This document shows positions 1-64,000 of a stretch of 64,000 bases of DNA, piece after piece. The notes beneath the pieces are model-generated. The model worked only from the letters and a program-made list of their open reading frames with translations, did not search any database and was not told where the DNA came from. A program made the position numbers and the translations under genes. The stretch spans positions 96,001 through 160,000 of the forward strand of contig CAVYSY010000046.1 in the NCBI GenBank assembly GCA_963771175.1, read 5' to 3'. How positions within the stretch are numbered: the stretch's first letter is position 1; every line of letters starts with the position of its first letter. The DNA comes from an uncultured delta proteobacterium. Its GTDB lineage: Bacteria; Myxococcota; Myxococcia; Myxococcales; Myxococcaceae.

Positions 1-22
1 GCACGGGACTGACTGGGGGAGC

Positions 23-2057
23 TCACTTCCCCTCGAACTCCGCGGTGAAGACCAACCGCTGGTCTCCCAACAGCGCGAAGGTCTTCTCCCAGACGGCGCC
101 GTCCAAGGTGACGCGCAGGTGGTGCTCGCCCTCGAACATCGTCAGATCGGAGATCGGTGCCGTTCCCTTCTCGTGTCCGTCGAGCGAGATGTGGGCCCCC
201 GGGGAGCGTGGACCAGGACCACGCCCATGCCCAGGCGGATGCGGAACGTGGACGTGCCATCGTGGGTGATGTCGATCATCCGGGCCGTCCTCACCAGGCC
301 CCGCGCCGGATCGGTCAGCGTCAGCGTGTAGTGGCCGGGCGCGAGTGGAATCGTCAGGGGAGTACGGCCGAGTGCCCGGCCCTCGAGGGAGACGTCCACG
401 TCGGGGCTCACGAAGATCTCGACCATCGAGGGGGGCACGCTGGGCGCCGTCGGCGCCGCGATGGCGGCCTTCGGGGTGCTCACGCCGGCATCTTTCGGGG
501 CCTGGGGCTCCGCCGTGAGGAGCTCGGACGGGGCGAGTTGGGGCGTTTCCGCCATGGCCGCCTGATCGGGCTCCATGAGCGCGGGCTTCTCCCGGGTGCT
601 CCAGATGGCGCCAACCGCGCCCAGGATCAGCAGGGCCCCGATGGCGGTGGCGAGGAGTGCCGTCGGTCTCCGCCGCGGAGGGCGCACGGGCGCGGCGAGG
701 GTCTCGACCTTGACCGTCGGTGCGCTCGCGGGATCTGCCTCGGTCCCGGTCATGCCAGGAGCTGGGTCCTCGGACGTGGCCTGGAGGACGGGGGTGGGCT
801 CGGTGAGGGCCTCGGCCTGGAGGGTAGGGGAGGGCTCGGTGATGGGAGCCGCTTGGAGGGTGGGTGAGGGCTGGGTGGTGGCCTCGGCCTGGAGGGTGGG
901 CGCGGGCTCGGTGATGGGAGCCGGCTGGCGGGTGGGCGAGGCCTGGGTGATGGCCTGGAGGATGCGCGCGGGGTTGGTGATGGGCTCGGCCCGGAGGGGA
1001 GGGGCGGGCTGGGTGGTGGGTGCCGCCTGGACGCCGCGCGAGGGGTTGGTGACGGGCTCGGCCCGGAGGGGAGGCGCGGGGGTGGAAACGGATGGACGCG
1101 TGACGGGTGGGGCGGACGGATCCAGCTGGCGAGCCAGGTCCTCGAGACCCTTCGCCAGCAGCTTCTTTCGTGCGACCCGGGCCTCGGCGTCGGGGGGGAG
1201 CAGCTTGCCGAGGAGCTCGGCGAAGGCCACGGGAGTGGGCAACTCGCCGATGGCGGCCACCAGGGCGTCGCGGAAGGCGAGGGCGCTCGGGTAGCGCTGA
1301 TCGGCACGCTTCGCCGTGGCACGCCGGACCACGTCGTTGAGGGCGAGAGGGATCTCCGCCGGGAGGGGGGCAGCGGGCGGTTGAGGATGGCCTTGTCGGG
1401 CTCCAGCGAGTCCTGGAAGGGCTTGCGCCCCGAGAGGCACTCGTAGAGGAGCAGGCCGAGGAGGAACACGTCCGTCAGAGCGGAGGAGGCCGCCCGGCCG
1501 CCCATGAGCTGCTCGGGGGCGCTGTACAGGCGCTGGTTGCGCTTGCGGAGGATGTTGCGCTCGCGAGGGGCCACGCTCAGCGCGCCATAGCCCGTCACCT
1601 TGCACACGCCGCTGAACGAGACCATGACGGTCTCCGGGCGCAGATCGCCGTGCACGAGCGGTGTCCCGTCGTCACTGCCCGCCACATGGGCGTAGTGGAC
1701 TCCCGTGGCTACATCCGCGGCGACGAGCGCGGCGAAGGGGGGCGGCAGGCGCTGGCCCGCCTCCAACACCTGGCGAAGGGGCTCTCCGTCGGCGTACTCC
1801 GTCACCCGGGCGAGGCGGCCCTCCAGCGTCACCAGCCCAAGCACGCGGAGGATGTTGGGGTGCTCGAAGATGGAGGCGCGATCCGTCTCCTTCTGGAGCC
1901 GGGACACCAGGGTCGGATCCTGCGTCACCTCCAGCGGGGCCCACACCAGCACGACGGCTCGTGGTGGTGCACCGTCCTCGAGAGCCAGCGCGAGGATGGG
2001 GCGAGACCCTTCGCCGGGGACGAGGGGACCGAGTTGTTGATAGCGAAGCTGGCTCAT
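23..2057 (-). CDS. Membrane Ser/Thr kinase-like protein (probable pseudokinase) with Pro/Thr repeat linker, TM helix and C-terminal PEGA-like domains; 2 apparent frameshifts (~1365, ~200)
   Basis: ORF 750..2057 gives HPNILRV, HGDLRPETVMV, YSAPEQ, DVFLLG. Continues in the 142..1605 frame (VVRRATAKRADQRY, TM ALLATAIGALLILGAVGAIW, LEGRALGRTPL..PGHYTL). A third frame reads AHISLDGHEKGTAPI...FTAEFEGK to TGA at 25-23. Confidence 0.8.
780..1085 (-). repeat. Intragenic degenerate tandem repeat, 36-bp (12-aa) period with 72-bp higher-order units
   Basis: Units PITEPAPTLQAE / ATTQPSPTLQAA / PITEPSPTLQAE / ALTEPTPVLQAT, plus PAPPLRAEP(V/I)TNP twice. Confidence 0.75.
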
Positions 2058-2166
2058 CTGTGCCCTGTTTTACGGCCCTTCCCCCTCTCGCCGCCAGTCC
2101 CCTGCTGGCCCATGGGCTGGATCAGCATGGGGTTGACTCGCTCGGGGCGTTCGGAGTGGGGCGGAT

Positions 2167-2245
2167 GGCCGGCCTCCCGGGCGCGCTTTTCAAAAACCTG
2201 TCCGACTGTCGGACAGGTTTTTCGAGACCGAGCCCGGCGGGGCCT
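2167..2245 (+). repeat. Palindromic intergenic repeat, copy 1 (core 2192-2222)
   Basis: Core AAAAACCTGTCCGAC-T-GTCGGACAGGTTTTT is a perfect 15-bp inverted repeat. Flanks are shared with copies at ~11360 and ~49365. Confidence 0.9.
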
Positions 2246-4446
2246 ACCCTGGCGTGAACCAGAGCACCGACAGGGGGCGGGAGCGTCAGCGAGGCCGAGG
2301 CGTCCTGCCCGTCCCACCCCTGCGGATCCGTGTGGATGCGCCCCATGTTGCCGATGCCGGCGCCGCCGTAGTCCTGGGCATCCGTGTTGAGGATCTCCAG
2401 GTAGCTGCCGTGGCGGGGGAAGCCGACGCGGTAGCCCTCGCGGGGCACGGGGGACAGGTTGGCGATGCACACCACGTGACCGCCCGGCTGACGAGAGCGC
2501 CGCACGAAGGCGAGCACGTTGGCCGCCGCCGAGTCCGGCTGCAGCCATTGGAAGCCGAGCGGCTCCGAGTCCGCGTCGTACAGCGCCGGGTGGCTCCGGT
2601 AGAGCTTGTTGACGTCCGCCAGCATCGCCTGGATGCCCGCGTGGCCCGGCTCCTGGAGCAGGTGCCAGTCCAGGCTGCGGTCGTTGTTCCACTCCGCGGG
2701 CTGGCCGAACTCGCCGCCCATGAAGAGCAGCTTCTTGCCGGGGTGCGCCCACATCCACGCCAGCAGCGCCCGGAGGTTGGCGCGCTTCTGCCAGGCGTCC
2801 CCCGGCATCTTCCCGTACAGCGAGCCCTTGCCGTGCACCACCTCGTCGTGGGACAGCGGCAGCATGAAGTGCTCGTTGAAGGCGTACAGCAGGCCGAAGG
2901 TGAGCTGGTTGTGGTGGTGCTGCCGGTAGATCGGGTCCTTCGAGAAGTACGTCAGCGTGTCGTGCATCCAGCCCATGTTCCACTTGAAGTGGAAGCCCAG
3001 GCCGCCCTCGGAGGTGGGCTGGCTCACCTTGGGCCAGGCGGTGGACTCCTCGGCGATCATCACCGCGCCCGGGAAGCGGCGGCGCACGGTGTCGTTGAGC
3101 TCGCGCAGGAAGGAGATGGCCTCCTCGTTCTCGCGGCCGCCCCAGCGGTTGGGAATCCACTCGCCGTGCTTGCGGCTGTAGTCGAGGTAGAGCATCGAGG
3201 CCACCGCGTCCACGCGCAGGCCGTCGATGTGGTACTCGTCGAGCCAGAAGAGGGCGTTGGCGATGAGGAAGTTGCGCACCTCGTTGCGGCCGAAGTTGAA
3301 GACGTAGGTGCCCCAGTCCGGCTGCGTGCCCTGGCGGGGATCCGCGTGCTCGTAGAGGGCCGTGCCGTCGAACTGCCCCAGCGCGTGCGCGTCGCGCGGG
3401 AAGTGGCCGGGCACCCAGTCCAGGAGCACGCCGATGCCCTGCTCGTGCAGGTCGTTGACGAGGTAGCGGAAGTCATCCGGGTGTCCGAAGCGCGCGGTGG
3501 GCGCGTAGTAGTTGCCCACCTGGTAGCCCCAGGAGCCGCCGAAGGGGTGCTCGGAGACGGGCATCAGCTCCACGTGGGTGAAGCCCATGCGCTTCACGTA
3601 CTCTCCCAGCGCGCTCGCCATCTCGCGGTAGGTGAGAGGGCGATCCCCGTCCTCCAGCACACGCCGCCACGAGGCGAGGTGCACCTCGTAGACGGACCAC
3701 GGCTCATGGTCCACGTTCTTCGTGGCGCGCGCCGTCATCCACTTCTCGTCCGTCCACTGGAAGAGGTTCAGGTCATGCACCACCGAGGCCGTGGCCGGAG
3801 GCACCTCGGTGCGGAAGGCGAACGGGTCCGACTTGAGGAGGCGCGCACCGCCGTGTCCCGGGCGGATCTCGAACTTGTAGCGCGTGCCCTCGCCGGCCTC
3901 GGGGATGAAGATCTCCCAGATGCCCGAGGCGCCCATGCGCCGCATCGCGTGCAGCCGGCCGTCCCAGCTATTGAAGTCGCCCACCACGGAGACGCCCGCG
4001 GCCGTGGGTGCCCACACCGCGAAGGCCACGCCGCTGATGCCGTTGTGGTGGAGGGGGTGCGCCCCCATGCGCTTCCAGAGCTGCTCGTGCCGGCCCTCGC
4101 CCGCGAAGTACAGGTCCATCTCGCCCAGCGTGGGCAGGAAGCTGTACGGATCCCTCAGGGTGAACGTCTTGTTGCCCGGGTACTCCACCTCTATCAGGTA
4201 GTTGAAGGCCTCCGTCCTACCGCTGAGCCGGGCCTCGAAGACGCCCCCCAGCCGGTGCGTCATGGGGATGCGCCCGCCGAACTCCGGCAACACGTGGATG
4301 GAGATCGCGTCCGGGCGGTAGGCCCGCACCACCATCGCGTCCCCATCCGGGTGGATGCCCAGCACGCGGTGCGGCTCGGGGTGCCTCAGCTCCACCACCT
4401 GCTGCAGCTCCGCATCCACCTGCTGCCGATCCATCGGCTTCTTCAC
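2244..4446 (-). CDS. glgB: 1,4-alpha-glucan branching enzyme; one extra base near 2275 masks the true C-terminus LSVLWFTPG*
   Basis: FAVWAPTA, SWGYQV, DWVPGHFP, DGLRVDAVASMLY, AEESTAW, KWNMGWMHD, LSHDEVVHGKGS motifs. Confidence 0.97.
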
Positions 4447-5780
4447 TTGCGGACCTCCATCCTCGAGAGCGCCTGGACGGGGATGCGCACCCAGTCCGGC
4501 CGGTTCTGAAGCTCGTAACGTACTTCGTAGAGCATCTTCTCCAGCTCCAGGGCGTCAAGCATTACGTAGAAGGTCGCGTCATCCTGAGGGAGGAAGGAGG
4601 CCCCGCGCGTGGCGATCCGGTAGCCCTCCAGGAAGGCCTGGCGCGCTGGGGCCACGCGCTCGCCGGCGGCCTGGCCCTCGAGCTGCACCGTCGCCTCCGC
4701 GTAGTCGAAGGAACGCAACATTCCCGCCACATCTCGCAGCGGCGAGTATTTCTCCCGCCGCAGGGAGAAGCTGCGCCCCGGCTCGCCCTCGAAGTCGATG
4801 ATGAGCCAGTCCCCCTCCGCCCGGAGCACTTGTCCGAGGTGCAGATCTCCGTGAATCCGGATTTTCTGCCCCGAGGGAGACACGGACGCCAGCCGCTTCG
4901 CCTGCTCGATGAGCCCCTCGCGCCGGCTCTCCAGCTCGGGGAACTGGCGCGCGGCATCGTTGAGGGTGACGCCCAGCTCGCCCACCATGGAGGCGCTCCA
5001 GCGCTGGAGATCCTCCGTCTGGATGGGCTCCGGAACGAAGGCTGGCTCATCGGTGCTGGAGGCGAGCGCGCGGTGCAGCTCACCGAGCCGCTGGCCCAGC
5101 CCGCGCATCTCCCCGAGGAAGCCCTCCGTCAGCTGGAAGCCGCGGCGGAAGTGATCCAGCGAGTAGCGCCAGCCGTCGATGGCGTTGGGGACGAAGCGGT
5201 GCACCACCGCCAGGGTGGCGCCCGCGGGCCCCTCCGAGTTCAGCGCCCCCAGCAGGGTGGGGGTGGCCCGGAAGGACGTCTTCGTCGCCAGGAAGCGGCC
5301 CATTTCGTACTCGGGGTTGATGCCGGCCTCCAGCTTGCGGATGACCTTGAGGATGACCTTCTCGGCGATCACCACCGAGGTGTTGCTCTGCTCCACCTGC
5401 ATCCGCCGCACCGGCAGGGGGGAGGGCAGGGCCATCAGCCCCTCCGGGGTGTCCAGCCACTCGCCCACGAGCTTGCCCGAGGCACTCGGGATCTCGCGCT
5501 TCTCGCGAATGAGGCCGAAGGTGGCGCGCAGCGCCTCCTCGTCCTCGAAGGCGTCCTGGATGCCCTCGGCCGAGGAGAGCACGGGCAGCAGGTAGCGATC
5601 CGGGTGGCCCAGCTCGTAGAGAACCTCCACCACGGCGAGCATGAAGTTCCGCCCGCTGGGCATCTCCACGACGGCATGGTCCACCACCGATACCGACTTG
5701 ATGGGCCAGGCCTTGCCCGCGAACCAGCGCTGGTTGCGGAGGTAGTCCGGCAGCTTCGTCAGATCGATGGGCGTGGTCAC
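4443..5780 (-). CDS. mak: Maltokinase (Pep2/Mak family)
   Basis: GTG start at 5780 inside ORF 4443..7046. [55 protein letters not shown]. Lies between treS and glgB. Confidence 0.92.
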
Positions 5781-7436
5781 GGCATTCCCCTCCCGGGAGC
5801 GAGCTTCTCGAGGCGGAACCACAGGAACATGTAGGGGCCCAGCGTGAGCTGGTACGGCATGCCGGAGATGCGAGGGAAGGGCGTCTCGCCGATCAGCTCC
5901 ACGGGCACCTGGCCCTCCCAGTCGCGCAGATCCAGCACCGCCGGTTGGGCGAAGCGCGAGAGGTTGCAGACGATGAGGATCGTCTGCCCCTCGTACTCGC
6001 GGGTGAAGGCGAGCACCTTGCGGTTGTCCGGGTTGAGCCAGCGCAGCCTGCCCATGGCGAAGGCGGGGTAGCGTTGGCGCAAGCGGAGCAGGCTCTTCAT
6101 CCAGTTGAGCAGCGAGGAGCGGACGCGGTCCTGGGCCTCCACGTTGATGCTCTGGTAGCCGTAGACGGGGTCCGCGATGATGGGGGCATACAGGCGCGCG
6201 CCATCCGCCCGGGAGAAGCCCGCGTTGCGGTCCGGCGTCCACTGCATGGGGGTGCGCACGCCGTTGCGATCGCCCAGGTAGATGTTGTCCCCCATGCCGA
6301 TCTCGTCCCCGTAGTAGAGGACGGGGGTGCCGGGCAGGGTGAAGAGCAGGCTGTGCATCAGCTCGATCCGCCGCCGGCCGTTGTCCATCAGCGGGGCCAG
6401 GCGGCGCCGGATGCCCACGTTGATGCGCATGCGCGGGTCCGTGGCGTACTCCCGGTACATGTAGTCCCGGTCCTCGTCCGTCACCATCTCCAGCGTCAGC
6501 TCGTCGTGGTTGCGCAGGAAGATGGCCCACTGGCAGTTGTCGGGGATCTCCGGCGTCTGCTGGAGGATTTCGACGATGGGCGTGCGGTCCTCGCGGCGCA
6601 CCGCCATGAAGAGGCGGGGCATGACGGGGAAGTGGAAGCCCATGTGGAACTCGTCGCCGTCGCCGAAGTAGACGCGCACGTCGGCGGGCCACTGGTTGGC
6701 CTCGGCCAGCAGCAGCTTGTCCGGGTACTCCGAGTCGATCGCCTTGCGCAGCCGCTTGAGGAAGGCGTGCGTCTCCGGGAGGTTCTCGCAGTTGGTGCCC
6801 TCGCGTTCGAAGAGGTAGGGCACGGCGTCGCAGCGGAAGCCGTCCACGCCCATGTTCAGCCAGAAGCGCATGACGTCCAGCATGTCTTCCTGCACTTCGG
6901 GGTTGTCGTAGTTGAGGTCCGGCTGGTGGCTGAAGAAGCGGTGCCAGAAGTACTGCTTGGCCACGGGATCCCACGTCCAGTTGGAGCGCTCGGTGTCCGT
7001 GAAGATGATGCGCGTGCCCTGGTATCTGTCGTCCGTGTCGCTCCACACGTAGAAGTCACGCTTGGGGCTCTTCGGATCCCTCCGCGCCTCCTGGAACCAG
7101 GGGTGCTGGTCGCTGGTGTGGTTGACCACCAGCTCGCTGAGGATGCGGATGTCGCGCTTGTGGGCCTCGTCGACCAGCCGCTGGAAGTCCTCGAGCGTCC
7201 CGTAGTCCGGGTGCACTGCGTAGTAGTCGGCGATGTCGTAGCCGTCGTCCTTCAGCGGCGAGGGGTAGAGGGGAAGAATCCACAGGCAGGTGATGCCCAG
7301 GTCCTGGAGGTAGGGGAGCTTCTCGATGAGCCCAGGGATGTCGCCGATGGCCATCCGCGTTCGAGTCATAGAACGCGCGGATGTGCAGCTCGTAGATGAC
7401 GGCCTTCTTGTACCAGAGCGGATCCGGCTGGGTCAT
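5777..7436 (-). CDS. treS: Trehalose synthase (maltose alpha-D-glucosyltransferase); frameshift near 7350
   Basis: [22 protein letters not shown] (7056..7436 frame) joins [49 protein letters not shown]. Confidence 0.95.
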
Positions 7437-7451
7437 AAGGGCGATGGAGTC

Positions 7452-9455
7452 TCATTCGTAGTAGTCGAACGCCTGCTCGCTGCGACGGAAGCGGTACACC
7501 GCCCAGATGGCGGCGGGCTGCTCGGGCGTGAGGCGCACGTGGGCGGTGGGTCCCTGCCACAGGCTGCGCGTCCCCCGTCATCAGCTCGTGCACCTGGTAC
7601 GTCTCGTCCGGCTGGATGCCGAGCTCGGCCAGGGGCACGTGCAGCATGGCTTCCTGGGCGTGGAAAGGATCGAGGCTCACCGCCACCAGCACCTGGCTGG
7701 AGCCGTCTCGGCGTGCGCTTCAGGTAGAACAGCACCTGGTCGTTCTCCGCCGGGTGGAAGCTCAGGTTGTCGTAGAGCTGGAAGGCGCGGTGCTCGCGGC
7801 GGACGGTGTTGAGCCGGGCGATGTAGTCGCGGATGTTGCCCGGCCGGTCCAGGTCCCACGCCTTGAGCTCGTACTTCTCCGAGTCGAGGTACTCCTCCTT
7901 GCCCGGCTTGACGGGAGTGCCCTCGCACAGCTCGTAGCCGCAGTACATGCCCCAGACGCTGGAGAGCGTGGCGGCCATGGCGGCGCGCAGCCGGAAGCCG
8001 CCCGGCCCGCTGCGCTGGAGGAACTCGGGGAGGATGTCCGGCGTGTTCGGCCAGAGGTTGCCGCGCATGTAGTCGGACACGGGCGGGTTGGTGATCTCCG
8101 TGAGGTACTCCTCCATCTCCTGCTTGAAGTTGCGCCAGGTGAAGTAGGTGTACGACTGCTGGAAGCCCAGCCTGGCCAGGGCCTTCATCACCTTGGGTCG
8201 GGTGAAGGCCTCCGCGAGGAAGACGACGTCCGGGCGGACGGCTGTGCACCTCGCGGATGAGCCAGGCCCAGAACTGCAGGGGTTTGGTGTGCGGGTTGTC
8301 CACGCGGAAGATGCGCACGCCCTGTTCCACCCAGTGCATCACCACCGACTTGAGCTCCGGCCACAGCGTGGCGCGCCCGGGGCCCATCCAGTCGAAGTTG
8401 ACGATGTCCTCGTAGCGCTTGGGCGGGTTCTCGGCCGTCTTGATGGTGCCGTCCGGCCGGTGGAGGAACCACTCCGGGTGCTCCTTCACGTAGGGGTGGT
8501 CCGGCGAGCACTGGTAGGCCAGGTCCAGGGCGATCTCCATTCCCATCGCGTTGGCCGCCCGGACGAAGCGCCGGAAGTCCTCCAGCGTGCCGAGCGCGGG
8601 ATTCAGCGCCTTGTGGCCACCCTCGGCGGCGCCGATGGCCCACGGGCTGCCCACGTCCTCCGGGCCCGCCGTGAGGCTGTTGTTCTTGCCCTTGCGCGCC
8701 GTGCGGCCGATGGGGTGGATGGGTGGCAGGTAGATGACGTCGAAGCCCATGGACTGCACGTATGGCAGCCACCGCTCGGCGTCCCGGAAGGTGCCGTGGG
8801 TGCGCCCGTCGCGCACCGCCGAGCGCGGGAAGAACTCGTACCAGGAGCCGTAGCTCGCCCTCTCCCGGTCCACGAAGACCTCGAGGACGCGGTCGTACCG
8901 GGTGGCGATGGTGCGGTCCGCGTACTTCGCGGCCACCAGCGCGAGGCCCGGATCCATGGCCGCGGCGATGGTCTGGTGGCTCATGCCCTGGCCGAAGGCC
9001 GCGGCGGCTTCCGAGAGCCGGCGGGCCTCCTCGGGGCCGCCGGCCTTCTGGGCGCGTTCGGCGTGGGCCTTGAGCAGCGCGGCGCCCTCCAGCAATTCGC
9101 TGCGCACGTCGCGACCCACGTCCACCTTGCGCTTGAGTTCCGACACCCAGGTGGCGAAGAGGTCCGGCCAGGCCTCCACCGTGTACTCGTAGCGACCGTT
9201 GCGCGTGAGCGGGAGGTCCGCCTCCCACAGGTCGTTGCCCCGCGCGACCATGGGCTCCTCGGCCCACTCCGTCGCCTGCTCCTGGGGCGCCGACTGCCTC
9301 CAGCGCACCACGGCCACCAGGACGTCGTGGCCCTCCTTGAAGATGTCGGCCTTGACCTTGAGGGTCTCTCCCTCGACGCGCTTCACGGCCCACCGGCCCG
9401 CGTCCAGTTGCGGCCGGACGTTCTCGATGACGGTGCTTCCGATTCGCTCGCTCAT
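7452..9455 (-). CDS. glgE: Alpha-1,4-glucan:maltose-1-phosphate maltosyltransferase; frameshifts near 8240, 7710, 7570
   Basis: MSERIGSTVIENVRP start, WYEFFPRS, YLPPIHPIG, GSPWAIG, AENPPKRYEDI, FRVDNPHTKP, GFQQSYTYFTWRN, NTPDILP, EEYLDSEKYE. Ends EQAFDYYE*. Confidence 0.95.
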
Positions 9456-9831
9456 AAATACCAGGCGGCCCCTTATAGGTCCCCGCGCCGCGGTGCCCCG
9501 GCGCTGTCTTTCACCGTGCGTTGATTCCGGACGCTCAGGGAGTCCGGCTCGTTGGCCCGAGAACGTTAGGGACGGCCTCGCGATGCGCCCACCGGACAGG
9601 CGGGGCTGCCAGGCCCCATGGGGAGGGGAGAGGCGACCGTCGTGGACGGCTCGGTGGGGACGGGGAGGCACGGAGGACGGCGACGAACCCACCGGGCGCG
9701 CGGAGCAGGGGAGCGCAGTGGGGCGGCCGAGGGACCGTCCGGGAGAAGGGTCGAGCGGGCTCGACGCCCGGGCCTGGTGAGGACCCGGTGGAGCCGCGCC
9801 TGAGAGGGGTCCGCGGAGCGCGGACCCGGGA

Positions 9832-10026
9832 CTACGACTGCTGCGACTTGTGCTTGTAGAAGAGGACGAGCGTGTAGCAGTGGAACTCGTTGTCGCTGGA
9901 CTGGGCGACCACCCGGTCGACGATCTCCAGGTCCGAGTTGCTGCGCAGCCACCGGGTCACGTTCTCACCCAGCTCCTCGCGCTCCTTGGCCTTCGTCGCG
10001 GAGAACACCTTCACGCCCGTGAACAT
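9832..10026 (-). CDS. Small (64 aa) hypothetical protein
   Basis: Clean ORF with high-GC3 codon bias, a purine-rich RBS-like stretch upstream and a globular-looking sequence (VKVFSAT...QSSDNEFHCYTLVLFY). Confidence 0.75.
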   Translation of the reverse strand: MFTGVKVFSATKAKEREELGENVTRWLRSNSDLEIVDRVVAQSSDNEFHCYTLVLFYKHKSQQS

Positions 10027-10234
10027 CGCCTTCCACTCCTTGCCGTGAGTTTTTTACCGTGTGTGTCAGGGAGGTTATCTCTCGCTGTTCACAGGTGTCA
10101 AAAAAGCTTACCTGCCTGGGACGGGGATTTTCGACCTGGGGGGACGTGCCTAGATTCCCCGAGTCGCTGGAAAGGCGCCCGAGGGAGGGGCCCTCGGGGT
10201 TCTCAGGGTTGGGGAAGGGCGAAGGGGGAAGGCC

Positions 10235-10512
10235 GTGGACGTGAAGACCAAGAAGGACCTGGCGGTGGACTTCATCAACGCGATCCGCACGATGGATCCC
10301 GGCCGCGCTCAACGCGCTCATCGTGAAGGAGGCAGGCGAGGATCTCGCCCAGTTCTTCCTCAACTACAGCGCCAACCTCATCTCCAAGGACCCTTCCCGG
10401 GTGCTGGAGAACACCTCGTCGCTGATGCTGATGGGCTACCTCATCCGCACCCACGAGGAGAAGAACACCCAGTCCCGGCAGACGGCTCCTCCAGGGCTAC
10501 GCGTCCGCCTGA
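10235..10512 (+). CDS. Small hypothetical helical protein, frameshifted (~10300, ~10480)
   Basis: KTKKDLAVDFINAIRTMD joins LIVKEAGEDLAQFFLNYSANLISKDPSRVLENTSSLMLMGYLIRTHEE, with strong codon bias. Probable end RLLQGYASA*. Confidence 0.6.
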
Positions 10513-10578
10513 TCCGGCGGAGGAGCGGTGCGCCGAGGCTCGACAGCTCCCACGGGAGCCTGTTAGGGAGCGGCGTCC

Positions 10579-11322
10579 ATGCTCATCGATCTGCACGCGC
10601 ATTCCTACCTCTCGAAGGGCTGCAACCTGGAGCCGCGCGCGGTCCTGGACCGGGCCGCGATGTTCGGTCTGGACGGCGTGGCCTTCACCGAGACCAACAC
10701 CCAGGACGGCTGCGACGAGCTGTTCGACATCGGCGCGAAGTCCAAGGTGAAGGTCTTCGTGGGCCTGGAGCTGGTCACGGACCGGGGTCAGTACCTGTGC
10801 TTCTTCCCGAAGCCGGAGCTGGCGCCCGAGCCGGTGCAGATGTGGGGCAGCAACCGGGAGAAGCCCTGGAGCGCCGCCGAGTGTCTGCCCAAGGTGCGCT
10901 CGCTGGGCGCGGCCATCGTGGCGGCCCGTCCCTACGACCGGGACACGCCCAACCCGGCGATGGACTACGTCCGCTCGCTGAGCGGCCTGCTGTGCGCGGT
11001 GGAGGGCTACAACGCCCGGGTGAAGCAGACGTCCAACGACCTGGCCGTGGAGGCCGCCGAGGCCCTCAAGCTGCCGTGCACCGGTGGCAGTGATGCCCGC
11101 GGCTCGCTGGACGAGGTGGGCTACGGCGCCACCTGCTTCAAGAAGCCCATCCAGACGCAGGAGCAGCTCGTGGCCGCGCTGCTGGCCGGGGACTACTTCC
11201 CGGTGATGGCCGGAGAGCTGCCGCGCCTCACGCGCCCGGGCGAGGCCCAGGCGGGCCGGGGCGGTGGCGGCAAGCGCCGGGGCGGTGGCGGCGGTGGTGG
11301 TGGCGGGCGCCGTCGTCGCTAG
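10579..11322 (+). CDS. PHP-domain metallo-phosphoesterase with Gly/Arg-rich tail
   Basis: IDLHAHS, AFTE, GLEL, EGYNA, GGSDAR pattern of the PHP family. Confidence 0.85.
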   Translation: MLIDLHAHSYLSKGCNLEPRAVLDRAAMFGLDGVAFTETNTQDGCDELFDIGAKSKVKVFVGLELVTDRGQYLCFFPKPELAPEPVQMWGSNREKPWSAAECLPKVRSLGAAIVAARPYDRDTPNPAMDYVRSLSGLLCAVEGYNARVKQTSNDLAVEAAEALKLPCTGGSDARGSLDEVGYGATCFKKPIQTQEQLVAALLAGDYFPVMAGELPRLTRPGEAQAGRGGGGKRRGGGGGGGGGRRRR

Positions 11323-11359
11323 GCAACTCCGAAGTCCATTCCTTCAAGGACACCGTGTG

Positions 11360-11446
11360 TGGCCGGCCTCCCGGCCTCGCTTTTCAAAAACCTGTCCGAC
11401 TGTCGGACAGGTTTTTCCAGACTGAGTCCGGAGGGCCCCCTGTGCT
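11360..11446 (+). repeat. Palindromic intergenic repeat, copy 2 (core 11386-11416), between convergent genes
   Basis: Same 31-bp core as copy 1, with shared flanks GGCCGGCCTCCCGG..CGCTTTTC and GAC.GAG.CCGG.GGG. Confidence 0.9.
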
Positions 11447-11496
11447 CGGGTGGGGGTTGGACTCCCGCGGAGCTTGTTCCGGTGCCGTGGGGGCGC

Positions 11497-12237
11497 TCAT
11501 TTCGCCGCGGCGGGCGGCGCACCTTCCTCGACCCGGGTGACCAGGCCGTCGGTGATGAAGACCCGGCGCTTGCCGCCCGGGTAGATCCACTCCTGGTTCA
11601 CCTGCTGCCCGTCCAGCGTGCGACGGATGCTCTCCGGCGCGCCCCAGGACATCTCCACCGCCGCCTCCGGCATGTACTCGAGGACCTTCTTCTGCTTGAG
11701 GGCCTCCTGGAAGCGCGGCTGGAACCTGGCGATCCGCGGCGCCGGGTCGTGATCCAGCAGGTGCCGGTCCAGCTCCGCCAGGAAGTCCTCCCGCGTCTTG
11801 CTCATCGGCGGGAGCACGAGCACCACCGGCGGCCCCGGCGGCGCCCCCTCCACGTCCAGGTACACCCAAGGCAGCGTGCGCGGCGAGTACAGCAACCGCT
11901 CCACCATCACCATGGCCGTGGGGAACTCCACCTTCAGCACGCGCACCTTCGTGCCCGCCGGCATCAGCGCCTGCACCGCGCCAGGGTTGATGGGGTTGCC
12001 CTTGGTGTCGTTGATCAGCCGCACCTCGTCGGGCGGGTAGGGCGTCAGCAGCCGCTTGGAGGCATCCCCGAAGAACGGGGTGATGTAGCTGGAGGCCTTC
12101 AGGTAGCGCTCCGACGACGGGCCGCTGGTCAGATCGTGCTGGAGCTTCGTCCGGTCCTCCGGGCTGATCAGGGTCTGGCTCGCGCAACCGGTGGCCAGCG
12201 CCAGGGGGAGGACGAGCAGGGCGAGGAGTCGTTTCAT
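11497..12237 (-). CDS. Putative lipoprotein with C-terminal SmpA/BamE-like module
   Basis: MKRLLALLVLPLALATGC lipobox. C-terminal MPEAAVEMSWGAP...QEWIY...VFITDGLVTRV. Confidence 0.75.
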   Translation of the reverse strand: MKRLLALLVLPLALATGCASQTLISPEDRTKLQHDLTSGPSSERYLKASSYITPFFGDASKRLLTPYPPDEVRLINDTKGNPINPGAVQALMPAGTKVRVLKVEFPTAMVMVERLLYSPRTLPWVYLDVEGAPPGPPVVLVLPPMSKTREDFLAELDRHLLDHDPAPRIARFQPRFQEALKQKKVLEYMPEAAVEMSWGAPESIRRTLDGQQVNQEWIYPGGKRRVFITDGLVTRVEEGAPPAAAK

Positions 12238-12250
12238 GGGTGGGCCTCGG

Positions 12251-12850
12251 TCAGAAGGAGAAGGCGAAGGCTCGGGTGGTGATGAGGGGGGCGTCGCGCC
12301 CGCCGGAGACGTCCGCCACCAGTACCGCCTTCTTGCGCGTCTCCTCCACGATGCGTGGACCGCCCGCCTTGCCCAGGGCGTCGATGCCCTGGATGACGTG
12401 CGAGACGAGCAGCGCGACGCCTCCCAGCCCCCAGAACCAGCCGCCCACGGCGAGCCGGAAGACGCTGCTCACCACGATGATGGCCAGGTCCACCACGAGG
12501 AACAGGATGAAGCCGTCCTGGTCCCTCGCCACCAGGTGGCCCGTGCCGAAGCCGAGGAACAGCCCCAGCACCAGTGCGAGCACCTGCCGCGTCTCCGCGT
12601 CCACGCCGCCCCCAGTGTCCAGGGGCAGGGGAGTGCCCATGAGGGCGAAGCGTGTGGCGTCCGTCAGCTGCAGCGGGGGCGTCACGGAGGGTTTGAAGGT
12701 AGCCGCCAGCTCCAGCCCGTCCAGCAGCCGCGCGTGGCGGCTCTCCATGGAGTGGGCGAAGGAGACCGTCGGATCGGCGGGGGAGGCCGGCTCCGCGGGG
12801 GTGACGGACAGCAATGATGCGAGCAACAGGGAAACGACCATCGGGCGCAC
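12251..12850 (-). CDS. Hypothetical exported/membrane protein
   Basis: Signal-like N-terminus, three hydrophobic segments (LALVLGLFLGFGTGHL...), ends AFAFSF. Confidence 0.7.
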   Translation of the reverse strand: MRPMVVSLLLASLLSVTPAEPASPADPTVSFAHSMESRHARLLDGLELAATFKPSVTPPLQLTDATRFALMGTPLPLDTGGGVDAETRQVLALVLGLFLGFGTGHLVARDQDGFILFLVVDLAIIVVSSVFRLAVGGWFWGLGGVALLVSHVIQGIDALGKAGGPRIVEETRKKAVLVADVSGGRDAPLITTRAFAFSF

Positions 12851-12884
12851 CTCGGCGTCAAACGCTTGAGGGGCCCTTCCTAGC

Positions 12885-13088
12885 TTAGCGGGGGCTCGGC
12901 GTCAGCGACGCGTTGTCGCGTTCTCGCTGCCGCTGCACTCCACACCCCTTCAGGGTCGGGCAGATGGGGCCGCGGCCATCGGGATCAGGCACCAGTAGGA
13001 ATCGGCCCAGACCCCGGGCATCCACGAGCTCCGGATGGCCACACAGCACGCAACGACGGGGCGGACGCTTGGAGGGGGGGAATGGCAC
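12885..13088 (-). CDS. Small 4-Cys protein (67 aa), possible zinc-binding
   Basis: GTG at 13088 preceded by GGAGGAGAGG. Contains CVLC...CPTLKGC. Directly downstream of the FmdB-like gene. Confidence 0.5.
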   Translation of the reverse strand: MPFPPSKRPPRRCVLCGHPELVDARGLGRFLLVPDPDGRGPICPTLKGCGVQRQRERDNASLTPSPR

Positions 13089-13135
13089 GGAGCCAGTTTC
13101 CCTCTCCTCCTGCGCCCGCGCGAATTTTCCGCCGC

Positions 13136-13483
13136 TCAGCTCTTGGCGCCGGCCGCCGCGGTCGTGGTGCCCGAGCTGCTCGACGCGCTGGAGCCGCCCG
13201 AGTCCGAGGAGCCGCTGGAGCTGGTGCTCGACGTGCTGCTGGAGCTGGACGAGGACGAGGACGAGCTGCTGGAGCTGGACGAGCTCCCGTCCTTCTTGGT
13301 GGAGCTGTAGAGGTCCGAGTACCAGCCGCCGCCCTTGAGGACGAAGCTGGAGCGGCTGACGACCTTGCTCAGCGAGCCCTGCGCACCGCACGCGGAGCAG
13401 GTCTCGGGCGTCGGGTCGCTCACCTTCTGGAGGACGTCGATCGTCTTTCCACAGGACTGACAGGCGTATTCGTAGATGGGCAT
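13136..13483 (-). CDS. FmdB-family zinc-ribbon regulatory protein with Ser-rich tail
   Basis: MPIYEYACQSCG...CSACG...SFVLKGGGWYSDLY, followed by a poly-Ser tail. Confidence 0.92.
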   Translation of the reverse strand: MPIYEYACQSCGKTIDVLQKVSDPTPETCSACGAQGSLSKVVSRSSFVLKGGGWYSDLYSSTKKDGSSSSSSSSSSSSSSSSSTSSTSSSGSSDSGGSSASSSSGTTTAAAGAKS

Positions 13484-13507
13484 GACGGTGGCCTCTTCCT
13501 TCTCAGG

Positions 13508-14719
13508 TCATGGAGTGTGGGGGTTGTCCGAGGTCCGCTTGCGCAGCTCCCCGGCCAGTCCCAGGCGCTCGATGGCGCGGAGCACCAGCTCGGACGGGGC
13601 TCCGTGCTTGCGGCCCACCGCATCGGCGAGCGTGGCCACGGTGGTGGCCTCCGGCAGCTCGTCGCGCACCAGCACCTCGAGGTCCCGGCGGAGCATGTCC
13701 GTGAAACGCTTCTTGATTCCCAGGTCCATCAGGTACTTCTCGCGCCCGAGCAGATCCAACCGCTGGGTGAGGTGGCGCGAGGTGAGTGCCTCGCGACGGA
13801 AGCGCTCTCGCACCTCCTCGACCTCCTGGGAGATGCCCAGCTTCGCCTCGAGCTGCTTGAGCTCGGAGGGGCTGAGCCCGAGCGCCCAGCCGACCCGGCC
13901 GGCGGCGCCGCGGTGTTCGGTGTAGCCGGCGAGGAGGGCCTGGCGCTCACGGGATTCCATGGTCTCCATCAACCCGTGGGAGCGCAGCACTCCTTCCAGC
14001 TCCATCAGCGTCAGGTCGCCCCGGGCGCCGTTGTACTGGTTGGCCAGCGAGCCCAGCAGCGCGAAGCGGTGCTCGTGGGCCTCCAGCGCGGCCTCCAGCG
14101 TCTCCTTGCCCGAGGCGCGCGTCAGCTCCTGGATGCCCGTCTTGGGGGCATCCAGGCGGGTGAAGCGTCCGCGGGGCTTGGGCAGATCCCTCTTGAGGAA
14201 GCCAGGCGCCTCCTCGGCCTCCTCGAAGGGGGTCTCCTCCACGGCGGTGCGCTTGCGGGGGGCGATCCGCGCCTGGATCGTCTCGCCACTCGACTTCGCG
14301 GCGCGCTCCCGCTTCGCGGGCACCGGCTCCGGCACGGCGATTCGCGAGGCGGCCGGCGTGGCGAAGGTGGGCACGTCCGGAGAGGGGGCTGGCGCGGGGG
14401 GGCGCTTCTCCTCGTGCACCCGGGCCAGTTCCTGCACCACCTCGTAGTAGCCGCACTCCTGACGCTTCGCGGCGAGCTCCGGCGCCGTGCCCTTCAGCAC
14501 GTCCACCATCGCGAAGGGCCCGAGTGGCCGGGCTTGCGGCTCGGTGTCGGTCAAGGTGCGCACGCGGAAGTCGTCGGCCTCGGACAGCAGGGCGAGCGCC
14601 TCGCGGACCTCGGTGGGGGTTGCAGGCGATTTGGCTCGCCGGCAGTAGTCGGAGACGGCCACCGCCACGGGGGTGGGGACGTCATCGGGTTGCCGCTGTC
14701 TCTGCCAGGGAGTGTTCAT
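13508..14719 (-). CDS. Hypothetical protein (403 aa, helical, charged)
   Basis: Long intact ORF with typical codon bias, co-directional with the FmdB-like gene. Confidence 0.75.
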   Translation of the reverse strand: MNTPWQRQRQPDDVPTPVAVAVSDYCRRAKSPATPTEVREALALLSEADDFRVRTLTDTEPQARPLGPFAMVDVLKGTAPELAAKRQECGYYEVVQELARVHEEKRPPAPAPSPDVPTFATPAASRIAVPEPVPAKRERAAKSSGETIQARIAPRKRTAVEETPFEEAEEAPGFLKRDLPKPRGRFTRLDAPKTGIQELTRASGKETLEAALEAHEHRFALLGSLANQYNGARGDLTLMELEGVLRSHGLMETMESRERQALLAGYTEHRGAAGRVGWALGLSPSELKQLEAKLGISQEVEEVRERFRREALTSRHLTQRLDLLGREKYLMDLGIKKRFTDMLRRDLEVLVRDELPEATTVATLADAVGRKHGAPSELVLRAIERLGLAGELRKRTSDNPHTP

Positions 14720-14933
14720 AAAGTTACGGAAAAATGCTCGTTTACGAGGCTGGTGCCTCTATCTTTGCTGGCAGACGGGTGTCAATGAATCCGACGGGCC
14801 CCAATCTAAACAGCCAGAAGAAGGTGCAAGTCGGTGTAACACCCGGGCAGGGGGCCGTGCGGCCCGAATGCTCGGCCGGTGGACACCCGGCGGGTCGCGG
14901 GGCCATCAAGATGGCTCGGAAGGCGGGCGGGCT

Positions 14934-15392
14934 GTGAATCAGGATCAGGACGAGGTGCTCCAGCGCTACATGGCGCGAGCACGGGCTGAAGAGCACGCGC
15001 CAGCGCAGCCTCATCATCGACACCTTCTTCACGGTGGGCGGGCACCTCTCCGTCGAGGAGCTGTGGAACAAGGTCCGCCGCAGGACACGCAAGGTGTCGG
15101 TGGCCACGGTGTACCGGACCATGAAGCTGCTCAAGGAGTGCGGCCTGGCCCACGCGCGCAACTTCGGCGACGGGCAGACGCGCTACGAGGCGGCCGCCGG
15201 CCGCGAGCACCACGACCACCTGATCTGCACCCGCTGCGGCACCATCGTGGAGTTCGAGAACGACCGCATCGAGGCGATGCAGGAGGCGGTGGCGCGCAAG
15301 CACGGCTTCAGGTGACCTCGCACAAGATGGAGCTCTACGGCCTGTGCCGCGACTGCCAGCGAGAAGCTGCCCTGGCCACGCGCGCGGCATGA
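14934..15392 (+). CDS. fur: Fur-family transcriptional repressor, frameshifted
   Basis: GLKSTRQRSLI, HLSVEEL, VSVATVYRTMKLL, HHDHLICTRCG.IVEF, HKMELYGLCRDC. Confidence 0.9.
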   Translation: MNQDQDEVLQRYMARARAEEHAPAQPHHRHLLHGGRAPLRRGAVEQGPPQDTQGVGGHGVPDHEAAQGVRPGPRAQLRRRADALRGGRRPRAPRPPDLHPLRHHRGVRERPHRGDAGGGGAQARLQVTSHKMELYGLCRDCQREAALATRAA

Positions 15393-15940
15393 GCGGGCTG
15401 CGCGCTGGTCCTGCTGCTGCTGGCCTGGTCTGTGCGCCGGTGCCGCCGCGTGCCCGAGGCGGCCCGGGCCTCGGGGCCGTCTCCGCACCTGCGCCGCTGC
15501 TGCTGCCGTCGGTGGAGCCCGCCCCGTACGCCCGGCGCCGGCTGCCGGGCAGGTGGTGCTGGTGCCCTTCTTCGCCACCTGGTGCTTCCCGTGCCTGGCG
15601 GCAGCTGCCCGCGCTGGCCGAGCCCTCCAGACGCGAGCTACGGCCCCCAGGGCCTGCGCAGGTGGTGCGGTGGGCATGGACCTGGAGGGGGCCCAGGTGC
15701 TCGCGCCCTTCGCCGAGCAGTACGCGCTGAACTTCCCGGTGCTGGTGGCCGGACGAGCGGCATGCAGCAGGGGAGGAGCGCCTTCGGGCTGCATCCGCGC
15801 GCTGCCCACCACCTTCCTGCTGGACGGGAGAGCGCCAGGTGGCCGGCGCGTGGAGGGGCTGGCCGCCCGACGAGGACGCTGGTCGAAGGCCGTGGAGACG
15901 CTGCTGCGCCGAGGCGGCTTCCGAGGGGCCTGCTACAGGG
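15389..15940 (+). CDS. TlpA/redoxin-family thiol-disulfide oxidoreductase, heavily frameshifted; end approximate
   Basis: GQVVLV.FFATWCFPCL (CxxC), YALNFPVLV, ALPTTFLLD. Confidence 0.75.
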
Positions 15941-15993
15941 CTGCAGCGGATTTCTTGCCGGCGGGTGTCTCCGCTGGTACCTTCCGCCCACTC

Positions 15994-16277
15994 ATGACGG
16001 TGCGGCGAAAGCTTCTGGGGATAGCGGCGTGCGTGGCCGCGCTGCTCGGCGCGGTCTCGGCGGCGGACGCGAAGGGCTTCCGCCGCTACCTGCGCCTGCG
16101 CCAGGACGTGGAGACGACTCCGGAGCGCAACCGGACGCTGGCCGCGCAGAACGACGCCCTGCTGCGCGAGATCAAGGCGCTGCGCAACGATCCCGCCGGC
16201 CCTCGAGCGCGCGGCCCGTGAGGAGCTCGGCTTCGTGCAAGCCGGGCGAGATCGTCTTCCAGCTGGAGTCGCCATGA
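15994..16277 (+). CDS. ftsB: Cell-division protein FtsB/DivIC (septum formation initiator), frameshifted
   Basis: N-terminal TM helix, coiled coil (LAAQNDALLREIKALRND), then REELGFV.KPGEIVFQL. Confidence 0.82.
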
Positions 16278-18477
16278 GCCGCGCTCTCGCTCGTTCCTCG
16301 CAGTCGCCAAGCTCCTGCGCCACTGCTCCGGGCCGTGCCCGCGGTGGCCGTGTTGGCCGCCTTCTCGCACCTGGCCCGCGGCGGCTTCCGCGGCCTCGCT
16401 CACCCTGGGCTGGACGGAGGCCGCGCGGTGCTCTCTCCTGCTCGCCGGGCTGGGCGTGGCGGCCTGGCGCCGGCTGCGCCGCGGGCGCCGTGGGCGCGCC
16501 GCTGCTACTTCCGCGACGAGCTGGAGCTGGGCGGGGCTGCTCGTCGCCTCGGCCTTCATCGTGGTGTCCATCGCGGGCGCGGCGCTCTTCCCCCTCGTCT
16601 ACCTGCTGATGGCCTTCCTGGTGAGCCTTCCTGCCGCGCACCGCCGGCCTCGCGCTGCTGGGCGTGGCGCTGGTCTTCGACGCGCTCGATCACCCTGCAG
16701 GGCCCGCGAGCCGCAGCTTCCCGGCCTTCGCTCACCCACGCCGCTCTTCCTCGCGCTCTTCGCCGGCGCTCTACCACCTGGTGCTCTCGCGCCCGGCATC
16801 GCCGCGGCCCGCCGCGCCGAGAGCGACGCGGTGAAGAACCGCATCAAGGAGGTCGAGGAGCGCGCGCGCACCTTCCGCCTGGTGAGCTCCGGCTCCCAGG
16901 ACGACAACCGCTCCCGACGTGAAGGACGAGGAGAAGTGGCTGCTCGCCTCGGTGAAGGAGATCGAGGGCGCGGTGGGCGCCGCGCTGGAGATCGCCGAGA
17001 CGGCGCTGCAGCACGCACACCTGCGCGGCCTTCCTGCTCACCTCGGACGACAACGGGCGCTCAAGCTGCACGACTGCCGCACGCATGTCCGATCGCGTGC
17101 AGCGCGAGCGCTTCAACGCGGGGGAGGGGATGCTGGGCGGGCGTGCTCAAGCGCACGGGCGCCGGTGCGGATGAACTCGGCCCACGGGCTCAAGGGGATC
17201 ACCTGGTACGACGGGAGCGACGGCCCACGCTGCGGGCCGTGCTCGCGGTGCCCATCGTCGAGGGCAGCGGGCTGGTGCGCGGCGTGCTGGTGGCGGACCG
17301 CCTCACCCACGAGCCCTTCACGGACGACGACGAGCGGCTGCTTCGCCACCGTCGCCGCCGAGGTGCTGCGCTCCATCGAGGTGGAGCGGGTGATGACGTA
17401 CATCCGCAAGAGCGCGCGACGAGAAGGATCGGTTCTTCCGCGCCATCGAGGAGCTCAACCGCGCCGGCAACCCGGACCAGGTGTTCCTCGCGGTGCTGGA
17501 GAGCGCGCGGCAGCTCGCGGGGCTGGACTTCTGCGCGGTCACCCTGGTGAGCGAGACAGGAGGGCAAGCGCGTCCACCGGGTGATGCGGATGCTCGGGCG
17601 TCACGGCGCAGGGCGGCAAGGCGCTCGAGGGCCGCGATCTTCGCGGACAACAACGGGCTGGTGGCCAACGTGGTGCGCTACGGCGCGCCGCTGCCGGGGC
17701 GCGATCTGAAGGCCATGGACCGGCAGGTCATCTTCGACGACGAGACGCAGATGCGCGGCCTCGGCGCGCTGAAGATCTTCCCGCTCACGCGCGGGCGACC
17801 GCATCCTCGGGACGCTGGTGGCCGGCTCGCGCCGCAAGACGCCGCGCTCGACCACGACGTGCTGCGGATGCTCGAGGTCATCGCCATCCAGGCGGCGCAG
17901 GCGGTGCTGCGCGCCCAGCTCTACGAGCAGATGGAGCGGATGGCCACCACGGACGGCCTGACGGGCCTGTTCAACCACCGCACCTTCCAGTGCGAAGGCG
18001 GACGAGATGCTCGCCCAGTCGCGGCGCTACGGGCGCAAGTGCTCGCTCATGCTCACGGACATCGACCACTTCAAGAGCGTGAACGACACCTACGGTCACC
18101 CGACGGGCGACCGGTGCTCAAGGGCGTGGCGCGCATCCTGCGCGAGCAGGCGCGGGACACGGACATGGTGGCGCGCTACGGCGGCGAGGAGTTCTGCCAT
18201 CGTCATGCCGGAGACGGACATGGCCAGGGCGCCAAGGTCATCGCCGAGCGCATCCGCGAGGCGATCAAGGCCGAGGTCTTCCAGACGGAGATGGGCCCGC
18301 TGAAGGTCACCTGTCGCTGGGCATCGCCACCTGCCCGGACCACGGCACGGACAAGCAGGTGCTGATCGAGCAGGCGGACCAGTGCCTGTACTTCGCCAAG
18401 CGCAACGGCCGGAACCAGTCGGTGACGGTGGCCGCAGATGCAGGGCGGGACGGAAGCTCCAGGCCGTCGAGGGTTGA
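16274..18477 (+). CDS. dmxA: Membrane-anchored GAF-GAF-GGDEF diguanylate cyclase (DmxA-like), many frameshifts
   Basis: Multi-TM N-terminus. GAF motifs ([28 protein letters not shown]...[12 protein letters not shown]). [53 protein letters not shown]. Position after ftsB matches my recollection of M. xanthus dmxA. Confidence 0.8.
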
Positions 18478-18485
18478 GTCCGTCC

Positions 18486-19280
18486 GTGAACCGACCCGCG
18501 CTCCCCCCTCGCCGTCACCACCAGCGGAACCGCCCGAGGACACCCGGGTGGCCGGGCCCGCGAGGCCGCGCGCGCGTGGGGACTGCCGTTCCTCCCCCGG
18601 CGCAAGAAGGAGCCGATCGGCCCGCTGCTGGAGTCCGCGGCGGAGGCGCTCCTCGTCTTCGAGCGCGAGGGCGTCACGCTCTGGGACCAGGAGGGCTCCT
18701 TCGCTTCAACGCCGGGCATGGCCCACCTGCGCCGGCTGCGCATCCTGCTCCGGGCAGCGGGATGACGCCTTCGTCCGCGCTGGCCGAGTTGCGCGCGGGA
18801 GACACGATCCTCGACTGCACCCTGGGGCTCGGCCAGGACGCGCTGGTGGCGGCGCTGGTGGTCGGGCCCTCGGGACGGGTGGTGGCCCTGGAGAAGAGCC
18901 TCGCCCTCTACGCCGTCGTGTCCGAGGGCCTGAATGCCTACGACTACGGCCCCCAGCTCCTGCCGTGTGCGAGGCGGTCCACGCCGACGCGCACGCGTAC
19001 CTGCGCTCGCTGCCCTCGGGCTCGTTCGACGTCGTGCTCTTCGATCCGATGTTCGAGAAGCCCAAGAAGTCCCAGCCCGGCTTCGAGATGCTCCGCCGCT
19101 TCGCCGAGCACGCGCCGCTCACCCCCGAGTCGCTGGAGGAGGCGCGACGCGTGGCGCGGCGGTGGGTGGTGGTGAAGGGGGCGAAGTACTCGGAGGACCT
19201 GGCGCAAGCTGGGACTCGAGTCCGAGCCCGTCTCGCGCTACTCGGATCTGGCGTGGTGCGTGCTCGAGCGCCTGAGGACC
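18486..19280 (+). CDS. Class I SAM-dependent methyltransferase (RsmJ/SAM_MT-like), frameshifted
   Basis: [37 protein letters not shown]. Confidence 0.75.
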
Positions 19281-19282
19281 GG

Positions 19283-21009
19283 CTACAGCCGCACCGCGCG
19301 CGGGCGGCGGTCCCTCGCTGCCCACCGGCGACAGCTTCGCCGAGGACGCTCCGTCCCGCTCGTGCGGCATCAGCTCGCGCGGCGAGCGGAAGTACTGCAT
19401 CGGCGAGTCGTGCAGGAGGTTCGACACCCGGCTCGTGTACAGGCACGCGTAGCGCTCCACCTGCTCGCCGAAGCGGCTGTTCTCTGCGCCCTCCTTGAAG
19501 AGCAGCCCCCAGTACGGGTTGAAGCCTTCCTCCACCTCGCGCTCCAGCGTGTCGACGATGTCCGTCGCCTCGCGCATCGCCCGGCGCAGCATGTCCAGCT
19601 CCAGCTTCAGCCGCTTGCGCTCCTCCTCCATCGGCTCGCCAGCTCCTCCGGCCGACTGGCCCTCGCGCTCCAGCTTCCGCTCCAGCGCGTTGAGCTGGCC
19701 CTTGTGGTGCGCCACCTCGTCGTCCAGCCGCTCCCGCGCCAGCTCCACCTCCGCCAGCCTCTCGATCCGCTTCCGCTGGCTGTCCGTGTAGGTGATCTCG
19801 TCCTCGATCTCCTGGACGATCATGCACGTGCGCCACAGCGAGGACTTCTTCGACTTGAGGATGTCCCCGTAGATGTGGTCCCCCACGTACAGCACGCCCT
19901 CGCCCGCGTAGCCGGTGTGCTGCTCGAACTGCTGCAGGTTGCCGCCCTGGTACACCTTGCCGCGCTCCACCTCCGTGGCCTCGCCCACCACGCGCGCCTC
20001 CTCGCCGGGCCCCGCCGTCTCCAGCTCCAGGAAGGGCCGCTGCTCCGGAGAAGAAGGCCGGCTTGGACGCCAGCGTCACGATGTAGTCGAAGTAGTTGCG
20101 CCAGCTCGGGTACTCCGCCACCTGTCCGTCCAGCAGGTAGCGCATCACCGCGTCCGTGTAGTCCCACGCCGAGTTCGTCAGCAGGAACAGGCGTTCTTGC
20201 CCCCGAGCGCAGCTTGTGCAGCGCGGCGCCCAGCTCGGGATCCTGGAAGATGTAGCGTCCCAGGTCCTTGCGCACCTCGCGCTTGAGCGAGTTGTCCCGG
20301 TGCACCGCGTCGATGGCCTCGCGGATGTCGTCGTACAGCTTGCCGTAGTCCACCCGCTGGCCCAGCGACTCCAGCAGCTCGATGATGCCGGCGAAGAGGC
20401 ACGCCTCGGGCAGGGCGAAGAGCGTGTCGATCCACGCGAACTGCGGGTTCTTCAGCCGTACCCGGTGGTTGCGGTACAGCTTCTTCCACACCTCGCGCTC
20501 CAGCGGCCGCAGTCCGTGCCAGGCCCGCCCCACGTGGCCGAAGCGGTCCATCTTCAGCAGGTTGCCGTTCTCCCTGATCCACCGCCAGCCCGCGCATCAC
20601 GAAGTGGTGGTCGTACTGGAGCTGGCCGATCAGCGCCGGGTAGCCGCGCTCGCTGATGAGCTTGGCCAGCGTCATGTCGTAGGCGAGCTGCTCGAGCCGG
20701 CGCATGTGGTAGATGGCCAGCGTGTAGTCCATGTCGAAGCCGATCAGCTCGACGCTGCCCATGCGCAGGTTGCGGTTGACGAAGATGTCCCGCGAGCGAG
20801 GCACCTGGCGGGCCTGCACCTGCGGCACGCTCAGCAGGCGAGTGAGCTTCTCGTCGGCCAGGAGGACTCTGCGTGCGTCGCTCGGCCTCCTCGGCGTGGG
20901 CGCGGTTGAGCGAGGAGCGGAAGCTGCCGTGGAGGGGATCCGAGGTGGTCGGGCTCCCGGGGATGGGTCCGGTCGGTGAGAGTTTCGGTGACACAGGACA
21001 GAAGGACAT
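19283..21009 (-). CDS. HAD-IG family 5'-nucleotidase, frameshifted; start approximate
   Basis: [70 protein letters not shown]. Confidence 0.88.
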
Positions 21010-21094
21010 AACACGCGCCCTCTCGTGGCACCACGCGCCCCGGGCGTCCCTCCTTGCGGGCGCATGAGGCAACGTGGCACGCTCGGGGGTCCGC

Positions 21095-21397
21095 ATGCCC
21101 GCCCGACGCCCCCCGCCCGACGCCGAGAGCCCCGCGCGGCTGGCCGCCCGAATCGAAGCCCTGGAGGACCGGGTCCGCCGGCTCGAGGTTCTCGTGCGCG
21201 GCGCCGCCGCGGCGGAACGTGCGCGCGCCTCGGGCCAGGTGCGTCGCAAGGCCGTGGCCGCTCCCCGCGTCAACAGCCGGCCGCGCCCCCGTTGCCCCGG
21301 TTGTACCCTGGAGCTGCCTCCCCGTGCCCGGGGTGAGGAGTGCGTGTGGTGCGGGTTCCAGCTCGATGCCGTCCGGACCCGGAAGAGGAAGGCATGA
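21095..21397 (+). CDS. Small coiled-coil plus zinc-ribbon protein
   Basis: LAARIEALEDRVRRLE coiled coil, CPGC...CVWCG. Stop overlaps the kinase ATG (ATGA). Confidence 0.7.
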   Translation: MPARRPPPDAESPARLAARIEALEDRVRRLEVLVRGAAAAERARASGQVRRKAVAAPRVNSRPRPRCPGCTLELPPRARGEECVWCGFQLDAVRTRKRKA

Positions 21398-23577
21398 GCG
21401 CCTACCGGTTGACCGGCCGCATCGAGTCCGGAGAGCTCGCCGAGCTGTACGAGGCCGTCCAGGAGCCCGGGGGCTCCAAGGTCGTCATCAAGCTCTTCAA
21501 CCCGAAGACGTCCGATCCGCGCTACGCCACCGTGCTGGCCGGGACGTACAGCGTGCTCAACCCGCTGCACCCCGAGGGCATCGTCCACGTCCTCGACATG
21601 GGCTTCGTGAAGAACCGGCTCGCCGTGGTGCGCGAGGCGGTGGATGGCTACTCCCTGGGCACCGCCCTGCAGCGGCTCAACACCAAGGAGGTCCTCCTCC
21701 CGCCGGCCATCGCGCTGTCGATCATCATCCAGATGCTCGAGTCCGTGGAGCACGCCCACGCGGTGGGAGTCGTCCACGGCGCCATCACCCCGGGCAACGT
21801 GCTGCTCTCGCGCGCCGGCCAGCCCTTCGTGGGTGACTTCGGCGCGCTCCATGCGCTCCTGGCCGTTCCCGAGCTCAAGCGCGCTTTCGCCGGCCGGGGC
21901 CGCAGTGCCTACCGCGCCCCCGAGGTCGGTCGCGGCGAGCCCCCCGACGTGCTGTCGGACCTCTACTCCATCGGCGCCATCGCCTACGAGCTGCTCACCC
22001 TGCGCGAGGCCGTCATCCCCGATGGCGGAGTCAGCACCCGCCGCGCCGGCCTGCCGCCGCCCAGCCGGTTGGATCGCCGCATCCACGCGCGGTTGGATCC
22101 GATCATCCTGCGCGCGGTGGAGGCCACGCCCACTCGGCGGTTCCGCTCCTGCTCCGAGTTCGCCGGAGCGCTGCGCAACTTCCTCGCCTCCAACGGAGGC
22201 CTGCCCGGCTTCGAGGAGTCGCGCCGCTTCGTGACCGAGCTCTTCCCCAACGAGGTGTCCTTCGGGTCGCTCGGGCCGGTGCCGTTCTCCGAGCGCTTCA
22301 CCCTGACGCCCATCTCCGGCGTGTCGCTGGCGCAGGTGAGCGCGGACGTGCTGGAGAAGTCCGTGGTGGTGCGGCCCTCCTTCAGTCCGGCCCTCAGCGA
22401 GACGGACACCATGGAGGCCCCGCCCGCCTTCGAGGAGTACCAGCCCGAGCCCTCCGTCATGGCTCCGGCGCCCGTGGCCACGCCCGCGCTGGGCCACGTG
22501 CTCGAGTCCACCCACATCTTCACGCAGGGCTCGGCGTCCGGGAAGGAGCCGGCCGAGGTCACCCACTTCGGGCCGAAGCAGGGGAGCGAGGCCACCCAGG
22601 TCGGGTTGAAGGAGGGCGCCGAGGTGGAGCGCGGTGCTCCTTCGGGGCCGGGAGACGATGAGCAGACGTGGGTGGCTCCTCCAGGCGCCGCGCCCAAGCC
22701 GCGCCGGGCGCCCGTGCCGCCGGCTGGGGCCGCCGCGAAGGAGGGGACGCGCGTCGGCAAGAATCCGCGCCTGCGGGTGGTGGAGGACTTCACCCGCCCC
22801 GCCGAGCCCAGGCCCGAGCCCGAGACGGGAGATCCGGAGGATCGGATCGACACCGCGAAGCTCGAGCCCGAGGTGACGGTGAGTCGCTCACGCGTGTCCG
22901 AGGGCACGGCGTCGCGGGCGCGTCTCCCGCCCTCGCTGGTGCGCGGCCACGCATCCGAGTCGCAGTCGGCGGGCGCGCCGGATCGCTCGTATATCCCCAT
23001 GCCCCCGCCCACGGTGCCCGAGGTCCTGGCGGTGAAGGGCTCGCGCCGCGTGTTCACCGAGGAGCGTAACCTCCTGGCGGACGCTCAGCGTCGGCGCCGG
23101 ATGCTCGTCCTCGCGGGGGTGAGCGCGCTGGTGGGGGCGGTGTTCTTCGGGGTCGGCCTGTGGAAGTTCTCGCAGCGCCCGCCGCTCGAGCCGGATCCCA
23201 AGGTGTCCGCGGTCAGCGGCGCCGTGGAGCAGTACCTCCAGCAGCCTCCCGAGCCAGCTCCGGCGCCTCCCAAGGCCCGGCCCACCACGTCCCCGGATCC
23301 GGTGGTGGTCTCCGACACCTCGGGGGCCGAGGAGTCGCGCAAGGGCGGCTCCGCTTACCTGTCGATCGACGCCAACCTCCCGGCGCGCGCGTACATCGAC
23401 GGCGTGAGGGTCAAGCGCAACCTGCCGCTGGTGCGCTACCCGGTGAAGTCGGGCACCCGGGAGATCATCGTGGAGACGCTCGGGCTGCCGCGGCAGCGCG
23501 AGCTGTTCGAGGTGCGCCTCGAGCGTGGTGAGCACAAGAAGCTGGAGCAGGTCTTCAAGCACTCCCCGAATCGGTGA
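21394..23577 (+). CDS. Membrane Ser/Thr kinase-like protein (degenerate catalytic loop) with TM helix and PEGA-like C-terminus
   Basis: VVIK, HGAITPGNVLL, GDFG, YRAPE, SDLYSIG, TM MLVLAGVSALVGAVFFGVGLW, ARAYIDGV. Confidence 0.85.
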   Translation: MSAYRLTGRIESGELAELYEAVQEPGGSKVVIKLFNPKTSDPRYATVLAGTYSVLNPLHPEGIVHVLDMGFVKNRLAVVREAVDGYSLGTALQRLNTKEVLLPPAIALSIIIQMLESVEHAHAVGVVHGAITPGNVLLSRAGQPFVGDFGALHALLAVPELKRAFAGRGRSAYRAPEVGRGEPPDVLSDLYSIGAIAYELLTLREAVIPDGGVSTRRAGLPPPSRLDRRIHARLDPIILRAVEATPTRRFRSCSEFAGALRNFLASNGGLPGFEESRRFVTELFPNEVSFGSLGPVPFSERFTLTPISGVSLAQVSADVLEKSVVVRPSFSPALSETDTMEAPPAFEEYQPEPSVMAPAPVATPALGHVLESTHIFTQGSASGKEPAEVTHFGPKQGSEATQVGLKEGAEVERGAPSGPGDDEQTWVAPPGAAPKPRRAPVPPAGAAAKEGTRVGKNPRLRVVEDFTRPAEPRPEPETGDPEDRIDTAKLEPEVTVSRSRVSEGTASRARLPPSLVRGHASESQSAGAPDRSYIPMPPPTVPEVLAVKGSRRVFTEERNLLADAQRRRRMLVLAGVSALVGAVFFGVGLWKFSQRPPLEPDPKVSAVSGAVEQYLQQPPEPAPAPPKARPTTSPDPVVVSDTSGAEESRKGGSAYLSIDANLPARAYIDGVRVKRNLPLVRYPVKSGTREIIVETLGLPRQRELFEVRLERGEHKKLEQVFKHSPNR

Positions 23578-23581
23578 GCCC

Positions 23582-24241
23582 ATGGACCGGACCCGCGTCT
23601 TCATCGTCGAGGATCAGCCGACCCTGCTGCGCAACCTCCTGAAGGTGCTGGCGACCTTCCCCGAGCTGGAGGTGGTGGGCAGCTCCCAGGACGGCGAGGA
23701 GGCCGTGGAGGAGTTGGTGCGGGTGCGCCCTCAGCTCGTGCTCCTGGACCTGGAGCTACCGGGCCTCAACGGGATCGAGGTGACGCGGCGGGTGAAGCGC
23801 CGGGCTCCCGAGGTGGAGGTGCTCATCCTCACGTCCTTCGAGGACGAGCAGAAGGTGTACGAGGCGATCCAAGCGGGGGCCTCGGGCTACCTGGTGAAGA
23901 GGGTGGGGCCGGAGAAGATCCGCTCGGGCATCCGCGAGGTGATGGAGGGTGGCACGGTGCTGGAGCCCATCATCGCGCGGCGCTTCTGGAACTACTTCCA
24001 GTCCATCCAGGCGAAGCCGGCCGAGCCGGACAAGCAGAACCCGTGGGACCTGACGCCGGCCGAGTTCGACGTGCTGCGCTACGTGGCCAAGGGCCTGTCC
24101 AACGCCGAGGTGGGGCGGGTGATGACGCTGGAGCGGCGCACGGTGCGCACGCACCTGTCGCACCTCTACCGGAAGATGGGCGTCAACTCGCACGTGGAGG
24201 CGGTGGTGCTGGCCCTGCGCGCGGGCATCGTGGACCTGTAA
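23582..24241 (+). CDS. NarL/LuxR-family DNA-binding response regulator
   Basis: IVED, LLDLELPGLNG, LTSF, GYLVK, LTPAEFDVLRYVAKGLSNAEV..TVRTHLSHLYRK. Confidence 0.95.
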   Translation: MDRTRVFIVEDQPTLLRNLLKVLATFPELEVVGSSQDGEEAVEELVRVRPQLVLLDLELPGLNGIEVTRRVKRRAPEVEVLILTSFEDEQKVYEAIQAGASGYLVKRVGPEKIRSGIREVMEGGTVLEPIIARRFWNYFQSIQAKPAEPDKQNPWDLTPAEFDVLRYVAKGLSNAEVGRVMTLERRTVRTHLSHLYRKMGVNSHVEAVVLALRAGIVDL

Positions 24242-24253
24242 CTCCGATCCGCG

Positions 24254-24880
24254 CTACGGCGAGGGGCGCACCAGCCGCAGGTGGGACTTCTTGCCGCGGG
24301 GCAGCCTCGGATCCGGGCCGTCGTGCTCCTCCGCGTCGAACGGGAGGACGTCACCCGGGCCCGTCGTGCTCTCATCCGGCGCGAGCGGATCGGCCGGCCC
24401 GCGCAGGCCCGAGCGGAGGACGACTCCGAAGAGCACCGTCAGCAGCAAGGCGATGGCGATGAGATCCAGGTTGGTGTTGACGTGCAGGGCCTCGGGGGCG
24501 GGATCCGGCAGGAAGAGGAGGGTGGCGACGGCCAGCCACAACAGCCCGCACAGCAGGAGACCCCCACTCCCGACCCAGATCTTCACCCGCGCCCCGAGGG
24601 TGCGATGGAAGGGAAGCGCCATGAGCTGCCCCCGAATCGGCTCGTGCTGGAACGGCTCGTCCTTGCGCGCGGTCTTGGTGAACGCGCCCGCGAGCGTCGC
24701 CACTCCGGCCCCCGGGTTGGACTCGCGTCCCCAGCGCACCACGGTGACGACCACCACCAGGGCGTAGAGGGCGAACACCGTGGAGCCCATCCGGAAGGCC
24801 TCGCAGGCACCGTGTAGGAACACGGCCCACACGAGACCCGAGAGCAGCAGCCGGAGGCGGGGGTGGAGGGGTGCCGACAT
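24254..24880 (-). CDS. Hypothetical membrane protein (about 4 TM)
   Basis: Four hydrophobic segments in ORF 24254..24937; ATG at 24880. Confidence 0.6.
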   Translation of the reverse strand: MSAPLHPRLRLLLSGLVWAVFLHGACEAFRMGSTVFALYALVVVVTVVRWGRESNPGAGVATLAGAFTKTARKDEPFQHEPIRGQLMALPFHRTLGARVKIWVGSGGLLLCGLLWLAVATLLFLPDPAPEALHVNTNLDLIAIALLLTVLFGVVLRSGLRGPADPLAPDESTTGPGDVLPFDAEEHDGPDPRLPRGKKSHLRLVRPSP

Positions 24881-25035
24881 GTTGCAAATGGTAGCAGACG
24901 TGGAGGGCGCCTCCAGTTTGCCACCGGTCCGAGTCACCTGGGACTCGCCGTGTACCGACTGTCTGGTTCAGAACCCGACACCCGCGCCGCCAGGGTCCGG
25001 TGCCCGCCTGATGGGCACCGGGCGAGCCCGGGGAC

Positions 25036-26368
25036 TCAGGTGCCGCTGGCTGGCTCGGCGGTGGGATCCACCAGCGGCTCCGGCATGGTCCACAGGGCCG
25101 AGGGAGCACCATAGGCCTGATCGAAGGCGTAGAGGATGCCCGTCCAGCGATCCCAGAAGACGGCCCAGTTGTACTCGGTGGGCGGCGAGGTCAGCAGGTT
25201 TCCAGTCCCGATCCGGCTGGCTGTACGCGTAGTCGGCGTAGTTCCACTCCAGGGTGCCGAAGTCCGTCTTGAGCATGGGCGTGAGGACCTTCAGCAGCTT
25301 GGAGCGGGAGACCTCGTCGGGGTGGGGCACGGCTGGGGTGAAGACGGGCTGCGCCATGTCGTGCTGCTCGCGCCAGGCCACGTAGTTGTTGCCCAGGGCG
25401 ATGAGTGCATCGCGCTCGGCGGGAGTGGGGGCGCGGCGGGCTTCTTCGTAGAGGGCGAAGGCCGCCACCAGCAGGCTCTTCCAGTGCATGCCCGGGAAGA
25501 TGTTGGCGAACTTGTAGGGCCGGGGCGAGTCATGGACGTGGGCGAGCGCGTAGTCGTAGGCCTGTCGGGACTCCGCGGGCACGGCATCCAGGAGCGAGAA
25601 CTCCGTGAGCACGCGCTCGGGCGTCACCTCGCCGACGGCTCCCCGGCGCCAGTCGAGGAAGAGGATCGCCGAGCCGCCGATGTCCGTGAAGATGGCCACG
25701 TTGCCCTCATGGAAGGTGCGCTCCATCGTGATGACGACGGACTCGGCCTTGTCGAGCGGGAGCAGGGCCGGTGCGCTCCAGTAGAGCGAGGCGAAGCGCG
25801 AGACGGTGGCGGTGAAGGTGCGCGGATCGGCCAGTGCCTCCATGTTCATGGCCCGGGTGAGCGAGGCGAGGGACGCGGCCGCGTCGAGGGGCAGACCGTT
25901 CAGCACGAGCTCCCAGGAGAGGTCCTCGAGGGTGAGCCGCGCGTCGCCGGAGACGTCGAGCCTGTCGAGCGCGTAGAACAGCGAGAACGAGGGATCACCC
26001 CGGGCCGCGTCGATCACGCGCCGTGCGATGGCCGCGCCGAGCATGCCCTGCCCACCCGTCTGGGAGGCGTGCGGTGCGAAGACGAACCAGTTGGGGCGGA
26101 CGTTGCTGCTGCCTCCGGGCTGGAGGTTGGGATCGAGCAGGCCGCCCAGCTCGTAGGCGATCTGGATGTAGCCCTGGGTGATGCGGCGGTTGTCCTCCAG
26201 CGGGGTGGGTCCTTCGTCAGCGCGCGCTGGCAGCCCCATCGACAGGACGGTCAGGAGCAGCGGGGGGGTGAGCAGGGATCGGAACGACGGGCGCGAGAAG
26301 CCTTCGAGCAAGATGGGAACTCCGGGAGTGGGAACCAGGTGGAGCGGGCCGCACGGTAGTCCACACAC
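25036..26368 (-). CDS. Hypothetical exported protein; frameshift near 25200; start uncertain
   Basis: Signal-like LLLTVLSMGLPARA, then ~400 aa aromatic-rich sequence. An alternative frame continues PPTEYNWAVFWDRW...PASGT*. Confidence 0.7.
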
Positions 26369-26550
26369 GCATCTTCGCGGACCGAAGAGAGCCGGACCCA
26401 GGGGGGACGGGGCGTGCTCGTTGTTCAGAAATTATCTGACATGGTTGTGCATTGCTTCTCATGCTGGCTGTGAACTGAATCACTTCTTGAGAAAGAGTAA
26501 TCGCATAGGGTTTCTTCCGGGACGCCACTCAACCTCACCAGGAGCCCGCT

Positions 26551-27855
26551 ATGTCTTTCCTGAATCCGTTCATCGTCAACTTCGAGGAGTGGAAGAATCT
26601 CGCCAGGGAGACAGGGGGCCCAGAGCGCCGCTCGATGGGGGATGTGGGGAGGGAGCGGCGGCATGGATCGGGAACGTTACCGTCCGAGCTGAGCAAGGAG
26701 CCATTTCAGGTCTCCATCCACGAGGAGATCCTCGCGGATCTCCGCCAGCGCCTGTCGAGGACGCGCTGGGCGGAGGACTGGGGCAACGAGAACTGGGCCT
26801 ATGGCACCGAGCAGGGTTACCTCTCGGAGCTCGTGCGCTATTGGGTGAAGGACTTCGACTGGCGCGCCCAGGAGCGGGCCATCAACGCCTTCAATCACTA
26901 CCGCACCAGCATCGACGGCATCCCCCTGCACTTCATCCACGAGCAGGGTCGGGGGCCGCGTCCCATTCCGCTCCTGCTGACCCATGGCTGGCCCTGGACG
27001 TTCTGGGACATGCAGAAGCTCATCCGTCCCCTGACCCATCCGGCCGAGTTCGGGGGAGATCCAGCGGATGCGTTCGATGTGGTGGTGCCATCGCTGCCCG
27101 GCTATGGCTTTTCCACGCCCCTGCGCAAGGCGCGGGTGAGCTGCTGGTCGACGGCGGACCTCTGGGTCAGGCTCATGCAGGACGTGCTCGGTTACTCTCG
27201 CTTTGGCGCGCACGGTGGTGACTACGGGGCGATCATCAGCGCCCAGCTCGGCCACAAGTACGCCGACCGGTTGATCGGCGCCCACATCACGCTCCCGGTG
27301 CCCCTGGAGGTCATCACCAAGGGCCTCCCGCCTCCCTCCGAGTACGGCCCCGATGAGCAGGAGGCCCTGCAGCGCACGCTGATGTACTTCTCGGACGGCG
27401 GCGGCTACTCGAGCATCCAGAGCACCCGCCCGCAGACGCTCTCGTATGCCATGCACGATTCGCCGGCGGGCATGTGCGCGTGGATTCTCGAGAAGCGCAG
27501 GGCCTGGAGCGACTGCGGTGGGGACGTCGAGAAGGTCTTCTCCAAGGACGACCTGCTCACCACGATGACCCTCTACTGGGCCACCCAGAGCTTCGACTCC
27601 GCCGCGCGCTTCTACTACGAGACGGCTCACAATCCCTGGGAGCCCTCGCACACGCGCGAGCGGGTGGTCGAGGCTCCCACCGCCGTGGCCATCTTCCCGA
27701 AGGACATCTTCCAGATGCCGCGGCGCTGGGCCGAGCGGTACTACAACCTCCAGCGCTGGACGGTCTTCCCCGAGGGCGGACACTTCGCTCCCATGGAGCA
27801 GCCGGAGCGCCTCATCGAGGACATCCGGGCCTTCTTCCGGCCGTTGCGCGGCTGA
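26551..27855 (+). CDS. Epoxide hydrolase (EHN domain + alpha/beta hydrolase)
   Basis: LADLRQRL..TRW, FDWRAQE, LLLTHGWP, VVVPSLPGYGFS, HGGDYG nucleophile Asp, GGHFAPMEQP. Confidence 0.93.
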   Translation: MSFLNPFIVNFEEWKNLARETGGPERRSMGDVGRERRHGSGTLPSELSKEPFQVSIHEEILADLRQRLSRTRWAEDWGNENWAYGTEQGYLSELVRYWVKDFDWRAQERAINAFNHYRTSIDGIPLHFIHEQGRGPRPIPLLLTHGWPWTFWDMQKLIRPLTHPAEFGGDPADAFDVVVPSLPGYGFSTPLRKARVSCWSTADLWVRLMQDVLGYSRFGAHGGDYGAIISAQLGHKYADRLIGAHITLPVPLEVITKGLPPPSEYGPDEQEALQRTLMYFSDGGGYSSIQSTRPQTLSYAMHDSPAGMCAWILEKRRAWSDCGGDVEKVFSKDDLLTTMTLYWATQSFDSAARFYYETAHNPWEPSHTRERVVEAPTAVAIFPKDIFQMPRRWAERYYNLQRWTVFPEGGHFAPMEQPERLIEDIRAFFRPLRG

Positions 27856-27916
27856 ACATTCAACGCCCGAAACACGTGCTTCCCCCCGAGGGGAGCCGTG
27901 TATACGGTGGGGCTCT

Positions 27917-29254
27917 ATGCCGAAGGCTCCTCCGAAACCCGCCGTGCGCAAGGCGGATCCTGTCCTGCAGTCCCTGTTCGACGTTCAGGAGGCCACGCTT
28001 CCCAACGGCCTCAAGGTGCGCCTGCTCGCCAACCACCAGACGCCGGTGGTGAGCCTTTACACCTTCTTCCAGGTGGGCAGCCGCAACGAGCGTCCTGGCA
28101 TCACCGGCATCAGCCACCTCTTCGAGCACATGATGTTCAACGGGGCGAAGAAGTACGGCCCCAAGAAGTTCGACCGGGTGCTCGAGTCCAACGGCGGCCG
28201 CTCCAACGCGTACACGTCCACGGACATGACGGTGTACTACGAGGACTTCGCCGCCGAGGCGCTGGAGACGGTGTTGGATCTGGAGTCGGACCGGATGCGC
28301 TCGCTGCGCATCAACGACGACTCGCTGACGAGCGAGCGCCAGGTGGTGATGGAGGAGCGCCGCGTCCGGGTGGACAACGACATCACCGGGACGATGGACG
28401 AGGAGCTGGGCACGCTCGTCTGGAAGGCGCACGCGTACCGCTGGCCGGTCATCGGGTGGATGAAGGACATCGAGAACATCACCCGCAAGGACTGCGAGCA
28501 GTACTTCCGCACGTACTACGCGCCCAGCAACGCGGTGCTCTACATCTGCGGGGCGATCGATCCGAAGAAGACGCTGGCGCTGGTGCGCCGCTACTACGGG
28601 AACATCCCCAAGGGCCCCAAGCCCGAGCCCGTGCTCGACGCCGAGCCCGAGCAGAAGGGCGAGCGCCGCGCCGAGGTGCGTCACCCCGCCCAGTCCCCCT
28701 CGCTGATGATCGCCTTCCGCGGCCCGGCGGCGCGCGACGAGGACACGTTCGTGCTGGACATCATCCAGTACGCGCTGACGAAGGGCGAGGGCAGCCGGCT
28801 GGTGAAGAAGCTCGTCTATGACACGCAGCTCGCCATCTCGGTGATGGTGGACTGGGGCTGGCGGGTCGATCCGGGGGCCATCATCGTCTACCTGGAGCTC
28901 AAGCCGGATTCGGAGCCGCGCAAGGTGGAGGAGGCCCTCTACGCCGAGCTGGCGCGCGTGGCCAGCGAGGGCCTGACGGAGCGCGAGCTGCAGAAGGCGA
29001 AGAACAACCTGCGGGCGGATCACCTGCGGGAGCTGGCGACGAACAGCGGGCGGGCCCATGCCATGGGCCACTACGAGATGCTGCTGGGCTCGTGGCAGGA
29101 CGGGTTGTCGCTGCCCTCGGTGTACGCGACCACCACCAACGAGAAGGTGAAGGAAGTGGCCGCGAAGTACTTCATGCCCGAGCGCCGCTCCGTGGTGACG
29201 CTCATTCCCGCAGCGGATACGACTGACGGAGCAGATGGAAAGGATGTCGAGTAG
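27917..29254 (+). CDS. M16 (pitrilysin) family zinc peptidase, catalytic subunit
   Basis: LPNGLKV, GSRNE..GISHLFEHMMF (HXXEH), NAYTS, ERQVVMEE. Confidence 0.95.
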   Translation: MPKAPPKPAVRKADPVLQSLFDVQEATLPNGLKVRLLANHQTPVVSLYTFFQVGSRNERPGITGISHLFEHMMFNGAKKYGPKKFDRVLESNGGRSNAYTSTDMTVYYEDFAAEALETVLDLESDRMRSLRINDDSLTSERQVVMEERRVRVDNDITGTMDEELGTLVWKAHAYRWPVIGWMKDIENITRKDCEQYFRTYYAPSNAVLYICGAIDPKKTLALVRRYYGNIPKGPKPEPVLDAEPEQKGERRAEVRHPAQSPSLMIAFRGPAARDEDTFVLDIIQYALTKGEGSRLVKKLVYDTQLAISVMVDWGWRVDPGAIIVYLELKPDSEPRKVEEALYAELARVASEGLTERELQKAKNNLRADHLRELATNSGRAHAMGHYEMLLGSWQDGLSLPSVYATTTNEKVKEVAAKYFMPERRSVVTLIPAADTTDGADGKDVE

Positions 29255-30619
29255 ATGGCCACCCGAGCCACGAGCAAGAAGAAGGCAGCCCCCACCACGA
29301 CGGTGGCCCTGACGCTGCCCGCCATCCACGAGAGCACCACCTCCAGCGGGTTGAAGGTGCTGGCCGCCGAGCGCGGGCCCCTGCCGCTGGTGGCCGCGCG
29401 GCTCGTCATCCGGGCCGGCAGCTCCACGGATCCGAAGGACAAGCACGGCCTGGCGGACTTCACCGCGCGCCTGCTGCGCCGGGGCACGGCGAAGATGAGC
29501 GCGGACGAGATCGACGAGACGATCGAGTTCGTCGGAGCGAGCTTCTCGGTGGGAGCCAACGAGGACCTGCTGTCGCTCTTCGTCGTCACGCCGGCCGAGC
29601 ACTTCCCGGCGATGCTGTCCATGCTGGGGCAGATCGTCCGCGAGCCCGCCTTCCCGGAGCGCGAGTTCGACATGGCGAAGATGCGGGCGCTGGCGGGCTT
29701 CGCCAACGATCTGGATGATCCGTCGGTGATCGCCGATCGGGCCTTCACGCGGGCGCTGTGGGGGGACCACCCGTACGGCCACGACGTGGGGGGCAGCACG
29801 CCGCACGTGCTCTCCTTCCAGCGGGAGGACGTGGTGCGCTTCCACCGGGAGCGGATGGGACCTCGGGTGGCGCTGCTGACGGTGGTGGGCGCGGTGAGCC
29901 CGAAGCGGGTGGCCGAGGAGGCGGAGAAGGCTTTCGCCGGCTGGGAGGGCGGGCCGGAGTCGCTGGCGGAACTGCCGCCGGGAGACAAGGTGGCCACGGG
30001 CCGGGTGCTGCTGGTGGACAAGCCGGAGCAGACGCAGTCGCAGGTGCGCATCGGCGGGCCGGGCTTCCGGCTCGGCCACCCGGACTACTTCCCGTCCACG
30101 GCGATGAACATCGCGCTGGGCGGAGGCTTCACCTCTCGGCTGGTGAACGAGGTGCGCGTGGAGCGCGGCCTGACGTACGGCATCCACAGCTACTTCGATA
30201 CGATGAACGCCGGGGGCGTGTTCGGCATCTCCACCTTCACCAAGACGGAGAACACGCGGGAGATCATCGACGTGTCGCTCGCCGAGGTGGCGAAGGTGCG
30301 TGAGGCGGGGATTCCCACGGCGGAGCTGAAGAAGGCCCAGCGCTACCTGGCGGGGCTGTACCCGCTGCGCACGGAGACGAACGAGTCCGTGGCATCGGTC
30401 ATCAGCGACATCCGGCTGAACGGGCTCGGGGACGACTGGGTGGAGAAGTTCCGCGAGCGGCTGCTGGCGGTGACCTCGAAGCAGACGGTGGCGGTGGCGG
30501 CGAAGTACCTGTTCGCGAAGTCGCCGCTCATCGTGGTGCTGGGGCGGGCCGAGGAAGTGAAGAAGCAGCTCAAGGGGCTGGGGCCGGTGACGGTGGTGCC
30601 AGCCACGGACTACCAGTGA
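29255..30619 (+). CDS. M16 family peptidase, non-catalytic partner subunit
   Basis: GLADFTARLLRRGT (HXXEH absent), LGGGFTSRL.NEVRVERGLTY. Adjacent to the catalytic subunit. Confidence 0.92.
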   Translation: MATRATSKKKAAPTTTVALTLPAIHESTTSSGLKVLAAERGPLPLVAARLVIRAGSSTDPKDKHGLADFTARLLRRGTAKMSADEIDETIEFVGASFSVGANEDLLSLFVVTPAEHFPAMLSMLGQIVREPAFPEREFDMAKMRALAGFANDLDDPSVIADRAFTRALWGDHPYGHDVGGSTPHVLSFQREDVVRFHRERMGPRVALLTVVGAVSPKRVAEEAEKAFAGWEGGPESLAELPPGDKVATGRVLLVDKPEQTQSQVRIGGPGFRLGHPDYFPSTAMNIALGGGFTSRLVNEVRVERGLTYGIHSYFDTMNAGGVFGISTFTKTENTREIIDVSLAEVAKVREAGIPTAELKKAQRYLAGLYPLRTETNESVASVISDIRLNGLGDDWVEKFRERLLAVTSKQTVAVAAKYLFAKSPLIVVLGRAEEVKKQLKGLGPVTVVPATDYQ

Positions 30620-31321
30620 GCGACATCCGCGTTCTCTTCGAGGGCGCGGGGCTGCTCGCGGTGGACAAGCCGGCGGGGATGCTCGTCATCCCCGGTCGCG
30701 GCGAGGGAAGCGGGCCGTCACTGCGCGAGGTGTTGGAGGCGAAGCTCGGGCGGAAGGTGTACGTGGTGCACCGGCTGGATCGGGACACCTCGGGGGTGAT
30801 GGTGTTCGCCCTGGATGCCGGAGAAGCACCGGACGCTGTCGATGGCCTTCGAGTCCGGGAAGGTGCGCAAGCGCTACCTGGCGCTGGTGGAGGGCCGGGT
30901 GGAGGCGCCGCGGGTGGTGGACGCGGCGCTGGTGCCGGCGCGCAAGGGGCGCATGCGGGTGGCGCGGCCGGGCGAGGAGGGGAAGCCCTCGCGCACGCGG
31001 GTGCGGCCGGTGGAGGTGTTCGCGGCGGCCTCGCTGGTGGAGGCCGAGCCCCTCACGGGCCGGACGCATCAGATCCGCGTGCACCTGCTGTCGGAGGGGC
31101 ACCCGTTGCTGGTGGATCACCAGTACGGGCGGGACGAGCCCCTGAAGGCGAAGGAGCTGGGCGGGGAAGGGGAGGAGGAGGTGCTGGCGCGGACGCCCCT
31201 GCACGCGGCGCGGCTGGAGTGGCCGGCGCTGCCGGGAGTGGAGGCGCGAGCGCTGGAGTCCCCCCTCCCGGCGGATATGGCGCGAGCCGTGGAACTGCTG
31301 CGCAAGGCGCCCTCGCTCTAG
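30616..31321 (+). CDS. RluA-family pseudouridine synthase; frameshift near 30820
   Basis: VDKPAG, VHRLDRDTSG, KRYLALV, TGRTHQIRVHL, LHA. Confidence 0.92.
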
Positions 31322-32688
31322 GCCACACCCCGGCCGCGCTGGGCGAGCTGCTCGGCGATCTCCGGGGTGGAACGGACCTCGGCCAGCGCGGGCTCCTGGT
31401 CGAGCGTCTCGAAGTCGTCGTAACCCGCCTGCAGCGCGCGCTTCAGCAGGTCCGTGGCCCGCTCCACCTGGCCGGCGCGCGCGTAATGGCAGGCGGCCTG
31501 ATACGCATCCTCCGCGCGCCCCGAGGCCTCGAAGGCGGTGGCTTGGAGCTCCGCCGCCGCGCCGAAGTCACCCCGGGCCGCCGCCACGTCCGCCAGCCGC
31601 GCGTTGCGCGGGGCCGGCGTCTTCCAGGCGAACTCCCGGGCGATGCGCTCCGCCTCGTCCAGCCGCTGGGCCTTCGTCAGCAGGTGCACCGCCAGTGCGG
31701 CGGCCTGATCCGTGGGCTCCTTCTCCACCGCGGCGAGCGCGTGGGGCAGGGCGCGATCCGGCATGCCCAGGGTGTTGAAGGCCATGGCCAGGCTGTAGGG
31801 CCGCGCGGCCTGGGGCGGCTCCACCTTCTCCAGGTGTGACACGGCGGCGCGGGCATTGCCCTCGGCGAGCGACACCCAGGCGAGCAGATCCCTCACCGCG
31901 TTGCTCTCCGGACCCGGCTTCGCCGCCGACAGGGCCAGGTGCCCCAGCCGGGCCGCCTCGGTCTCATTGCCGGAGCGCAGGGCCTGCCAGGCGCGAGCGA
32001 GCGCGTCCGGCTCGAGCTCCTCGACCTTCACGGGCTTCAGGGGCTTGAGATCCTTCGTCACCGAGAGGGCCTGCCAGCAGCCGTAGCCCATGAAGCCGAA
32101 CATGAAGGCGGCGTAGAACATGCGGGCGCTCAGGGCCAGGAGCGTCACGCCGGCGGCGGTGATGACTCCCAGCCAGAGGGCGATCCGCTGCCGGGTGGGC
32201 CCGAGGATGCCGCCCGCCACGTGGCCTCCATCGAGCGGAGGTACCGGCAGCAGGTTGATGATGCCCCACCCGAAGTTCACCCACATCAGATCCCGGAAGA
32301 TGACGTGGGTCGTGTAGCTGCGCGCGGGCACCAGATGGTCGACGCCCAGGATGATGGCCCCGAAGAGGAAGCCCGCGAGCGGCCCGGCGGCGGCGACGGC
32401 CACGCTCCGCCAGCGGCTCAACCCCTGGTGGTAGCAGAGGCCACCGATGGAATAGAGGCGGATGCTCGCCCAGCCGCTGCCCAGGCTCATGGACATCAGC
32501 GCGTGTCCCAGCTCGTGGATGAGGATGGACACGAAGCAGACGGCCACCCAGGAGAGGACCTGCGGCATGCCCCGGGCCCCGACCATCCCGAAGAGGGCCG
32601 TCACCAGCCAGAAGCTTGGCTCGACCACGACCGGGATGCGGCCGAGCGAGAATTGCAGGGAGAAGGGGGCGGCGGGTTGGGTGCTCAT
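31318..32688 (-). CDS. M50 (site-2) intramembrane metalloprotease with C-terminal TPR-like region
   Basis: IHELGH, AAGP, NLLPVPPLDGG, followed by helical Ala-rich repeats. Confidence 0.9.
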   Translation of the reverse strand: MSTQPAAPFSLQFSLGRIPVVVEPSFWLVTALFGMVGARGMPQVLSWVAVCFVSILIHELGHALMSMSLGSGWASIRLYSIGGLCYHQGLSRWRSVAVAAAGPLAGFLFGAIILGVDHLVPARSYTTHVIFRDLMWVNFGWGIINLLPVPPLDGGHVAGGILGPTRQRIALWLGVITAAGVTLLALSARMFYAAFMFGFMGYGCWQALSVTKDLKPLKPVKVEELEPDALARAWQALRSGNETEAARLGHLALSAAKPGPESNAVRDLLAWVSLAEGNARAAVSHLEKVEPPQAARPYSLAMAFNTLGMPDRALPHALAAVEKEPTDQAAALAVHLLTKAQRLDEAERIAREFAWKTPAPRNARLADVAAARGDFGAAAELQATAFEASGRAEDAYQAACHYARAGQVERATDLLKRALQAGYDDFETLDQEPALAEVRSTPEIAEQLAQRGRGVA

Positions 32689-32706
32689 GTTCCTCGGGAA
32701 TGAAAA

Positions 32707-33378
32707 TCAGTTCTTCGCGTCCACCCGGAACGCATTGGAATAGGTCTCTCTTCCCTCCTCGTCCACCAAGAGGATGAGGAAGTTGTTGCCGGGCGTGTCG
32801 ATGGTGAGCTGCTCCTGGCGCACGCCTCCGGAGAAGGGGCCGCTCTGGAAGCGGGTGGTGGTCGCGTTGCCCTGGAAGCGGAGGATGCTCATCGTCACCG
32901 TTCCCTCGAACCGATCGGCGTTCGTGCCCGTGGCATGGATGGTGACGGTGAAGGGCTGATCCTGGATCTGAACGCCGATGGGCTCGATCCAGAAGCCGAG
33001 GTAGGGCCGGACCTGGTAGGCCTGGGAGAGGGTGGCCTCGCGTCCATCCGGCAGCGACACCCGGAGGTCGTAGGTGCCCACCTCCAGACCCGGGTTCACG
33101 GTGCCCTCGAAACGGCCATTGCCCAGGTACCGCTCCAGCGGCACCAGCTGCGAGCCCACCTGCAGCGTCGGCTGGTCGAGCAGCTGTGCCGTCTGCGTGC
33201 CGTAGTCCACGAGGAAGCGCGGCTCCAGGTCGAGCTCCACGACGACGGCCTTGGACTCGGCGGCGCTCTGCTGCGTGGGCGCGACGGAGAGGATGTGGAA
33301 CTCCGTTGGCGTCGAGGGCTTCTCGGGCTCGCACGCGCACAGCAGCGCCACGAGCATGGGCAGTAGGACCGTTCTCAT
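32707..33378 (-). CDS. Putative lipoprotein with Ig-like beta-rich domains
   Basis: MRTVLLPMLVALLCAC lipobox, GTYDLRV, PFTVTI. ATG overlaps the upstream stop. Confidence 0.75.
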   Translation of the reverse strand: MRTVLLPMLVALLCACEPEKPSTPTEFHILSVAPTQQSAAESKAVVVELDLEPRFLVDYGTQTAQLLDQPTLQVGSQLVPLERYLGNGRFEGTVNPGLEVGTYDLRVSLPDGREATLSQAYQVRPYLGFWIEPIGVQIQDQPFTVTIHATGTNADRFEGTVTMSILRFQGNATTTRFQSGPFSGGVRQEQLTIDTPGNNFLILLVDEEGRETYSNAFRVDAKN

Positions 33379-34769
33379 AACGCGTACCTCACTCCCAGTG
33401 AGAGCGACAGCCCACCGGGCTGTGCCTTGATCTGCATCGTCCGGACGTCGGCGAAGCTGCCGCGCAGCTCGGCCAGGGCGCTCACCACACCCAGGTTCCA
33501 GGCCGCCTGGGCTCCGAGGAAGCCCGTGAACGTCCTCCCCGACTCCGTGTTCGCACCGGGGAAGAACTCGCTCGTCATCACCTGCTCGAAGTACATCATC
33601 CCGGCGCCCGCGCGACCGTAGAGCGAGAGCGGACCGCGCTCGAAGGCGAGGACCCGGGCGGAGAGCTGCAGCGGCATGGCCACTATCCGCGCGTTCAGCG
33701 GCCCGAGCTCCGCCACGCGGGGCTGGCTCGTGGAGCGGCGCAGTCCCACCTCCGCCTCCAGCGTGAACCGGCCACCGAGCGGCGGCAGGCGATACCCCAG
33801 GCCCCCCGAGACCAGGGGCCCGAGGTTGTCGCCGCCGGCGAAGAAACCTCCGGCCAGCAGGTGGAACGACAGGTTCTCCTTGCGCAGCCACGGCGCCCAC
33901 CAGGCCACCCCGGGCACCACGGCCGGCGCGGGAGGCTGCTTCGGCGGGGGGACGTGCGCGACGATCGGCGCCGACACCGGAGCCATGATCCGCGCCGCGC
34001 CGGTCCCATCCTTCCGATGGGCGTTCACCACCACGGCGCTCGCCGAGGGCTCGGGCTTCACGCGGAACACGCCCGGCGCCTCGGGCTGCTCCTCCACGTC
34101 GCCGCCCTGCACCTGCAGCTCCAACTCCGCGAGCGGGGTAGGGGCCTCGCCCAGCACGAGCAACCATCCCCCCTTGTCCGGCGGGATCACGTCGGGGCTG
34201 AGGAGGGCGAGCAGGGGCCGCTCGGGAGGCACGTCGAGCCGGGCGGTGCGGTTGGTCTGCTGGCCGTTGGCGGTGGCCAGCACGCGGGCCTCGCGCACGC
34301 CAGGGGGCACCTCCACCTGCACCTGGGCGCGGCCCTTGCGGTTGGTGAGGACGGGGCCGAAGCGCATGTCGGCCACCTGCACCACCACCTCGGCACCTGC
34401 GCCCACGTCCGTGGCCACGTCCAGCGTCGTGCGGCCCAGCAGGGGGATGTGGACGGTGGTGACCTTGGGCGGACCGGTGGGCGAGTCCACCCAGAAGGCC
34501 AGCACCGCCAGGAGGGGATAGCGGATGTCCGGGGGAACCCAGCGGTAGGAGTAGACGCCCCGGGCGGTGGCGGGCAGCGGCTGCAGACTGCCCGTGGATG
34601 CCATGGCCCGGAGCGGAGGCGTCCCGCGAGGCACCTTCACCTGCACCACCACCGCCTTGTCCTGGCCGAGCACCACCTGCGCGGGGGCCGCCGTCACCGG
34701 GAAGGGGACCGCCTCCGCCAGCAGTGGCAGGGCGAGCAACAACAGCAGAGGCAGGAGCGGCACTCGCAT
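33375..34769 (-). CDS. Exported protein with Ig-like N-terminal part and probable C-terminal OM beta-barrel
   Basis: Signal MRVPLLPLLLLLALPLLAEA. C-terminal alternating amphipathic strands ending LSLSLGVRYAL. Confidence 0.7.
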   Translation of the reverse strand: MRVPLLPLLLLLALPLLAEAVPFPVTAAPAQVVLGQDKAVVVQVKVPRGTPPLRAMASTGSLQPLPATARGVYSYRWVPPDIRYPLLAVLAFWVDSPTGPPKVTTVHIPLLGRTTLDVATDVGAGAEVVVQVADMRFGPVLTNRKGRAQVQVEVPPGVREARVLATANGQQTNRTARLDVPPERPLLALLSPDVIPPDKGGWLLVLGEAPTPLAELELQVQGGDVEEQPEAPGVFRVKPEPSASAVVVNAHRKDGTGAARIMAPVSAPIVAHVPPPKQPPAPAVVPGVAWWAPWLRKENLSFHLLAGGFFAGGDNLGPLVSGGLGYRLPPLGGRFTLEAEVGLRRSTSQPRVAELGPLNARIVAMPLQLSARVLAFERGPLSLYGRAGAGMMYFEQVMTSEFFPGANTESGRTFTGFLGAQAAWNLGVVSALAELRGSFADVRTMQIKAQPGGLSLSLGVRYAL

Positions 34770-34810
34770 ACGGGCAGGGGGCCTACCGTCCAGCCTCTGC
34801 GGCGCCTCTG

Positions 34811-35392
34811 TCAACCCTCGGCGGGGCTGCTCGGCGAGGAAGCGGCTTCTTCCGTTGCCTGAGGCTGCGGCTTGTCCGCTGGGCCCGTAGCTTTCGCGCC
34901 CGGCGGGCTGAAAGCCGGCTTCTCGGCCGGTGCGCCGCCGGTGGCGTGGACGAGCGTCTTCGTCTCCGACTTGAAGGTGATGTCCACCTTGTTGCCGCGC
35001 ACCGCCGTCACCAGCCCCAGCCCGAAGGTGGGGTGCTGGATGACCTGATCCACCTTGTAGGTGTCCTTGGGGCTGTAGCGGGGCGCGTTGGCGATGTCCT
35101 TGCCCGCGAGCTGCTCCTCGAAGGAGATGATCACCTTCTCCTCGGCGGAGGCGCGGGCCCGAGGGGCGCGTGTGGAGGTGCCGCCACTGCTGCTGCTGCT
35201 GGCGCGGGCGGCCGGACTCGGCTTGTCCGTGGTGCCCGGCGCGGACCTGTAGGCGTGGTCTCCGTTGCAGGTGTTGCAGCGGACTCGAGCGATCTTCGTT
35301 CCCACCATCGCCAGGATGGTGTGGGCAAGCGTGAGCCGGCACCGGGTGCAGAACGCGTCGACCTCGCCGCCGACCTTGTGATTGGGGGCCAT
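34811..35392 (-). CDS. Hypothetical protein: N-terminal zinc ribbon + C-terminal PcrA/UvrD-tudor-like domain
   Basis: CTRC...H...CNTC..H, then YKVDQVIQHPTFGLGLV..KVDITF. Confidence 0.75.
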   Translation of the reverse strand: MAPNHKVGGEVDAFCTRCRLTLAHTILAMVGTKIARVRCNTCNGDHAYRSAPGTTDKPSPAARASSSSSGGTSTRAPRARASAEEKVIISFEEQLAGKDIANAPRYSPKDTYKVDQVIQHPTFGLGLVTAVRGNKVDITFKSETKTLVHATGGAPAEKPAFSPPGAKATGPADKPQPQATEEAASSPSSPAEG

Positions 35393-35586
35393 GTGGTAAT
35401 GCTTCTCGCTTCTCTGTGGGGATGAAAAGGGCGGCGGAACATAACGGCAACGCCGCTCGGGAGAAACCCCCTTGTCGAGCCCGGGTGCGCGAGCCTGGAT
35501 GCCTGGGGTGCCGGGAGGCGGAGGGGGGCTCTGGCCCGAGCGATTGCTTGTGCCGGGAATGGGGGCACTTAGAGTAAGAACCCCCC

Positions 35587-36408
35587 GTGGCCTCCGACAA
35601 CACACAGCAGGCGGAACAGCCCAAGGCTCCGCACCCGGTCGTCCAGTCCATCGAGGGCATGGGCCGGGGCGTCATCGGCATGGTGTCGGAGCTGGGCGGC
35701 CTCGTCACGCTCGCCATCGATGTGGGGCGCTGGGGCGCGCGCCGGCCGTATCGCTGGCAGAACCTTTTCTTTCAGCTCGACTTCGTGGGGGTGGGCAGCG
35801 TCTTCATCGTCCTGCTCACCGGCCTCTTCACCGGCATGGTGTTCGCCCACCAGTCCTCGCGAGCCTTCGAGATGTTCGACGCGGAGAGCCTGGTGGGCCC
35901 CACCGTGGCCCTCACCCTCACGCGCGAGCTGGCCCCGGTCTTCTCCGCGCTGATGGTCACCATGCGCGCCGGCTCGGCCATGTGCACGGAGCTGGGCACC
36001 ATGCGCGTCTCCGAGCAGGTGGACGCCCTGGAGACCATGGCCGTCAACCCCATCCAGTACCTCCTGGTCCCCCGGGTGCTGGCTGGCCTCATCATGGTGC
36101 CGATCCTCACGCTGCTCTTCGACACCTCCGGCATCCTCGGCTCCTACTTCGTCTCGGTGTCGGTCAAGGGGCTGTCGGCCGGTACCTTCCTCGCGCGCAC
36201 GCGCCAGTGGTTGGACCCCGCGGACGTCTTCGAGGGACTCATCAAGGGCGCCGTCTTCGGGCTGGCCGTGGCCCTCATCTGCTGCTTCAAGGGCTTCAAC
36301 GCCTCGGGTGGCTCCAAGGGCGTGGGCAAGGCCACCACCGAGGCCATGGTGTCCAGCGCCCTCTCCATCTTCATCCTCGACTTCCTCGTCGGCGTCCTCC
36401 TGCACTGA
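35587..36408 (+). CDS. mlaE: MlaE-family ABC permease
   Basis: RELAPV, GSAMCTELGTMRVSEQVDALETM..NP, GVGKATT. Confidence 0.95.
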   Translation: MASDNTQQAEQPKAPHPVVQSIEGMGRGVIGMVSELGGLVTLAIDVGRWGARRPYRWQNLFFQLDFVGVGSVFIVLLTGLFTGMVFAHQSSRAFEMFDAESLVGPTVALTLTRELAPVFSALMVTMRAGSAMCTELGTMRVSEQVDALETMAVNPIQYLLVPRVLAGLIMVPILTLLFDTSGILGSYFVSVSVKGLSAGTFLARTRQWLDPADVFEGLIKGAVFGLAVALICCFKGFNASGGSKGVGKATTEAMVSSALSIFILDFLVGVLLH

Positions 36409-37173
36409 TGTCGGACATGAGCTCCAGGCCGATGATCGAGATCGTCGACCTGCACAAATCCTTCGGTGACTACACCGTCCTCAAGGGCATCGACCTCTCG
36501 GTGCCCGCGGGGAACACGTGCGTCATCCTCGGGGGCTCGGGCTCGGGCAAGACGGTGCTGATGAAGCACATGATCGGCCTGCTCAAGCCGGACAAGGGTC
36601 AGGTCATCATCGATGGGGAGGACGTCGTCCCCATGGGCCCCGAGGACCTGGAGCGGATGCGGCACAAGTTCGGCATGGTGTTCCAGGCCGCCGCGCTCTT
36701 CGACTCGATGGACCGTCTACGAGAACGTGGCCTTCCCGCTGCGCGAGCACAGCAAGCTGTCGGAGGAGGAGATCCAGAAGCTGGTTCGCTCGAAGCTGGA
36801 TCTCATGGGCCTGCCGCGCAGCGCGGAGAGGAAGTTCCCCGCGGACCTGTCCGGCGGCATGCGCAAGCGCGTGGGTCTGGCGCGTGCCATCGTGATGAAC
36901 CCGAAGATCGTCCTCTACGACGAGCCCACCACGGGCCTGGATCCCATCACCACGGACTACGTGGACGAGATGATCCTCGCGGCCCAGAAGGAATTGGGGA
37001 TCACCAGCGTGGTCATCAGCCACGACATCGCATCGGCCTTCAACGTCGCGGACCAGATCGCCTTCCTCAGCAAGGGCGTCATCCTGGAGCAGGGATCCCC
37101 GGAGCTGGTGCGCGCCTCGAAGCACCCGGCCGTGGAGGTCTTCATGCAGACCTGGTTCGGAAAGAACGATTAG
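36408..37173 (+). CDS. mlaF: MlaF-family ABC ATPase; frameshift near 36712
   Basis: GGSGSGKT, FQAAALFDSM, LSGGMRKRVGLARA, YDEPTTGLDP, ISHD. Confidence 0.93.
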
Positions 37174-37184
37174 GAGCACTCCCG

Positions 37185-38713
37185 GTGAAGAAGCTCGTCA
37201 CACCCTTCCGAGTAGGTCTGCTGGTGATCATCGCCGGAGGGTTCCTCTTTGGTTTCATCCTGTTCACCCGCAAGGGCGGGCTGAGCAAGGACGAGTCCAT
37301 CCAGGTGTACGCCTACTTCCGGGACGCCTCGGGCCTGGGGGCCAAGAGCCGGGTGCAGATCGCCGGCATCCCGGTGGGCGAGGTGGAGGGCGTCAAGCTG
37401 GAGGGCACGCGCGCCCAGGTGTCGCTGCGCATCCGCCGCGACGTGGATCTGCGCCAGGACGCCGGCCTCGTGAAGCGCTCGGAGTCCCTGCTGGGTGACT
37501 ACCTGTTGGATCTCAACCCGGGCTCCGAGCAGGCGCCCAACATGGAGGACGGCGGGGAGATCCGCCGGGTGGTGGACGTGCAGGGCATGGAGGCCGTCTT
37601 CGAGTCGCTCAGCCAGATCACCTCGGACATCCAGCAGGTGACGGCGGCGCTGCGCGACGTGCTCGGCGGGGACAAGGGCGCCGGCTCGCTGGAGCGGATC
37701 GTCGACAACCTCGTGCGGCTGTCGGACTCGATGGACATGACGGTGCGCATCACCGCCCAGCGCCTGGACGCCATCCTCCGCAACATCGAGGACGTGAGCG
37801 GCGACGTGCGGGGCATCACCGCCTCCAACGAGGACAGCATCGGCAACATCGTCCACAACATCGAGGCCATCACCCACGACACGCGCGACGTGCTCTCCTC
37901 GGTGCAGAAGGCCGTCGGCAGTGGGCAGGGGGGTGACCTGAAGGACACCGTGACCAGCCTCAAGCAGACGATGGCCCGGCTGGACAAGACGCTCTCCAAC
38001 CTGGAGCAGATCACCACCAAGGTGAACAACGGCGAGGGCGCCGTGGGCGCGCTGGTGGCCGATCGAGCGTCTGGGCCAGAAGATCTCCGAGTCCGTGGAG
38101 GACATGTCCGACTTCGCCTCCAAGCTCACCGGCATGGAGACCGAGGTGGGTCTGCAGGCCACCTACCTGGTCGGGCAGGGCAGCTCGAAGAACAGCCTGT
38201 CGCTGCGGCTGGCTCCCAAGCCGGACAAGTACTATCTGTTGGAGCTGGTGGATGATCCGCGCGGCATCACCGAGACGCAGCTCGTCCAGACCAACCCGCC
38301 CTCCTCGGGCGAGCCCGTCACCCAGCAGCAGAAGATCACCAAGGAAGGCTTCAAGTTCAGCGCCCAGTTCGCCAAGCGCTACTACTTCACCACCCTGCGC
38401 TTCGGCATCATCGAGTCCACGGGCGGCCTCGGCGCCGACTTCCACTTCTTCAAGGATCACCTGATGTTGAAGATGGACGCCTTCAACTTCTCGGTGGACG
38501 AGCTGCGCTACCCCCGGCATCCGCGCCTCGCTCCGGGCCCAGGCGTTCGACCAGCTGTTCGTCACCGCCGGCATGGACGACCTGCTGAACGACCAGCGGC
38601 GCGACCTCACCACCCGGAAGATGCTCGCCGGCCGCGACTTCTTCTTCGGTGGCGGCATCTACTTCACCGATGATGACCTCAAGGCCATCATGACGGCTGT
38701 GCCCACACCGTGA
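37185..38713 (+). CDS. mlaD: Long MlaD/MCE protein: TM, MCE domain, helical region, beta-rich C-terminus; frameshifts near 38070 and 38515
   Basis: FRDASGL..SRVQIAGIPVGEV, SLLGDYLLDLNPG, GEGAVGALV, then strands RFGIIESTGGLGADF...FFFGGGIYF. Confidence 0.88.
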
Positions 38714-38814
38714 TGGCTTGACCTGACCGACTGAAAAGTCGTACCTCGCCACGGCACGGGCGGTCCCCTGGGAGTCCCGTGCCTGCCTCACCGGCCTCTC
38801 TCCCTGGAACGCTC

Positions 38815-39740
38815 ATGTCTCTTCTCGTCGTTGGCTCGGTCGCGCTGGACTCGGTGGAAACCCCCTTCGGTCTGAAGGAGGACGTCCTTGGTGGCTCGGC
38901 CACCTTCTTCTCCACCTCCGCGTCCTTCTTCACCCCGGCCAAGGTGGTGGCGGTGGTGGGCGAGGACTTCCCCCAGGCCCACCTGGACTTCCTGCGCGGC
39001 CGCGGCGTGGACCTCGAGGGCGTCACCCGGGAGAAGGGCCGCACCTTCCGCTGGAAGGGCCGCTACGGCTGGCAGCTCAACGAGGCCGCAGACGCTCGAC
39101 ACCCAGCTCAACGTCTTCCAGTCCTTCTCGCCCAAGCTCCCCGAGAGCTACCGCGACGCCCAGTTCGTCTTCCTCGGCAACATCCACCCGGAGCTCCAGT
39201 GCCAGGTGCTGGATCAGGTGCAAGAGCCCCAAGCTGGTCGCCGCCGACACGATGAACTTCTGGATCAACGGCAGCCGGCAGGCGCTCCTCAAGACGCTCA
39301 AGCGCGTCGACCTGCTCTTCGTCAACGACGCCGAGGCCCGCCAGCTCTCCGGCGAGCACAACATCGTCAAGGCCGCCCGCGCCATCCTGGCCATGGGCCC
39401 CCAGCGCGTGGTCATCAAGCGCGGCGAGTACGGCGCGCTGCTCTTCGATCAGGAGCACATCTTCGCCTGCCCGGCCTTCCCGCTGGCGGACGTGTTCGAC
39501 CCGACCGGCGCCGGGGACACCTTCGCCGGCGGCTTCATGGGCACCCTGGCCCAGAATGGCCAGATCGACTCCCAGGTGCTGCGCCGCGCGATGGTGATGG
39601 GCAGCGTGATGGCCTCCTTCACCGTGGAGAAGTTCAGCCTCGAGCGCCTGCGCGAGGTGACCGTCAAGGACATCCACGCCCGGTTCTCTGAGTTCAAGCG
39701 ACTCACGCACTTCGAGGACCTCGGCTCGCTGGAGGGCTGA
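38815..39740 (+). CDS. PfkB-family carbohydrate/nucleoside kinase; two frameshifts
   Basis: VVGSVALD, GGSA, VNDAEA, IKRGEYG, DPTGAGDTFAGG. Confidence 0.92.
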
Positions 39741-39852
39741 GTCGGAGCCCGTGGAGGGGGGGGAGACCCCCTCTTGACGGATATTTCCAGTGTCCCTAAT
39801 CTCGGGTCCCGCGAATCCTGATTCCTGGGATGGTGTGGTGGGTGGTGGGAGA

Positions 39853-40239
39853 ATGCAAGCGCGCCACGGACCGCGCGCCGGAGGGCACGGGTTGCGGACG
39901 GAGAACCGAAAGCACGGACGAGTCCCCTCACGCCTGCGGGCCTGGTGCGAGTCGGACAACATCACGCTCTACGCGCGCATCGGCAACCTGAGCGAGGGCG
40001 GGCTGTTCCTGCAGACGAACACGCCGCTGGCCAAGGGACGCCGGACGCGGCTGCGGCTGAGCTGTGATGGGATGAAGGAGCTCATGGCCGAGGCCACGGT
40101 GGTATGGCAGCGGGAGCGGCGGGTGGAGACGGGCGCTCCGGGCATGGGCTTGAGGTTCGAGGGGTTGGATTCTGGTGCGCTGGCGCTCCTGCGGCGCATC
40201 ATCTCCGAAGAGCAGCGAATGGTGGCACTCGGTACCTAG
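39853..40239 (+). CDS. Stand-alone PilZ-domain protein (myxobacterial TIGR02266-like)
   Basis: RKHGR (RxxxR), NLSEGG ((D/N)xSxxG), ATVVW, GMGLRF. Confidence 0.88.
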   Translation: MQARHGPRAGGHGLRTENRKHGRVPSRLRAWCESDNITLYARIGNLSEGGLFLQTNTPLAKGRRTRLRLSCDGMKELMAEATVVWQRERRVETGAPGMGLRFEGLDSGALALLRRIISEEQRMVALGT

Positions 40240-40271
40240 CGGCCGGGCGGAGGGCCCGGTGAGAACTCCTC

Positions 40272-41003
40272 ATGCGCATCGCGATCATCTCCGACATCCA
40301 CTCCAACATCGAGGCACTGACGGAAGTGCTCCGGGTCGCGGAAGAGCAGAAGGTGGATCGCATCGTGTCGCTGGGGGACGTGGTGGGCTACGGGGCCTCG
40401 CCCAACGCCTGCTGTGACCTGGTGCGCTCGGTGACCGAGGTGACGCTGCTGGGCAACCACGACGCGGCGGTGGCCGGGCGGATGGACTACTCGTTCTACT
40501 ACGACGCCGCCCGCCACGCGCTCGACTGGTCCGCCGGAGTGCTCTCGGACGAGAACATGGACTGGCTGAAGAGCCTGCCCTACACGTACCGGATCGGGGA
40601 CGTGGGCTTCTGCCATGGCTCGCCGGTGGAGCCCAAGGCGTACGAGTACATCTTCGCGCTCGAGCAGGCCAAGGATCTGGCCCCGTACGTGGAGCACCTG
40701 CCGGAGGTGACGTTCATCGGGCACAGCCACCTGTGCAAGGCGTTCGCCATCGGCAACGGCGAGGTGCACGACGTGGTGGCCCAGAAGTTCGGCATCCGCC
40801 GGGGCTACAAGTACATCATCTCGGTGGGCAGCGTGGGGCAGCCGCGGGACTACGACAACCGGGCCTGCTTCGTGATCTGCGACACCGGGGCGCGCACGGT
40901 GGAGTACCTCCGGGTGGAGTACGACATCGAGACGGCCGCGCAGAAGATCTTCGACGCCGAGCTGGCGCTGAACTTCGGCAAGCGCTTGTTCCTCGGGGTG
41001 TGA
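40272..41003 (+). CDS. Metallophosphoesterase (YfcE/PP1-like calcineurin fold)
   Basis: SDIHSN, GDVVGYG, GNHD, HGSP, GHSH, GSVGQPRD. Confidence 0.93.
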   Translation: MRIAIISDIHSNIEALTEVLRVAEEQKVDRIVSLGDVVGYGASPNACCDLVRSVTEVTLLGNHDAAVAGRMDYSFYYDAARHALDWSAGVLSDENMDWLKSLPYTYRIGDVGFCHGSPVEPKAYEYIFALEQAKDLAPYVEHLPEVTFIGHSHLCKAFAIGNGEVHDVVAQKFGIRRGYKYIISVGSVGQPRDYDNRACFVICDTGARTVEYLRVEYDIETAAQKIFDAELALNFGKRLFLGV

Positions 41004-41060
41004 GCCCTCCCCCGCGAAAAAGGGGCGCGGCGGCCCGGAAGATGGCGTAGAAACCGGCCT

Positions 41061-41735
41061 GTGCGGACCTACAGCTTCCTTTCCGGTCGGATGTTCACCG
41101 GCCTCCTGATGGCCCTCCTCCTGGCGGCGGCACCCATCGCCTGCCGCAAGCCCGCGCAGCCCTCCGAGGAGTTCTCCCAGGCGCGCACGCGTTTCGGCAA
41201 GCTGTACGCGGAGAAGGGCGACGGCGCCTTCGTCGATCCGGAGATCGATCAGATCGACTCGATGCTGGCCCGGGTGCCCCCCAACAGCCTGGACGCGGCG
41301 GCGGCGAAGGAACTGCGCGCCCGGATCCAGGCCGGTCGGCAGGAGTCCCAGGCGCGTGCCAAGGCCCAGGAAGAGGCCCTGGCGAAGGCACGTGCGCCGA
41401 GCGAGATGCCTGCCGGTTTCAAGTCCGCCCCGACTCCCGCTCCCGCCCCCGAGAAGCCCCCGGAGCCTGTCGACGCTGGCACCCCCGCCGTGCCCCAGGT
41501 CGGCACCCCTGCCGCCGAGCTGGCGAGCGGCTTCTCTGGCTGCTTCCAGAAGGGGGAGCCCCTGGAGGTGCTCGGCCGCGGTCTCCGGGATCGCTGGGAA
41601 TTGCAGGACCGCGCGGCGTGTCGCCAGCAGTATGGCTCGCTCCAGGATCAGGTGTTGATCATCGAAGAGGGCAAGGTGATTGCCCTGGCTCCCAAGAGCG
41701 CGCTCAAGGAACTTCCCGCGGACGGCGGCCGCTGA
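41061..41735 (+). CDS. Putative lipoprotein
   Basis: LLMALLLAAAPIAC lipobox-like, helical region and Pro-rich linker. Confidence 0.7.
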   Translation: MRTYSFLSGRMFTGLLMALLLAAAPIACRKPAQPSEEFSQARTRFGKLYAEKGDGAFVDPEIDQIDSMLARVPPNSLDAAAAKELRARIQAGRQESQARAKAQEEALAKARAPSEMPAGFKSAPTPAPAPEKPPEPVDAGTPAVPQVGTPAAELASGFSGCFQKGEPLEVLGRGLRDRWELQDRAACRQQYGSLQDQVLIIEEGKVIALAPKSALKELPADGGR

Positions 41736-41783
41736 CGCGCAGCCCGTCCCATCCACCCCTCATCCCAGAGCAGAACCGGTCTC

Positions 41784-42632
41784 ATGGACGAACAGACCTT
41801 CATGAAGCTGATGCAGATCCTCCCCAAGTCCGCGCTATCCACGGCGGTGGGGATGGCCACGCGCCTGCCCGTGCCGGCGCCACTGCACCGGGCGGCCATC
41901 AAGGCCTTCGCGAAGTCCTACAACGTGGACGTCGCCGAGGCCGAGCACACCCTCGAGCACTACCCGACCTTCGCGCAGTTCTTCACCCGCGGCCTCAAGG
42001 CGGGCCTGCGTCCCGTGGAGCCGGGTGAGAAGGTCGTCGTGTCCCCGGTGGACGGCGCGGTGTCCCAGGTGGGCTACTCCGAGCACGGCCGTGTCATGCA
42101 GGCCAAGGGCATCCACTACACCGTGGACGAGCTGCTCGGGGACCCCCAGGCCGCGAAGCCCTTCCACGGCGGCGCCTGGACCACCATCTACCTGTCGCCC
42201 CGCGACTACCACCGCATCCACTCGCCGCTCGGCGGGAAGATCACCGGGTACTCGTACATCCCCGGCGAGTTCTGGCCCGTGAACGTGGCCTCGGTGAAGT
42301 ACAAGCAGGCGCTCTTCTGCGTGAACGAGCGGCTCGTCACCTACCTCGGACACCGCTGGCCGGCCAGTGCGCCGTGGTGAAGGTGGGCGCCACGTGCGTG
42401 GCGCGCATCAAGGCCGCCTATGACGACGTCGCTCACGCACACGGGCAAGCCGGGCAAGGTGCACCGCTACGACTCCGCCATTCCGGTGGAGAAGGGCGGG
42501 GAGCTGGGCCGCTTCGAGATGGGCTCCACCGTCATCCTGCTCTTCGAGCCGGGTCGCGTGCGCTGGGACGAGAGCCTCGCAGCCGGAGGCCGGTGGTGCG
42601 CATGGGCCGGCGCATCGGAGAGGTCGTCGTGA
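41784..42632 (+). CDS. psd: Phosphatidylserine decarboxylase proenzyme, frameshifted
   Basis: [49 protein letters not shown] (self-cleavage GST). Confidence 0.93.
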
Positions 42633-43926
42633 GTCAGAAGGTCAGTGGCGTCAAGGGGATGAACGACCTCCTCCCCGGTGAGGTCGAGGTGTGGCAGCAC
42701 CGTCGAGCGCACCGCCCGCGAGCTGTTCGGGCGCTTCGGCTACGGCGAGGTGCGCACCCCCATGGTCGAGGACACCGCGCTCTTCGTGCGCAGCGTGGGC
42801 GAGGAGACCGACATCGTCGGCAAGGAGATGTACACCTTCGAGGACAAGGGCGGCCGCAGCCTCGTCCCTGCGCCCCGAGGGCACCGCGCCGGCGGCGCGC
42901 GCGTACATCGAGCACTCCGTCGTCAACCAGGAGCCGCTCACGCGCTGGTTCTACATGGGCCCGATGTTCCGCTACGAGCGCATGAAGACGGGCGCTACCG
43001 CCAGTTCCACCAGATCGGCGCCGAGGCCTACGGCGCGCAGGAGCCCGCCGCAGGACGTCGAGGTGATGGACATGGTGGTGCAGTTCCTCGAGGCGCTGGG
43101 GCTCACCGACGTCTCGCTCAACCTCAACTCGCTCGGGGACGAGGCGTGCCGGCCCGTCTACCAGGCGAAGCTGGTGGAGCACCTGCGCGCCCACCGCGAG
43201 CGAGCTGTGCGCCGACTGCCAGGAGCGGCTGGATGCGCAACCCGCTGCGGGTGCTCGACTGCAAGAACCGAGCGCTGCCAGGAGATCGCCAGCGCCGCGC
43301 CCAACATCCTCGAGTTCCTGTGCGAGCCGTGCCGCGCGCACTTCGCCGAGGTGCAGCGCAAGCTGGACGCGCTCGGCATCCGGTACGTCGTCAACCCGCG
43401 CATCGTGCGCGGGCTCGACTACTACACGCGCACCACGTTCGAGTTCATCGCCTCGCACCCCGCGCTGGGCACCGCCAGCACCGTGGGCGGCGGCGGGCGC
43501 TATGACAAGCTGGTGAAGAGCCTGGGCGGGCCGGACGTGCCCGCGGTGGGCTTCGGCCTCGGGTTGGATCGGCTCTGCCTGCTGCTCAAGGAGAGCGGCC
43601 AGCAGTTCTCCCAGCCGGCGGACCTCTTCGTCGCCGTGGCGGACGAGGGCTCGGCGGATGCCGCCTTCGTGCTCGCCAGCACGCTGCGCCGCGAGGGCCT
43701 GCGCGTGGAGTTCGACACGCGCGGCGGCAGCCTCAAGAGCCAGATGAAGCGCGCCGACAAGGTGGGGGCCCGCTACACGCTGGTGCTCGGCCAGAACGAG
43801 CGCGAGAGCGGCAAGGCCCAGCTCAAGCCCATGGCGGGCGGAGAGCCCCTCGCCGTGGAGCTCGCCCACGTGGCCCGCACCTTGCGTGAAGCACTCTCCC
43901 GGTCCTCGACTCCCTCGGCCTCCTGA
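42629..43926 (+). CDS. hisS: Histidine--tRNA ligase, several apparent frameshifts
   Basis: [67 protein letters not shown]. Confidence 0.95.
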
Positions 43927-44042
43927 GCCGCGGGGAAGGGTGGATAGCCGGTAAAGCCCGCCAGACCCCTGACAATCCAAGGGGTTGGGCGGGCGGCGAT
44001 TTGGGGGTGTCGCCGAGGTGACGTTACAATCGTGCTCCAGTG

Positions 44043-44447
44043 ATGCCACAGGACTGGACGCACGCGGAGCGAGAGGGCCCGTGCTGGATTCCCATCCGGG
44101 GAGACAGCATGTGGCCCTCTTTGCGTTCGGGCGACGTGGCGCGCGTGGAGCCGCTGACGGAGTCTCCTCGGCCCGGCGAGGTGGTGGTCGCGCGCTTCGA
44201 CCATGCGCTGGTGGTGCACCGCGTGCGCCGCTGTGACGCGGACGCGTGCGTGCTGCGCGGGGACAACGTGCCGGCGGAGGATCCGCCCCTGCCTCGCGCG
44301 CGGCTGCTGGGGCGGGTGCGCTTCGTGCGTCGTGGGGGCGAGGTGCTCGCGCCGGCCCGGTGGGATCGGGGGCCCCTGCGTTGGGGCCGCTGGCGCGTGG
44401 TGGTGAAGCGCGGGCTGGCGGCGCTGCTCGGGCGGAGGCGCGCATGA
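44043..44447 (+). CDS. S24/S26-family signal-peptidase-like protein (Ser/His type, no N-terminal TM)
   Basis: GDSMWPSLRSGD (catalytic Ser box), PGEVVV, VVHRV, LRGDN, LLGRV. Confidence 0.8.
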   Translation: MPQDWTHAEREGPCWIPIRGDSMWPSLRSGDVARVEPLTESPRPGEVVVARFDHALVVHRVRRCDADACVLRGDNVPAEDPPLPRARLLGRVRFVRRGGEVLAPARWDRGPLRWGRWRVVVKRGLAALLGRRRA

Positions 44448-44731
44448 GCTTCCGAGCGGACAGCATCCCCCATCGGCGCGAGGGCGCGGACGGTCAGCGC
44501 TTCGGCGAGGACTTCGTGGTGTTGGATCCGGAAGGTCACATGCTTCGGGGTCTCAACGAGACGGCCGCGCGGGTCTGGGAGCTGGTCGACGGCCGGCGCA
44601 CCGCGCGCGACATCGCCGGAGTGGTGGCGAGCGAGTACGGCGTGGAAGTGGAGCGGGTGCTCGGGGACTGCCTGTCCTTCCTCGCGCGACTCGTGGGACA
44701 TGGGCTGTTGGACGCGGAGGTGCATCGATGA
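44444..44731 (+). CDS. PqqD-family RiPP recognition element (RRE), 95 aa
   Basis: EDFVVLD..GLNETAARVWELVDGRRTARDIAGVVASEYGVEVERVLGDCLSFLARLVGHGLL. ATGA overlap with the upstream gene. Confidence 0.92.
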   Translation: MSFRADSIPHRREGADGQRFGEDFVVLDPEGHMLRGLNETAARVWELVDGRRTARDIAGVVASEYGVEVERVLGDCLSFLARLVGHGLLDAEVHR

Positions 44732-45186
44732 GAGTGCTCGGGATGGCGTCTGTGCTCCTGCTGCTGGCCGCGTGCGACCAAGGCAGCGTCCCGAATCCTC
44801 CCGACTGGGGGTCGTGGAATGGCATCACTCCGCCGGTGCGGCCCACGCCGCCGCTGCCTCCGCTGGTGGGCGTGGCGGAGGTCGCCTACGTGCCCGAGGG
44901 CGCGCGCGGTCTGTCCGAGGTGACGTCGGTGGAGGTGCGGCTGCGCGTGAGTGGCATCGTCAACTCGGCGTCGGTGGACGCGGAGTTCCTCGCTCCCGGC
45001 CCCGCGGTGTACGAGCGGCGCACCCGCACGGTCGAGGCCCTCCCCACGGAGCAGCGTGAGCTCGTCTTCAGCCTGCCGGTGGCCGCCACCCAAATCCCCA
45101 TCCATGGCCTGAGTGGCTCCTGGGAGGTGCGCTTCTTCGTCGATGGCGCGCCCCTGACCACCACCGCCTTCACCCTGGAGCGCTGA
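44728..45186 (+). CDS. Putative lipoprotein with Ig-like domain
   Basis: VLLLLAAC lipobox, Pro-rich tether, beta-rich domain ending GSWEVRFFVDG..FTLE. ATGA overlap. Confidence 0.8.
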   Translation: MRVLGMASVLLLLAACDQGSVPNPPDWGSWNGITPPVRPTPPLPPLVGVAEVAYVPEGARGLSEVTSVEVRLRVSGIVNSASVDAEFLAPGPAVYERRTRTVEALPTEQRELVFSLPVAATQIPIHGLSGSWEVRFFVDGAPLTTTAFTLER

Positions 45187-45190
45187 CGCC

Positions 45191-48100
45191 ATGATCGCCC
45201 GACTGCTCGCGCTCCTGTTCCTGCTGCTGCCCGCCGCCGCGCTGGCCCAGAACGCGTGGACCGTCACGCCCGTCGACGGCTCCGCGGTGATGGGGGAGAT
45301 CTCCTCGCTCGTCTTCGAGGTGCGCAACGCCTCCACCAGCACCCGACCGATCAACGAGATCAGCCTCGCGGTGGATGGCACCGCCTATGACGTCGACGGT
45401 GGGGATGCTCCGGTGGGCTGGACGGTGAGCACCATTGATCGCAAGGAGCGCCGCATCACCTATTCGGCGAGTGGCTCCTGCGCTCCGGGGCCGTTGGGGA
45501 TCGCGCCGGGAGCCTCCGTGCGCTTCACGCTGCGGCTCGTGGGCCTCGCCGCCAACGCCGATGTCAACGACGCGCTGCTGGCCGGCAATGCCAGCAAGAA
45601 GGCGAGCGAGGCGCGCGACACCTGCTCCGGCACCACGTTCTCCGGAGACCCGACGCTGGCGCGCTGGAAGCGGGTGGGCCTGTCCGCGAGCCTCTCGGTG
45701 CTGCCGCGCACCCTCCAGCTCGGGGGCAACGTCACCGTGCAGCTCGTCGTGGTGAACCGCTCGCTGGTGAACCAGAGCGGCATCTCCCTGAGCGGCCCCG
45801 TGGTGGTGGGGAGCGCCACCTTCGACAAGACGGTGGTGAGCTTCTCGCCGGCCACGCTCTCGCTCGCGCCCGGGGCCACCGGGGCCTTCACCGGCAAGCT
45901 CCAGGCCACGGGGGAGGGGACCGCCTTCCTCCAGGCCTCGGCGGCCAACGCCGCGGTGAGCACCGCGCAGACCTCCTCGCTCCATGTGAACGTGAGCAGC
46001 TTCCCGGCGCTCATCGAGGCGCTGCCCTCCAGCATCGCCCCCGGCGATACGGTGACGGTCCGCCTCGTGGTGTCCAACCCCTCCAAGAGCACCTACCGGG
46101 ACGTCGTCCCCCGTGCTCTTGGATTCGTGGGAACGGCGACGCCCTCGATCCTGAGCGGCCCCACTCCCGCGAGCGCCACGTCGCTCAGCCCGGGCGCGTC
46201 CATCTCCTTCGTCTGGAAGTACCGCGTGGACGGGCCCATTGGCGCCACCTTCGCGTTCCAGGGCCAGGCGGATGCCACGCGCGACGGCGTGCCCCTCTCC
46301 ACGGGCCCGGTGGTCTCCTCTCAAGGGCGCATCGTGGAGCACCGGCTGGCCATCGAGCCCGCCTCCCTCATCTCCGGCGCGAGGAACAAGACGCTCCGCT
46401 ACACCCTCTACAATGGCGGCACGGTGGAGATCCGCTCCGTGAAGCTGCTCGTGCCGGACACGACCTTCTTCACCGTGTCGGGCACGCCCTTCGCCAACGA
46501 CTCCAGCGGGTGGAACACCAGCCCCAACAAGGGCTACACGTGGACGGCCCCCACTGGTGCGCCCGGCATCACTCCGGGCTCGCAGAAGACCTTCGCCATC
46601 GACTACGCCGCCATTGGCACCGTCGCCAGCGACACGGCCTTCAGCCACCAGTTGGAGCTGACGCAGGTGAGCGGCTCCACCACCAACGCCCTCCGCGTGG
46701 ATGCTCCGGTCACCGTCTTCGTCAACCGCGTGCTGCCCGAGGTCGAGTCCCTCGTGGCGCTCGCCGGGCCCCAGCGCAACACGCTCCTGTGGACCAACCC
46801 AGCCGATCATGACGGTGTGCTCGTGCTGCGCTCCGTGGGCTCCGCCCCCAGCACCGCTCCCGAGCCGGGTCGCCGCTATGTCTTGGGCGAGACGCTCGGC
46901 AACGCCACGGTGGTGTACTCGGACGAGCTGAGTGTGGCCTCCTCCTTCGCCGACACCGGGCTCACCGATGGCACCCCCTACGTCTACCGGGTCTACAACC
47001 ACGACGCGCTGTACCGGTACTCGCCGGGCAACGCGCCGCAGTCGCTCGGGTTGAAGTCGACTCCCACGGGCCGCGGGCCCGGCCAGCCGCTGTGGTGCTA
47101 CAGCGTCGGCTTCTCCTCGCTCCAGCAGCCCATCACCGAGCCGGGTCCCACCGGGGGCATCTTCACCTCCAACTCCTCGGGCCGCGTGACGGCCAGCCTG
47201 ACGAACACGTCCTCGCCCGAGCTCGACGGCAACGAGCGCTGGCGCCCGGTGCAGCTCCAGGGCGCCGTGCAGAGCCGCTTCCCGCTCGTCCCGCTGCACG
47301 GTCTTCCCGGGCAGTACATCCTCACCGGCGATCAGGCGGGCTACCCCTACGCCATCCGCGCCGAGACCGGAGAGCTCCTCTGGCGCGGCGCCTCGCTCGG
47401 CATCATCCAGTCCTTCCCCGTGGTGCAGCTCCACGACTACGCCGGCACCGCATACAAGGCGGCTCACCCCAATCGCGATCTGGCCTTCTTCGCCACCCGG
47501 TTGAGCACCGGCACCGACAACAAGGTGGTGGCGCTCGATGCCGCCACCGGCGTGCCCGTGTGGACGTACGCCCCGGGCGACCTCGGCATGGTGAGCGGGG
47601 GCATGTTGATCGACTACACGTACAACCGACTGTTCGTGGGCGCTCGCTCCAACGGAGGCTCCCTGGCCTCGCTGCGCGTCCTCGATAGCCTCACCGGCAC
47701 CGAGCTGGCCCGGCTGTCCCTTGGGGATATCGACTTCGGCCTCGTCCGCTATGGCTCGGCGCTCCTGGCGCTCGTGACGAACAGCGACGGCACCGTGTAC
47801 GGCGTCGACATGGCGAAGCTGACCGTGGCCTGGAGCGCGGCGGTGGCCACCCGCCCGTCGGCCTCGGTGCCCGCGTTCTCCCAATATGCCCGGCCGGTGA
47901 CGAGTGGCTTCGTCGTGAGCATCCTGGGCGCCACCGACGCGGAGGGCAGGGTGGAACGCTGGAACCTCACCACCACCTCCACGGGCACCACGGTGACGCG
48001 GACCTGGTCCACCCCCATCCCGAGCCCCTCCGGCTCCTTCTCGGCCACCCTGGGGGGCGTGCAGCGCCTCTATGTCGGCGGCAAGGACGAGAAGGTGCAC

Positions 48101-48253
48101 GAGCTGGAGATGGCCACCGGCGTGGATGGCAGGCAGATCTCCCTCCCTGGCGCTCTGGCCATCGGCACTCCGACAGTGGACACCTCCGTGTCGCGCCTCC
48201 ACGTGGGCACCCAGGATGGCCGCGTCTGTGCCTTCCAGGTGCCCTTCCCCTGA
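45191..48253 (+). CDS. Large exported protein (1020 aa): Ig-like repeats, FN3-like domain, C-terminal PQQ-like beta-propeller
   Basis: Signal MIARLLALLFLLLPAAALA. Thr/Ser/Val-rich strands, FADTGLTDGTPYVYRVY (FN3-like), and YAIRAETGELLWR, VALDAATGVPVWTY, ELEMATG, VGTQDGRV propeller motifs. Confidence 0.85.
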   Translation: MIARLLALLFLLLPAAALAQNAWTVTPVDGSAVMGEISSLVFEVRNASTSTRPINEISLAVDGTAYDVDGGDAPVGWTVSTIDRKERRITYSASGSCAPGPLGIAPGASVRFTLRLVGLAANADVNDALLAGNASKKASEARDTCSGTTFSGDPTLARWKRVGLSASLSVLPRTLQLGGNVTVQLVVVNRSLVNQSGISLSGPVVVGSATFDKTVVSFSPATLSLAPGATGAFTGKLQATGEGTAFLQASAANAAVSTAQTSSLHVNVSSFPALIEALPSSIAPGDTVTVRLVVSNPSKSTYRDVVPRALGFVGTATPSILSGPTPASATSLSPGASISFVWKYRVDGPIGATFAFQGQADATRDGVPLSTGPVVSSQGRIVEHRLAIEPASLISGARNKTLRYTLYNGGTVEIRSVKLLVPDTTFFTVSGTPFANDSSGWNTSPNKGYTWTAPTGAPGITPGSQKTFAIDYAAIGTVASDTAFSHQLELTQVSGSTTNALRVDAPVTVFVNRVLPEVESLVALAGPQRNTLLWTNPADHDGVLVLRSVGSAPSTAPEPGRRYVLGETLGNATVVYSDELSVASSFADTGLTDGTPYVYRVYNHDALYRYSPGNAPQSLGLKSTPTGRGPGQPLWCYSVGFSSLQQPITEPGPTGGIFTSNSSGRVTASLTNTSSPELDGNERWRPVQLQGAVQSRFPLVPLHGLPGQYILTGDQAGYPYAIRAETGELLWRGASLGIIQSFPVVQLHDYAGTAYKAAHPNRDLAFFATRLSTGTDNKVVALDAATGVPVWTYAPGDLGMVSGGMLIDYTYNRLFVGARSNGGSLASLRVLDSLTGTELARLSLGDIDFGLVRYGSALLALVTNSDGTVYGVDMAKLTVAWSAAVATRPSASVPAFSQYARPVTSGFVVSILGATDAEGRVERWNLTTTSTGTTVTRTWSTPIPSPSGSFSATLGGVQRLYVGGKDEKVHELEMATGVDGRQISLPGALAIGTPTVDTSVSRLHVGTQDGRVCAFQVPFP

Positions 48254-48260
48254 GCCCTCG

Positions 48261-48443
48261 ATGACGCGCGATCCCCAGCCACCTCCCGAGGGAGCTCCGC
48301 CCGCGCCGGCCGTGGCCTCGCGTGCGCGCGTCTACGAGCCCCCCGCGGTGCTCTGGGAACAGCCCTTCGTCGCGCTCGCGCAGGTGTCCTTCAACGGCGA
48401 CTACGGCTGCGAGATCCCCGGCTCGTGCGAGGATATTCCGTGA
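48261..48443 (+). CDS. Putative RiPP precursor peptide (60 aa)
   Basis: MTRDPQPPPEGAPPAPAVASRARVYEPPAVLWEQPFVALAQVSFNGDYGCEIPGSCEDIP. Has a YxxPxV motif and fills the gap between two co-directional genes. Confidence 0.7.
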   Translation: MTRDPQPPPEGAPPAPAVASRARVYEPPAVLWEQPFVALAQVSFNGDYGCEIPGSCEDIP

Positions 48444-48459
48444 GGAGGAGCCGCCGCCC

Positions 48460-49254
48460 GTGGTGACGCTGTCGCTGGCGGGCTGGACGGTGTCCCTGGA
48501 GTCCGAGGACACGGCGCTGGAGGAGCTGCTCGTCCGGGCGTGCCTCGCGTTCCGCACCTCCGAGCCGGCTCGGGCGCACGTCCGGGTGCTGCGTCCGGCG
48601 GTCTCCCGTCCGAGTCCCGCCGTGCGCTCCCTGCCGGAGATCCGCCCCGTCCCTGGTGGCGGTCAGCGGGTGGAGGGGGAGGACTACGTCGCGGACATCG
48701 CTCCCGAGGGCCGGAGCGCCACCGTGACGGGCGAGGGCCGCTTCCCCGTGGACACGGTGTTGAAGGTGATGCTCGCGGGCGAGCTGGCGAGGCGCGGGGG
48801 CCTGCTGGTGCACGGGGTGGCGGTGGAGCACCTCGGACGCGCTGCTCTGTGGACGGGCCCGTCCGGGGCGGGGAAGAGCACCCTGGCCGGGCTGTGGGCG
48901 AGGTCTGGCGGCACGGTGCTGACCGATGAGCTGGTGGCGGTGTGGCCCGAGGCGGGAGGCTGGCGCGCCGCCGGGACGCCGTGGAACGTGGGCATGCCTC
49001 GCGAGGCCTCGCTGCGCGCGGTGGGCCTCCTGGGCTGGGACTCGGGTTCGCGCTGGGAGCCCGTGGGGGCGGGGGAGGTGGCCCGGGTGCTGCTGCTCAA
49101 CGCGCTCCTGCCCGAGTCCTCCGCCGCCGGACGCCGCCATTTGATGGCTACGGCGGGCCGCCTGCTGGCGGAGGTGGAGACGGCCCGGCTCGTCTTCGCG
49201 CGAGATGCCTCCGCGGCGGACGTGGTGCGCGCGGGGCTGGAGCGCGGCTTCTAA
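48460..49254 (+). CDS. HPr-kinase-related P-loop protein
   Basis: GLLVHGVAV, ALWTGPSGAGKSTLA, VLTDELVAV, GTPW. GTG start preceded by AGGAGG. Confidence 0.82.
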   Translation: MVTLSLAGWTVSLESEDTALEELLVRACLAFRTSEPARAHVRVLRPAVSRPSPAVRSLPEIRPVPGGGQRVEGEDYVADIAPEGRSATVTGEGRFPVDTVLKVMLAGELARRGGLLVHGVAVEHLGRAALWTGPSGAGKSTLAGLWARSGGTVLTDELVAVWPEAGGWRAAGTPWNVGMPREASLRAVGLLGWDSGSRWEPVGAGEVARVLLLNALLPESSAAGRRHLMATAGRLLAEVETARLVFARDASAADVVRAGLERGF

Positions 49255-49364
49255 GTCATCCGAAGAGAGTCCGTGCAGGGGTGGCTGCCGGGTGCGACCT
49301 TCGGCAACCTGTACGATAAGTGTACAAGTTGGGGCGGAGCGCGGCCGGGAGGTCGGTGGGCCTC

Positions 49365-49447
49365 CGTGCACAGGGGACCCGCCGGGCTCGGTCTTCGCAA
49401 ACCTGTCCGACAGTCGGACAGGTTTTTGAAAAGCGAGACCGGGAGGT
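49365..49447 (-). repeat. Palindromic intergenic repeat, copy 3 (inverted; core ~49399-49427)
   Basis: Reverse complement reads CCTCCCGGTCTCGCTTTTCAAAAACCTGTCCGACTGTCGGACAGGTTTGCGAAGACCGAGCCCGGCGGGTCCCCTGTGC. Confidence 0.88.
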
Positions 49448-49512
49448 GGTTGGGTCTCTTCCAGGCCCGAGGAATTCCGCTGGTTCATGGTACGAGCGGG
49501 GGTGGAGCGTCG

Positions 49513-50415
49513 ATGAAGCCCTTCCTCACCGTTATCGCTGGACCCACCGCGTCCGGAAAGACCGCGATCGCCATCGAGCTTGCCCGCCGGCAGGGTGGGG
49601 AGATCGTCAGCGCGGACTCGCAGCAGGTGTATCGGTATTTCGACATCGGCACGGCGAAGCCCTCGGCGGAGGAGCTGGCCGCCGTGCCGCACCACCTCAT
49701 CTCCGTGGTGGACCCACTCGAGCCCTTCTCCGCCGCCGAGTACCAGCGTCGGGCTGACGCGGCCATCGAGGAGATCACCTCGCGGGGGAAGCCCGTCTTC
49801 GTGGTGGGCGGGACGGGGATGTACCTCCGCATCCTGCTACACGGCCTGGTGGAGGCGCCGGGGGCGGATCCCGAGCTGCGCGCCGAGCTGGAGGCGCTTG
49901 CCGCCGCCGAGGGCCGCGAGGCCGTGCACCGCAAGCTCGCCGAGGTGGATCCGGAGACCGCCGCGAAGCTTCCGTCCCAGGATCTGGTGCGCACCATCCG
50001 GGCGCTGGAGATCCACAAGCAGACGGGGAAGCCCGCCTCCGAGTTCCGCCGGGAGCACTCCTTCACCGAGGACCGCTATCCCTTCCGGATGTACGTGCTC
50101 TCGCCGCCGCGCGAGGTGCTGTACGGCACCATCGACACGCGCACGGCGGCCATGTTCCAGCGCGGGCTGGTGGACGAGGTACGGGAGCTGATCGCCCGGG
50201 GCTACGCGGAGGCGGCGCCCATGCGCAGCGTGGGCTACGTGCAGGCGAAGGCGGTGGTGGACGGGCGGCTCCCGGTGGAGGAGGCGATCCAGCAGGCGGC
50301 ACAGGAGACGCGCCGCTACGCCAAGCGGCAGCTCACGTGGTTCCGCAAGGAGGCGGGGGCCGTCTTCGTGGAGCCCCCATATGACACGCTGCTGAAGGGC
50401 ACCGGGCCCGGGTGA
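49513..50415 (+). CDS. miaA: tRNA dimethylallyltransferase
   Basis: IAGPTASGKT, SADSQQVY..DIGTAKP, VPHHLI, VGGTGMY, TRRYAKRQLTWFR. Confidence 0.97.
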   Translation: MKPFLTVIAGPTASGKTAIAIELARRQGGEIVSADSQQVYRYFDIGTAKPSAEELAAVPHHLISVVDPLEPFSAAEYQRRADAAIEEITSRGKPVFVVGGTGMYLRILLHGLVEAPGADPELRAELEALAAAEGREAVHRKLAEVDPETAAKLPSQDLVRTIRALEIHKQTGKPASEFRREHSFTEDRYPFRMYVLSPPREVLYGTIDTRTAAMFQRGLVDEVRELIARGYAEAAPMRSVGYVQAKAVVDGRLPVEEAIQQAAQETRRYAKRQLTWFRKEAGAVFVEPPYDTLLKGTGPG

Positions 50416-50431
50416 GGGCAGGAACGGGCGA

Positions 50432-50800
50432 CTACCGCTCGGGGAGGGACTTGAGCACGAACACGTTGCCTTCCGAGTGGAAGACCACGGACCCATGGGC
50501 CACAAGGCCCTCGGGCGTGCTCACGCGGCTGGAGGCATCCTGCCGGACGTCCTGCTCCATGTCGGAGGGGAACTCGATGGTGCTCGCCAGGACCGCGTCG
50601 CCCGGGGAGAGAGGCGAGATGGTGAAGACCGGGCAGGGGGCTCGAACGCACCGGACGCCGCTGTCGGTGAGCCGGTACAGGTCGGGCGCGGCGATGACTT
50701 CACCTTCCGCGTACTCGATATCGTCAGCGTCCCCGGGGAAGAGGGGAGTGCCACACGCTGCTGCTCCGAACATCAGGGACGCGAGGATGTACTTTCTCAT
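50432..50800 (-). CDS. Small putative lipoprotein with DSGVRCVRAPCP motif
   Basis: MRKYILASLMFGAAAC lipobox and a Cys pair. Confidence 0.7.
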   Translation of the reverse strand: MRKYILASLMFGAAACGTPLFPGDADDIEYAEGEVIAAPDLYRLTDSGVRCVRAPCPVFTISPLSPGDAVLASTIEFPSDMEQDVRQDASSRVSTPEGLVAHGSVVFHSEGNVFVLKSLPER

Positions 50801-50914
50801 GGTGAACGAACCGGAGCTGCAAGGGGTATTCCTCCACCAGCGCTCGGAGTTTCGCGGGTTTGTGCGAGGTGAGGTCCTCAAAAATCCGAGATCCCATGAC
50901 AGCGGGGGACCAGC

Positions 50915-51083
50915 ATGAGCGGCTCCAAAGGGAAGGTCGTCCTCATCCGCGGAGCTGCAGAGCGCCCGAGGCCACACCGCCTACGGCACGAGCCGCAAGT
51001 CGGCTCCCGCGCCGACGGGCCACCGGATGTTGGAGATGGATGTGACCCGGGACGACTCGGTCATGTCCTACTACGGCCTGTAG
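50915..51083 (+). pseudogene. Internally deleted remnant of a short-chain dehydrogenase/reductase gene
   Basis: MSGSKGKVVLIRGA, then in another frame RGHTAYGTSRK...MLEMDVTRDDSV. Resembles the SDR N-terminal Rossmann strands; stops after ~55 codons. Confidence 0.55.
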
Positions 51084-51086
51084 GCG

Positions 51087-52817
51087 TCAGGACGCGTAGC
51101 GTCCCGTCTCGTCGGAGACTCCGCTCTCGGAGGCGGTCCGGTGCTGCGAGGCTGACAGGCTGTCCGGGACCAGTCCCATGAGCTGACGCAGGAGTTGCTC
51201 GGGCTCCACGGGCTTGGGCAGGAAGGCCTCGGCGCCCGCGTCGAGCGCGCGCTGGCGGACGTGCGGCCGGTTCAACCCGCTCATCACCACCACCCGTGTG
51301 TCGCGCGTGAGCGGGTGCTGCTTGAGGCCTTCGCACAGCCTCAGCCCGTCCACCCAGTGCAGCACCACGTCCAGGAGGATGGCGGTGGGGGGCCGACGCG
51401 CCACCGCGCAGAACAGCGCCAGCTCGTCCGCGAAGGCCACGACCCGGGCGCCCGTGGACTCCAGGAGCTGCGTCATCGCCTCGCGCTGATCCGGGTCATC
51501 GTCCACGATGTAGTAGAGGTCCGGCTCCAGCGTGGGGATCGTCGTGGGCAGCGGCTCCACCGTCGTCCGCACCCAGGAGGCCATGGTCTCGCGGATGCCC
51601 GCCCACCGGGCCGCGCCCAGCAGGGCGAGCGGGGTGGGCGTAATGAGTCCCAGCACGCCGCCGCCCATGCCGCCCATGGACCCGTGGTTGCGCGCCGTCA
51701 CGAAGGCCTGGGGCGCCCGCCGTCCGGCCCGGCGCAGCCAGGAGATGGAGCGAGCCCCCGCCGCCGAGTCCTCGAGCAGCTCGGAGAGGCCCTCGCGCAC
51801 GTAGCGGCGCTCCAGGGCCGGGGCCTCCAGGCCCGCGTCCAGCAGGGCCACCGCCGCGCGGCTGCACGAGGCCAGCGTCTCGGAGAGCCCGAGCTGCAGC
51901 GGGTGGCCGAACGCCGCCGCGCCCACCGTGAGCTGTCCGGGAGCCACGAGCGTGCGGCCGGGGCCGTAGGGCAGCCGCGTCGTCTCCAGGGCGGCCAGCT
52001 CGAAACCTTCCTCCACCAGCCCGTCGCGGGCGGCCATCATCAGGGCCTGGCACAGGTCCGCCGGAGTCACCGCGGCCCCGAAGGCGAGCGCGTACACCGA
52101 GTGCGCACCGGGGATCAGCAGCAACCCGTCCACCGAGGGCATGGGAGCGATCCACAGCCGCGCGAGTGGCGCCAGGGAGAGCCGGGAGGTCGCGTGCCGC
52201 AGCCGGGCCTGCACCGCGGCGATGGTGGGCGCGGGGCTGAAGCGAGGGAAGAACGCATCACCCAGCGAGGGCCCGGAGCCCGTGGCCAACGCGACCGCGT
52301 GGAAGCGCTCGCCGCTGCCCTGGGCCCGCACCACGAGCGGACCGCTCTTGCGCACCGTGGCCGGAGCATCCGGAGCTGGCGGCTGGTTCTCCACCCGCTC
52401 CACGCGACGGGGCACGAAGCGCGCGCCCTGGGACGAGGCCGCGCCCGCGAGCACCTCGCGCACCAGCGCCAGCCCCCCCTGTCCCTGCGGCCACCCGTCC
52501 ACCACCCACAGGCCCCCCGGCGCCGCCGGCAGCACCTCGCGGTTGCCCTCGGAGAGGATCTCCACCCCGCGCAGCTCGTGCGCCCGCCACTCGGGAGGCA
52601 CCCGGCAGCCGAGCGCGGCCAGTCGCGAGCGACACTCGGGCGTGAGGATGGCGGGGGGGGCGATGGTGCCCGGCTCGCCGCTCTCGTACACCCGCACGTC
52701 CAGCGCACTGCCTCGGGCCCGGCCATTGAAGAGCAGCGAGGCGGCGAGCCCCGCTCCGGCGATCCCGCCCCCGATGATGGCCACCCTCGAACCGTTCGCC
52801 AGCCTGCTGCCTTTCAT
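51087..52817 (-). CDS. FAD-dependent oxidoreductase-like domain fused to a C-terminal receiver domain
   Basis: VAIIGGGIAG (GxGxxG), ALATG, and C-terminal IVDDD, ILLD, VMSG, FLPKP. Confidence 0.85.
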   Translation of the reverse strand: MKGSRLANGSRVAIIGGGIAGAGLAASLLFNGRARGSALDVRVYESGEPGTIAPPAILTPECRSRLAALGCRVPPEWRAHELRGVEILSEGNREVLPAAPGGLWVVDGWPQGQGGLALVREVLAGAASSQGARFVPRRVERVENQPPAPDAPATVRKSGPLVVRAQGSGERFHAVALATGSGPSLGDAFFPRFSPAPTIAAVQARLRHATSRLSLAPLARLWIAPMPSVDGLLLIPGAHSVYALAFGAAVTPADLCQALMMAARDGLVEEGFELAALETTRLPYGPGRTLVAPGQLTVGAAAFGHPLQLGLSETLASCSRAAVALLDAGLEAPALERRYVREGLSELLEDSAAGARSISWLRRAGRRAPQAFVTARNHGSMGGMGGGVLGLITPTPLALLGAARWAGIRETMASWVRTTVEPLPTTIPTLEPDLYYIVDDDPDQREAMTQLLESTGARVVAFADELALFCAVARRPPTAILLDVVLHWVDGLRLCEGLKQHPLTRDTRVVVMSGLNRPHVRQRALDAGAEAFLPKPVEPEQLLRQLMGLVPDSLSASQHRTASESGVSDETGRYAS

Positions 52818-52865
52818 CCGCGCCCTCGCTCCGCCGTCCATCGGTCTTCTCGGGGTTGTGGGTTG

Positions 52866-53822
52866 TCAGTGCCGCTGAACCTTGGGGGGCGGCATCTCCG
52901 ACGCCCCGTACACCACCACACGATCACGCCCCTCGCGCTTGGCCTCGTAGAGCGCGGCATCGGCGGCGCTCATCAGCACCTCCGTGCTCTCGCGGGGGTG
53001 GGCGGCCGAGTGATCGGCGATTCCCACGCTCACGCTCAATCCAAAGGGGGCGGGCCGCCCATCGCCGCGCGTCACCTTCACGGTGCGCAGCCCGGCGCGG
53101 ATGCGCTCGGCGAACACGGCGGCCTCGATGGCTGTCTGGTGCGGAAGCAGCGCGACGAACTCATCGCCCCCGAAGCGCGCCGCGAAGTCCACCTCGCGCA
53201 GGTTGGTGCGCAGGTGACTGGCCAGCGCGAGGATCGCCCGGTTGCCCACGTCGTGTCCCATGCCATCGTTGATGGCCTTGAGGTGGTCCAGGTCGATGAT
53301 CACCACCGACAGCGGATACTGGTAGCGGTTGGCCCGCTTGAACTCCTCGTCCAGTCGCATGGAGAGCGCCCGGAAGTTGGCCAGTCCGGTGAGCGCGTCC
53401 GTCTGGGCGAGCACCTGCAAGCGCTGCTGCTGCTCGCTCTGGCGCAGGGCGCGGTCGATGCGGGCCAGCAACTCGCGGGGGTTGGCCGGCTTGTGGACGA
53501 AGTCGGACGCGCCCTTCTCCAGGCACGTCTCCAGCGTGGCCTCGTCGGTGTCGCCGGTGAGGAAGATGATGGGGACGGACTCGGTCGCCTCTTCCTTCTG
53601 CAGGGACTCGAGCACCGCCAGCCCGTCCTCCTGATCCAGGAACCGGTCCAGCAGGATCAGGTCCGGACGCCGCTCCCGGGCGAGCACCAGGCCCGACTGG
53701 CCATCGCTCGCCCCGAGGACGTCGAAACGGGCGGAGAGCAGCTCCACCAGACTGTCCCGAGTACCCGGGTCATCCTCCACGACCAGGATCAGGGCTCTAT
53801 CCCCGCGGCGGTCGCGTTCCAT
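52866..53822 (-). CDS. dmxB: REC-GGDEF diguanylate cyclase (DmxB-like)
   Basis: VVEDD, ILLD, FLTG, HKP receiver; TDALTGLAN, DLDHLKAINDGMGH, REVD I-site, RFGGDEF, ADAALYEAKREGRD. Name assigned from recalled architecture and synteny. Confidence 0.8.
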   Translation of the reverse strand: MERDRRGDRALILVVEDDPGTRDSLVELLSARFDVLGASDGQSGLVLARERRPDLILLDRFLDQEDGLAVLESLQKEEATESVPIIFLTGDTDEATLETCLEKGASDFVHKPANPRELLARIDRALRQSEQQQRLQVLAQTDALTGLANFRALSMRLDEEFKRANRYQYPLSVVIIDLDHLKAINDGMGHDVGNRAILALASHLRTNLREVDFAARFGGDEFVALLPHQTAIEAAVFAERIRAGLRTVKVTRGDGRPAPFGLSVSVGIADHSAAHPRESTEVLMSAADAALYEAKREGRDRVVVYGASEMPPPKVQRH

Positions 53823-54179
53823 GCTCCGCTCCACTTCCTGCGCCTGCCGTCCAATGGCAGGCCGAAAGTCTCGGGTGCCACGCCCGAAGGGCTGCCCCCC
53901 ACGCCCGTCCACCGCCGCTACCCACGGCGAGCACCCCACGTCCTCCTTCTCCTTCACCCGAGACCCCCGGCCGCCAAGTCCGATGTCTCCTCACCCCGGG
54001 CCGGCTCTCCCGGTGGCGAGGCATCCCTTGGAGCAAGGGGCGTGCCCTCGTGAGACCGGGAGAGGGAGGAGTGATTCCAGGGACTTGCGGCACCCTTCGG
54101 TGGAGGAGGTGCCCCCGACTGGGCAAGAGTTGCAGCGTTCCCGGGTATGCCACCAGTAGGAATTCCCGGGAGGTGTGGA

Positions 54180-54929
54180 TCAACGTCGGGGGTTGAACTG
54201 AACCCGCCGGCCGCCGCCGCCACCGCCGAGCATCTGGGGCGGAGGCGCCTCGAGGCCGAACTGCCACCACATGGGCTCGTAGGGCTTCATCTTCAGTTTC
54301 TTGTCATTCTGGAGCGCGCTGAGGCTGTTCTTCAGCTTCTCGTCGGAGGGGTTGGCCTCCACGCCGCGCCCGAGCACCTTGAGGGCCTCGTCCTTCTCCT
54401 TGTTCTGCATGAGGCACCAGGCGTAGACGGCCCAGACGATGGACTCCTTCTTGCCGCTCGTCACGGCGGCCTCGAAGGCGGACTTCATCTTCGGGAAGTC
54501 CTTGCGCTGGTAGTACAGGGCGCCCTGCATGGCCTTGGCCATGTAGTTGCGCGGGCTGGACTTGGCGAAGTGGCGCTCGGCCCCGTCCAGGTCCTTGGAC
54601 ATGTACTTCAGCATGGCGATCTGCGCGTGGATCTCCGAGCCCACGAGGAACTGCCACTTGTCGTAGGCGAGCCCGCTCTCGAGCATCTTGATGGCCCGCT
54701 CCACGCGCGCCTGGGCCTCCTTCTGGCTGGTGGGCTGCCCCTGGAGCTCCTTTTGGACGGAGGTCATGAGGCCCTGAATGAGGTTGCCGATCCGCCGGGC
54801 GAGCACGAAGTAGGTGCCCATGAAGGCGAGGGTGCCCGGGATGACGCCGGCCCAGATGGAGAAGCCAAAAAGTTTGACTCCCAGGGTAATGGCGAGACCC
54901 ACACCCAGGGCGATGAGGAGGTTGTACAT
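54180..54929 (-). CDS. Membrane protein (2 TM) with TPR-like cytoplasmic region
   Basis: Two N-terminal hydrophobic helices, then TPR-like helices (AERHFAKS, ALKVLGRGVEANP). Confidence 0.75.
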   Translation of the reverse strand: MYNLLIALGVGLAITLGVKLFGFSIWAGVIPGTLAFMGTYFVLARRIGNLIQGLMTSVQKELQGQPTSQKEAQARVERAIKMLESGLAYDKWQFLVGSEIHAQIAMLKYMSKDLDGAERHFAKSSPRNYMAKAMQGALYYQRKDFPKMKSAFEAAVTSGKKESIVWAVYAWCLMQNKEKDEALKVLGRGVEANPSDEKLKNSLSALQNDKKLKMKPYEPMWWQFGLEAPPPQMLGGGGGGRRVQFNPRR

Positions 54930-55022
54930 GGCGCCCGTTTAGCCATCGGCGTGCGTGACCGCAATGAATGGATGCGTTCGGGCGGACATCGAGGTATACG
55001 TTCGCCTGTTCCAACCCCAAGG

Positions 55023-55108
55023 GGCCCTCTGTCGAAATTGGTAGACGAGGCGGACTCAAAATCCGCTGCGGCTGACCCCGCGTCCCGGTTCGAGTCCGGG
55101 GAGGGCCA
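55023..55108 (+). tRNA. tRNA-Leu(CAA)
   Basis: Acceptor GGCCCTC/GAGGGCC-A, D-loop TTGGTAGA, anticodon arm GCGGA-CTCAAAA-TCCGC, long variable arm, GTTCGAGTC. CCA not encoded. Confidence 0.93.
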
Positions 55109-55156
55109 ATCCCGGGAGTTCTCGCAGAACCCCGGGTGCGGGGGGGGAGGCCTCCA

Positions 55157-55834
55157 ATGAAGGTCCTGCTGGTGGAGGACGACGCCAGTCTGCGCGAGGG
55201 GATGAGCGAGCTGATCTCCGAGCTGGCGGAGGTACGGGAGGCTGGCACCGTGCCCGAGGCCCTGGCGGCCATGCGGGAGGGGCTGTTCGATCTCGTCATC
55301 TCGGACCTGCGCATTGGCGAGAGCGTGGACGGCGGGCGGCGCATCCTGGAGACGGCGCGGCATCGACTGCAGCCGGTGGTCATCGTCAGCGCGGCCGCCG
55401 CCGAAGAGGTGGTCCGGGCCCTGCGGCCCTTCGAGCCCGATGCGGTGCTGGCCAAGCCCTTCCAGATCGATGACGTGCTGGGGCTGGTGGCCTCCTTCAG
55501 GGGCATGCGCGCCTCGGTGGAGAAGATGACGAAGGAGTCGTGTCCCCAGGCGACCGTGGAGGGCTGGACGGAGATCGCCGGGGGGGTCCAGATGATCGAG
55601 CGGCAGCCCGGCCAGCATGCGTGGTTGCGGATGGCGCCCGGCTCGATCTTCTCTTGGATGGTGCGGAGTGAGTCGGTGGCGGTGATGCTCCTGGAAGGAG
55701 ATCTCGAGGTGGATGGCGAGCGGCGGGCAGGTCAGCAATATCTCTATCTGGCGGCGGGACCTCGCGAGGCGAAGAGCCAGCAGGGGTGCCTGGCCGTCTG
55801 GGTCGCCGGACCGGTGCGGGCCGTTCAAGCGTGA
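55157..55834 (+). CDS. Response regulator receiver with C-terminal cupin-like domain
   Basis: VLLVEDD, VISD, IVSA, AKPF. C-terminal LRMAPGS..VMLLEGDLEVDG..GQQYLYL. Confidence 0.82.
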   Translation: MKVLLVEDDASLREGMSELISELAEVREAGTVPEALAAMREGLFDLVISDLRIGESVDGGRRILETARHRLQPVVIVSAAAAEEVVRALRPFEPDAVLAKPFQIDDVLGLVASFRGMRASVEKMTKESCPQATVEGWTEIAGGVQMIERQPGQHAWLRMAPGSIFSWMVRSESVAVMLLEGDLEVDGERRAGQQYLYLAAGPREAKSQQGCLAVWVAGPVRAVQA

Positions 55835-57198
55835 GCACTCCCTGGCCGACGACATTCCTGGAAGCGGAGCGCCTGGGGCGCCCGTCGCGACGCGCGGCGA
55901 CCGCGGCCCTCGAGGCACATCTCGCCATCTTGAAGGGGGAGCCCCTCAAGCTGGCGCTGGCCAATGCCCTGAAGGACGCGGAAGGTCTGGGCGGCCAGGA
56001 GCGGCGCTTCACGGCCCTGGCGGTGCGGGAGATGTCCCGGCACCAGCGGCTGTTGGATCTCGCCTCGCGCACGCTGGGTCACCCTCCGGGCAAGATTGGC
56101 CTGCTGGAGGACCAGACGCTGGTGCGCTACGTCCTCTGGCGCCGGCTCTTCTGCGGTGAGGGCTGGACGCGCATCGGTCCCGAGGTGAAGCTCCCCGGCC
56201 CGGTGCGCCCGCGCACCATCAAGGATGATCTGCTGGTGCGGATGGCGGACGCCCCGCTGCCGGCTCCGGCCATGCCCGACTCGGGTGCCGAGCGCCTGGC
56301 GATGCGCTACTCGTTCCCCAACTGGCTCGTGCTGCGGCTGGCCGAGCTGCACCCGGAGCCGGTGCTGGAGGCGATGCTGGCGGCGCTGGACGAGGATCCG
56401 ACGCTCCACTTCCGCGTGCGCCCCTCGGGGACCCGAGAGCAGGTGCTGGCGAGGCTGGCCGAGGAGGGCGTGGCCGCCGAGCCGGTGGCCGTGGCGCTGG
56501 ATGCCATCCGCATCGCCGAGGCGAGCCACCGCGTCTTCGAGACGCGGGTGATGAAGGAGGGCCGGCTGCAGGTGCAGGACGTGGGCAGCCAGCTCATCGT
56601 CGAGGCGTGTCGCCCGCTGGAGGGCTCGCTGGTGGGGCGGACGGTGGCGGACGTGTGCGCGGGGGCGGGCGGCAAGACGCTCGCGCTGGCGGACGAGGTG
56701 GGGAAGGCGGGACGGGTGCTGGCGGGAGATCGCTCGCGTCGGCGGCTGGCCCAGGCGCGCGAGCGGGCGCGGGAGCTCTCCCTGCGGCACGTGGCCTTCC
56801 CACAACCACTGCCGCTGGAGCAGGCGGACGTGGTGCTGGTGGACGCGCCGTGCAGCGGGACGGGCTCGCTGGCGCGGGAGCCGGATCAGAAGTGGAAGCT
56901 CACCATGAAGGCGGTGGAGGAGTTCCACGCCACGCAGCTCGGCCTGCTGGAGGAGCTGGCGGGGCAGGTGAAGCCCGGGGCGCTGGTGGTGTACGCCACG
57001 TGCTCGCTGCTGCCCGAGGAGAACGACTCGGTGGTGCGGGACTTCCTGGCCAAGGTGCCCGGCTTCACCGTGGAGCCCCTGGCCCCCATCTTTGGCCCCG
57101 AGCGGGCGGCGGTGCTGTGCGACGGCCCCTTCCTCAGGGCCCTGCCGCCCCGAGTCCCCGGAGGGGGCTTCTTCGCGGCCCGCCTGCGCAAGGGGTAG
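55831..57198 (+). CDS. RsmB/NOL1/NOP2/Sun family RNA m5C methyltransferase
   Basis: YSFPNWL, VQDVGSQL, DVCAGAGGKT, VDAPCSGTG, YATCSLLPEEN, GFFAARL. Confidence 0.93.
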   Translation: MSTPWPTTFLEAERLGRPSRRAATAALEAHLAILKGEPLKLALANALKDAEGLGGQERRFTALAVREMSRHQRLLDLASRTLGHPPGKIGLLEDQTLVRYVLWRRLFCGEGWTRIGPEVKLPGPVRPRTIKDDLLVRMADAPLPAPAMPDSGAERLAMRYSFPNWLVLRLAELHPEPVLEAMLAALDEDPTLHFRVRPSGTREQVLARLAEEGVAAEPVAVALDAIRIAEASHRVFETRVMKEGRLQVQDVGSQLIVEACRPLEGSLVGRTVADVCAGAGGKTLALADEVGKAGRVLAGDRSRRRLAQARERARELSLRHVAFPQPLPLEQADVVLVDAPCSGTGSLAREPDQKWKLTMKAVEEFHATQLGLLEELAGQVKPGALVVYATCSLLPEENDSVVRDFLAKVPGFTVEPLAPIFGPERAAVLCDGPFLRALPPRVPGGGFFAARLRKG

Positions 57199-57204
57199 GC
57201 GGGG

Positions 57205-57234
57205 TTGACAGTGCCCGCGGGCGCAAGCTACGCA
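57205..57234 (+). promoter_or_regulatory. Possible sigma70-type promoter
   Basis: Perfect TTGACA at 57205, 18-nt spacer, weak -10 TACGCA. Upstream of the coiled-coil gene and tRNA cluster. Confidence 0.35.
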
Positions 57235-57268
57235 GGAAAGCAGTCCTCTTTCCGAGAGGTTGCGCCCG

Positions 57269-57667
57269 GTGGCAGCCGACCCCAAGCAGTCCGAGACCCT
57301 CCGTCAGCTTCAGGAGGCGTTCCAAACCGCCCAGTCCCAGATGACCCAGCTCCGCCAGCAGGTGGAGAAGCACTCCGAACTGGCCCAGGCGAAGGCCCAG
57401 AGTGACTTCATCCAGCGGGAGATGGATCGCGCCCTGCGCCAGCTTGGCGAGTCGGTGTTCAAGCAGGTGCAGAAGGGCCGGGTGCAGCTCCCCGAGGGCT
57501 TCGGCCCGCTCCTGAAGGCCGTCGAGCACGTGCAGAAGAAGGCCGAGGCGCATGCTCGGGAGATCGGCGACCTCCTCAAGGAAGGCGAGGAGACAGCCCA
57601 GCGGCTGAAGGAAAAAAACGCAGGGGGCGCGCATTCGGGAGTAGCGCCTGGCAGGAAGAAATTGTAG
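57269..57667 (+). CDS. Hypothetical coiled-coil protein
   Basis: Gln/Glu/Lys-rich heptad-like sequence with typical codon bias. Confidence 0.75.
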   Translation: MAADPKQSETLRQLQEAFQTAQSQMTQLRQQVEKHSELAQAKAQSDFIQREMDRALRQLGESVFKQVQKGRVQLPEGFGPLLKAVEHVQKKAEAHAREIGDLLKEGEETAQRLKEKNAGGAHSGVAPGRKKL

Positions 57668-57721
57668 AAGAGCGCCGTTTTCAACGTTGGCCACTCACCC
57701 AGGGCGGCCGACGAACGTTGT

Positions 57722-57794
<73 letters not shown>

Positions 57795-57863
57795 CAGTAG
57801 GAAGAGGCCCGTCAGGAAATCTGACGGGCCTCGTCTTTCCCCTTCGGGGGCACAAGTGAATAT

Positions 57864-57936
<73 letters not shown>

Positions 57937-58026
57937 CAATGAAGAAAGCCCGTCAGGTTCGCGCCTGACGGGTTTTTCAATTTCCTGACGGGTCTCGTCT
58001 TTCCCCTTCGGGGCACAAGTGAATAG

Positions 58027-58099
<73 letters not shown>

Positions 58100-58106
58100 C
58101 AATGAA

Positions 58107-58148
58107 GAAAGCCCGTCGGGTCCACGCCTGACGGGCTTTTTCATTTTC
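58107..58148 (+). terminator. Probable intrinsic terminator after the tRNA cluster
   Basis: AAAGCCCGTCGGG-TCCACG-CCTGACGGGCTTTT stem followed by a T-rich run. Confidence 0.7.
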
Positions 58149-58357
58149 CACGGCCAGGTGCGGCCACGAAGCGGCCGTGCGCCACGTCAGGTGGTGCGGT
58201 GCCTTGCTCGAGGTGTGGAAGTCCGCTGGGAGTGGAGGGAGGATCGCGCTGCGACCCCGCGCCCGGAGGATCGGGGCTCGGCGGGGGAGGTTCGCGAACC
58301 CTCCGCGGAATGACAGTGGGTGGTGAATCCTGCGAAGCGCCGGGCCCTTGGGGGCGC

Positions 58358-59524
58358 TCAGGCCTCGCGGATCATCAGCATCTGCAGGAGGTCGCTCAGC
58401 ATCTTCTTGAGACCACCGGCCTCGGGCAGGGAGTCGAGGATGCGCGACGCGGCGTTGGTGGAGCGCTCGATGATGCGCTCGGTGGCGGCGCGGCCACCGC
58501 TCTGCTCCACGAGCTCGCGAGCCCGCTGCAGCATCGTCTCGTCCTTGGGGCCGGGGATGCAGAGCGTCTCCAGCTCCTGGCGGGCCTCGGGCGTGGCGCG
58601 GAGGTAGGCGGCCAGCAGCGGGAAGGTGCGCTTGCCCTGCGCGAGATCCGAGTCCGTCGGCTTGCCGACCACGGAGGACTGGCCGTACAGCCCGAGCAGA
58701 TCATCCCGGAGCTGGTAGGCGGTGCCCACGTAGCGGCCGAAGCGCTCCAGCTTGTTGATGAGCTCCGGATCCGCGCCGGCCAGCATGGCGCCGCACACGA
58801 GCGGCGCGGTGAAGCCGTAGAGCGCCGTCTTCAGGTAGGCCACGCGCAGCGCGTTGTAGATGGAGAGCTCGGCCAGCGGCTGGTACGGCAGCCGGATGTC
58901 CATGTACTGCCCGGCGGCGGTGTAGCGGCACACCTTGAGGAAGTAGCGCGTGGCCACGTCCGCGTCCGGCAGGTTGCAGCCCAGCATCACCTCCAGCGAA
59001 CGGCCGTAGAGGTGATCGCCGATCACGACCGCCAGGTTCTCGCCGAGGTGTCCCTCACCCAGCATCTTGTGGAGCGCGGGGCCACCGCGCCGCGTGTCCG
59101 CCTGATCCGCCACGTCGTCGTGGATCAGCATGAAGGTGTGGAGCAGCTCGGTGGCCGCGGCGAACCGCCACAGCCCCGACGGCGCCCGCGTATCGCCCCG
59201 CCCCAGGGCGTAACCCACGAGCACCAGGCCCGGACGGATGCGCTTGGAGGGACGTAGGCTGTAGCTGCGCACCTGCTCCAGCACCTTGTTCCACGAGGGA
59301 TCCAGGTGCCGCTCATCCTCGAGCTCGAGGATCTGATGGAGGACCACCTGCGTCTGGTACTGCACCGTCTTCGCCCAGGACGTGTAGTCCACGGGAGACG
59401 CAGACTGCTCTGCCGCCGGGGTCCCGGCCTGATGAGTCTTCCGCTCTTTCATGACGGGGTAGTTGGCACCCGAGGTACCGCGCGTCGGCATCGTATCCTG
59501 CACAGCGGCGACCAACGTCAGCAT
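58358..59524 (-). CDS. Polyprenyl synthetase (short-chain FPP/GGPP type); start uncertain
   Basis: SKRIRP, ELLHTFMLIHDDVADQADTRRG, GD, GQYMD, KTALY, AYQLRDDLLG, GK..DSDL.QGK.T. Confidence 0.92.
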   Translation of the reverse strand: MLTLVAAVQDTMPTRGTSGANYPVMKERKTHQAGTPAAEQSASPVDYTSWAKTVQYQTQVVLHQILELEDERHLDPSWNKVLEQVRSYSLRPSKRIRPGLVLVGYALGRGDTRAPSGLWRFAAATELLHTFMLIHDDVADQADTRRGGPALHKMLGEGHLGENLAVVIGDHLYGRSLEVMLGCNLPDADVATRYFLKVCRYTAAGQYMDIRLPYQPLAELSIYNALRVAYLKTALYGFTAPLVCGAMLAGADPELINKLERFGRYVGTAYQLRDDLLGLYGQSSVVGKPTDSDLAQGKRTFPLLAAYLRATPEARQELETLCIPGPKDETMLQRARELVEQSGGRAATERIIERSTNAASRILDSLPEAGGLKKMLSDLLQMLMIREA

Positions 59525-59747
59525 GACGGACCTCCGGGGCTGGCGGCTTGGGTGGGTCGGGCAAGCCCCATCTTCCAATCTTCCTGATTTTAATAACACA
59601 AAATTTTTATACGGGCAAATGCCTTTTAAGAGAGAAATATTGCCATCACGGTGAATCCGGAAGGCCTTCCGAGGGAAAAATAAGTGATAGGTCATTGAGG
59701 ACCCATCGGTCGTTTTTGACTCTCCGGCCGTTTGTACACCTGGAATG

Positions 59748-59781
59748 AAAAAAGCGGCCGGTCCTTTCGGACACCGGCCGC
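59748..59781 (-). terminator. Intrinsic terminator downstream of fbaB
   Basis: GCGGCCGGT..ACCGGCCGC stem with A6 on the + strand (U-tract on -). Confidence 0.75.
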
Positions 59782-59804
59782 TCCAGACTGCGTGCTGTGG
59801 TGAG

Positions 59805-60728
59805 TTACTTGGCGTTCTTGTAGATGTTCATCACATCTTTCAGCAGCTTCACTGACTCATCGTGCGGCCGCTGGAAGGCATTGCGGCCCATGATGGAGCC
59901 GAAACCGCCGCCCGCGGCGATCTGACGGATCTCCTCGAGCAGGTCCTCGGTCTTCTTGGACTCGCCGCCCGAGAAGATGACGATGCGCTTTCCGTTGAAG
60001 GCGGACTTCACGACATCGCGAATGCGATCCGCCAGGGTCTTGGTGGGGATGTTGAACTGCTCGTAGACCTTCTTGGCCTCGGGCTGCTCGAGGAAGTCCG
60101 AGGGCGGCTTGACCTTGATGATGTGGGCGCCGAGCTGGGCGCTGATCTGCGCCGCGTAGGAGATGACGTCGATGGCCGTCTCTCCCTGCTTGGACATGTT
60201 GCCGCGCGCGTAGGCCCACAGCACGGTGGGCAGGCCGTAATCCTTGGCCTCGGCGATGATGTCCCGGAGGTCCTCGTACATGGGGTTGCGGGCCCCGGAG
60301 CCCGGGTAGATGGTGTAGCCCACGGCGGCGCAGCCCAGGCGCACGGCGTCCCGCACCGACGAGGTGACGGCGGACATCGGGTGGTCGGGCTTGGCCAGCG
60401 TGTCCGAGTTGTTCAGCTTGAGGATCAGCGGGATCTCTCCGGCGTACTTGCCGGCCACGGCCTCCAGGAAGCCCAGGGGCGCCGCGTAGGCGTTGCAGCC
60501 CGAATCGATGGCGAGCTGGATGTGATAGTCCGGATCATAGCCAGCGGGGTTCGGAGCGAAGGAACGCGCCGGCCCGTGCTCGAAGCCCTGATCCACCGGG
60601 AGGATCACCAGCTTGCCGGTGCCGGCGAGCGTGCCGGTGTTGAGCAGGCGGGCCAGGTTGGTGAGCGTGCCCGGATTGTCGGACGGGTACCACGAGAGGA
60701 TCTGCTTGACGCGGTCGCTATACGCCAT
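59805..60728 (-). CDS. fbaB: Class I fructose-bisphosphate aldolase (DhnA/FbaB type)
   Basis: LAGTGKLVILPVDQGFEHGP, AVGYTIYPGS, LWAYAR, LGAHIIKVK, GSIMGRNAFQR. Confidence 0.93.
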   Translation of the reverse strand: MAYSDRVKQILSWYPSDNPGTLTNLARLLNTGTLAGTGKLVILPVDQGFEHGPARSFAPNPAGYDPDYHIQLAIDSGCNAYAAPLGFLEAVAGKYAGEIPLILKLNNSDTLAKPDHPMSAVTSSVRDAVRLGCAAVGYTIYPGSGARNPMYEDLRDIIAEAKDYGLPTVLWAYARGNMSKQGETAIDVISYAAQISAQLGAHIIKVKPPSDFLEQPEAKKVYEQFNIPTKTLADRIRDVVKSAFNGKRIVIFSGGESKKTEDLLEEIRQIAAGGGFGSIMGRNAFQRPHDESVKLLKDVMNIYKNAK

Positions 60729-60943
60729 ACGGCTCCTTGGGTTGGGGGCGGGTGGCCCTCTGAAACAAAGACTCGACGGTCGCGGATATTGCCCACCGAG
60801 CGTCTCTCCACCAAGCAGATCATTTGACTCATCGTCACGGTGCGAACGCTCGGGATGCACGATCCCGATGACGGATGCGTGACGAAAGTGGATGCTGCGC
60901 CGCTGCGAGATCCCCGATGTCGCGGGGCCTCCGGGAGAGGCGA

Positions 60944-62539
60944 GTGGTGAAGCGCAGAGAGTCGCAACGAGTCGTGGCAGTGGGGTGGGTGCTCGTCGCC
61001 ACGCTGGCGGGAGCGCAGATCGCGCCAGCGCCGACGCCGGCGCCCTCGGTACCGACGCCCGGGGTGCCCACGCCCTCTCCGGCCTCACAGGCGGCACCCC
61101 AGGCCACGCCGCAGGCTCCCGCCGGGGAACAGGGCGCGCAGCCGGTTCCAGACGTGGCGCCGCAGGTGGGCGAGACGGCGGAGCAGGCGGTGCCCGAGCA
61201 GGTGCCCCCCAACGCGCCCGGCGCGGTGCAGCGGGAGCCGCTGACGCTGGAGCAGCTCGTCCAGCGCGCGCGCAAGCAGGACGCGCGGGTGGAGGAGGCC
61301 CAGGCGGAGCTGCGTCGGCTGCAGGCGCTGCTCCGTCAGGCTCGCTGGGCCTGGTTCCCCCAGTTCGAGACGCTGGTGGGCGCGGGCGGCCCGATGCCCG
61401 AGGCGCGCAATGACGGTCTGGGCGGACCGCCGACGACGGAGGCCTCGCTGGAGGGAGACCTGAAGTTCGGCCGGCTGGGTGTGACGGCCTTCATCGAGAC
61501 GAACGCGCTGCTGCCGCTCTACACCTTCGGGAAGCTGAAGGCGCTGGAGAAGGCGGCGGAGCAGGGGCCCGTCATCGGCAAGGCGCTGAAGGAGCGGGCC
61601 GAGGACGAGGCGGGATTCCAGGCGGCGCAGGCCTTCTTCGGCTACCAACTGGCGCGCTCGGGGCTGGTGCAGCTCGAGGACACGTCGAAGCGGCTGGAGG
61701 ACGCGGCGGAGCAGCTGCAGACGTTGCTGAAGGATGAGTCGCCGCAGGTGTCGAAGATGGACCTGTACAAGCTCGGCTTCTTCCGCAAGCAGCTCGACGC
61801 GCGCCGGGCCCAGGCCGAGCAGGGCAGGCAGCTCGCGCTCGCCGCCATCCGCCTGCTGGCGGGCGTTCCCCCCGAGGAGCCGGTGGAGGTGGTCGAGATG
61901 GAGCTGACGCCGGAGGGGGAGGTGAAGCCGCCGTCGCTCGACGAGGCGCTGGCGCTGGCGGAGCAGAAGCGGCCGGAGCTCGCCGGCATCTCCGCGGGCA
62001 TCGTCGCGCGCGAGAAGGAGGTCTTCATCCGCGAGCGCAGCTTCTACCCGGACCTCGGGCTCGCGGGCTTCCTGTCGCTCCGGTACACCTCGAACGCGAC
62101 GCCGCAGCGGGATCCGTTCGCCTACGATCCCTACAACCAGCGCGAGGTGGGAGTGGGGCTGGTGGCGCGGTACACCTTCGACTTCCCGGTGAAGCAGGCG
62201 CAGCTGGATCAGGCGCGGGCGGAGCTGGACAAGCTGAAGGCGCAGCAGCGGCTGCTCCAGGCGGCCATCCGTCTGGAGGTGACGAAGGTGCATGGGGAAC
62301 TGGTGGCGGCGCTGACTCGGGCCCAGGCCCTCACGCAGGCGGAGCGGGAGGCGCGGCGCTGGGCCACGGCGGCCATGGCGGCCTTCGATCTCGGCACCAC
62401 TGGGACGCGGGACGTGGTGGAGTCCTTGACGGCGTACGCCCAGTCGTCCGCCGAGCGGTCGCAGAGCTGGCACGACTTCCAGGTTGCCCAGGCGGAGCTT
62501 GCCCGGGTCACCGGCACGGCGGCCCGGGAGGGTGAATAA
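60944..62539 (+). CDS. TolC/OEP-family outer-membrane channel protein
   Basis: Signal plus Pro/Gln-rich leader, LTLEQLVQRA, WFPQF, LPLYTFGK, LDEALALAEQKRPEL, FYPDLGL, AELARVTG. Confidence 0.88.
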   Translation: MVKRRESQRVVAVGWVLVATLAGAQIAPAPTPAPSVPTPGVPTPSPASQAAPQATPQAPAGEQGAQPVPDVAPQVGETAEQAVPEQVPPNAPGAVQREPLTLEQLVQRARKQDARVEEAQAELRRLQALLRQARWAWFPQFETLVGAGGPMPEARNDGLGGPPTTEASLEGDLKFGRLGVTAFIETNALLPLYTFGKLKALEKAAEQGPVIGKALKERAEDEAGFQAAQAFFGYQLARSGLVQLEDTSKRLEDAAEQLQTLLKDESPQVSKMDLYKLGFFRKQLDARRAQAEQGRQLALAAIRLLAGVPPEEPVEVVEMELTPEGEVKPPSLDEALALAEQKRPELAGISAGIVAREKEVFIRERSFYPDLGLAGFLSLRYTSNATPQRDPFAYDPYNQREVGVGLVARYTFDFPVKQAQLDQARAELDKLKAQQRLLQAAIRLEVTKVHGELVAALTRAQALTQAEREARRWATAAMAAFDLGTTGTRDVVESLTAYAQSSAERSQSWHDFQVAQAELARVTGTAAREGE

Positions 62540-62602
62540 GTCCGGGCCGCGAACTGTCGTCTTTCCCGTCCTTCACTTTCAGAGCTTCGGAGTCACACAC
62601 AC

Positions 62603-63175
62603 ATGATTGTTTCCTTGATTGCCGCAGTAATGCTCACCGCCGCGCCGGGCCCCGTCGATGTCGTGAAGTCGGGCAACGCCGATGTGCAGAAGGCCGCCTC
62701 CGCGCCTGGAGCCAAGGTGGAGCAGCTCTCCAAGGTGGTGGAGCACTTCGTCGACTTTGGTGAGCTGTCCAAGCGGGCGCTCGGCAAGCAGTGGGACAAG
62801 CTGACGGCCGCGCAGCGCAAGGACTTCACCGCCACCATGGAGGGCCTGCTGCGCGCCTCCTACGCCCAGAAGGCCATCGGCCAGGGCAAGGCGGAGGTGC
62901 AGTACGGCAAGGAGACCCTGGAGGGCAACGAGGCCACCGTCCCCACCACCGTCAAGGTGCAGAAGGACCAGGTGCCCGTGGAGTACAAGCTCTACCGCGC
63001 GGACGGGAAGGGCGAGTGGCGCATCTACGACATCATCACCGATGACGTGTCGCTGCTGGAGACCTACCAGGGGCAGTTCCGCAAGCTGCTGGCCGACAAG
63101 GGCTTCGACGGGCTGCTGTCCACGCTGAAGACCAAGCGGGCGCAGCTCGAGAAGAGCGCCACCGCGGCGAAGTGA
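62603..63175 (+). CDS. mlaC: MlaC/Ttg2D-family periplasmic phospholipid-binding protein
   Basis: VDFGELSKRALGKQW..LT.AQRKDF, VEYKL, WRIYDI..DVSLLETYQGQF, GFDGLL. Confidence 0.88.
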   Translation: MIVSLIAAVMLTAAPGPVDVVKSGNADVQKAASAPGAKVEQLSKVVEHFVDFGELSKRALGKQWDKLTAAQRKDFTATMEGLLRASYAQKAIGQGKAEVQYGKETLEGNEATVPTTVKVQKDQVPVEYKLYRADGKGEWRIYDIITDDVSLLETYQGQFRKLLADKGFDGLLSTLKTKRAQLEKSATAAK

Positions 63176-63223
63176 CGCGGAGACGGGGAGGGTGCCTCGG
63201 AGCACCCTCCCGAGCCCCTCGGA

Positions 63224-64000
63224 CTACAGGGGCTGCTCGTAGACGCGGTAACGCTTGGAGATCTTGCCGCCCATGGACTCGATGGCGCGGTTGACGAGGT
63301 GGTTGTCCTCGAGCGTCCAGGAGATCTCCCCGCCCTCGTAGCCCAGCTCGCGCGCCGTGTTCAGGGTGTCCAGGTAGAGGATGGCGTCGAGGCCGCGGCG
63401 CCGGTAGCCCTCGACGGTGCCCAGGAGGATGAGGCGCAGGCGGCGGATGCGGCGGACGGCGAGCAGCAGCTTCGCCAGCCCGATGGGCAGGCCGAACGTG
63501 GTGAGCCGGCCGTTGGCGGCCTTGATGGCCTCGTTGGCGTCGGGAATCGTGAGCGCGAAGCCCACGGGCTGCCCCTTCACCTCGGCCACCAGCGCGAGCT
63601 CCGGCCGCACCATCTGCTTCAGATCGCGCGCCAGGTGGTCGAACTCGCCCTCCGTCATGGGCACGAAGCCCCAGTTCTTCTCCCAGGCCGAGTTGTACAT
63701 GGCCTTCACCCGGGCCACCTCGGCATCGAAGTTCTTCAGGTCCACCGGGCGCACGGTGACGCCCTCGCGCTGGCGGATCTTCTCCGCGATGCGCGCCACC
63801 TTCTCCGGCGGCGGGGTGGAGGCGGACAGCTCCCAGGCGTACAGATCCTTCGCCTTGGTGAAGCCGCACGCCTCGATGAGCGCCGGGTACCAGGTGGGGT
63901 TGTACGTCGTCATGATGGCCGGCGGGGTGGAGAACCCCTCGATGAGCGTGCCCACCTCGCCGTTGGTGGAGTAGCTCATCGGGCCGATGACGGAGGTGAA
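63224..64000 (-). CDS. GNAT-like N-acetyltransferase (YghO-like), 5'-truncated by the window edge
   Basis: GP..YSTNGE.G.LIEGF, YNP.WY, YNSAWEKNWGFVP, YRRRGLD, EISWTLEDN, KRYRVY. Confidence 0.85.
   Translation of the reverse strand, partial: FTSVIGPMSYSTNGEVGTLIEGFSTPPAIMTTYNPTWYPALIEACGFTKAKDLYAWELSASTPPPEKVARIAEKIRQREGVTVRPVDLKNFDAEVARVKAMYNSAWEKNWGFVPMTEGEFDHLARDLKQMVRPELALVAEVKGQPVGFALTIPDANEAIKAANGRLTTFGLPIGLAKLLLAVRRIRRLRLILLGTVEGYRRRGLDAILYLDTLNTARELGYEGGEISWTLEDNHLVNRAIESMGGKISKRYRVYEQPL

Follow-up and report, generated by a model that had tools for sequence, protein, structure and literature searches.

A conserved myxobacterial peptide cassette between hisS and miaA with likeness to linear polyphosphorylated peptide clusters

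What do six tightly packed genes between hisS and miaA make in a myxobacterium? They occupy positions 44043-49254 of a 64,000-nucleotide stretch of DNA from an uncultured member of the Myxococcaceae (the window). A first-pass annotation had proposed that they form a novel cassette in which a stand-alone RRE, an S26-like peptidase and a kinase mature a small peptide, in connection with cell-surface proteins. Judged by analogy, we consider them a myxobacterial variant of the cassettes that mature linear polyphosphorylated peptides (LPPs), with a probability of roughly 0.6. The LPP pathway is the only characterised one with such an enzyme logic.

LPPs have been described from Bacillota, with LppA/K/B/S/D/N of Paenibacillus alginolyticus (Popov et al., Nat Commun 2026, PMC13381572). 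In that pathway the leader is brought to a SipW-like peptidase by the RRE, which cleavage requires, mutation of the catalytic residues S29, H68 and D93 of LppS abolishes cleavage, and the HprK-like kinase adds one to four phosphates at core Ser3; the core cluster also includes the NTP transferase LppN and the MsbA-like export pump LppD (PMC13381572).

Gene order and conservation

The six genes are co-directional and as densely packed as first described, each at the position where it had been placed. ATGA overlaps at 44444 and 44728 and intergenic gaps of 4, 7 and 16 nt elsewhere can be read directly from the sequence. The flanking genes are hisS upstream (NCBIfam TIGR00442, 9e-90), whose assembled sequence shows frame changes, and miaA downstream (TIGR00174, 1.9e-84). 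The features of the locus are as follows:

44043..44447, + strand: S24/S26 peptidase, 134 aa (Pfam, conserved catalytic residues)
44444..44731, + strand: stand-alone PqqD/RRE, 95 aa (Pfam PqqD; ATGA overlap with the peptidase gene)
44728..45186, + strand: lipoprotein, 152 aa (lipobox LAAC; ATGA overlap with the PqqD gene)
45191..48253, + strand: exported propeller protein, 1020 aa (signal peptide, PQQ_2, AF2/Foldseek)
48261..48443, + strand: precursor peptide, 60 aa (orthologue alignment, codon pattern, tblastn)
48333..48389, + strand: leader motif block Tyr25-Ser43 (in-register alignment with the published LPP motif, by eye)
48378..48383, + strand: predicted cleavage site Ala40-Gln41 (Ala-Leu-Ala/Gln)
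48444..48452, + strand: Shine-Dalgarno-like GAGGAGGAG before the kinase start (read from the sequence)
48460..49254, + strand: HprK-like P-loop kinase, 264 aa, GTG start (invariant motifs, AF2 fold)

The same six genes stand in identical order in 24 of 29 related loci, drawn from 29 genomes, and 23 of these 24 follow hisS. Co-conservation across Myxococcota, to which the first-pass annotation had pointed as a check of its proposal, is thus borne out, and an order kept in so many loci is more than chance. Taken gene by gene, the lipoprotein, the large protein and, by tblastn, the peptide are each present in 27 of the 29 loci, so that the small ORF of the original proposal is found at orthologous loci too. 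The peptidase query had no match in five of the 29 (L042, L043, L044, L117 and L118). Within a narrower set, the large protein, the peptide and the kinase occur together at 17 of 17 loci. Locus L041 holds the six genes in the same order, with hisS and miaA unmatched in the 11.5 kb fetched; at L044 the PqqD, peptide and kinase genes are contiguous, without a giant protein in between. A scan of positions 43700-49700 gave zero promoter-like sites and a single terminator-like site, located within the large gene but on the minus strand, a number that shuffled sequences equal; at the 70% G+C of this genome such a scan is uninformative.

The precursor peptide and its predicted enzymes

The 60-aa product of the fifth gene, MTRDPQPPPEGAPPAPAVASRARVYEPPAVLWEQPFVALAQVSFNGDYGCEIPGSCEDIP, consists of a variable Pro-rich N-terminus, a conserved leader (Tyr25-Ala40) with YxxP starting at Tyr25, and a predicted core (Gln41-Pro60) in which Ser43 would be position 3. 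In an alignment of 22 orthologues, Y25, P28, W32 and A38 are invariant, S43 and the first Cys are conserved at 90% or more, and both Cys are kept; Ser43 is replaced, by Thr, in a single orthologue. The predicted core measures 20 residues here and 15 in most orthologues, and it varies even inside a genus, as seen at three same-genus loci. Within a block of 19 codons the third position varies most (14, 8 and 17 variable columns at codon positions 1, 2 and 3), and pairwise codon differences number 958 synonymous versus 840 nonsynonymous. On this sequence evidence the peptide gene is real, and its product appears to follow a RiPP pattern, namely a conserved leader and a variable core in which Ser43 and two Cys are maintained. 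A PDB sequence search with the peptide returned chance-level matches only (chlorophyll-binding proteins, E 0.67-0.83).

Sites of signal peptidase I carry small residues at -3 and -1. A cut between Ala40 and Gln41 would fit this rule and would fall at the same position as the cut in LppA, after residue -1. Two other ideas about the peptide were considered. That it is a Sec signal peptide was rejected, given a Pro-rich N-terminus without hydrophobic core and a peptidase without membrane anchor. A lanthionine-type route, with elimination of phospho-Ser followed by Cys addition, was suggested by the Ser-x-Cys present in most cores; it was set aside, the cassette having neither a lyase nor a cyclase.

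The 134-aa protein belongs to Pfam Peptidase_S24 (6.9e-11) and also resembles the NCBIfam models sigpep_I_arch (TIGR02228; 6.4e-7, 29.4 bits, under the cut-off of 51.85) and sod_Ni_protease (TIGR02754; 1.6e-7, 31.7 bits, under the cut-off of 63.25). Across an alignment of 32 sequences Ser22, His59 and Asp74 do not vary, a set that matches the catalytic S29, H68 and D93 of LppS. With the SipW/archaeal-type signal peptidase I and the Ni-SOD maturation protease, to which these two models refer, it shares the S24/S26 fold family, the GDN box and a His where bacterial-type enzymes have Lys; unlike them, it scores under the cut-offs, its translation has no N-terminal membrane segment to serve as an anchor, and its gene is coupled to an RRE gene. 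It is a soluble signal-peptidase-I-like serine enzyme, the predicted leader peptidase. Many database entries for this peptidase start at Met23 (112 aa) and so lose the catalytic Ser, although residues 15-22 are conserved.

The product of 44444..44731 matches Pfam PqqD (2.6e-17). In a phmmer search of PDB sequences it matches a lasso B1 protein as well as it matches LppB, with E 0.0011 for the lasso protein TbiB1 (5v1u_A) and E 0.0012 for 9x8z_B, the chain that Popov et al. name LppB; in their RRE tree the LPP proteins form a monophyletic clade (PMC13381572). Prediction of the RRE-peptide complex, a check that the first-pass annotation had suggested, gave an ipSAE of 0.51 versus 0.03 for the best control, with 100% contact agreement between runs and a partner pLDDT of at least 55. 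This value lends weak support to the pairing: 116 of 157 solved complexes reach the pass mark, as do 2 of 215 mismatched pairs, and the passes at an ipSAE of 0.60 or below comprise 18 of the 157 solved complexes and both of the mismatches. As like complexes have already been solved, the pass may reflect likeness only.

The last gene encodes an HprK-like protein, an assignment confirmed by motifs and by the predicted fold. H118, the P-loop S135-T141 and D156-E157 are invariant in 46 kinase sequences. The AF2 model (pLDDT 96.8, pTM 0.93) retrieves PEP carboxykinases (E 2.3e-6, TMq 0.53-0.57) and HprK/P (1knx_A, E 3.7e-5; 1jb1, TMt 0.50) with Foldseek. The match to NCBIfam HprK_rel_A (TIGR04352) is weak, covering 53 residues around the P-loop (1.1e-5, 24.7 bits versus a cut-off of 200). 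By analogy, the protein is probably a peptide Ser kinase. Records under the names Myxococcus xanthus, Corallococcus, Pyxidicoccus and Archangium contain orthologues of it. Homologues of the kinase carry the precomputed Pfam family PF27840.

Relation to LPP clusters and to other peptide systems

Like LPP clusters, the cassette combines a discrete RRE encoded beside the peptidase (PqqD, ATGA overlap), a SipW-like peptidase with a short N-terminus and an invariant Ser/His/Asp set (TIGR02228 under cut-off), an HprK-like kinase recognised by motifs and fold, and a YxxP leader, and it is free of a macrolactam cyclase. Set against the LPP motif YxxPxVLxHQxIxFETxxS, the leader has the same residue, in register, at 6 of the motif's 11 specified positions (Y, P, V, L, Q and S; by eye, without a statistic), and part of this likeness is generic, since it extends to these six positions only and YxxPx(L/V/I) is common to lasso leaders. 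At the Ile position of the motif the leader has a hydrophobic Phe, and where the motif has H, F, E and T it reads E, A, L and A. The predicted cleavage site and the Ser at core position 3 lie at the same distances from Tyr as in the LPP leader.

The differences concern both the enzymes and the peptide. An NTP transferase (LppN) is absent from the cassette and from the neighbouring genes, and an MsbA-like export pump (LppD) from the cassette; the cassette includes genes for a lipoprotein and a giant propeller protein; the residues before the cut would be Ala-x-Ala, versus Phe-Glu-Thr in LPP; the core of the window family has 15-20 residues with two Cys, versus 45 residues in LppA; and the similarity of the RRE to LppB is marginal (E 0.0012). 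The distribution differs as well. In the published work, LPPs are called restricted to Bacillota and their spread in Bacilli is patchy, whereas the window cassette has a fixed position next to hisS at 23 of the 29 Myxococcota loci; Supplementary Data 1 of that work lists four Myxococcota rows among the LppS homologues (SSN clusters 3, 11 and 14, LppS itself being in cluster 1), none of them from Myxococcaceae (PMC13381572). The claim of a novel cassette is thus narrowed, and the refuting case named in the first-pass annotation, a match to a characterised cassette, applies in part: a characterised analogue exists in LPP, and an identical cassette was not matched. What survives of the first proposal is its core, a minimal pathway of RRE, S26 peptidase and kinase acting on the small ORF, with the YxxP leader, the Ser/His/Asp residues and the HprK motifs and fold in its favour; that the pathway is of a wholly new kind does not hold.

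No publication about this cassette in Myxococcota turned up in our literature search. Searches on SynChlorMet, HprK-related and HPr-rel-A returned nothing, and one on GeoRSP only an unrelated elephant-tracking paper. The searchable text of the RRE-Finder paper (PMC7470986) and of a 2025 RRE paper (PMC12710340) contains no mention of a kinase, S24, signal peptidase or propeller.

Other RiPP classes fit less well. A Pfam scan of the six genes and of 20 neighbouring ORFs (27.9-62.5 kb) found no radical SAM, cyclase or nucleotidyltransferase gene, and no transporter in the cassette, in agreement with the first reading of the locus. The closest ABC_tran fragment is some 7 kb upstream; six ORFs stand between it and the cassette, and five of these have unrelated Pfam families. 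The genome's PF14907 genes sit on a separate contig and apart from both HprK-like genes. We rejected the lasso class because neither an Asn-synthetase-like macrolactam cyclase nor a transglutaminase-like B2 peptidase is encoded by these genes and ORFs; matches to the curated lasso PqqD models are likewise far below their cut-offs. Paeninodin-type clusters (PMC13381572) share three features with the cassette, namely a kinase of the HprK type, a discrete PqqD/RRE and a [Y/W]xxP motif in the leader; unlike them, the cassette and about 15 kb around it hold no lasso cyclase or B2 cysteine peptidase, and the predicted leader peptidase is a serine enzyme. The pairing of HprK-like and PqqD proteins also recurs in the SynChlorMet (ScmC/ScmD/ScmE/ScmF), GeoRSP and HprK-related-kinase A/B models, which we know from their NCBIfam names. 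The window proteins fall far below the SynChlorMet cut-offs (TIGR04248-04251; ScmC 17.8 bits versus 125, ScmD 21.2 versus 100) and no radical SAM gene (ScmE/ScmF) is present in the locus, which excludes membership; the kinase score given above likewise excludes the HprK-related kinase A system (TIGR04352).

For an LPP-like cassette, binding, phosphorylation site, cleavage site and order of steps can be proposed by analogy with LppB, LppK and LppS. The stand-alone RRE would bind the precursor through the leader block that begins at Tyr25 (YxxP), and the kinase, using ATP, would phosphorylate Ser43. The RRE would then present the Ala38-Leu39-Ala40/Gln41 junction to the Ser22/His59/Asp74 peptidase, and cleavage would free the core of 20 residues (15 in most orthologues), whose two Cys could close a loop. 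The lipoprotein and the 1020-aa protein would be exported separately, as conserved extracytoplasmic partners. We infer that the product may be a phospho- or disulfide peptide and that it may serve in signalling.

Surface proteins and alternative readings

The lipoprotein carries the lipobox LAAC in its translation; it has no match in Pfam or NCBIfam, and the Atlas gave unnamed clusters only. The large protein begins with a signal peptide, read from the translation, followed by some 600 uncharacterised residues and a C-terminal eight-bladed propeller. Residues 679-794 match Pfam PQQ_2 (2.5e-8), and the AF2 model of residues 583-1020 (pLDDT 83.4, pTM 0.84) retrieves an eight-bladed designer propeller (6tjg, E 3e-14, TMt 0.84) and BamB (4hdj, E 5.2e-14, TMt 0.70) with Foldseek. 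Residues ~630-1020 thus share the fold of BamB-like eight-bladed propellers; unlike BamB, the propeller here forms the C-terminal domain of a secreted 1020-aa protein; identity to BamB is 16-20%, and there is no hint of a part in the BAM complex. Of the Ig/FN3/propeller architecture originally assigned to this protein, the propeller is upheld by model and Foldseek and the Ig/FN3 label is not: the N-terminal ~600 residues have no Pfam match, and the Atlas similarities of the first 576 residues to fn3/Big_13/CARDB clusters (0.75-0.82) are at the level of leads. Co-conservation, which extends to a paralogous cassette of the same genome, supports the proposed link to cell-surface proteins. That cassette repeats the design, with PqqD, giant proteins of the Big_13 and FG-GAP types, a peptide of 46 aa that carries YxxP and two Cys, an HprK-like gene and a fusion of S24 with GNAT.

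This link invites another reading, in which the three enzymes serve a surface complex and the peptide is a ligand, cofactor, covalent adduct or assembly factor for the propeller protein and the lipoprotein, not a free natural product. A giant exported protein is encoded between the PqqD and peptide genes in 27 of the 29 loci, and no exporter gene is present in the window cassette. Giants recur in the paralogous family (L045, L046 and L051; Big_13/FG-GAP proteins of 1211+646, 1957 and 1826 aa), where at L046 the PqqD and giant genes overlap by 4 nt, and among 12 more distant Myxococcota loci, 5 have Big_13/FG-GAP or propeller giants next to the kinase and a sixth has a C25-peptidase giant there. 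However, L044 lacks a giant between its contiguous PqqD, peptide and kinase genes, the Bacillota LPP clusters function without such a protein (PMC13381572), no computed result puts the peptide in contact with the propeller, and adjacency is weak evidence for binding. We hold this reading to be unlikely, and it is just as doubtful that the processed (phospho)peptide is a dedicated ligand or cofactor of the giant propeller, the cassette being an envelope module of peptide plus receptor and not an antibiotic-type pathway. If it were true, maturation enzymes paired with giant propeller/FG-GAP/Ig proteins would form a widespread, undescribed class of RiPP-dependent surface systems, represented by two paralogous myxobacterial families and the more distant Myxococcota loci.

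The more distant loci also raise the question of whether the cassette is the reduced remnant of a radical-SAM peptide cassette, incomplete or decaying, whose class-defining cross-linking enzyme is either gone or supplied from elsewhere. A radical SAM/SPASM gene directly adjoins the HprK-like gene in 7 of the 12, as in the SynChlorMet/GeoRSP models and in contrast to the window, and at L083 such a gene accompanies a peptide much like that of the window (YEPP, W, F and two Cys), so the ancestral chemistry may not have been phosphorylation alone; an NTP_transf_5 gene occurs in one more distant relative. Yet the genome itself (81.66% complete) has no close homologue, its best matches showing 26-27% identity (E 2e-6), and the catalytic residues and the peptide are constrained across several genera in the cassette without radical SAM, which does not fit decay and makes a remnant improbable. 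That the six genes are neighbours without common function, packed by chance between housekeeping genes, is disfavoured and hardly credible: the flanks hisS and miaA are indeed housekeeping genes and promoter/terminator consensus marks out no unit, but the two ATGA overlaps and short gaps, the order kept in 24 of 29 loci, its presence at L041 without hisS or miaA in the fetched 11.5 kb and the paralogous cassette with the same parts elsewhere in the genome all speak against it.

As an LPP-like pathway, this conserved and vertically kept Myxococcaceae variant would extend the LPP enzyme logic to another phylum. Its short core and minimal enzyme set, with no nucleotidyltransferase and no radical SAM, would offer a simple case for the effect of peptide phosphorylation. 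Myxococcus xanthus is commonly manipulated genetically, and since it, Corallococcus, Pyxidicoccus and Archangium are culturable, knock-outs and mass spectrometry are practical. The published work on Bacillota leaves the final product and role of LPPs open (PMC13381572); the steady link to giant surface propeller proteins provides a concrete hypothesis on biological role, beyond what that work offered.

Genomic setting of the cassette

The six genes between hisS (upstream) and miaA (downstream) are co-directional over 44043-49254, and the coordinates, overlaps and gaps reported in the first-pass annotation are confirmed: reading of the sequence gives two ATGA overlaps and gaps of 4, 7 and 16 nt. 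The host genome is 9.8 Mb in size, with ~70% G+C. The P-loop protein gene is preceded by GAGGAGGAG. The lipoprotein, the peptide and the P-loop protein (hereafter kinase) had no match in a Pfam search.

Genes of the cassette (window coordinates)
44043-44447, plus strand, S24/S26-type peptidase, 134 aa
44444-44731, plus strand, PqqD protein (RiPP recognition element, RRE), 95 aa
44728-45186, plus strand, lipoprotein, 152 aa, lipobox LAAC
45191-48253, plus strand, exported protein with signal peptide, 1020 aa
48261-48443, plus strand, small ORF (peptide), 60 aa
48460-49254, plus strand, P-loop protein (HprK-like kinase), 264 aa, GTG start

Proteins recorded under Archangium and Vitiosangium share 83-95% identity with the kinase, and those recorded under Myxococcus, Corallococcus, Pyxidicoccus and Citreicoccus share 55-69%; all of them carry the annotation hypothetical. 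We fetched ~11 kb around the kinase orthologue from 29 genomes. The full cassette, with its order kept, was found in 24 of the 29 loci, 23 of them with hisS immediately 5′; 21 of these hisS-linked loci also have miaA 3′ of the cassette inside the fetched stretch. At L041 the six genes are present, and hisS and miaA are unmatched in the fetched stretch. With the window peptidase as query, the peptidase is unmatched at loci L042, L117, L043 and L044, the last of which has contiguous PqqD, peptide and kinase genes; at L118 the kinase is the sole cassette gene detected. Among 301 sampled Myxococcota genomes, 168 have a hit to the kinase-family profile at E 1e-8 or lower; within the window's own family the figure is 92 of 115. 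At one locus (L038, genome G084, ~5051-8075) the counterpart of the 1020-aa protein is split into three matching pieces, each in a different frame, perhaps owing to a frameshift in the gene or to a sequencing error in the record.

Frame changes also occur in the window itself. Compared with a same-genus orthologue, hisS (42629-43926) has residues 14-37, 38 to ~92 and 92-434 in three frames, so that the reading frame of this essential gene changes twice. These changes and the apparently cut-short genes listed below are likely due to indel errors of the assembly, whose completeness is 81.66%.

Apparently cut-short genes in the window
30815-31318, part of a pseudouridine synthase
36613-37170, ABC_tran fragment
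39252-39737, C-terminal part of a PfkB protein

The peptide and its putative maturation enzymes

The small ORF is a genuine gene, shaped like a RiPP precursor. Across 22 aligned orthologues there is no change at Tyr25, Pro28, Trp32 or Ala38 and hardly any in the rest of residues 29-41, and Ser43 is found in 21/22, with Thr in the remaining one. Two cysteines are kept, the other C-terminal positions and the Pro-rich N-terminus are variable, and the core differs even among three same-genus genomes. Within the conserved block of 19 codons, variation is greatest at third positions (17 variable columns, against 14 at first and 8 at second positions), with 958 synonymous versus 840 nonsynonymous pairwise codon differences.

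In the peptidase family, Ser22 (GDSMWP), His59 (VHRV) and Asp74 (GDN) are invariant among 32 sequences. SipW, archaeal and ER-type signal peptidases are marked by a His in place of the Lys of bacterial-type signal peptidases and LexA; the NCBIfam match to sigpep_I_arch (6.4e-7, below cut-off) agrees weakly with this assignment. The translation is devoid of an N-terminal membrane segment. Many public gene calls for this peptidase (112-aa entries) begin at Met23, just past the catalytic Ser of GDSMWP (cf. window 44043-44111), and would thus describe an inactive enzyme; the conservation of residues 15-22 favours the longer form.

His118, the GPSGAGKST P-loop and Asp156-Glu157 are invariant in the kinase family. 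In the PDB, the AF2 model (pLDDT 96.8) resembles both PEP carboxykinases and HprK/P, as expected of an HprK fold. Among PDB sequences, the PqqD protein is about equally close to the lasso protein TbiB1 (E 0.0011) and chain 9x8z_B (E 0.0012). The predicted RRE-peptide complex scored 0.51 versus 0.03 for the best control, rated as weak support; since similar complexes have already been solved, this pass may reflect likeness only.

Likeness to linear polyphosphorylated peptides

The linear polyphosphorylated peptides (LPPs) of Bacillota were described by Popov et al. (Nat Commun 2026; PMC13381572). In these systems, the kinase LppK adds one to four phosphates to core Ser3, the SipW-like peptidase LppS (catalytic S29/H68/D93) cuts after residue -1 and requires the RRE protein LppB, and the precursor carries the motif YxxPxVLxHQxIxFETxxS (PMC13381572). 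By eye, Tyr25-Ser43 of the window peptide aligns gap-free with the motif as quoted there: identities fall at Y, P, V, L, Q and the closing S, and the motif's Ile position is taken by Phe. Because the two are in register, cleavage is predicted to follow Ala-Leu-Ala, which fits the classical -3/-1 form of a signal-peptidase site, with Ser43 as core residue 3. This likeness of leaders is suggestive, and is partly the generic [Y/W]xxPx(L/V/I) common to lasso leaders.

On the basis of the LPP experiments and of the conservation, the RRE would bind the leader via the block starting at Tyr25, the kinase would phosphorylate Ser43, and the soluble Ser/His/Asp peptidase would receive the Ala40/Gln41 junction from the RRE, releasing a 20-residue core with two Cys.

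Several features set the window cassette apart from LPP systems: it has neither an NTP transferase nor an exporter, the core is short and has two Cys, a lipoprotein and a giant secreted propeller protein are included, and the locus is a fixed, housekeeping one. Two adjacent PF14907 NTP_transf_5 genes lie elsewhere in the same genome (contig C57, 30717-34007; L097 and L098), away from both HprK-like genes. The paper states that LPPs are confined to Bacillota; in its Supplementary Data 1, four rows of the LppS homologue table come from Myxococcota and fall into minor network clusters, one of them adjoining an HprK-PqqD fusion and none belonging to Myxococcaceae, and the sections drawn on here do not discuss them (PMC13381572).

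Relatives of the cassette and giant surface proteins

A second cassette is present on another contig of the same genome (L045, contig C32, 573000-587000; genes 5502-13596), and its design is found again in other genomes.

Genes of the second cassette (within 5502-13596)
minus strand, PqqD gene
minus strand, Big_13 protein, 1211 aa
minus strand, FG-GAP propeller protein, 646 aa
7198-7338, minus strand, 46-aa ORF with YxxP motif and two C-terminal Cys
minus strand, HprK-like gene
minus strand, S24 peptidase fused to a GNAT domain (leader-peptidase-like plus acetyltransferase)
minus strand, EamA transporter
minus strand, metallo-beta-lactamase-fold protein

Twelve more distant Myxococcota loci were sampled (L083-L094; genomes G139, G130, G189, G154, G143, G135, G193, G125, G150, G223, G320 and G225). 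A radical SAM/SPASM gene immediately adjoins the kinase gene in 7/12, an S24 peptidase profile matches in 7/12, PqqD in 3/12 (fused to the kinase in L092), and NTP_transf_5 in one. Giants of the Big_13/FG-GAP or propeller kind lie nearby in 5/12, and a 1325-aa C25-peptidase giant in 1/12. L083, a radical SAM locus, encodes a peptide closely resembling that of the window. No protein of the 12 loci reached the curated SynChlorMet or GeoRSP cut-offs, and no close homologue of the distant-locus radical SAM enzyme was found in the window's own genome, at 81.66% completeness. Given these paralogous and distant relatives, the window cassette belongs, as a branch lacking radical SAM, to a wider and so far unnamed family, which has its enzyme logic in common with LPP.

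The main rival reading is that of peptide-maturation enzymes tied functionally to giant surface proteins; the steady presence of such proteins in both myxobacterial families suggests this tie. The last ~400 residues of the 1020-aa protein (45191-48253) are modelled as an eight-bladed BamB-like propeller (AF2 pLDDT 83.4; 6tjg TMt 0.84; BamB E 5e-14). Among 20 orthologues Cys636, at the first propeller strand, is nearly invariant and Cys1013, at the last, is invariant; a disulfide between them could close the ring.

The minimal pathway of RRE, signal-peptidase-like enzyme and kinase proposed at first pass is partly supported, as a peptide-maturation pathway with a logic already known from LPP. 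What is new is the first myxobacterial form of this logic, which has a minimal enzyme set and is coupled to surface proteins.

Follow-up and report, generated by a model that had tools for sequence, protein, structure and literature searches.

A 60-residue peptide gene kept between hisS and miaA in the Myxococcaceae, and its predicted processing by LPP-like enzymes

The stretch of DNA that we have analysed, 64,000 nucleotides referred to below as the window, comes from the genome of an uncultured myxobacterium (G000 in our labels) and contains, between hisS and miaA, an open reading frame of 60 codons. This locus raises the question of whether so short a frame is a gene at all and, if so, what the enzymes encoded next to it would make of its peptide. 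A sequence-only reading had proposed a precursor of the RiPP type; by comparing the frame, its leader, its core and its neighbouring genes across myxobacterial genomes and with the LPP system, we have found support for this proposal, while several of its details have changed.

The reading frame, its operon and its conservation

On the forward strand, the genes between hisS and miaA encode, in this order, an S24/S26 peptidase, an RRE, a lipoprotein, a 1020-aa secreted protein, the peptide and an HprK-like kinase (Table 1). The genes of the peptidase, the RRE and the lipoprotein are connected by stop/start overlaps, the gene of the secreted protein, i.e. the propeller gene, starts 4 nt after that of the lipoprotein, and the ATG at 48261 is located 7 nt past the stop codon of the propeller gene. 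This ATG is the likely start codon of the peptide, a grade that we keep because no Shine-Dalgarno sequence precedes it; in the homologues of the peptide, 7-45 residues are found N-terminal of the motif tyrosine. A scan for promoters and terminators has given nothing above chance.

Table 1. Features of the hisS-miaA locus in window coordinates, with the evidence for each assignment.
Feature	Position	Strand	Evidence
Soluble S24/S26-fold serine peptidase, LppS-like leader peptidase (Ser23, His60, Asp81; no transmembrane segment)	44040..44447	+	Pfam Peptidase_S24 5.5e-11, alignment, hydropathy, model, fold search
Discrete PqqD-type RRE, LppB-like (N38, D75, F79)	44444..44731	+	Pfam PqqD 9.5e-17; PDB matches
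Predicted lipoprotein, LLLAAC lipobox, conserved C-terminal beta-rich domain	44728..45186	+	Orthologue in DK1622 annotated as a putative lipoprotein
1020-aa secreted protein: signal peptide, inferred beta-sandwich stalk, C-terminal BamB-like beta-propeller	45191..48253	+	Pfam PQQ_2; structure model
Precursor peptide, 60 aa	48261..48443	+	Translation, codon statistics, dN/dS, homologues; start codon likely
Conserved leader of 16 residues (Tyr-16 to Ala-1; residues 25-40), to which RRE and peptidase are predicted to bind	48333..48380	+	dN/dS 0.15, conservation, LppA register
Predicted 20-aa core; predicted phospho-site Ser+3 at 48387-48389; Cys at 48408-48410 and 48426-48428	48381..48440	+	Conservation, LPP S3 phosphorylation
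HprK-like kinase, LppK-like (His118, GxSGxGKST, Asp156); GGAGGAG ribosome site before GTG 48460	48460..49254	+	NCBIfam HprK_rel_A/B below cut-off; PDB HprK 4.7e-6

Translation of window positions 48261-48443 confirms the layout that had been proposed: a proline-rich N-terminus, the motif YEPPAV at residues 25-30, the junction ALA|Q at residues 38-41 and a 20-residue core that contains two serines, one tyrosine and a C-x5-C pair. It is also correct that automatic listing gives an over-long start, as the ORF lister yields 48072..48443 as the sole version of the frame. The start at 48072 is an artefact, because the stretch 48072-48260 overlaps the upstream gene in another frame; the codon statistics of this stretch are those of non-coding sequence (GC2 0.86, GC3 0.71), and the conserved part of the peptide (48327-48440) has a GC2 of 0.45 and a GC3 of 0.92.

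The reading frame is under purifying selection, as the sequence-only reading required, and the selection is specific to the frame: in 27 distinct DNA sequences of the 31-residue Myxococcus/Corallococcus form of the peptide, dN/dS is 0.24 overall in its own frame (0.15 in the leader, 0.36 in the core), as against 1.65 (+1), 2.22 (+2) and 1.98 (reverse) in the other frames. The proline-rich N-terminus is nearly free, with a dN/dS of 0.85 for the 10 codons upstream of the tyrosine. The 60-aa ORF is, in our view, a real gene, selected in its own frame only. That it is a chance small frame or a non-coding spacer, as the missing Shine-Dalgarno sequence and the commonness of the loose motif might suggest, is exceedingly improbable in the face of this selection, of the 155 predicted proteins that match the peptide, and of a frame that has been preserved through length changes in the core. 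The motif alone is no evidence of a gene, because YxxPx[VIL] is carried by 1246 ORF ends in the six frames of G000, 212 of which also have two cysteines; a relaxed LPP pattern, composed after both sequences were known, has a single match in the same genome, at the window peptide.

The peptide profile matches 87 of 172 genomes at the level of the Myxococcaceae (family f1 in our labels), nearly always in a single copy. The peptide is present in all 32 Myxococcus-type (genus g32) and all 21 Corallococcus-type (genus g27) genomes and in 11 of the 16 congeners of G000; in the remaining five congeners (G001, G009, G013, G014 and G015), the propeller, the orthologous kinase and the peptide are all absent together. 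A kinase search of 41 genomes has returned 14 close loci, each with the peptide just upstream (14/14). None of the seven genomes of genus g37, several of them closed, has a match to the kinase, the S26 peptidase, the peptide or NTase-A; together with g28 and g29, this genus is a case in which myxobacteria with large genomes have naturally lost the entire system. The peptide locus itself is single-copy and vertically kept between hisS and miaA.

In M. xanthus DK1622, the counterparts of the neighbouring proteins are Q1D612 (peptidase), Q1D611 (RRE), Q1D610 (lipoprotein) and Q1D609 (propeller protein), and the peptide is annotated in Myxococcus merely as hypothetical (WP_020478134). The named matches among the 120 listed are likewise hypothetical or uncharacterised, except for one automatic "Lipoprotein" label; P0188, a protein of 751 aa in the cluster of the peptide, has been set aside as an unrelated protein rather than a fusion. 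In a literature search that covered few subscription papers and no omics supplements, we have found no description of the locus, and term searches of PMC12710340 and PMC7470986 and passages of PMC5067487 have given none either.

Two observations concern the surroundings of the operon. At window positions 41784-43926 and about 38888-39740, hisS, a phosphatidylserine decarboxylase gene and the gene of a PfkB-type kinase appear split or truncated across frames, which suggests indel errors of assembly. Just past miaA, on the minus strand (51087-53957), are located a receiver-GGDEF gene and the gene of a 584-aa receiver protein, which probably correspond to dmxB (MXAN_3735) and MXAN_3734 of the developmental c-di-GMP locus of M. 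xanthus.

Leader, cut site and processing enzymes

The comparison that carries our reading is with the linear polyphosphorylated peptides (LPP), encoded by lppAKBSDN of Paenibacillus alginolyticus (Popov et al. 2026, published May 2026; PMC13381572). According to the accessible part of that report, the SipW-like peptidase LppS (S29/H68/D93) cuts LppA after T-1 and requires the RRE as well as F-3, E-2 and T-1, its N-terminal helix docking on LppB; Y-16 and P-13 of LppA bind LppB via D70 and N33; and the HprK-like LppK places 1-4 phosphates on Ser3, while S3T and S3Y are not modified. LppN was inactive in that study. The system is described there without a final product or function and the family is called restricted to Bacillota; Supplementary Data 1, in its accessible part, contains 4 peptidase rows from Myxococcota, with precursors undefined there, and 0 from Myxococcaceae.

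Common to both systems are a discrete RRE, a SipW-like Ser/His/Asp leader peptidase without a cyclase, an HprK-like kinase, and the leader register Y-16, P-13, V-11, L-10, Q-7 with a serine at +3. These residues and P-6 are the seven identities of an alignment of the peptide with LppA, made by eye, that is free of gaps over 19 positions; on this register, the cut is predicted at ALA|Q and the phosphate on Ser43 (Ser+3). Because the enzymes of the cassette are homologous to the tested LPP enzymes, we infer the binding, the phosphorylation and the cleavage site by analogy: we consider it likely, with a probability of roughly 0.7, that the cassette RRE would bind the precursor at its YxxP leader, that the HprK-like kinase would phosphorylate Ser+3 and that the soluble S26-type peptidase would cut between Ala-1 and Gln+1, yielding a 20-residue two-cysteine phosphopeptide. 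The calculated mass of the core is 2128.87 Da unmodified, 2126.86 Da in oxidised form, 2206.82 Da when it carries one phosphate and 2189.80 Da when pyroglutamate is added to that phosphate.

The junction ALA|Q had originally been argued from the A-x-A rule of signal peptidases. The junction itself stands, since it coincides with the experimentally mapped LPP register (Tyr at -16), and the rule is formally obeyed by 117 of the 120 best homologues, with alanine at both -3 and -1; the argument is weaker, however, as LppS cuts after F-E-T, and in distant cassettes of this type the positions -3 to -1 read P-x-G or P-x-T. The proline-rich, polar leader contains no Sec-type h-region before the A-x-A, and the cut-site prediction is based on the LPP register of the sequences and not on the signal-peptidase rule. 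F-E-T is replaced by A-L-A in the window peptide, and T-1 is found solely in a distant cassette (L176), where the junction, T|AAS, resembles the T|AQS of LppA. In lasso leaders, the register would place the cut after the glutamine, one residue later; this placement has been dropped in favour of the LPP register. The Thr at -2 that is a feature of lasso leaders is absent from the best 120 homologues, in which -2 is leucine in 115 and phenylalanine in 5.

Both serines and the tyrosine of the core had been named as phospho-acceptors. Ser+3 is the one that is backed, being serine in 113 and threonine in 7 of the best 120 homologues, and it is the sole invariant one of the core serines; the tyrosine has to be given up, as just 29 of the 120 cores contain one and LppK left S3Y unmodified. 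Since these 120 homologues were selected with a profile and are hence biased towards conservation, the peptides picked by their position beside a kinase are to be set next to them: Ser or Thr occurs at +3 in 40 of 41, and, among the peptides of other cassette types, 9 of 34 have no Ser/Thr at leader positions 17-23. Pyroglutamate at the N-terminal glutamine is possible (Gln+1 in 104/120) but would be optional, with Gln+1 in 18 of 27 sequences of the Myxococcus group.

A conserved YxxP and cysteine pair had been expected to go with a variable core. The first part has been borne out, the leader being constrained and exactly two cysteines occurring in 120 of the 120 best homologues; the core, however, is not freely variable, as PG is present in 114 and the terminal proline in 116 of them. 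The core ranges from 15 to 27 aa, and it is nearly constant across Myxococcus and Corallococcus.

The peptidase has the intact Ser/His/Asp set that an S26-type enzyme should have: S23 and D81 are invariant in the alignment, H60 occurs in all 22 rows, and the three residues correspond to S29, H68 and D93 of LppS (matched by eye to the supplement row). It is soluble by hydropathy, i.e. not a membrane-anchored signal peptidase I: in 79 of 81 peptidase stretches, no segment of 19 residues exceeds a hydropathy of 1.8, and the copy in the window reaches 0.34; processing is thus likely cytoplasmic. The model of the peptidase ends in a basic C-terminal helix; its residues 1-10 are of low confidence and form no helix, so that the docking helix of LppS onto LppB is not seen. 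The best PDB matches of the RRE are TbiB1 (5v1u) and LppB (9x8z; profile against 9x8z 2.6e-10); its N38 and D75, invariant in 29 sequences, and F79 fall on N33, D70 and F74 of LppB, and the proposal that the YxxP leader would suit this RRE gains from the correspondence of the invariant pair. A third PqqD domain of the genome (contig C24, 25578-28778; L053) is located beside an MFS-like gene and an ORF of unknown function, outside these cassettes.

The differences from LPP are also marked. The host belongs to Myxococcota and not to Bacillota; the core of 15-27 aa with two fixed cysteines is set against a Gly/Asn-rich, cysteine-free LppA core of 45 aa, and A-L-A against F-E-T; the MsbA-like exporter (LppD) and the nucleotidyltransferase (LppN) are missing from the window cluster, which in turn includes a lipoprotein and a giant propeller protein; and the window system is single-copy and vertically kept, whereas LPPs are patchily distributed. 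The window system would work like LPP but is without two of its defining features, the F-E-T junction and the in-cluster exporter, and we set it apart as a variant.

The phosphorylated and phosphoglycosylated lasso peptides paeninodin and pseudomycoidin, as far as described in the accessible parts of PMC8498205 and PMC5067487, share the YxxP leader, a discrete RRE that presents the leader to the peptidase, an HPr-kinase homologue acting on a serine of the precursor and a nucleotidyltransferase that glycosylates the phosphate. The window locus differs in having no macrolactam cyclase (asparagine-synthetase-like), no transglutaminase-type B2 protease and no Thr-2, and its serine lies near the start of the core, while that of the phosphorylated lasso peptides is C-terminal. 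A term search of a 2023 review of RiPP proteases has given no S24/S26 entry.

Related cassettes and the chemistry they suggest

The kinase profile matches 203 of 356 genomes of the phylum. We have compared 40 distant kinase loci, selected by the length of their contigs (36 from 69 kinase matches and 4 found earlier); in the stretches retrieved, an S26-like gene is present in 34 of them and an RRE in 34. A large exported-type protein is adjacent in 27: a C25 peptidase in 9, an FG-GAP/Ig (Big_13) protein in 13, a type I propeller in 3, RCC1 in 1 and NHL in 1. The closed genome G265 keeps a nucleotidyltransferase, S26 peptidase, RRE, peptide, giant protein, lipoprotein and kinase together in L176, the giant protein being 24% identical over 782 aa to that of the window. 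Of the 8 long S26 ORFs tested in related type II cassettes, 7 carry a fused GNAT domain, which fits a cut followed by capping of the N-terminus of the peptide.

G000 itself has a second cassette, of the FG-GAP type, on contig C32 (578.5-586.7 kb; L031:8502-16596, minus strand), with an RRE, a giant lipoprotein with an FG-GAP propeller, a YxxP two-cysteine peptide, a kinase and an S26-GNAT fusion; the giant lipoprotein is found in three overlapping frame pieces, probably assembly errors. The loci L104-L109 (genera g6 and g34) show a cross-wired arrangement: after the type I propeller gene come a Trp-led six-cysteine peptide and, in convergent orientation, an S26 gene whose active-site region is changed, while the RRE and the kinase of the same genomes sit elsewhere with an FG-GAP giant.

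The window kinase and RRE also match the models of the HprK_rel_A (TIGR04352), HprK_rel_B (TIGR04355) and SynChlorMet ScmC/ScmD cassettes weakly (24.7 against a cut-off of 200 bits; 19.3 against 100); we have found no paper on such HprK-related/PqqD/radical SAM cassettes. Radical SAM/SPASM genes occur in related cassettes of the phylum: a scan of 76 of the 105 candidate ORFs has placed them in 12 distant loci out of 40, and they are also present in L043, L045 and L050, with the type I-like L177 among the loci that carry one, and two unrelated-looking SPASM matches are located elsewhere in G000. One might thus ask whether the peptide is the remnant of a radical SAM pathway, its cysteine pair being cross-linked in trans or the pathway having decayed. 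This is very unlikely: there is no radical SAM gene at the window locus, tblastn of three cassette radical SAM proteins against G000, which is 82% complete, has no match at E<1e-8, and decay is unlikely because all parts are intact and under constraint.

A second alternative concerns the absence of further genes: between hisS and miaA, there is no transporter or exporter, no nucleotidyltransferase, and no macrolactam cyclase or transglutaminase-type B2 protease. This, together with the soluble peptidase with its basic C-terminal helix and the single-copy, vertically kept locus, so different from the patchy LPPs, would also suit a cytoplasmic phospho-proteolytic switch, in which the kinase and the peptidase act on a peptide that regulates how the surface protein is expressed or exported, without the release of an end product. 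We regard such a switch as quite unlikely, as the cassette contains no regulator gene, the fixed cysteine pair with its PG turn suggests an oxidised loop, and the GNAT fusions, radical SAM enzymes and nucleotidyltransferases of related cassettes point to chemical maturation.

Propeller protein, nucleotidyltransferase and the fate of the product

Beyond the processing steps of the LPP-like reading, more tentative ones are suggested by gene order, co-loss and equal transcript level: the two cysteines might close into a disulfide loop after leaving the cytoplasm, and the product might not be a diffusible antibiotic but act at the cell surface together with the propeller protein and the lipoprotein, with which it is co-transcribed. 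The giant propeller protein, the most constant neighbour of the peptide, had gone unmentioned in the sequence-only reading. Its C-terminal 505 aa are modelled at pLDDT 95 as a beta-sandwich and a BamB-like propeller, whereas its N-terminal half matches no assigned family; Foldseek returns BamB and designed 8-bladed propellers as best folds, and the dehydrogenase role suggested by some database names is not supported. In L093 (1197-3215), the lipoprotein domain and the propeller are fused in a single 673-aa ORF, which suggests that the two proteins may act together.

A homologue of the propeller protein occurs in 92 of 301 genomes of the class. Of 76 propeller loci (some genomes appear twice), 68 have a peptide directly after the gene, in 6 cases a different, Cys-richer, Trp-led one; of the other 8, 3 are at a contig edge, 1 has the peptide nearby on the opposite strand and 4 have no adjacent peptide. 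In G066 and G095, both propeller copies are without an adjacent peptide, which is found elsewhere beside RRE and kinase or S26 and RRE, and in G023 the peptide is separated from the enzymes, and its 3-kb locus contains no propeller gene; where cassettes have been broken up, peptide, RRE, kinase and S26 peptidase are all retained (5/5 genomes).

Transcription has been followed in three raw-read RNA runs, all from a single study, of an organism that shares about 96% identity with the locus of G155 and is not that of the window. Reads cover the cassette along its full length; across the peptide, the depth amounts to 40-67 for first mates on the minus strand and 11-35 for those on the plus strand, where the expected-strand reading assumes the usual stranded protocol, the opposite-strand depth is substantial and there is no silent control stretch. 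The depth over the peptide is level with that of the 3' end of the propeller gene, with no peak of its own, and the excess fades inside the kinase gene. A run of Logan contigs (X6), indicating presence only, has been excluded as expression evidence.

These data bear on a possible though less favoured alternative, in which the same processing leads to a free peptide, secreted or intracellular (a signal, a metal chelator or an antimicrobial), the giant protein being its receptor or simply a neighbour under the same regulation. There is no single conserved binding site, because unrelated giant proteins fill the slot in different cassette types; peptide and propeller are separated in some genomes; and the two invariant cysteines could bind metal in the cytoplasm. 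High-titre RiPP precursors, in contrast to the peptide here, show a transcript excess, the locus has no exporter, a large exported-type protein still accompanies the module in distant loci (27/40), and the near-constant core of Myxococcus and Corallococcus is unlike that of conflict peptides; these points speak against a free peptide.

A candidate for further modification is encoded away from the operon. On contig C57 of G000 (30561-34082; L225), there are two strong, uncharacterised PF14907 (NTP_transf_5) nucleotidyltransferase genes in a polysaccharide locus that also encodes a Glycos_transf_4 initiating transferase, glycosyltransferases, a UDP-glucose dehydrogenase and a Wzy_C protein. The nucleotidyltransferase gene that immediately follows the initiating transferase (C57:33054-34082) is the orthologue of MXAN_1045 of DK1622. 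MXAN_1025-1052, which contains MXAN_1045, is a Wzx/Wzy locus according to the accessible part of PMC7484181, and we take it to be the BPS cluster of PMC7310880, of which part was accessible. In the corresponding locus of G155, the two nucleotidyltransferase genes are separated by an inserted FG-GAP/HYR protein (L226:9812-12733).

By a hand count in the family, PF14907 at E<=1e-30 is found in 126 of the 140 genomes that have the kinase and in 3 of the 31 that lack it, with 11 of the latter 31 scored from their absence in the match list and the unpublished G110 included. A single-protein nucleotidyltransferase query, run on 68 chosen genomes, matches all 6 positive controls, 8 of the 14 family genomes in which the kinase match is weakest (6 of 14 are without a match) and, at E<1e-20, 3 of the 30 family genomes that lack the kinase; in genus g62, it matches 4 of the 6 genomes with the kinase and none of the 10 without, and as related genomes are not independent, all such co-occurrence counts overstate. 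In g62, the gene immediately precedes that of the peptidase on its 5' side in G265, G350 and G262 and is a neighbour of the kinase in G233, and homologues lie inside the related cassettes L176, L178 and L195; the nucleotidyltransferase of the L185 cassette has no match to the query. The MXAN_1045-type enzyme thus co-occurs with the peptide module. The second paralogue (327 aa, beside the UDP-glucose dehydrogenase) does not: it occurs in module-negative genomes too and has been rejected as a partner.

Window system and LPP may in this way both be linked to polysaccharide loci via an NTP_transf_5 enzyme. In pseudomycoidin, a nucleotidyltransferase glycosylates the phosphate (PMC8498205, accessible part), and from this the LppN-like MXAN_1045 orthologue might, more tentatively than the processing steps, add a sugar to the phosphate of the peptide. 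An extension that we consider unlikely, but worth stating, is that the phosphopeptide serves as a linker, its Ser+3 phosphate glycosylated by MXAN_1045 and its two-cysteine loop docked in the propeller of a giant surface protein anchored by the lipoprotein, as a RiPP that ties or primes a surface polysaccharide. If true, this would be the first function for LPP-type peptides, and it would explain why the module occurs beside capsule genes in Bacillota and beside giant exported proteins in Myxococcota.

LPPs have until now been described from Bacillota only, and the window-type system is conserved in the genus of a genetic model organism, M. xanthus. With an exact predicted cut site, a predicted phospho-site, calculated masses and a candidate glycosylating enzyme in a locus for which mutants exist, the role of the predicted phosphopeptide can be tested through surface, motility and development phenotypes.
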